Source: a virus (lineage: Duplodnaviria; Caudoviricetes). Taken from it: 25,855 nt of DNA. The stretch spans positions 1 through 25,855 of the IMG/VR virus record IMGVR_UViG_3300044846_000606. One strand, given 5' to 3'. Shown in pieces: positions 1 to 25,855 of this stretch; positions within the stretch are counted from its first letter, which is position 1, and the number at the start of each line of letters is the position of its first letter. A model generated the notes under the pieces. The model did no database searches. It was not told the DNA's origin and saw only the letters and a program-made list of their open reading frames with translations. The position numbers were made by a program, and so were the translations under genes.

Positions 1-232
1 AATCAGCGTGTTTTTTATCTAATATAAATTCGTCCCATGCTCCATATCTAGATGTATATCCAAATATGTATTTGACACCATACTTAAGACGATACCAAAA
101 GGAACGTCTTACTAGATGTACGTGTACGTATGCTTCTGGAGCAAACATATCACCGCCTTCATCCAAATGTACAATCATTTGATGATCTGAGCTATAACAG
201 CTACAGAGTAATAACATATGTTTGTCATTCAT
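1..232 (-). CDS. hypothetical phage protein, runs off the window's left edge
   Basis: Manual translation from ATG at 232: MNDKHMLLLCSCYSSDHQMIVHLDEGG...RRSFWYRLKYGVKYIFGYTSRYGAWDEFILDKKHAD, open to the edge; A-rich leader; absent from the ORF track. Confidence 0.8.
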   Translation of the reverse strand, partial: MNDKHMLLLCSCYSSDHQMIVHLDEGGDMFAPEAYVHVHLVRRSFWYRLKYGVKYIFGYTSRYGAWDEFILDKKHAD

Positions 233-244
233 AACTTTAAATTT

Positions 245-286
245 AAAAAAGATGGTGGAGAAATTTACCAAAAACTCCACCATCTT
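245..286 (-). terminator. intrinsic terminator-like hairpin
   Basis: GATGGTGGAG/CTCCACCATC stem followed by a T-run on the minus strand. Confidence 0.6.
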
Positions 287-310
287 ATCCACCAATTACT
301 TTTATCGGGG

Positions 311-575
311 CACCATTGGAAAGATTTACCGTCTGTTTATAAGTGCGTTCTACTACTCGGATTATATAAGTAGCTTCCAAACTTAGAAATTTCATTGATT
401 ACTCCTAGATATCCGGTTTTGTAATGGCTCTCTACGGTGCAATACCAAGAGGACATATCACGTGGCCGGTTTTATTGCCACTGACTTCAATCTAGTAATA
501 ACATTAAAACTAATCTATCATCTTACGACACCATCCAAGTCATGCTCTGGTTGTTCTGTGTGGATTAGTCCTAAA
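311..575 (-). ncRNA. putative structured RNA, three consecutive multi-stem domains
   Basis: No ORF; stems 563-573/505-515 (11 bp with G-U pairs on minus), CTAGAT/ATCTAG, GTGGC/GCCAC, TTGGAA/TTCCAA (375-380/316-321), GCTACTT/GAGTAGT. Confidence 0.4.
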
Positions 576-579
576 TATT

Positions 580-1314
580 TTAATGAAAGTATACTTTTTT
601 AGTTTCTTTCCAATTATAAATACTCTGTAATGTATCCAAATAGTCTTCAGTTTTACTAAAGTCATGGATTTCTTTACAACGTTTAGGAAGCTTTCTAAAT
701 AATCTTTCTTCACTAAAATCTTTGTGGTTCATCATTACAATAATAGATGATACAAAACCTTTACGGTTGTAGTTTTTATAATAAACTGACATCTTTCTTA
801 AAGTTTCAGCAACGTCTCTTGCTTTAGAAAAGCTTTTAACTTTAAACTTACCTGCTTTAAACATTTGATCAGCATTACCACCTGATGCTCTTAAGTTACC
901 TAACATAAGAATAGCGGTGCTATGTGGAAACTCTGTATATGTAGTACAAAAGTTTCTATACAATCTATAATCTACTAGATTCTCATCTGTTGCAAAACTA
1001 TGTGCATAGTCAGCAAAAGTCCATTTACTAGCTGTAGCTTGAAGCTGAGCTATTTCTGATGTGGACATATTTTCATCATCTACAATAAATACTACAGGCA
1101 TTTTTAGTTGCACACATGCTTTAAGACGATGTTGACCATCTAATACCTGCATCTTTGAGTCTACTTTGATTGGGATTTTTTGACCCATTATTTCAAAGCT
1201 TTTAACCAACTTCTGTACGTTTGATTGGTTAATAGGTCTATTGTCAGTTCTAATTTTAAACTGAGAATAGTTAGTTGTTTGGAAGATGTTTCCAATCTTT
1301 TTTGAATCTTTCAT
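580..1314 (-). CDS. ParB/Srx-like N-terminal domain protein (DGQHR motif)
   Basis: NRPIN..V.KL..S...GQ.IPIKVD....VLDGQHRLKAC..L.MPV matches the ParB-like domain signature. Confidence 0.85.
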   Translation of the reverse strand: MKDSKKIGNIFQTTNYSQFKIRTDNRPINQSNVQKLVKSFEIMGQKIPIKVDSKMQVLDGQHRLKACVQLKMPVVFIVDDENMSTSEIAQLQATASKWTFADYAHSFATDENLVDYRLYRNFCTTYTEFPHSTAILMLGNLRASGGNADQMFKAGKFKVKSFSKARDVAETLRKMSVYYKNYNRKGFVSSIIVMMNHKDFSEERLFRKLPKRCKEIHDFSKTEDYLDTLQSIYNWKETKKVYFH

Positions 1315-1342
1315 TTATTTTATTTTAGTTAATACTGTTTTA

Positions 1343-1579
1343 AAAGCTTATCTCAGGGACTACTTTTGAATCATTACGAAGTGCTACTAGGTATGACCAC
1401 TGTTGGTTTGACAGAAATTTATTTTACTAATATGTCTTACTACTAAGTGACGGAACTCTTTGCGGACGAGACAGAATCTACTTATAGGCACCTGAGATCA
1501 AGCTTTAAACATAACTATTACAACAGATCAATGCTGGCCAGAGGCCATTGGTCTTATATGATGTTATTGTAATCAGTTA
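1343..1579. ncRNA. putative structured leader or ncRNA elements
   Basis: Long-range stem AAAGCTT-A-TCTCAGG (1343-1357) with CCTGAGA-TC-AAGCTTT (1491-1506); second element TAACT-ATTACAA (1512-1523) with TTGTAAT-C-AGTTA (1567-1579) enclosing GATCAATG/CATTGGTC. Confidence 0.45.
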
Positions 1580-1668
1580 ATATCATGGCTTGGGGCTCAA
1601 GAATTATACTTATGAGTAGCGTACGTATACCTGCCCATCCGAACTTGGCCCTCGTTGCCTAAGTATTT

Positions 1669-1956
1669 TTATTTTAATATAATAGTCTTCCATGTTCTAC
1701 CTTTTCCCATAAACTCACGTTCTATGACGCCTTTAGTCTTAAGGGAATTTATACACCTCTTAATAGTGGATTCTGTAGTTTCTAGTTCTGCAGTCATCCT
1801 ACTCATACTAAGAGTTAACTCATTAGTTGAGCTATTAGCGTATGTACATAGGTAAGAATAAAAACCTTTATCTCTTATGGAGATAGTAGGATCTCTCATC
1901 ACTGCGTTAGAAACTTGTCCGAAGCCACCTTTTAATCTATAGTTGCTTACTGCCAT
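1669..1956 (-). CDS. helix-turn-helix DNA-binding protein (HTH_36 / replication initiator N-terminus-like)
   Basis: F.QVSNAVMRDPTIS..DKGFYSYLCTYA...SMSRMTAELETTESTIKRCINSLKTKGVI.RE is a winged-HTH pattern. Confidence 0.8.
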   Translation of the reverse strand: MAVSNYRLKGGFGQVSNAVMRDPTISIRDKGFYSYLCTYANSSTNELTLSMSRMTAELETTESTIKRCINSLKTKGVIEREFMGKGRTWKTIILK

Positions 1957-1977
1957 AGTGATTTGATTATTAATAAT

Positions 1978-2012
1978 AAAAAAGAGGAGTGTGCTATTTA
2001 CACACCCCTCTT
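1978..2012 (-). terminator. intrinsic terminator-like hairpin
   Basis: AAGAGG.GTGTG/CACAC.CCTCTT stem with a T6 run on the minus strand, just after the stop of 2025..2642. Confidence 0.65.
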
Positions 2013-2024
2013 AGTTTACCAACC

Positions 2025-2642
2025 CTACTTATCGTCATCCTTAGAAAATAATCCTGATAAAAGATCATTGATATCAAAGTCTGAGTCTTTAGTACGAAAA
2101 CTTTCATCATTTTGGTTTTTTACTAAAAGTAAATACTTATCAAAGTTGTACCCACTCTTTTTTACAAGCTTAATACGATTCATGATAGATTCTTTACTAT
2201 AAACTTCAACTCCAGTATCCTCATCATTAGAGTCTTCTCCAGCCTCTTGACGATCTTTCAATTCTTTTAACTTTAGTATACCTTTAAGAATCTGCATTTT
2301 TATTTGCTGTTCACGAGATTCTGCTGAGTCTTCATTAGTATTTTTATACATAATATAGACTTCTTTAGCCATACGCTGAAACATCATGAAAGTTAACAAA
2401 CTGTATTCATATTCTAAAGGATTAGTAATCATAGAAATTAATCTTTCTAGATCTCCAGTGACGGTACGAAATGCTTTAGGTGCATCCTCCATATCATCAA
2501 ACAGTTCTTCTGCTTGTAAAGAGTTACTAAAAGTTGAAAAGAATATACGTTCTCTACATATAGTTTTAGTTTCTTCACTAATACCCATAGCTAGATGGAA
2601 ATCATCCATCTCATGGTCAAATTTTGTATCTTTTAATGACAT
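2025..2642 (-). CDS. hypothetical protein (acidic, helical)
   Basis: 205-aa ORF in operon orientation, 4 nt from the upstream gene. Confidence 0.8.
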   Translation of the reverse strand: MSLKDTKFDHEMDDFHLAMGISEETKTICRERIFFSTFSNSLQAEELFDDMEDAPKAFRTVTGDLERLISMITNPLEYEYSLLTFMMFQRMAKEVYIMYKNTNEDSAESREQQIKMQILKGILKLKELKDRQEAGEDSNDEDTGVEVYSKESIMNRIKLVKKSGYNFDKYLLLVKNQNDESFRTKDSDFDINDLLSGLFSKDDDK

Positions 2643-2646
2643 AGCG

Positions 2647-3045
2647 TTATTTAATTATTTTATCAGCAATATAGGTTACAAACTCTTCAGGTGTTTTGTT
2701 ATCATCAGACATATAGTCTTCAATTAAGATCATGTCTTTGATACTATCTACCGAAAATAAAGCATGGTAGTTAACAGATATATGAGGCTTTGAATGATAT
2801 GCAGATATACCTACATCAGATATCTTAGTAGAGTACTTTTCTTCTATCTCTTTTCTAGTAGCTAGTTTTTTTTCTTCAAGCTCATCAATCTTAGCAATAG
2901 TTGACAATAACTCTTTATATAATTTAGAAGATTCTACCTTTTTTACAAGGATTTCAGAACTTCCTTTGTGACGAGCTACTAATTCAGCTCTCACTTTTTC
3001 TGCTAATGCTTTAGCAATAATTGGTGTCAGTTTTTTCTGTGACAT
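2647..3045 (-). CDS. hypothetical protein with coiled coil
   Basis: 132-aa ORF, A-rich leader, co-oriented with neighbours. Confidence 0.8.
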   Translation of the reverse strand: MSQKKLTPIIAKALAEKVRAELVARHKGSSEILVKKVESSKLYKELLSTIAKIDELEEKKLATRKEIEEKYSTKISDVGISAYHSKPHISVNYHALFSVDSIKDMILIEDYMSDDNKTPEEFVTYIADKIIK

Positions 3046-3092
3046 AGTTGGGTTTTATTTAATAAATAATTGGTTGAAAAATGTTAGTATTA

Positions 3093-3302
3093 TTAAGTGT
3101 GTAAACATACATACTTAACCTTTTCACCCATCAATACACGTACATTATCAGATTTTCTGTCTGCTAACACCGATACATTGAATTGGGTACACCAGTTTTG
3201 ATATTCTGGCGTTACTATCATTGGCTCTCTACGAGAGGTATAAGTTAAGCCCACTGTAACAGCAGGCTTAACGTTAAATAGTTGGTTTAATAACTGTTTC
3301 AT
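3093..3302 (-). CDS. hypothetical protein
   Basis: Track ORF 3093..3332; the start at 3302 (MKQLL) avoids overlap with the upstream gene. Confidence 0.65.
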   Translation of the reverse strand: MKQLLNQLFNVKPAVTVGLTYTSRREPMIVTPEYQNWCTQFNVSVLADRKSDNVRVLMGEKVKYVCLHT

Positions 3303-3312
3303 ATAATATGAG

Positions 3313-3534
3313 TTAGTTGTCCATAAATTCAAAGATGTAAGTGTTACTTAATGTATCATACACTACCATCATCTCTGTTGGTTTAGTTCTATCGTGTGAT
3401 ATAGTCTTAGAGTTAAACTCTTCAGGCATATCATACTTCTTTTGAGAATTACTTAATATATTGTAAAATATCACTGATACAGATAGTAATACAATCATAA
3501 TAAGTGTTACAGAAACCTTATCTATTGTTTTCAT
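3313..3534 (-). CDS. small membrane-anchored protein
   Basis: N-terminal hydrophobic helix VSVTLIMIVLLSVSVIFYNIL. Confidence 0.75.
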   Translation of the reverse strand: MKTIDKVSVTLIMIVLLSVSVIFYNILSNSQKKYDMPEEFNSKTISHDRTKPTEMMVVYDTLSNTYIFEFMDN

Positions 3535-3543
3535 ATAATGTTT

Positions 3544-4074
3544 TTAGAATGATTCAATCATAGGTAATAAGGTTAATGCCTGCTCATATGAGTCAGCCCA
3601 AATCTTGTAGTCTTTAATGATCCACATAGATTTACCAGTCTGTGTATTAATCTCATCTGGTGGAGGTGCCATTTTATTATCAGACATTGTAAACCCTGCA
3701 CTGTCATACTCAGGTTCTTCATCTAATGAATATACACTAGGAGTTAAACCCCACTCTGATTCAGGATTAAGAACACAAACTTGTACGTCTACATAACCAC
3801 TCTTTACCCAATTGTTAGTTGGCGTAACTATATTATGTTTAGCTAAAAAGTTTGTAATGCCCTCATTCTCAGAATAGTCTTTGATTAAAACTTCATTGTC
3901 TTGTAATAGTACATTAGGAATGTTTACACTTGCAGTCATGTAAGGTGTAGGTCCATATGCAGGATCCATTTCTAATAATTCAATAGCCGAACGTCCGTTA
4001 TTATACTGACGTATATTCACTGTTACTGGAATATCTTCACAAGTAAAGGGACTAGTTAACGTAAATTGTTTCAT
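3544..4074 (-). CDS. DUF4313-like hypothetical phage protein with C-terminal extension
   Basis: Y.NNGR.AIEL...PY.TASVNIP...L..NEVLIKDYSENEG resembles DUF4313 (recognised by eye). Confidence 0.6.
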   Translation of the reverse strand: MKQFTLTSPFTCEDIPVTVNIRQYNNGRSAIELLEMDPAYGPTPYMTASVNIPNVLLQDNEVLIKDYSENEGITNFLAKHNIVTPTNNWVKSGYVDVQVCVLNPESEWGLTPSVYSLDEEPEYDSAGFTMSDNKMAPPPDEINTQTGKSMWIIKDYKIWADSYEQALTLLPMIESF

Positions 4075-4083
4075 GTTAAATGA

Positions 4084-4455
4084 TTAAAGGATTTGAATAA
4101 ATATATTTTGTGGATAGGTGTTATTAAACAGATACAATACAACAGGACATAACCATAAATTATGATCGTTGTCTTTAACTGTATACCATGCACCTGAATC
4201 TAGTTCTGCTTCGTCTAAAAGTTCAGGTGTATAACCATGATTTGAAGATCTAATAAGCTCTACATCATGATCTACAAACTCCTCGTCTGTAAATTTTAGG
4301 GTGATTGATGTCTCACCTTGGGCTAATGTAGATAAAAAAGTATCTGCACCTGCTACCATTTCAAGATTGGACTTAGTGCCCACTCCTGATTCAATGTATT
4401 CTGGTAAATCTATATACCAGCGTCCATCTTCTTCTTGATAAAAGTTCTTTACCAT
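4084..4455 (-). CDS. DUF6717-like protein
   Basis: FY.EEDGRWYIDLPEY...LEMVAGADTFL...G.WY...WLCPV..Y.F...YP..I pattern. Confidence 0.65.
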   Translation of the reverse strand: MVKNFYQEEDGRWYIDLPEYIESGVGTKSNLEMVAGADTFLSTLAQGETSITLKFTDEEFVDHDVELIRSSNHGYTPELLDEAELDSGAWYTVKDNDHNLWLCPVVLYLFNNTYPQNIFIQIL

Positions 4456-4474
4456 ATAGTTTATTTAAATGTAA

Positions 4475-4509
4475 TAAAAGTAGAGCTCCCACGTAGAAAC
4501 GCAGGAGCT
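4475..4509 (-). terminator. hairpin / possible terminator
   Basis: AGCTCC/GGAGCT stem with inner pairing, followed by CTACTTTTATT on minus. Confidence 0.45.
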
Positions 4510-4553
4510 GATTTTAATTTAACCAGTGGAATACCACCATTTTACCATTGAAT

Positions 4554-4718
4554 CTAAAACGTTTGTGGTCCTTTCTTAGCTTTACGGAAGTTAAATTCCA
4601 CTATAAAGCATAGAAATGCTACATACAAATCTGGTTTGTCATAGCTAATACCAAATAATACTGTGTTAGGGATGAATTTTAGGGTAATTATCTTACCTCT
4701 AATTAGGGTTTTTTCCAT
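4554..4718 (-). CDS. small hypothetical protein (54 aa)
   Basis: Manual translation MEKTLIRGKIITLKFIPNTVLFGISYDKPDLYVAFLCFIVEFNFRKAKKGPQTF*; A-rich leader; below the track cutoff. Confidence 0.7.
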   Translation of the reverse strand: MEKTLIRGKIITLKFIPNTVLFGISYDKPDLYVAFLCFIVEFNFRKAKKGPQTF

Positions 4719-4750
4719 GTGGATTGTTATTTGATTAATAATTTTGTTTA

Positions 4751-4867
4751 TTATCTAATCACCAAGTTACATTTGTAGTTCTTTGGTGGACGTTGAGGGC
4801 TGTACGCTCTACAACTAGTTGCTATTACAGCAACAAGGGTAATGATAACTAATAATTGACTTTTCAC
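4751..4867 (-). CDS. tiny putative lipoprotein (38 aa)
   Basis: GTG start, MKSQLLVIITLVAVIATS-CRAYSPQRPPKNYKCNLVIR*: Lys N-region, hydrophobic H-region, lipobox-like IATS-C. Confidence 0.65.
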   Translation of the reverse strand: MKSQLLVIITLVAVIATSCRAYSPQRPPKNYKCNLVIR

Positions 4868-4895
4868 TATATAAGTTTTAAGCGTGAATAAAAAA

Positions 4896-5678
4896 AAATT
4901 GAGGCTGAGTGTTGACCGTCAATTTATCATCGTTTTCACAGGATTACCCCTGCTTATACACACTATAGATTACTCCATAGTAGATGATAGTACCAGTGTT
5001 TAACTTCACTCCTGAAGGATCTCTCTCTAGACTACATAGATATTAATTTCTACCAAGCGGACTGGATGGTCCTTAGCTACATCCCTGCAACTACTTAGAT
5101 ATACTTTTGCCATCTCACAGTTTTCCTTACGGTACTAGCTGTGCTGTCATATTTCATACAGATAAGGTACTTTGACCTAGAGAACTAACAGACTTTTGTT
5201 AAATTAATTAGTTTAATTTTACAATAGCATAATCCAGGACGTGCCATTAGATTGCAGCTCACTCCCTTTTGAGGAATGCGTACTACAACGCCCCAGTGTA
5301 GATTACCAGTCTACGATGTATTAAGATGCTTTAAGCCACACCTTGCTACATTGAGTAACGCAGTTATTCTTTTGGTAAAGAACTCCCACATGCACCCCAC
5401 AGGTGTTCCTATTGTGATTTCTCACTCAACAGTGTATGCTAACACTGTAATTGCTCAGAGATTTCCCCATTGCAATTGTTGCCCGCTTGCTTACTTGGCC
5501 AGCCTAACGCTGTAGATGTACGCTTGTTTACGCACACCTTATATACCTGTCACCAGGTTTATCCTAAAGACCATAAGCGGCCTAATCTCCAAAGGAGAAT
5601 ATCATAAGGTGAACCAGACCCATTACAGGCCCAGTTCACCACTAAAATTGTAAATATGCAGATTTTGTGCCTCAACCT
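4896..5678 (-). ncRNA. large structured ncRNA candidate (~780 nt)
   Basis: No credible ORF; many hairpins, several capped by GNRA tetraloops on minus; G-U pairs favour minus; ends pair (5669-5678 with 4896-4905) and are followed by a T-run. Confidence 0.65.
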
Positions 5679-5728
5679 ACAAAGCCTCTATTCAGTGAAG
5701 TAGAATAGATAAACCCCTATTAATATTG

Positions 5729-6034
5729 TTAAAATGCGTCTGATGTAAATAATTGCATTAGCTCTTCTCTTTCTACCTCAGTCATAGTGTTCATCTTACA
5801 ATAGAATTCATCACCATCTATGTCGCCTTGCCAGCCAACATTCCAGTGTGAAGCATACTTCATATACTTACAACCATCTAATTGAATAGTTGTAATGTTT
5901 GTACTACCTTCATCTTCAAAAGAAATAAACTCTTTGTTCTCTTTAACAAAGTGTTCATGAAACTCTGATATGTCAATCTCTTCTATGTCACGATTAAACA
6001 TATCGTATCTAGCGTATAGCTCTGACTTTCTCAT
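5729..6034 (-). CDS. hypothetical acidic protein
   Basis: 101-aa ORF with a typical leader. Confidence 0.75.
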   Translation of the reverse strand: MRKSELYARYDMFNRDIEEIDISEFHEHFVKENKEFISFEDEGSTNITTIQLDGCKYMKYASHWNVGWQGDIDGDEFYCKMNTMTEVEREELMQLFTSDAF

Positions 6035-6050
6035 AATGATTTAATTTAAT

Positions 6051-6075
6051 GTGGGTGAATAAGGTGGGTGAATAA
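6051..6075. repeat. tandem direct repeat GTGGGTGAATAA x2
   Basis: Copies at 6051-6062 and 6064-6075. Confidence 0.85.
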
Positions 6076-6168
6076 AAGTTTATGACAGCTCACCAGTGAG
6101 CTCTCCTTAACATAGTAGATAAAGAGCTATTCTCTATCTACTATATTAAAGGGTTCAAATATGAGCTG

Positions 6169-6387
6169 TTAAAACACTTTGTCAAAATAATCCTGCTTGG
6201 ATATGTAATACTCACGAGCTGGGAAGATGGCTAACCACCAACCTAAGAACATAGCATAAACCATAAACCAATTGTGGTTTGTTATAATCTCACTGTAAGG
6301 AGTAAAGAACACACCTATAAGAGATAGTAACAAGAAGAACAGTACGAATGAAACCAAGTAGGTTCCAATTAAGATGATAGACTTCAT
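6169..6387 (-). CDS. small membrane protein with two transmembrane helices
   Basis: Hydrophobic segments IILIGTYLVSFVLFFLLLSLIGVFF and WFMVYAMFLGWWLAIFPA. Confidence 0.8.
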   Translation of the reverse strand: MKSIILIGTYLVSFVLFFLLLSLIGVFFTPYSEIITNHNWFMVYAMFLGWWLAIFPAREYYISKQDYFDKVF

Positions 6388-6577
6388 GTGAATAGAAGTT
6401 TAAAGGGTGAATAAACAAGTTATAGCTATCTTATCCGTCTGACTAGGTCAGTTATTAGGCTCTAAGAGTTAGATGAAAGAAAGCTGGATAGTGGTTCTAC
6501 CACTCTTACACTCACACATAAGTGAATGTAAATCAACGTTTTATTTGACACGGGTAACGTAGAACCGTGGACGTGAG

Positions 6578-6670
6578 TTACGCTTGGCGTATATCAGCAG
6601 CCACTGTTGCAGCTTCTATCATAGAAGATACAATAGTGATTGTTCCGTCTAGAAGAACGAGTGCAATCAT
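6578..6670 (-). CDS. small hypothetical peptide (30 aa)
   Basis: MIALVLLDGTITIVSSMIEAATVAADIRQA* with an A/C-rich leader; the longer track ORF would have to cross a terminator. Confidence 0.45.
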   Translation of the reverse strand: MIALVLLDGTITIVSSMIEAATVAADIRQA

Positions 6671-6756
6671 GTTGTTAGTGTGTGGGTTTGTTAATATGTT
6701 AATAGATATAATAAACTGATATGCGTACTGACTGAACTGATAAACTAAAAAGAAGT

Positions 6757-6792
6757 AAAAAAAGGCATACGAGGTTTTTCCCCGTATGCCTT
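6757..6792 (-). terminator. intrinsic terminator
   Basis: AAGGCATACG/CGTATGCCTT stem with a T7 run on minus, directly after the stop of 6798..7085. Confidence 0.8.
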
Positions 6793-6797
6793 GCACG

Positions 6798-7085
6798 TTA
6801 TTTAACGTGTAGCCATTTCAGCATAAGCTTCACAACTTCGCCCGAAGTAGTGTCGACTGTATCATATGGACGCTCTTCTATACGGAAGTTGTCCAATTCA
6901 AGTTCATCGACTGTACCCACCTTAGTAGGTTTGCTCAAAGCTATGAAGTATGTGAGTTGACCACTTACCTTAGTTTGACCGAGCACGCTCACTTCCTTAC
7001 CTTCTGTTTTCAGAGTGTGAATGTAGTTACCATTCTTAGAAGCTTGTGTAGAACATTTGCTGACTGTTACTTTAATCTTTCCCAT
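6798..7085 (-). CDS. hypothetical beta-rich protein, first gene of the leftward cluster
   Basis: 95-aa ORF with a strong A-rich leader and its own terminator. Confidence 0.8.
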   Translation of the reverse strand: MGKIKVTVSKCSTQASKNGNYIHTLKTEGKEVSVLGQTKVSGQLTYFIALSKPTKVGTVDELELDNFRIEERPYDTVDTTSGEVVKLMLKWLHVK

Positions 7086-7301
7086 TTTTAATGTTTTTTA
7101 GAGTTTAATAAAAAAAAAGAACTGCTGTTGCAAAGTACCGGGGTACCCGCAACGCCACGACTGAGTCGGGGTCAACAAACTAATACCCCTCTAGATTCTC
7201 TAACATCCTAAATTCCTATAGGAAAGCCTAGGGGGTTGCTATTAGGTTATTAACAAGTGGGGGATAACTTGTTATTGTATTGGTATATAAAAAATATTAA
7301 A

Positions 7302-7333
7302 TTTGCTAAGTTTAAACTTATTAGGTATATTAT
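7302..7333 (+). promoter_or_regulatory. putative promoter TTTG-N20-TATATTAT
   Basis: Spacing matches the Bacteroidota -33 (TTTG) / -7 (TAnnTTTG) architecture; GTATATTAT recurs at 17373 and 24146, upstream of genes. Confidence 0.55.
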
Positions 7334-7358
7334 AGTGTAGACCAAACTAAAAAATCAA

Positions 7359-7655
7359 ATGATACACACGTGCAACATTCACTGCCACACGCTAGAAGTA
7401 GAGAAGGCAGAATTGATGGGACTAGAGGATAAAGGGAGATGGATGCCATTTGCATTCCATATAGATATTGTGATAGCTTGTAAACTCACCTCTGATGAGG
7501 AAGATTCTTTGGTTAATGGCTGCACCACAATTTTTACAGAGCCAGGTGATACGTATATCATAGATACGCCATATGAGCAATTTATGCCAATATTTAAAAC
7601 CTATTATGATGACGAACTAGATGCTACCCAAGCAAATGGTGATATAGAATTATAA
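7359..7655 (+). CDS. hypothetical protein
   Basis: 98-aa ORF, first gene of the rightward operon. Confidence 0.8.
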   Translation: MIHTCNIHCHTLEVEKAELMGLEDKGRWMPFAFHIDIVIACKLTSDEEDSLVNGCTTIFTEPGDTYIIDTPYEQFMPIFKTYYDDELDATQANGDIEL

Positions 7656-7675
7656 ACAATTAAACAAACCAAATT

Positions 7676-8053
7676 ATGTCAGAAGAAACACAAAAAGTGA
7701 ACGAAGAACAAAAAGCTCCTACTAAAGATCAAGTGATGGAGTTCTTAAAAGAGCAGATTGATGTAAAGAAGCTACAACTTGAGCTTCAGCAGCTTAACAC
7801 TGGACTTGCTACAAACAGAGCAGAAGAGTTAAAAGCATTAAGCTTTATTGCTCAATTGACTAACCCAAGACAAGAGGGAGGATCTCCATACCAAGGTGCA
7901 CCAGACGGTACGCCTCATAAGATTACACAAGAAGATCTTGATAATAATCCAGAGCTTGTAGAAGCAGGTGTAGAGGTGGGGGATGATGTTATTATTCCTA
8001 ACCAAGAAGGTCCACAAGAAGAAGCACCAAGTAAAAAGTTAAAAAAGAACTAG
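7676..8053 (+). CDS. hypothetical protein, N-terminal coiled coil plus acidic C-terminal motif
   Basis: 125-aa ORF containing HKITQEDLDNNPELVEAGVEVGDDV. Confidence 0.8.
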   Translation: MSEETQKVNEEQKAPTKDQVMEFLKEQIDVKKLQLELQQLNTGLATNRAEELKALSFIAQLTNPRQEGGSPYQGAPDGTPHKITQEDLDNNPELVEAGVEVGDDVIIPNQEGPQEEAPSKKLKKN

Positions 8054-8054
8054 A

Positions 8055-8501
8055 ATGGGTTCATCATATTCTATTCTTTATAGGTTAAAAGACTATAAAG
8101 AATGTCTACCCTTTGAACGTGAGCATCCTAAAGAACTACGTTGGGATGATAAGTATAAAATCTTTATGCTTACACAAAAGGAGAAATGTCAAGGAATATG
8201 GATGAAGGACGGTAAGAGTGGTTTAATAGCTGAGGCTATTGTAACATGGCAGAGTGATAATGTATTGCATATTGATAGCTTCACCGTTTTGCCTTCCCAT
8301 AGAGGACAGGGATTAGGATATAAGCTTGTACAAGCTGTAATAGATTGGGCTCAAGAAATGGACTACGCACATTTAACAGGAGAAGCTAGAATAGGAGCAT
8401 CGTGGCACATTTTTGCAAACATGAGTGCTGCCCCGGTGCTCTTATATAAAAACTGGAATGACACTGGAGAAGATTACATGAGTTTTAAAATAGAATTATA
8501 A
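8055..8501 (+). CDS. GNAT family acetyltransferase
   Basis: Motif A: LHIDSFTVLPSHRGQGLGYKLVQAVIDWA. Confidence 0.9.
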   Translation: MGSSYSILYRLKDYKECLPFEREHPKELRWDDKYKIFMLTQKEKCQGIWMKDGKSGLIAEAIVTWQSDNVLHIDSFTVLPSHRGQGLGYKLVQAVIDWAQEMDYAHLTGEARIGASWHIFANMSAAPVLLYKNWNDTGEDYMSFKIEL

Positions 8502-8872
8502 TGGCAATAGTAAACCAAGTAGATAAGCGAGTGAAGATGAGTGGCTGGCAAATAGTTAAATATCAAATTTTAACTCACTGCTACTTATACAACATTCAAG
8601 TGAGTGAGTCTGATTTAGACTGTCTCACCCTTCTTGCAATAGAAGGAGATCAAGAACTTACAAGTTTTTGTAATAAAGCTCATGATAAGCAAATATTCTC
8701 TAGTACCCAGTCGGTACGCAACTGCTTAACTAAATCAGAAAAGAAAGGCTTAATTAAAAAAGAAGGAAAGAATAAGAAAAAGATATTTATTAATCCAGAA
8801 CTAAAGGTACATTCTACTGGTAATATTTTGTTAGACTTTAAATTCTTAAGCATTGCATCCACGGAAAGCTAA
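8501..8872 (+). CDS. putative winged-helix DNA-binding protein
   Basis: SESDLDCLTLL...IFSSTQSVRNCLTKSEKKGLIKK...KKIFINP pattern; TAATG coupling with the upstream gene. Confidence 0.6.
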   Translation: MAIVNQVDKRVKMSGWQIVKYQILTHCYLYNIQVSESDLDCLTLLAIEGDQELTSFCNKAHDKQIFSSTQSVRNCLTKSEKKGLIKKEGKNKKKIFINPELKVHSTGNILLDFKFLSIASTES

Positions 8873-9251
8873 AGAGCTATATTCAGAAGTGGCAAAAGAA
8901 GCCAATCTATCTGAAGAAACTATAAACAATATAGTAGGTTTTTATTGGAGAGAGGTGAGAAAGAATCTATCTTCATTAAAGCATTCTAGAGTGCATATTA
9001 CAAATCTTGGTGATTTTGTAACAAAGCATTGGAAGATAGATAGTAAGATTGAGATGCTTGAAAAGTTTGAAGAGAACAACAGGCAAAAAGGTTTACAGCA
9101 AATGACTGCTAGATTTAAAACAGCAGAAACATTGTTTGACCTGAAAATACTAAAGGATATTATTACAGAAGAAAAGCAAAGAGCTGACTTTATTAAAATG
9201 CATAAATCTCATGAGTCTAAAAGAAAACATAATAAAAATATGGAAGAGTAA
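8853..9251 (+). CDS. HU/IHF-like DNA-binding protein
   Basis: KELYSEVAKEANLSEETINNIV..YW.EVRKNL....RVHITNLGDF is an HU/IHF fold pattern; TTG start. Confidence 0.75.
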   Translation: MHPRKAKELYSEVAKEANLSEETINNIVGFYWREVRKNLSSLKHSRVHITNLGDFVTKHWKIDSKIEMLEKFEENNRQKGLQQMTARFKTAETLFDLKILKDIITEEKQRADFIKMHKSHESKRKHNKNMEE

Positions 9252-9540
9252 AGGTCAGATCATAGAGGGCATAACCAATTCCATATTTAAGAAAGAAGAT
9301 GTTGAAGAGATTGCTAAACATAGATTAAGTATATGTCACTTCTGTGATCTTTATACAGAATCAGATAGTGGCTGCATGGTTCCTGGCACTGATCCTTGTT
9401 GTAATAAAGAACTAGGAGGATGCGGATGCTGTCTTGCATTAAAGACAAGAAGTTTAAGTTCAGAATGTCCAAAGGGGCACTGGAAAGCAGAGTTGACACA
9501 AGAGGAAGAAGATAAACTAAACGAAAAATTAGGACTATGA
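9211..9540 (+). CDS. Cys-rich putative metal-binding protein (DUF6171-like)
   Basis: RLSICHFC...CC...GCGCCLALKTRSLSSECPKGHW. Confidence 0.7.
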   Translation: MSLKENIIKIWKSKGQIIEGITNSIFKKEDVEEIAKHRLSICHFCDLYTESDSGCMVPGTDPCCNKELGGCGCCLALKTRSLSSECPKGHWKAELTQEEEDKLNEKLGL

Positions 9541-10370
9541 TAGTTTTCACAGCACAAAACCACAAGTATAGAAGTATAGATGCTACAGATGTTACAAACT
9601 GGGTTTCTGTAACAAGCTTTATATCAAACTTTAAAAAGCCATTTGAGTCAGACGTTATTGCTGCTAAATCTTCTAAGTCTAAAAAGTCTAAGTGGTATGG
9701 CATGACACCTGAAGAAATAAAGGATGCATGGGCATCAGAAGCTAAACGTGCAACAGACCTTGGAACTTGGTATCATAATTGTAGAGAAAAAGATTTGTGC
9801 GAACTAACCACGATGGAACGTCATGGGGAAGTGGTGCCTGTATTTAAACCCATCGAAACAGATGGAATTAAACAAGCTCCAGTACAAAAGCTTACTAATG
9901 GTGTTTATCCAGAACACATGGTTTATTTAAAATCTGCTGGTTTATGCGGTCAGTCAGATCTTGTAGAAGTGATCAATGGAGAAGTGCATATCACAGACTA
10001 TAAGACTAACAAAGAAATTAAAACAGAAGGATACACTAGTTGGGACGGTAAGGTGGATAGAATGGCTAGTCCTTTAACTCACTTAGATGATTGTAATCTA
10101 AATCACTATACACTACAGCTAAGTTTATATTTATATATTATTCTTAAGCACAACCCTAGGTTAAAACCAGGTAATTTAATAATCCATCACATCCTATTTG
10201 AAACAGTGGGCGTAGATAAGTTTGGTAATCCAATCACTGCGTTAGATACAACCGGAAATCCCATAGTAAAAGATATAGTGCAGTATAACCTTCCTTATAT
10301 GAAGAGTGAGGTGATAAACTTATTGCATTGGTTAGAAGACAATAGAGAACAGTTAAAACCTAAGCATTAA
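9537..10370 (+). CDS. PD-(D/E)xK family nuclease
   Basis: SVT...LGTWYH...PEHMVY...GLCGQSDLV...ITDYKT...YTLQLSLY motifs. Confidence 0.9.
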   Translation: MIVFTAQNHKYRSIDATDVTNWVSVTSFISNFKKPFESDVIAAKSSKSKKSKWYGMTPEEIKDAWASEAKRATDLGTWYHNCREKDLCELTTMERHGEVVPVFKPIETDGIKQAPVQKLTNGVYPEHMVYLKSAGLCGQSDLVEVINGEVHITDYKTNKEIKTEGYTSWDGKVDRMASPLTHLDDCNLNHYTLQLSLYLYIILKHNPRLKPGNLIIHHILFETVGVDKFGNPITALDTTGNPIVKDIVQYNLPYMKSEVINLLHWLEDNREQLKPKH

Positions 10371-10885
10371 TGAGAAAAGAATTACTTGTTTCTGCTTCTA
10401 AAGAAAAGAAGCTTATTGTTACACTTACTAATAAGCTTATTGAGAAATACCCTGATGTATCAGCTGATAACACTCTTTTAGTGATGGTTAGTCCTGACTA
10501 TTCTGCAACAGTAGCTATGCACCTTGCTCATAATCTAAGCAAAGATGGAGATATGTGTGATATACTACCTATACACGTTCCCTATCCTGATGAAAATGAA
10601 CACATCTATGTAAGGAAAGCAGACCAAGATATAGACAATTGGTTTAAGTTTTCAGAAGATGATTATAAATATTATCTTTTAGTAGAAGGGGGAGTTATTC
10701 GTGGAGGTAACTATACATGGCTTACTAAGTTATTTAGAAATAAGGTGACTGGTAATATTATTACAGCTTCTCTATATGAAAATATAGGAAGTAGATTTCA
10801 AAGTGATGTTGTAGCAGAATACTACGATAACACTAAACAAGACCTCACCTTTTATTTTGAAAGGGAAAATAAACACTGGAACTAA
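10370..10885 (+). CDS. type I phosphoribosyltransferase-like protein with a divergent PRPP loop
   Basis: LLVEGGVIRGGNY aligns with hhhDDhhxSGxT; downstream TASLY..K/R...D and LTFYFE resemble Gpt-like PRTases. Confidence 0.6.
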   Translation: MRKELLVSASKEKKLIVTLTNKLIEKYPDVSADNTLLVMVSPDYSATVAMHLAHNLSKDGDMCDILPIHVPYPDENEHIYVRKADQDIDNWFKFSEDDYKYYLLVEGGVIRGGNYTWLTKLFRNKVTGNIITASLYENIGSRFQSDVVAEYYDNTKQDLTFYFERENKHWN

Positions 10886-11397
10886 TGGTAAGATTATTTG
10901 ATATACAGAATGGTAAGGTTGTTCCAAGTGAGCATTGTTACACTCTAAATTCTTTAAAAAAGATTATGGATGAGTATGGCGAAGAAGCAGTGAAGGTGTA
11001 TGCATATTTGTTTTATATGACCTGCCCTAGTCCAGATCTAAATCCGTTCTTTGATATGCCAGAACAAGATAAGGAAGAACTTATTTTAGTTGAGGTGGAT
11101 GGTGACTTTTCAGGAGAAGATGAAACAATAGTTGTTGCACTTAAGGTTTGTCAGAAAATGTATGAGACTCCTACGTATAGAGCATACAATGGAATCAAGA
11201 TTGCCTTAGATAATATGGCAACGTTTATGGCTACAGAAAAACCTACATCAGGACGTGATGGATCTGCTACAGCGTTACTACGCATAGCAGAAAGGTTTGA
11301 TGCAGTGAGACAAAGTTTTAAAGGAGTGTATAGAGATTTACAAGAAGAGCAGCAATCTTCTGTAAGAGGTGGCCAGAGATTGGCATATGATCAATAG
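10885..11397 (+). CDS. hypothetical protein, candidate terminase small subunit
   Basis: 170 aa, helical, basic VRGG tail, upstream of TerL; the function is inferred from position only. Confidence 0.5.
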   Translation: MVRLFDIQNGKVVPSEHCYTLNSLKKIMDEYGEEAVKVYAYLFYMTCPSPDLNPFFDMPEQDKEELILVEVDGDFSGEDETIVVALKVCQKMYETPTYRAYNGIKIALDNMATFMATEKPTSGRDGSATALLRIAERFDAVRQSFKGVYRDLQEEQQSSVRGGQRLAYDQ

Positions 11398-11468
11398 GGT
11401 GAGTTGGTAGAGTGGTTATATAGCGGTTTGCAAAACCGTTCACACAAGTTCGAATCTTGTACTCACCT
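11398..11468 (+). tRNA. tRNA-Cys(GCA)
   Basis: Acceptor GGTGAGT/ACTCACC, anticodon arm GCGGT-TTGCAAA-ACCGT, T arm ACAAG-TTCGAAT-CTTGT, U73; CCA not encoded. Confidence 0.92.
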
Positions 11469-11474
11469 CTATAT

Positions 11475-11644
11475 TGTAGAGTGGCGAAATTGGGTTGTCT
11501 CAGTTATGACCTTGGCATACGCACCCACCTGTCTCGTGGGCGGTGATAAAGAAATAGATTGATGATATGGGGTAGACCACCAGCTTGCAAGCGTACTGTC
11601 ATCAATTGAATCTCACCTTGGTGGTTCGAATCCATCCTCTACAG
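11475..11644 (+). tRNA. expanded tRNA-Asp(GTC)-like RNA (170 nt)
   Basis: Acceptor TGTAGAG/CTCTACA plus G73; D stem GCG/CGC; anticodon arm CCCAC-CTGTCTC-GTGGG; T arm GGTGG-TTCGAAT-CCATC; 22-nt D-loop insertion and 79-nt variable region. Confidence 0.75.
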
Positions 11645-11649
11645 CAATA

Positions 11650-11760
11650 TTAGGTTGACTGGAATGGCGTACTCTTAACTGTAGAAAGGGCAGTACGTGA
11701 TCGGTTAGAAATGCCAGTCGTAAAAGCAGATGTCCACGCACCCATCTTCTGCTTTCCTAA
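11650..11760 (+). ncRNA. unidentified structured RNA with a potential pseudoknot
   Basis: Stems TTAGG/CCTAA, TGACTGG/CCAGTCG, GCGTACT/AGTACGT, AAAGCAGA/TCTGCTTT; loop TAACTG can pair with CGGTTA. Confidence 0.6.
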
Positions 11761-11779
11761 ACTTATTAAATATAAAACT

Positions 11780-12055
11780 ATGGTACAAGACGTTTACACA
11801 GATTATGAAATTAAAGAGTTTGCAGCAGTTGACCCTCTATCAGATATTGATGGTTATATGCATGATTGGGTTTTCCATTTTAATCCTTACACTAAACTAT
11901 GGAATGCTATTCCTAGAGATTTGTATACTAAATATTGGGACAATTGTGAACTGGATGGCGTATTACGTAGTAAAGATTTTAACACTCTTTTACATTTACT
12001 ACATAAATGTAAAGGGGATGTGATTGACATACATAAATTAACCTCAACTAAGTAA
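11780..12055 (+). CDS. hypothetical protein
   Basis: Track ORF 11711..12055; ATG 11780 has an A-rich leader and lies after the RNA structure; contains WVFHFNPYTKLWNAIPRD. Confidence 0.75.
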   Translation: MVQDVYTDYEIKEFAAVDPLSDIDGYMHDWVFHFNPYTKLWNAIPRDLYTKYWDNCELDGVLRSKDFNTLLHLLHKCKGDVIDIHKLTSTK

Positions 12056-14260
12056 TTGGAACCTAACATATTTATAGAAGTACCCACTTATAATATTGAT
12101 CACTGGACAGTAACTACTTTTTATAGTAGAGAAGAGTTTAGAGATTTTTTATTATCTGTTTTTAAAGAACCGGGTGAGTATAACTTTGACGAGACTAGTC
12201 AAATCTTTAATATTGAAGCTCGTAAGTTTCATAAGCAAGGATACTATTGTCCAGCTCCAGTAAAGAGTAAAGACTTTATAACTTATTGGGATGACCAAAA
12301 AGCTAAGTGTCGTAAAGGTATAATTGTCAAGAGTGTAAATGGTACTTGGTATATTAGTAGAGACTACTACATGTGGTTAAACTTTTTACCTATATATGAT
12401 AAAGAAGAAAAAAGATTTGACTTTGCTAAGGTGAGAGATGCACAGTATCATATGGCACTATATGAGCATTTAGCTGAATTACATTATAAGCATGCTATTA
12501 TACTAAAGAAACGTCAGATAGCATCTTCTTATTTCCATATGGCTAAACTAATTAACCAATGGGTATTTGAAGAAGGAGCTATTCTTAAAATAGGAGCTAG
12601 TCTTAAAGACTATATCAATGAAAAAGGATCTTGGAAGTTTCTTAATGAATATCGTAACTTCTTAAATGAGCACACTGCATGGTATAGACCAGCTGAGCCT
12701 GATAAGGTGGGGGCGTGGAACCAGCAGATTAAAGTAAGAGTTAACAATCGTGATACGTATAGAGGATTAAAATCTACTATCAACTTATACTCATTTGAAA
12801 AAGATCCAACACATGGTGTCGGTGGTCCTGTAACTTATTTCTTTCATGAGGAAGGAGGCATTGCTCCTAAGATGAATGACACCTATGGATTTATGAAACC
12901 AGCACTTAAGTCTGGACATATCATCACAGGTCAGTTTATTGCAGCAGGATCAGTTGGTGATCTTGATCAATGTGAACCAATGAAAGAGTATATCTATCAT
13001 CCAGAAGAAAATGGATTTTATGGTGTACAAAGTAATCTTATAGATAAAGACGGTGCTCCAGGTGTAATAGGACTTTTTATTCCTGAACAATGGTCTATGC
13101 CACCTTATATAGATCAGTATGGTAACTCTTTAGTAAAAGAAGCCTTAGAAGCCCTAGATAAGGAGTTTGAGAAGATGAAGAAGGATCTTGATCCAGGAGC
13201 ATACCAGCTTACCATTTCTCAGCATCCTAGGACCCTTGAGGAGGCTTTTGCGACACGTAAGGTGAGTGTGTTCCCTCCACATCTAGTTGCCAAACAAATG
13301 CAGCGTATCCAAGATAAGGAGTATCCAGTGGAATATCTTGAACTCTCTCGTAACGATGAGGGTAAGATTATAGATAAACCATCTAGGAAGATTCCTATTA
13401 TGGAGTTTCCTTTGTCTAAAAAGACAGAAGATAAAGAGGGAGTGATATGCATATACGAAAGACCTTCTAAAGATCCTCAGTTTGGTACATACTATGCTTC
13501 TGTAGATCCAGTTAGTGAAGGAAAGACAACCACCTCAGATTCCCTATGTTCTATATACGTATATAAGAATCCAGTGGAAGTTATAAAAGATTCAGGCAAT
13601 GGATCAGTGGAAAGTAGTATTGAGCGTGACGGTATAGTGGCATCTTGGTGTGGACGTTTTGACGATCTTAATAAAACTCATGAGCGTCTAGAGATTCTTA
13701 TAGAGTGGTATAATGCATGGACTATAGTGGAAAATAACGTAGCTTTGTTTATCCAGTATATGATATCTAAACGTAAACAAAGATATTTAGTACCTAAAGA
13801 TATGATTTTGTTCTTAAAAGATATAGGAGCAAATCGTAATGTGTTCCAAGAATATGGTTGGAAAAACGTAGGTACGCTGTTCAAAGGAAACATTCTGTCC
13901 TATGGAATTGAATATACTCAAGAAGAATTAGATCATGAGACAAAAGAAAATGGAGATATAGTAAAAACAATATATGGTATAGAACGAATACCAGATATAA
14001 TGTTACTTAGAGAGATGCAAGCATATAGAGATGGATTAAACGTGGATAGATTAGTAGCATTTTGTTCTTTAATAGCCTTTGCAAAAGTGCAACAATCTAA
14101 CCGTGGTTTCTCTAAACGTATAGAAGTTACAAAAGAAAACTTGGATAACTCCCAAAAATTTAGTAAATTAAATTATAGTCCCTTTAGACATATTGGTAAT
14201 TCTAAGGGTAACGGGCCAAGTATGAGACCACCTCGTAACCCTTTTAAAAATATGAGATAA
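12056..14260 (+). CDS. terL: terminase large subunit
   Basis: Walker A-like LKKRQIASSY, Walker B YFFHEEGG, coupling motif GSVG, nuclease motifs YYASVDP, IVENN and NVDRL; TTG start abutting the upstream stop. Confidence 0.93.
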   Translation: MEPNIFIEVPTYNIDHWTVTTFYSREEFRDFLLSVFKEPGEYNFDETSQIFNIEARKFHKQGYYCPAPVKSKDFITYWDDQKAKCRKGIIVKSVNGTWYISRDYYMWLNFLPIYDKEEKRFDFAKVRDAQYHMALYEHLAELHYKHAIILKKRQIASSYFHMAKLINQWVFEEGAILKIGASLKDYINEKGSWKFLNEYRNFLNEHTAWYRPAEPDKVGAWNQQIKVRVNNRDTYRGLKSTINLYSFEKDPTHGVGGPVTYFFHEEGGIAPKMNDTYGFMKPALKSGHIITGQFIAAGSVGDLDQCEPMKEYIYHPEENGFYGVQSNLIDKDGAPGVIGLFIPEQWSMPPYIDQYGNSLVKEALEALDKEFEKMKKDLDPGAYQLTISQHPRTLEEAFATRKVSVFPPHLVAKQMQRIQDKEYPVEYLELSRNDEGKIIDKPSRKIPIMEFPLSKKTEDKEGVICIYERPSKDPQFGTYYASVDPVSEGKTTTSDSLCSIYVYKNPVEVIKDSGNGSVESSIERDGIVASWCGRFDDLNKTHERLEILIEWYNAWTIVENNVALFIQYMISKRKQRYLVPKDMILFLKDIGANRNVFQEYGWKNVGTLFKGNILSYGIEYTQEELDHETKENGDIVKTIYGIERIPDIMLLREMQAYRDGLNVDRLVAFCSLIAFAKVQQSNRGFSKRIEVTKENLDNSQKFSKLNYSPFRHIGNSKGNGPSMRPPRNPFKNMR

Positions 14261-14266
14261 AATAAT

Positions 14267-14545
14267 ATGGAAAATAAAGACTTACATGCCCAAAAGGTAA
14301 CTATTCTTTCTAGATTGATTAAAGAAAGCTCTCTCACATTTGAGGAAGCTTTACTTATTTTGAAGGAAGAAGAGCCAAAACAGTCACCTGCACAGTTTCT
14401 AACTAGTGGTACTGGTACTGCATACATCCCTCCTTTAGGAACTTGGAGTACAACAGGGATGCCAACTTTTTTATCTATGACTGGCAGTGGTACTAGTTCT
14501 ATTACAAATACAATTGCTGATAATTCAGCAGACTTAAATAACTAA
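14267..14545 (+). CDS. hypothetical protein with a Thr/Ser/Gly-rich tail
   Basis: 92-aa ORF exactly filling the TerL-portal gap. Confidence 0.75.
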   Translation: MENKDLHAQKVTILSRLIKESSLTFEEALLILKEEEPKQSPAQFLTSGTGTAYIPPLGTWSTTGMPTFLSMTGSGTSSITNTIADNSADLNN

Positions 14546-14550
14546 ATATC

Positions 14551-17304
14551 ATGCAGATATATTCAGCAATGGATTTGAAAGCCGGTAAAAAGGCGGAACA
14601 TAATAAGATGGGTACTCTTACCCAACCTATCCAATTTTTACCTGAGAAAGAGAAAGATGATGAATGGAGAGCTTGGAATCTAGACTGGTTAGAGTGGCAG
14701 GGTATGAAGCAACTTAGACGTAACGCTCGTAGATTAATGAAAAACTACAAGCTTGCTAAGGGTATCATTGACAAGACAGATTATATTGTAGAAGAGGATA
14801 ATGAGATGGCGGATCTAATAGATACGCTAACTAAAGAAGATGAGTCTGCTTTAGAACTTAAGTTCTATCCTATTATTCCTAACGTTGTAAACGTATTATG
14901 TAATGAGTTTTCTAAAAGAAGCTCACGTATTATGTTTAAGGCTGTGGATGATATCTCTTATAATGAGCTTATAGAAGAAAAACGTAAGATGCTTGAGGAT
15001 GTTCTTTTACAGGATGCTCAGCAAAAGATGATGATGGAAATCATGAATCAAGGTTTAGACCTTGAGGATGAGGAAGTTCAGAAACAAGTTCAAGAACAAA
15101 CATCTCCTGATAATCTAAAGAAGCTTCCTGAGATAGAGTCTTTCTTTCGTAAAGACTATAGATCTATGATTGAAGAGTGGGCATCTCACCAAATGTCTGT
15201 AGATGAGGAACGTTTTAAATTACAAGAATTAGAAGAGCGTGGCTTTAGAGACATGCTTATTACAGATAGAGAGTTTTGGCATTTTAATATGATGGAGGAT
15301 GACTATGAGCTAGAGCTTTGGAATCCATTGCTTACGTTCTATCATAAGTCTCCAGATGTTAGATACATCTCTCAAGGTAACTGGGTCGGTAAGATGGATA
15401 TGATGTCTGTATCAGACGTTATTGATAAGTTTGGATGGATGATGAACGAAGAACAAATGTATTCGTTAGAAGCCATCTATCCTGTCCGTTCTGCCGGCTA
15501 TGCTGTACAAGGATACCAGAATGATGGTAGCTATTACGATGCTACAAAATCACATGAGTGGAATACACAGATGCCAAGTCTTGGCTATAGACAGTTTTCG
15601 TCTTTATATGACACTAAGTTTGGTACAGGAGATATTGTAGAGTGGATCCTATCTGATTCAGAGGATACAATAGATTTTGGTAAGTCACATTTATTACGTG
15701 TATCCCAAATTTATTGGAAGTCTCAACGTAAAGTGGGTCACTTAACTAAAATTACAGAAGAAGGAGAAATCTTACAAGATATTGTAACTGAGGAGTTTAA
15801 ATTAACAGATAAGCCTCAATACAATACAACATTGTATAAACAAAAGACTAAAGAAAACTTAATCTTTGGAGAACATATTGATTGGATTTGGATTAACGAA
15901 ACTTGGGGAGGTATTAAGATTGGACCTAACCGTCCCGCATTCTGGGGAAATAATAACGCAGGTGGTATCAATCCAATCTATTTAGGACTTAATGGTGGTA
16001 AGCCAGGAAGACTACCTTTCCAATTTAAAGGAGATGCTACACTCTATGGCTGCAAACTTCCAGTGGAAGGTTGTGTTTTTGGAGATAGAAATACTAGAAG
16101 TACTTCATTAGTTGATCTAATGAAGCCTTACCAAATAGGCTATAATATAGTGAATAACCAAATAGCAGATATCTTGGTTGATGAGCTAGGCACGGTTATC
16201 ATGTTAGACCAGAACTCTTTGCCTCGTCACTCCATGGGAGAAGATTGGGGGAAAAATAATCTGGCTAAAGCCTATGTGGCAATGAAGAACTTCCAGATGT
16301 TACCGCTTGATACAAGCATAACTAACACTGAGAACGCTCTTAACTTCCAACATTATCAAGTGTTGAACTTAGAGCAAACTAATCGTTTGCTTTCTCGTAT
16401 ACAATTGGCAGGTCATTTTAAAAACCAAGCCTTTGAAACTATTGGTCTTAACCCACAACGTATGGGCCAACAGATTGCTCAGCAGCAAACAGCCACTGGC
16501 GTAGAGCAAGCTATGAATGCTTCTTATGCACAGACAGAGCAGTATTTTATTCAGCACTCTGATAACTTAATGCCTCGTGTACATCAGCTTAGAACAGACT
16601 TAGCTCAATACTATCATTCTAAAAAACCTAGTGTTCGTCTTCAGTATATCACTGGTAAAGATGAAAAGGTTCATTTTGAAATGAATGGTACAGAGCTACT
16701 TATGAGAGATCTTAACATCTTCTGTACAACAAAGACTAATGCTCGTTCTGTAATGGAGCAACTTAAACAGTTGGCTATAAATAATAATACTACAGGAGCA
16801 TCTATATATGATCTTGGAAATGTTATTAAGTCTGAGTCTATTGCTGAGTTAACTGGTGTACTTAAGAATGCAGAAGAGAAGGTACAGTCTCAGAAAGAAG
16901 CAGAAATGCAGCAACAACAGCAAATGCAGCAAGAGATGATACAGTCTCAGGAGAAGCAAAGACAAATGGATCTTGACTTTAGAACAGGCCAAGCAGATCT
17001 TGATAGACAAACTCAGATCACTGTGGCTGAAATTAGAGCTGCAGGTTATGGAGCAGGCGTAGATATTAATGAAAATAAAGTGTCTGACTACCAAGATGCC
17101 TTGGAGACGATTCGTGGTGAACAACGTTACCAAGATCAAATGAATCTTAAGCGTGAGTCCGAGATGAATAAGAAGATGCAGGTAGATCAGAAGCTTAATA
17201 TAGACCGTGAAAAGTTACAAACACAGAAACAAATAGCAGATAAACAACTTCAGATTGCCAAAGAAAATAAGAATAAATACGACTCTGGTAAGAAAGCTAA
17301 ATAA
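14551..17304 (+). CDS. portal protein (crAss-like)
   Basis: 917 aa after TerL; YPIIPNVVNVLCNE, SLVDLMKPYQIGYNIV and PQRMGQ motifs; long Q/E-rich C-terminal helical barrel. Confidence 0.88.
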   Translation: MQIYSAMDLKAGKKAEHNKMGTLTQPIQFLPEKEKDDEWRAWNLDWLEWQGMKQLRRNARRLMKNYKLAKGIIDKTDYIVEEDNEMADLIDTLTKEDESALELKFYPIIPNVVNVLCNEFSKRSSRIMFKAVDDISYNELIEEKRKMLEDVLLQDAQQKMMMEIMNQGLDLEDEEVQKQVQEQTSPDNLKKLPEIESFFRKDYRSMIEEWASHQMSVDEERFKLQELEERGFRDMLITDREFWHFNMMEDDYELELWNPLLTFYHKSPDVRYISQGNWVGKMDMMSVSDVIDKFGWMMNEEQMYSLEAIYPVRSAGYAVQGYQNDGSYYDATKSHEWNTQMPSLGYRQFSSLYDTKFGTGDIVEWILSDSEDTIDFGKSHLLRVSQIYWKSQRKVGHLTKITEEGEILQDIVTEEFKLTDKPQYNTTLYKQKTKENLIFGEHIDWIWINETWGGIKIGPNRPAFWGNNNAGGINPIYLGLNGGKPGRLPFQFKGDATLYGCKLPVEGCVFGDRNTRSTSLVDLMKPYQIGYNIVNNQIADILVDELGTVIMLDQNSLPRHSMGEDWGKNNLAKAYVAMKNFQMLPLDTSITNTENALNFQHYQVLNLEQTNRLLSRIQLAGHFKNQAFETIGLNPQRMGQQIAQQQTATGVEQAMNASYAQTEQYFIQHSDNLMPRVHQLRTDLAQYYHSKKPSVRLQYITGKDEKVHFEMNGTELLMRDLNIFCTTKTNARSVMEQLKQLAINNNTTGASIYDLGNVIKSESIAELTGVLKNAEEKVQSQKEAEMQQQQQMQQEMIQSQEKQRQMDLDFRTGQADLDRQTQITVAEIRAAGYGAGVDINENKVSDYQDALETIRGEQRYQDQMNLKRESEMNKKMQVDQKLNIDREKLQTQKQIADKQLQIAKENKNKYDSGKKAK

Positions 17305-17372
17305 TTATAGCTCTATTATCCGTATCTTAGGTATATTTTTTTAGGAAAAGTAAATATTTAAAATTTAAAGTT

Positions 17373-17390
17373 GTATATTATTTATGTAGA
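17373..17390 (+). promoter_or_regulatory. putative promoter motif GTATATTAT...TGTAGA
   Basis: Same motif as 7325-7341, upstream of the scaffold/MCP unit. Confidence 0.5.
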
Positions 17391-17413
17391 GATACACAAA
17401 AAACCAAACAAAT

Positions 17414-18673
17414 ATGACTGATTCTCAAACCAGTGTACAAACAAACGTACAACAAGTTGATCTTGACATTGATAGTTGGCTAGGAGCCCCAGGTGCAGAT
17501 AGTATAGTTACTCCTGCTAAAGATGAAAAACCTAGTATTTTTAGCCAAAAAGTTCAAGATTTTAGTTTCTTAGATGAAGAAGATAATGATGATTCAACAT
17601 CTAGTGATGACACAAAAGATACAGGTGAAAAAAAGCTTGTAACAAAAGAAGATACAGATAGTCTTCTTAAAGAGTTAACTGATGATGAAGATGATTCATT
17701 TGAGTCTAAATCAAAAGGAGGACGTCCTAAGACAGAAAAGTCTGGATTAGTAGAGTTTCTTAAAAAGCGTATAGAGTCAAAGGAAATGTTTGCCTTTGAT
17801 GACTATGATGAAAAGAAACAAAGTCTTGATGACTACTTAGGTGGTCTTGGAGATAAAGACGTTGAAGAGTTGTGGCAAGCTAACGTAGACAATATGAAGT
17901 CTGAGGTGGCAGCTAAGACTCCTCAAGAATTCTTTGAGTCTTTGCCAGATGAATTGCAATATGCAGCAAAGTATGTAGCAGACGGTGGGCAAGATCTTAA
18001 AGGTCTTTTCCAGGCTTTGGCTCAAGTAGAACAAGTTCGTGAGATGGACCCTACTGACGAGAATGACCAAGAAGGTATTGTAAGATCTTATTTACAAGCT
18101 ACTGGTTTCGGTACAGCAGATGAAATTGAAGAAGAAGTTTCTACATGGAGAGAAATTGGATCTTTGGAAAAGAAAGCTAAACAGTTCAAACCAAAGTTAG
18201 ATCAAATGCAAGAAGAGTTTGTACAAGCAACTCTTGCAGAACAAGAATCTAAGAAAGAACAGCAAGAGCAGGCAGCTCAAGCTTATATGCAAAATGTGTT
18301 TGAAGCACTTCGTCCAGCTGAGATTAATGGTCTTAAGCTAGATAAAAAGACTCAAGCTCAATTATATAGTGGATTGGTTCAACCTCAATATCCATCTATC
18401 AGTGGTCGTCCAACAAACTTGTTGGGTCATCTTTTAGAGAAGTATCAGTTTGTAGAACCTAACTATCCATTGATTGCTGAAGCTCTATGGTTACTTTCAA
18501 GTCCTGATGAGTATCGCTCAAGCCTTACTAAGCAGGGAAAGAACCAGGCGGTAGAGCAAACTGTACGACAACTTAAGACTGAACAGTCACGTAAGAATGT
18601 TAGTACTTACCAAGAAGAAGAAGAGACTAGATCTAGAAAAATATCTAGACCTCAAAATATTTTTAAAAGATAA
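17414..18673 (+). CDS. putative capsid scaffolding/assembly protein
   Basis: Acidic disordered N-terminus, coiled coils and a basic tail; lies between portal and MCP as in crAss-like capsid modules. Confidence 0.65.
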   Translation: MTDSQTSVQTNVQQVDLDIDSWLGAPGADSIVTPAKDEKPSIFSQKVQDFSFLDEEDNDDSTSSDDTKDTGEKKLVTKEDTDSLLKELTDDEDDSFESKSKGGRPKTEKSGLVEFLKKRIESKEMFAFDDYDEKKQSLDDYLGGLGDKDVEELWQANVDNMKSEVAAKTPQEFFESLPDELQYAAKYVADGGQDLKGLFQALAQVEQVREMDPTDENDQEGIVRSYLQATGFGTADEIEEEVSTWREIGSLEKKAKQFKPKLDQMQEEFVQATLAEQESKKEQQEQAAQAYMQNVFEALRPAEINGLKLDKKTQAQLYSGLVQPQYPSISGRPTNLLGHLLEKYQFVEPNYPLIAEALWLLSSPDEYRSSLTKQGKNQAVEQTVRQLKTEQSRKNVSTYQEEEETRSRKISRPQNIFKR

Positions 18674-18704
18674 ATAATTTATTAACCCTTAAACTTTATG
18701 CCCT

Positions 18705-20324
18705 ATGGCAACTCCAGTTTTAAACAATGGTATATTTCTACGAGATACCAGCTATGCAACTAGCTCACATGTAGATTCTTACCACCTTTCTAACCTCTTA
18801 AAGTCTGCTGAACCTACTGATTTAGGTCCAGTTGATTTATGGGCAATGGCACAAAAGGTAGAAATGCCTTTATACCAAATGTCTAGCTTTGGCGGTAAGA
18901 ACGTTATCTCAGTAGATAATGCACGTGGTGAGTACAAATGGCAGATCCCAGTAACTCAGGATCTACCTTACGTTATTGAAGACGTAGAATCCGCTAATGC
19001 TACAAAAGGTATTGACGGACAGAGTTTCAAAATTAAGATTAACAAGCGTTCTTTTGGACATGGTGATATCATCACTTATGACAAATACAACGGTGTTGAG
19101 ATGTACATCACTGCTGACGATATTATCCCAGCTGGTGACGGTTTTATCTACACAGTACAACTTGTTAATAATGACAACGCTAAGTATTTGGATAACAAAT
19201 ATCTTAAAGTTGGTACTAAGGTTTTCCGTAAAGGATCTGCTCGTGGTGAATACGGTGAGCGTTTCTCTGATATCGGTAACGTTAATGCAGGTTTCCGTGA
19301 ATTCTACAACTATGTAGGTGGTGCTGAAGCTCACGTTCATTATTCTGTTAGCTCTCGTGCTGACTTAATGTTGAAAGGTGGATTGAAAGCTGATGGTACA
19401 GTTCCTGTAGTAGAGCTTTGGAGAAACTTTGACAAGTCTAGTGATCCTTCTATTACAAACTTAGAGGACATGGCTTCTAAAATGGGTAAAGATTATGTAA
19501 AGAAAGCTTACCAATCTGGTCAGTTAACTCGTACATTCTTGACCGCTATGGAAGCAGCTCATTTGACTAAGATTGCTAATGACATTGAGACTTACCTTAT
19601 GTGGGGTCAAGGTGGTAAAGTTAAGCAAGATGGTCCAGATGATATTCGTTTATCTGTAGGTCTTTGGAAGCAGTTGGATAACTCTTACAAGCGTATCTAC
19701 AACAAAGGCTCTTTCAACTTGGATCTATTCAAGTCTGAGATTTTCAACTTCTTTAATGGTAAAGTTGAATTCCAAGGACCAGATCCTAAGCGTAGCTTAG
19801 TTGTACAAACAGGTCTTGGTGGTATGAAACTTGTTAATGAAGCTATTAAGCGTGAGGCTATTAACTCTGGCTTGGTAATTAATGCTTCTGAAGTTGGTGC
19901 TATCACTGGCAAAGGTATGGACTTGAACTTTGGTTTTGCTTACACTCAATACGTTATTCCTTTCTTGGCTAACGTTAAGTTTGTATTGAACCCAGCGTTT
20001 GATAACATTCATACTAATGACATTGAGAACCCAATCATTGATGGTTTCCCATTAAGTTCTTACAATTTTATTATCTTTGATGTAACTGAGAATACTAATG
20101 ACAACATCTACTTGTTGAAGTTATCTTGGGATAATCAATTGAAATGGTTCTATCAGAACGGTACTATGGATTACATGGGACGTTCTCAAGGCTTCCAGTC
20201 TTCTGGAAACTTTAACGGTTACCGTGTATTCATGACACAAACAATGCCTGCTATTTGGGTTAAAGATCCAACTAAAGTGTTGAAGATTGTTATGAGAAAC
20301 CCTGTAACTGGTGGATCATTCTAA
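18705..20324 (+). CDS. major capsid protein (crAss-like, HK97 fold)
   Basis: 539 aa, highly biased codon usage, position in the module, YLMWGQG...SVGLWKQL and IWVKDPTK motifs. Confidence 0.88.
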   Translation: MATPVLNNGIFLRDTSYATSSHVDSYHLSNLLKSAEPTDLGPVDLWAMAQKVEMPLYQMSSFGGKNVISVDNARGEYKWQIPVTQDLPYVIEDVESANATKGIDGQSFKIKINKRSFGHGDIITYDKYNGVEMYITADDIIPAGDGFIYTVQLVNNDNAKYLDNKYLKVGTKVFRKGSARGEYGERFSDIGNVNAGFREFYNYVGGAEAHVHYSVSSRADLMLKGGLKADGTVPVVELWRNFDKSSDPSITNLEDMASKMGKDYVKKAYQSGQLTRTFLTAMEAAHLTKIANDIETYLMWGQGGKVKQDGPDDIRLSVGLWKQLDNSYKRIYNKGSFNLDLFKSEIFNFFNGKVEFQGPDPKRSLVVQTGLGGMKLVNEAIKREAINSGLVINASEVGAITGKGMDLNFGFAYTQYVIPFLANVKFVLNPAFDNIHTNDIENPIIDGFPLSSYNFIIFDVTENTNDNIYLLKLSWDNQLKWFYQNGTMDYMGRSQGFQSSGNFNGYRVFMTQTMPAIWVKDPTKVLKIVMRNPVTGGSF

Positions 20325-20330
20325 AAAATA

Positions 20331-20489
20331 GTATCTAAAGCAGGGGGCTAAAATCCCCTGCTGAGGATACACTATCACCCTCCTGTAGATTTATCTGCAG
20401 GTTTCCTATCGTATGCGTACCATGAATGATCACATGGGAAGTTCGCAACTTCTGATAGGTTCTAAATATAAAAGGTTACATTTGTAACC
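20331..20489 (+). other. cluster of stem-loops including a D-armless tRNA-like element
   Basis: Hairpins 20331-20370 and 20382-20401, cloverleaf-like 20405-20459, and GGTTACA-TT-TGTAACC. Confidence 0.5.
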
Positions 20490-20515
20490 AATTATAAAAA
20501 CCAAACAAACCAAAT

Positions 20516-21535
20516 ATGAGTAGCAGTGTATCAATGATTGAAAAGTATCCACAAAACAAACGTTCAAGTATAGCAATCCGACCATACTTTGATCCTTTAG
20601 TGGATAACATGGGACTTCAGAAGTACGGATTGAGTCTTTTTGACGGAGCGTTCCACGAGGAACCTATTGCTTGTTTAGAGATTAATGGAATCAAAAGATT
20701 CATTACAGGTCTAAATGAATATGCTCCTGATGTTAAAGACTTACCATTGGAAGAACAAGAAGCTAAGATAAAGCAGATTCGTGCTGTTATTGCTCAACTT
20801 GAGAAAGAACTAGCTTCAAATGTAGTGGATGCTGCAGATGAGCAATTCTGGAATAAGTTAAAACTTCTTAAACCAGACAATAATGAGTTCTGGGATAGAA
20901 TTAAGATTAGATGTGGTAATGAACCAGTATATTTAGAGCCTGATAAAGATCCTTATGATTTAATTAGGTTATATGCTATAGAAGCCGGTGGGTTTAGTAT
21001 TGTTGCTAAGAGTCTTGAAGAAGCTCGTAGAATGTCAGTACCGCCTAAGTTTTATCTAGATAAGCTAGAAGAAACTGCTTCTATACAAACAGAAGTTAAG
21101 AAGCTTCGTAACAGAGCTTTATCAGAACTTCAGAAGTTATTTGACAAGAACCAGAATAAGCTTCTTTATGTAGCTAAAGTGTTGGATGCAAATAGTGCTC
21201 AATATAAGAAGTCTACACCTAATGACGTTATCTATGATAATATGGATAAGTTTATTAATGGAGACTTAGTAGAGAAGGATAAGCGTAAAACCGCTCAAAG
21301 ATTTTTGGATGCTGCTAATCTAGACATGGAAACATTAAAGATTAGATCTATTGTAAAAGATAGTAACTACTTTAAGTTCATTGCTCCAAAATCAGATGGT
21401 TTTATTTATCATATGCAAACTACTACTATGATGGGTAGAACTTCTACAGATGTAGTTGAATTCTTAAAAAATCCTTTAAACGAGGAGCTTTTAATAGACT
21501 TAACTAAAAAGGTTGAAAAATACTGGATGCAGTAA
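20516..21535 (+). CDS. hypothetical protein of the crAss-like capsid module
   Basis: 339-aa ORF immediately after MCP; function not recognised. Confidence 0.7.
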   Translation: MSSSVSMIEKYPQNKRSSIAIRPYFDPLVDNMGLQKYGLSLFDGAFHEEPIACLEINGIKRFITGLNEYAPDVKDLPLEEQEAKIKQIRAVIAQLEKELASNVVDAADEQFWNKLKLLKPDNNEFWDRIKIRCGNEPVYLEPDKDPYDLIRLYAIEAGGFSIVAKSLEEARRMSVPPKFYLDKLEETASIQTEVKKLRNRALSELQKLFDKNQNKLLYVAKVLDANSAQYKKSTPNDVIYDNMDKFINGDLVEKDKRKTAQRFLDAANLDMETLKIRSIVKDSNYFKFIAPKSDGFIYHMQTTTMMGRTSTDVVEFLKNPLNEELLIDLTKKVEKYWMQ

Positions 21536-21543
21536 AATAGTAT

Positions 21544-22245
21544 ATGAATAATAATCTCTTACAAATTAAGATAAAACAGAGGCTTAATAAACTAGCATCT
21601 TTTGATTATGACAACATAGAATGTTGGATGATCCAAGAAGCTTTTAATAAAGCTCAGTTAGAGTGGGTGCGTAGACGCCTCCACGGTCTTAATGCATCTA
21701 GAGAAGCATCAGAGCAAAGTGTAACAATAGTTGATGATGTACAAATTCTTTTAACAGAAGCACCTTTAGGTAGAACAATAAAAGATAAGTTTGTAGAATC
21801 AGATTCTTTACCTACTAACTTTTTACATTTTGTAAGAGTTAGCGGTAACGCCAAGACTGAATGTTGTCCAGAAAGAGCTCTTTCTATATATCAAGCTGAA
21901 GAAGCTAACGTAGACATTCTTTTGAGTGACAAGTTTAAATCTCCAAGCTTTGATTGGGCAGAGACTTTTTGTACGATAGCTTCTGATAAAATTAGGTTAT
22001 ATACTAATAATGAGTTTGATATAGAAGATATTAAACTTACATATTATAGGCTTCCTAGAGATGTGCAGTTTAATGGTTGTACTAATATATCTACTGGAGT
22101 AGTATTTAGAGCTGATCAAACATGTGAACTTAAAGAAGACATATGTGAAATATTAGCAGACGAAACAGCAGCTATTTTAGCTGGAGACATAGAATCTATA
22201 ACTCAGTATCAGAGAGATATACAAAACGCTCAAAGAAATAGCTAA
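21544..22245 (+). CDS. putative head-tail adaptor / ring protein
   Basis: FNKAQLEWV, LPTNFLHFVR, LTYYRLP and CEL.E.ICEILADE patterns resemble crAss-like ring proteins. Confidence 0.6.
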   Translation: MNNNLLQIKIKQRLNKLASFDYDNIECWMIQEAFNKAQLEWVRRRLHGLNASREASEQSVTIVDDVQILLTEAPLGRTIKDKFVESDSLPTNFLHFVRVSGNAKTECCPERALSIYQAEEANVDILLSDKFKSPSFDWAETFCTIASDKIRLYTNNEFDIEDIKLTYYRLPRDVQFNGCTNISTGVVFRADQTCELKEDICEILADETAAILAGDIESITQYQRDIQNAQRNS

Positions 22246-22658
22246 TGATGCAGAAACTACAAAGACCTAGTCCAATGGGACCATGTACAGAAACAGCAGC
22301 AATGTTAGCACATGCTCAAGCTCTTACAACTAGTATGCACCAGTTGCATTTAAAAATTACTGGTCCTGGTTCTTTTTCAGCACATAAAGCTCTTAATGAG
22401 TTTTATGATGGAATGCCAGATTTAGTAGATGCTGTAGCTGAACAATACCAAGGAGCTCGTGAGAAGCTTCTAGATTTCCCGGCAGTGAGCCCATATAAAT
22501 GTGGTTCTGTACAGGAAGCAATATCTCACATGAAAGAACTATATACAGAAGTTAATGAGTTACAAAAGATTATGCCTTTCTCAGAAGTTGTAAACCAACT
22601 AGATGAGGTTAAGAGTTTGATTGCTTCAACCAAGTATAAGTTAATGTTCTTAAGTTAA
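22245..22658 (+). CDS. ferritin/Dps-like four-helix bundle protein (DUF5856-like)
   Basis: HQLHLKITGPGSFSAHKALNEFYDGMPDLVDAVAEQYQG matches the Dps-like H-x-HW..G..F...H..L.E.Y......D..AE motif. Confidence 0.8.
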   Translation: MMQKLQRPSPMGPCTETAAMLAHAQALTTSMHQLHLKITGPGSFSAHKALNEFYDGMPDLVDAVAEQYQGAREKLLDFPAVSPYKCGSVQEAISHMKELYTEVNELQKIMPFSEVVNQLDEVKSLIASTKYKLMFLS

Positions 22659-22704
22659 ATTTGTTTTTTATTTATTTATTTATAACCCTTTAAATTAAAG
22701 CCCT

Positions 22705-24063
22705 ATGTATTTTCCTAATGCATTCCGCAAGTCATTCTTGCCTGCTAGTACAACACTAGCAACCACTGGTGGAACTGATGCTTTGACTGCTGGACAGATT
22801 GGTTTCTTTGATGCCAAGTCTTTTCAAGTAGTTTCTGCTCAAGCTGCACCTTTTATCATGGCTCAAGGTAGTTACTTTGCTGCTGACAAAATTGGCCCCA
22901 CTCATGGTGGTTACAAAGAGTCAGTTAAGTCTAAAGTGATTAACCCTAAGTACATCAGTCGTTTGATTAAAGTGACATCTGATGTTGCTCAAAATCAAAT
23001 TGTATCTGTAGATCCTTCTACATGTACACTTAATTGTGATTCTACTTATCGTCTACGTCTAGATGTTAAAGGTTCACCTGCTTTACGTTTCGTAAGCCAT
23101 AACCTTTATGACACCTTGGACGGATTCACAGGTTGTTGCACTGTACCTGGTACTACTAACACAGTAGACCAAAATGTAGTGTTACTTCAGTGGAAAGATC
23201 AGATTAATGAATCTCTTTTGTTGAAAGAGCTTATTCAAGCTAAGGTTTGGAACTTAACTACAGCTTCTGTAGCTATTGATCCAACTGCTGCTTCTGCAAC
23301 TATTGCTGTAGCTAACGCTGATGCTGCTCTTTTCCAAGTTGGAGAAAAAGTAGTTCATGCTTCTTTGGCTCCTAACTCAATCGTAGTTTCTATCGGTGCT
23401 GCTGATTCAGCTAGTTCTGGTAATGCAAACGTAGTTCTTTCTGTTGCTGCTGTATCTTCTACAAACGGTAATGCTAAGATCTATAGCGAAATTGCGACTA
23501 GTACTTATGTTCCTGTAACTTCTTCTGCAAATAATATTGCTGCTGTAGATTCTCATTTAGCTATTGCTGCTGCTTATGTAGAGACTAAGTTCGGTACATG
23601 TACTTTTACTCCTACAGATTTCTATGGTTTAGAGCCTTTATTCATCTACACTTCTTTTGTAGAAGAGTCTGGTGAGCCTTGTGCTGTAAACTGTTTTGTA
23701 TCTGCAGAAATTCAAGCTCCTAAGCAAGCTTCTGGTTTGGGTGAAACTGTACTTCGTGAATTGATCTTAGATGGTCGTTATTTACAAAACGCATATCCTG
23801 ATAGCTCTCGTGTAGATAGCTTACGTATGCGTGAGATCGAAGCTGATCCAGCTTTGAACACTGTAAATAAGGCTGCTTTGTATGATCAAGTTTTGATCTT
23901 GCACAATGTACCTCGTTTTAACAACCCAACAAGTACTTTTGATAATGATCAGTATTTGATCGTAGTTCACGTACCTGCTGGTACTGCAACCACTTCAATT
24001 ACTAACTTCATTGTATCTAGTGCTAGTGCTGCTAGTAATGCGGTTTCTCTAGAGACTTACTAA
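22705..24063 (+). CDS. virion structural protein, probably auxiliary capsid/decoration protein
   Basis: 452 aa, Ala/Thr/Ser/Val-rich, codon bias and leader similar to MCP; followed by a terminator. Confidence 0.65.
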   Translation: MYFPNAFRKSFLPASTTLATTGGTDALTAGQIGFFDAKSFQVVSAQAAPFIMAQGSYFAADKIGPTHGGYKESVKSKVINPKYISRLIKVTSDVAQNQIVSVDPSTCTLNCDSTYRLRLDVKGSPALRFVSHNLYDTLDGFTGCCTVPGTTNTVDQNVVLLQWKDQINESLLLKELIQAKVWNLTTASVAIDPTAASATIAVANADAALFQVGEKVVHASLAPNSIVVSIGAADSASSGNANVVLSVAAVSSTNGNAKIYSEIATSTYVPVTSSANNIAAVDSHLAIAAAYVETKFGTCTFTPTDFYGLEPLFIYTSFVEESGEPCAVNCFVSAEIQAPKQASGLGETVLRELILDGRYLQNAYPDSSRVDSLRMREIEADPALNTVNKAALYDQVLILHNVPRFNNPTSTFDNDQYLIVVHVPAGTATTSITNFIVSSASAASNAVSLETY

Positions 24064-24087
24064 GAGTTTTTAGTAAATATTAAGAAG

Positions 24088-24126
24088 AGGGAGTGGACTA
24101 TAATGTCCCTCCCTTTTTTTGTTTTG
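24088..24126 (+). terminator. intrinsic terminator
   Basis: AGGGAG-T-GGAC/GTCC-CTCCCT stem followed by a T7 run. Confidence 0.8.
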
Positions 24127-24154
24127 GAAAAGTCCTAAAAAATGGGTATATTAT
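24123..24154 (+). promoter_or_regulatory. putative promoter TTTG-N20-TATATTAT
   Basis: Same motif and spacing as 7302-7333, placed directly after a terminator. Confidence 0.55.
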
Positions 24155-24204
24155 TATTGAGAACGTGTATATAAAATTCATATAAATATTTAAAGTTTAC
24201 TATA

Positions 24205-24753
24205 ATGGCAAGCAAACATCAGTTAAGTTTAGAACTACCTGATACCAATAATATCAAGGTTTTACGTCTATTTGACACAAGTTTATATGCTGAAGATTTA
24301 GCTATAGACTGCGGTACGCTCAGGATAACATCCCCAGGTTTTAACTTACCTGTAGCTATAGAAATTCTAAAAGGCTTTAATATAGTATTAAACGCCTGTA
24401 GCTTAGGGTTACAACGTACAAACTGTCAAGATGCTTCTCAACCTATTCCTGACGGTGTTTATGTGATTAACTATTCAGTGGCTCCAAACACTTCTGTATT
24501 TGTGGAGTATAATCATTTACGCACAACACAAACAACTAATAAATATTTTAACTTACTTTGTGATCTAGAAATGTCAAGTTGTGAACCAGATGCTGATGTA
24601 AAAGAGAAACTTGAAGAACTAAGACTTATTAAAAGTTTTATTGACGCAGCTAAAGCTAAAGTGGAATATTGCCATGAACCTCAAGCTGGAATGGAGCTTT
24701 TAATCTATGCTCAAAAAAGATTAAACAAGTATGCCACTGAGTGTGCGTGCTAG
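24205..24753 (+). CDS. putative virion protein
   Basis: 182 aa with IPDGVYVINYSV (Ig-like strand) and a Cys-containing helical C-terminus. Confidence 0.7.
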   Translation: MASKHQLSLELPDTNNIKVLRLFDTSLYAEDLAIDCGTLRITSPGFNLPVAIEILKGFNIVLNACSLGLQRTNCQDASQPIPDGVYVINYSVAPNTSVFVEYNHLRTTQTTNKYFNLLCDLEMSSCEPDADVKEKLEELRLIKSFIDAAKAKVEYCHEPQAGMELLIYAQKRLNKYATECAC

Positions 24754-24776
24754 TATTGTAATAAAACCAAACATAT

Positions 24777-24956
24777 ATGAGATCATGTAACAATTGTGGA
24801 GCTACAATTACATGTGGCTGCCAAGACAGAATTGCATCAGATGGTAAACAAGTTTGTACGCAATGTTCTGTATCATATGAGCAACAGCTTATTTTAGCTA
24901 ATGCTCAATCTATCCTACAAAATAATATAGAACAAAATGAGAACTCTGCTTCCTAA
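24777..24956 (+). CDS. small Cys-rich protein (59 aa)
   Basis: Manual translation MRSCNNCGATITCGCQDRIASDGKQVCTQCSVSYEQQLILANAQSILQNNIEQNENSAS*; AAAACCAAAC leader; below the track cutoff. Confidence 0.75.
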   Translation: MRSCNNCGATITCGCQDRIASDGKQVCTQCSVSYEQQLILANAQSILQNNIEQNENSAS

Positions 24957-25554
24957 AAAAGAAAAATACTATAAAGAATTTGCTGATGTGGTTAACAAAA
25001 CCTATCGTCAAATGCGTTACGGTATTGCTGCTTGTAAACCAAGTGTTAGTGAAGACTTAGCTTTTATGAGAAAGCATATTGTTGATTGGCAAGATTTAGA
25101 AGATGAAGATGCATTATGCAAATCTAATATCAACTATACAACATGGTTACCTGTTACTTACAGAAATGATAACTCAGTACAATATGATCAGAGTGTAGAT
25201 TTATGGGGAGCTGGTTACTTACGTGGTAATGTACCAAACTCACCACAACAAATTGGCGTAGGATTAGCGTATGGTGCAAACAACCAAAACATTATTGAGG
25301 TGAACACTGGAGGTTGTGTAACTAGAATTAATCTTAATCCAGCTATCACTTTTAATAATAATAGTTCTTTTGAATTTGTACAGCAAACTGCTGCTACAGT
25401 ATGGAACATTAGTCATAACATGGGGCTGAAACCAAATGTTAAGACTGAAGATTTACAGGGTAATGATATTGTAGGAGTTGTTGATTATATAGATAACAAC
25501 ACAGTTAGACTTACTTTTAATCAGGCTGTAGCCGGTAAAGCATATTTATCATAA
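24937..25554 (+). CDS. putative tail-associated protein
   Basis: C-terminal WNISHNMGLKPNV...G.VDYIDNNTVRLTF...AGKAYL domain typical of phage tail/fibre proteins. Confidence 0.7.
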   Translation: MRTLLPKKEKYYKEFADVVNKTYRQMRYGIAACKPSVSEDLAFMRKHIVDWQDLEDEDALCKSNINYTTWLPVTYRNDNSVQYDQSVDLWGAGYLRGNVPNSPQQIGVGLAYGANNQNIIEVNTGGCVTRINLNPAITFNNNSSFEFVQQTAATVWNISHNMGLKPNVKTEDLQGNDIVGVVDYIDNNTVRLTFNQAVAGKAYLS

Positions 25555-25855
25555 TGGCAGTACAGAAGATATACGTAGACTACGATTTTAATAAGAATCA
25601 GATTCTTAATGCTAAGTTACAACCTGTAACTACTGTAGAAAGAAATGCTTTAGCGTCTGGGTATAATTCTGGTGATGCTGGTATTATTGTATATGACACT
25701 ACATTAAAACTAGTATATGCATGGGACGGTAATCAATGGGATCAGGTAAGTTTATCTGACACTCAACTTTCTCAAATAGCTGAGGCTTTTAATAAAACAG
25801 TAGTTGACATCACTGTAACTGCTGATAATGAAAATAGAACTATTATTCTTACGTA
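25554..25855 (+). CDS. putative tail fibre protein, runs off the window's right edge
   Basis: TAATG coupling; MAVQKIYVDYDFNKNQILNAKLQPVTTVERNAL...GIIVYDTTLKLVYAWDGNQW is a fibre-type motif; open to the edge. Confidence 0.75.
   Translation, partial: MAVQKIYVDYDFNKNQILNAKLQPVTTVERNALASGYNSGDAGIIVYDTTLKLVYAWDGNQWDQVSLSDTQLSQIAEAFNKTVVDITVTADNENRTIILT

What the first reader, a model, noticed from the sequence alone, without database searches (positions are those of the whole stretch)
4896..5678. ~780-nt highly structured non-coding RNA candidate in the early region
Seen (minus strand): the 5' AGGTTGAGGC (5678-5669) pairs with the 3' GCCTCAATTT (4905-4896), followed by a T-run. An inner long-range stem TTTACAAT/ATTGTAAA (5655-5648/5225-5218) splits it into two domains. 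A 13-bp hairpin at 5608-5640 has three G-U pairs that form only on minus. GNRA-capped hairpins: ACCTG-GTGA-CAGGT (5545-58), GTGA-GAAA-TCAC (5414-25), CTATGGA-GTAA-TCTATAG (4963-80), CAGGG-GTAA-TCCTG (4939-52). CACAG-CTAGTA-CC-GTAA-GG-AAAA-CTGTG (5116-43) resembles a loop-E (AGUA/GAA) module. GC content is visibly higher than in flanking leaders. Established: phages encode large ornate RNAs of this size class (GOLLD, ROOL). Inference: a member of such a class or a new one; I cannot assign it by eye.
Basis: partly seen in the sequence, partly recalled or inferred. Interest (0 to 1): 0.85.

Follow-up and report, generated by a model that had tools for sequence, protein, structure and literature searches.

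The report
Compact GOLLD RNA with rewired loops
This gene-free stretch of a lake crAss-like phage encodes a folded RNA of about 685 bases, a shortened and divergent member of the GOLLD family that standard annotation misses; it likely builds a hollow RNA cage like its relatives, but the loops predicted to lock the cage together have different sequences.

Summary
The RNA is real but is not a new class, and it is shorter than proposed. It is a divergent GOLLD RNA at 5587-4902 (minus, about 685 nt, not 780). The 3' half matches the whole Rfam GOLLD model (87.5 bits, E 5e-23), below the 150-bit cut-off. The 5' end carries the opening motif of the solved env-38 GOLLD. Ten distinct homologues (81-100% identical) from crAss-like lake phages keep the fold with compensatory changes. 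Contigs in 6 of 6 lake metatranscriptomes stop at these ends (a weak hint only).

Compared with 59 canonical lake GOLLDs (796-840 nt), this branch has lost about 100 nt of the 5' cap. It has also swapped the L10-L12 kiss to other words and replaced the two self-pairing GC equator loops with a complementary pair (AGGGAU/CAUCCA). It sits without a tRNA array and is patchy among related phages. Cage formation is inferred, not shown. The scan had already noted a divergent GOLLD in another crAss-like phage (e1-5610764).

The parts
4902..5587 (-). Compact GOLLD RNA, whole gene (684-686 nt)
   Evidence: Conservation limits; env-38 end motifs; RNA contigs 4904-4914 to 5581-5587 in 6 of 6 runs
5297..5587 (-). 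GOLLD 5' (cap) domain, about 100 nt shorter than canonical: P7 shortened, P11b/c missing
   Evidence: HMM of 59 canonical 5' domains hits 5582-5329, E 4.3e-7; E 2.2e-4 without the selection motif; anchor distances
4902..5296 (-). GOLLD 3' domain
   Evidence: Rfam RF02032 positions 1-416 of 416, 87.5 bits, E 5e-23, below cut-off 150
5560..5584 (-). GOLLD opening motif (P2 hairpin and ATAAAC); loop 5578-5573 pairs with 5494-5489 (pseudoknot)
   Evidence: Same motif opens env-38; pairing invariant in 9 of 9, covaries among canonical RNAs
5373..5378 (-). L10 loop UUACCA, predicted kissing partner of L12 (bridge B4 position)
   Evidence: Invariant in 10 of 10; canonical RNAs use AUCC/GGAU-type words here, 52 of 59
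5303..5308 (-). L12 loop UGGUAA, complementary to L10
   Evidence: Invariant in 10 of 10
5226..5440 (-). L8 (5440-5436) to J13/15 (5230-5226) pseudoknot joining the two domains
   Evidence: 5-bp pairing possible in 10 of 10 compact RNAs; >=4 bp with covariation in 59 of 59 canonical
5266..5272 (-). L14 UCAAAAG loop, A-minor donor of bridge B6 in env-38
   Evidence: Invariant in 10 of 10; matches the Rfam consensus
5201..5224 (-). Short A/U-rich variable linker (inside the cage in env-38); holds no tRNA
   Evidence: Alignment A2; ARAGORN finds no tRNA here
5129..5199 (-). Bridge B7: J13/15 dinucleotide (5199-5198) with L20 (5130-5129)
   Evidence: Compensatory change AC/GU (5) to GC/GC (4) in 9 sequences
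5081..5086 (-). L21a loop AGGGAU, replacing the self-pairing GC loop of canonical GOLLD (B8)
   Evidence: Invariant in 10 of 10; canonical GCA in 52 of 59
5063..5068 (-). L21b loop CAUCCA, replacing the self-pairing GC loop (B9); complementary to L21a over 4-5 bp
   Evidence: Invariant in 10 of 10 while its stem covaries; hetero-complementarity in only 1 of 59 canonical
4970..4973 (-). GUAA tetraloop at the place of the CAAAAG A-minor donor loop of bridge B10
   Evidence: Invariant in 10 of 10; canonical loop CAAAAG
4892..4917 (-). Terminal hairpin ending in CUCAGCCU, followed by a T-run (possible 3' end signal, inferred)
   Evidence: Same end as env-38; T-run only in the window's nearest kin; not called by the terminator scan
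5608..5640 (-). 13-bp hairpin upstream of the mature RNA; possible processing or leader element (inferred), not part of GOLLD
   Evidence: Kept in L003/L270, absent in the L033 group; not covered by the RNA contigs

Best explanation
The stretch 5587-4902 (minus strand) encodes a compact, divergent GOLLD RNA of about 685 nt in a freshwater crAss-like phage, which likely folds into the two GOLLD domains and likely self-assembles into a hollow many-copy RNA cage held by rewired loop-loop contacts. Shown: family match, boundaries, compensatory evolution, no conserved ORF, presence in lake RNA. Inferred: it is made from the leftward early arm during infection and trimmed from a longer transcript. 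The in-ring contacts of the solved cages (B4, B6, B7, probably B1 and B3) are kept, B5 is lost with P11b/c, and a smaller ring than the 14-mer is expected, nearer the 12-mer of the 700-nt S. agalactiae GOLLD. The two self-pairing GC kisses at the equator are replaced by one GGAU/AUCC kiss between L21a and L21b. Most likely role (about 0.35, inference): an optional, stable RNA particle that binds or shields host translation components, or soaks up host anti-phage RNases, during infection. It is not a tRNA container here, since the linker is 25 nt and no tRNA array is present.
For: Rfam GOLLD matched over 416 of 416 positions, E 5e-23, no rival under E 1. Both end motifs are those of env-38. The 5' domain is hit by an HMM of canonical GOLLDs. 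On 9 homologues, 99.5% of 1773 cells pair and 29 of 197 pairs change on both sides (shuffles 16.1, 0 of 500; slid controls 0-6). A tenth, found after the structure was fixed (L359, 81% identical), keeps 192 of 197 pairs with 28 double changes. B7 covaries. B4 is preserved as a complementary pair with wholly different words. RNA contigs in 6 of 6 runs stop within 12 nt of the motif-defined ends while a DNA run goes on. Two GOLLDs of different length both form cages (PMC12286853, PMC12990946).
Against: The score is far below the family cut-off (87.5 against 150; canonical 257-334), and the hit vanishes when more sequence is scanned. A sequence-only HMM of canonical 3' domains does not find the window's RNA. 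The structure counted was drawn from these same sequences, which fall into about three related groups, so the shuffle control overstates support; P11a was left out because it aligns badly. The B4 and L21a/L21b pairings are invariant, so they show no covariation inside the branch. Bridge names were mapped by eye. No oligomer was observed. The RNA runs were chosen as holders, are all 2017 lake samples that may be one campaign, and contigs give no strand, level or exact ends. The functional role rests on analogy alone.
Confidence: 0.8

Rival explanations
1. It is a GOLLD, but L21a and L21b kiss within one molecule, as loops do in three-way-junction riboswitches. The equator is then weakened and the RNA forms open rings, half-cages or monomers instead of a closed cage.
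For: Both loops leave the same three-way junction. The self-complementary GC dinucleotides that join the half-shells in both solved cages are gone in 10 of 10.
Against: The two stems differ in length (7-8 against 4 bp) and have 0-1 nt linkers. The same loop words form an intermolecular kiss (B4) in env-38. A GNRA loop is kept at the B10 donor site.
Confidence: 0.25
2. It is a tRNA-processing or tRNA-storage aid, as proposed for GOLLDs in tRNA arrays, here left over after the array was lost.
For: 48 of 59 canonical loci have a tRNA within the fetched stretch and 35 have three or more. L003/G007 has a tRNA 8 nt downstream.
Against: 9 of 10 compact loci show no tRNA in the 2-6 kb fetched. The complete relative G007 has one ARAGORN tRNA in 130 kb. 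The RNA is still under pairing selection. The linker is too short to hold a tRNA.
Confidence: 0.12
3. It is a new 780-nt RNA class closed by the 5678-5669/4905-4896 stem.
For: The 780-nt stretch folds with z -5.19; the flanks can pair over about 20 bp in the window. In the L033 group, unrelated flanks also pair well (5, 5 and 2 of 300 shuffles as good), so a precursor-closing stem may exist there.
Against: GOLLD match at both ends. The window's flank duplex is within chance (22 of 300). The 5' arm is a separate element. RNA contigs stop at 5581-5587.
Confidence: 0.03
4. The region encodes small proteins, or is a chance fold.
For: A 79-aa ORF lies on the plus strand at 5276-5515.
Against: That ORF is present in only 3 of 9 homologues, and none has a sense ATG ORF over 35 codons. 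No PHROG match. Compensatory changes throughout.
Confidence: 0.01

Closest known systems
GOLLD env-38 RNA, 833 nt, D7 14-mer cage (Rfam RF02032; PMC12286853)
   Same: Same opening motif, same terminal CUCAGCCU, same 3' domain layout, the L2, L8 and P15 pseudoknots, L14 AAAA loop, covarying B7, P21a and P21b both present.
   Different: About 150 nt shorter; P7 shortened and P11b/c (B5) missing; B4 uses UUACCA/UGGUAA; self-pairing GC loops (B8, B9) replaced by a complementary pair of loops; B10 donor is GUAA; no flanking Met-tRNA.
Streptococcus agalactiae GOLLD, 700 nt, 12-mer (as described in review PMC12990946)
   Same: Similar length, and loss of part of P7 and of P11 hairpins.
   Different: It lacks P9 and P21b and closes its equator with a self-kiss of L21. 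This RNA keeps both P21 hairpins and has no self-complementary loop there. I did not see its sequence.
Canonical lake-phage GOLLDs fetched here (59 distinct, 796-840 nt)
   Same: 5' motif, helix order, pseudoknots.
   Different: 40-47% identity in a rough joint alignment; 257-334 bits against 81-112; mostly beside tRNAs.
ROOL RNA
   Same: Large phage RNA that forms cages (PMC12286853).
   Different: No Rfam match at E up to 10.

Membership tests
GOLLD | Conserved 3' domain matching RF02032 over its length | tested here: met
   1-416 of 416, E 5e-23 / 2.6e-25; 0 of 14 control genomes match
GOLLD | Score at or above Rfam's gathering cut-off (150 bits) | tested here: not met
   87.5 bits; branch 81-112. 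This is a curation threshold, not a structural feature; it shows divergence.
GOLLD | 5' domain homologous to the env-38 type | tested here: met
   Opening motif; HMM E 4.3e-7, and 2.2e-4 without the motif used to pick the set; a shorter HMM gave only E 0.25
GOLLD | Helices and pseudoknots supported by covariation | tested here: met
   29 of 197 pairs with double changes; L359 keeps 192 of 197
GOLLD | Full set P1-P27 | tested here: not met
   About 25 nt missing in P7 and 75 nt in P11; the S. agalactiae member also lacks helices
GOLLD | In-ring bridges B4, B6, B7 | tested here: met
   Sequence level only: complementary L10/L12, invariant L14, covarying B7
GOLLD | Self-complementary equator kisses (B8, B9) | tested here: not met
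   Replaced by AGGGAU and CAUCCA in 10 of 10
GOLLD | Phage-encoded and expressed as a discrete RNA | tested here: inconclusive
   Phage: met. Discrete contigs in 6 of 6 RNA runs, but contigs give no strand or exact ends
GOLLD | Often near tRNA genes | tested here: not met
   Nearest ARAGORN tRNA in the window is 5.8 kb away; 1 of 10 compact loci has one. A tendency, not a requirement.
GOLLD | Forms a homo-oligomeric cage | not testable with these tools
   Needs mass photometry or cryo-EM
ROOL, group I/II introns, RNase P, tmRNA | Match to the Rfam model or ARAGORN | tested here: not met
   No hit at E up to 10 in 4700-5900; no tmRNA

The most novel reading that the evidence does not exclude
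This branch is a natural re-engineering of the GOLLD cage. Its two halves are locked by a heterologous L21a-L21b kiss between chains instead of symmetric self-kisses, which gives a cage of new geometry or size that cannot co-assemble with other phages' GOLLDs, and it works with no tRNA cargo.
Probability: 0.35. Interest if true: 0.75.

Novelty: new variant of a known kind. Interest (0 to 1): 0.55.

Why it matters
GOLLD cages have solved structures but no known function. A naturally trimmed, expressed member that keeps some bridges, loses one and rewires others shows which contacts selection keeps, and gives a direct test of whether the cage itself is the conserved function. Its lack of a tRNA array argues against tRNA storage as the general role. 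It also shows that GOLLD is under-annotated: the whole branch falls below Rfam's cut-off and is lost by filtered scans.

Tried and rejected
Rfam at gathering level found only a tRNA. E-value scans of 12 kb and of L359 with five other loci missed GOLLD, so the hit depends on the filters. blastn against 50,697 annotated phages found nothing. A pattern on L14 alone gave 120 loci, nearly all chance. The genome collection gave 5 hits: one truncated true motif in a Bacteroidetes bin; three more that I read showed no GOLLD end motif or Rfam match; L352 was not read. L357 and L358 were chance hits. No sigma-70 site marks the 5' end, I saw no Bacteroidetes-type promoter by eye (consensus recalled), and no repeated phage promoter emerged. 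Parts of 1-20000 without RNA contigs are not evidence of silence. A virion RNA polymerase could not be identified in G007, so 'crAss-like' rests on terminase, portal and capsid. One control window upstream (5750-6435) also folded better than shuffles (z -2.87, against -4.75 for the RNA). Two GOLLD papers were not held. Literature searches for Crassvirales+GOLLD and phi14:2+ncRNA+crAss-like gave 0 papers; two searches gave nothing relevant in their 20 listed rows. The published GOLLD alignment did not show up in the supplement search, so I cannot exclude that this branch is in it or in the 2009 alignment. A direct alignment to env-38 was not run; it was compared by eye.

Full report
1. Observation. 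The minus strand of 4890-5685 folds at -250.4 kcal/mol against -206.2 +/- 8.5 for 20 shuffles (z -5.19); the plus strand gives z -1.34. The final 686-nt stretch gives z -2.90 unrestricted and -4.75 with local pairing only, against -0.38, -1.53, -1.65 and -2.87 in four control windows. G+C is 0.41 against 0.32-0.38 in the flanks.

2. Context. The window is part of a phage genome. The terminase, portal and major head genes match PHROGs. The terminase is about 25% identical to those of gut crAss-like and Flavobacterium phages. Portal and capsid match PDB 7qog (E 1e-21) and 7qof (E 0.0015); that these entries are crAss001 is recalled. A Bacteroidota host is inferred from this. The DNA occurs in lake metagenomes. 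The RNA lies between small ORFs of the leftward arm.

3. Identity. Rfam at its cut-offs finds only tRNA-Cys. In E-value mode, 4902-5296 (minus) matches all 416 positions of GOLLD RF02032 at 87.5 bits, E 5e-23, with no other family under E 1 (confirmed, 0 of 14 control genomes match). The env-38 GOLLD sequence in the supplement of PMC12286853 begins with the same motif as window 5584-5560 and ends in the same CTCAGCCT as 4909-4902. A scan for that motif returned 119 viral loci (49 of 64 parts scanned). From the 80 with full flanks plus three earlier loci I cut 81 elements, 64 distinct: 59 of 796-840 nt and 5 of 684-689 nt (2 truncated loci dropped). Of 48 handles sent, 46 were searched. All 20 long-type records scored 257-334 bits, and seven full compact ones scored 81-112 (one truncated record 53.6). 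A 765-nt RNA of a 274-kb phage scored 95.6. None of 17 relatives picked by terminase matched, four of them 92-100% complete. The RNA is therefore patchy and optional. An HMM of the 59 canonical 5' domains finds 5582-5329 at E 4.3e-7, and 5430-5328 at E 2.2e-4 when the selection motif is removed. The matching HMM of 3' domains finds nothing, so that half is recognised by structure only.

4. Boundaries. Homology begins at about 5585 and ends at 4902. Six lake metatranscriptomes hold the stretch. Their contigs span 4904-5587, 4904-5587, 4909-5587, 4905-5581, 4914-5587 and 4906-5582, with no loose ends listed there, while a DNA run continues. Taken alone this is a weak hint: the runs were chosen as holders, may be one campaign, and contigs give no strand or level. 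It agrees, however, with ends defined independently by motif. The window's flank duplex is matched by 22 of 300 shuffles. Among the 8 compact loci tested, only L033, L327 and L330 have flank duplexes beyond chance, made of unrelated sequence.

5. Structure. Nine distinct compact RNAs were aligned (A2). I drew 197 pairs in 35 helices from Rfam, RNAalifold and a stem scan, leaving out P11a, which aligns badly. 99.5% of cells pair, and 29 pairs change on both sides (shuffles 16.1 +/- 2.4, 0 of 500; slid controls 0-6). The model was derived from these related sequences, so this overstates support. The better test is L359, found later: 81% identical, 192 of 197 pairs kept, 28 by double change. The 79-aa antisense ORF occurs in 3 of 9 homologues.

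6. What differs from known GOLLDs. Helix and bridge names follow PMC12286853 (main text parts 1-3, term passages, supplement 1 part 2, first part of supplement 3 read) and review PMC12990946 (passages and section 6), mapped by position by eye. The 5' part up to L14 is 315 nt against 419, and the 3' part 371 against 386. About 25 nt are missing in P7 and 75 nt in P11, which removes the B5 loops. B7 is kept and covaries, AC/GU to GC/GC, as it does among canonical RNAs (44 of 59 complementary, 12 unparsed, 3 not). L14 is invariant, and the L8-J13/15 pseudoknot is kept. At the B4 site, canonical AUCC/GGAU-type words (52 of 59) are replaced by UUACCA/UGGUAA in 10 of 10. At the equator, the self-complementary GC loops (L21a 52 of 59, L21b 59 of 59) are replaced by AGGGAU and CAUCCA in 10 of 10. 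These pair with each other over 4-5 bp, which only 1 of 59 canonical RNAs allows, and they are the same words that many canonical RNAs use for B4. The loops are invariant, so this kiss is inferred and not shown by covariation, and it may form within one molecule. tRNAs flank 48 of 59 canonical loci but 1 of 10 compact loci (stretches of unequal length, 2-6 kb), and complete G007 has one ARAGORN tRNA.

7. Mechanism. Shown: a conserved, non-coding, GOLLD-fold RNA present in lake RNA. Inferred from two solved relatives: self-assembly into a hollow cage (about 0.75), probably smaller than 14 copies, since its losses resemble those of the 12-mer S. agalactiae RNA. How the 5' end is made is unknown; trimming from a longer early transcript, perhaps at the 13-bp hairpin, is a guess. 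For the role I favour an optional particle that binds or shields host translation components or acts as a nuclease decoy (about 0.35). PMC12286853 reports raised expression during lysis and ribosome pull-down, and PMC6582537 reports low-level expression in a mycobacterium (passages). tRNA storage fits this branch poorly.

8. Novelty. It is a member of a known family, so not a new class, but a new variant in architecture and setting. No held paper links GOLLD and Crassvirales; subscription papers and the published alignments could not be checked. This scan noted earlier a 769-nt divergent GOLLD in another crAss-like phage (e1-5610764). It shares no sequence words with this one, and I did not check it. 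Verdict: real; new variant of a known kind; interest 0.55.

Noticed in passing
window 11475-11652 (+): tRNA-like RNA right after tRNA-Cys: acceptor and T arm, a hairpin inserted in the D loop, anticodon loop reading GUC, and a ~90-nt structured insertion in the variable arm. Missed by ARAGORN and Rfam here. Conserved in relatives and also about 0.4-1.8 kb upstream of canonical GOLLDs in large phages (L226, L246, L244, L224, L218 and others).
   Followed up: partly
window 224-481 (-): A second discrete non-coding RNA candidate: contigs in 3 of 4 RNA runs, fold z -2.75, a strong hairpin plus T-run at its end, homologues in L018 and G007, no Rfam hit.
   Followed up: partly
L003 622-692 (-); G007: tRNA called Asn with the unusual anticodon ATT lies 8 nt after the GOLLD and is the only ARAGORN tRNA in this complete 130-kb genome.
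   Followed up: no
L033, L327, L330 flanks of the GOLLD: The sequences just outside the RNA can form a ~20-bp duplex (-21 to -24 kcal/mol, 2-5 of 300 shuffles as good), a possible precursor-processing stem.
   Followed up: partly
L322 5300-6064 (+), G046: A 765-nt intermediate GOLLD (95.6 bits) in a 274-kb phage beside 17 tRNAs; it shares end motifs with the compact branch but keeps GC self-kiss loops.
   Followed up: partly
window 5655-5728 (-): Small conserved intergenic hairpin element, independent of the GOLLD; a near copy also lies on a separate DNA contig.
   Followed up: partly
window 22245-22658 (+): Gene matching PHROG 858 ('starvation-inducible transcriptional regulator') inside the structural block.
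   Followed up: no
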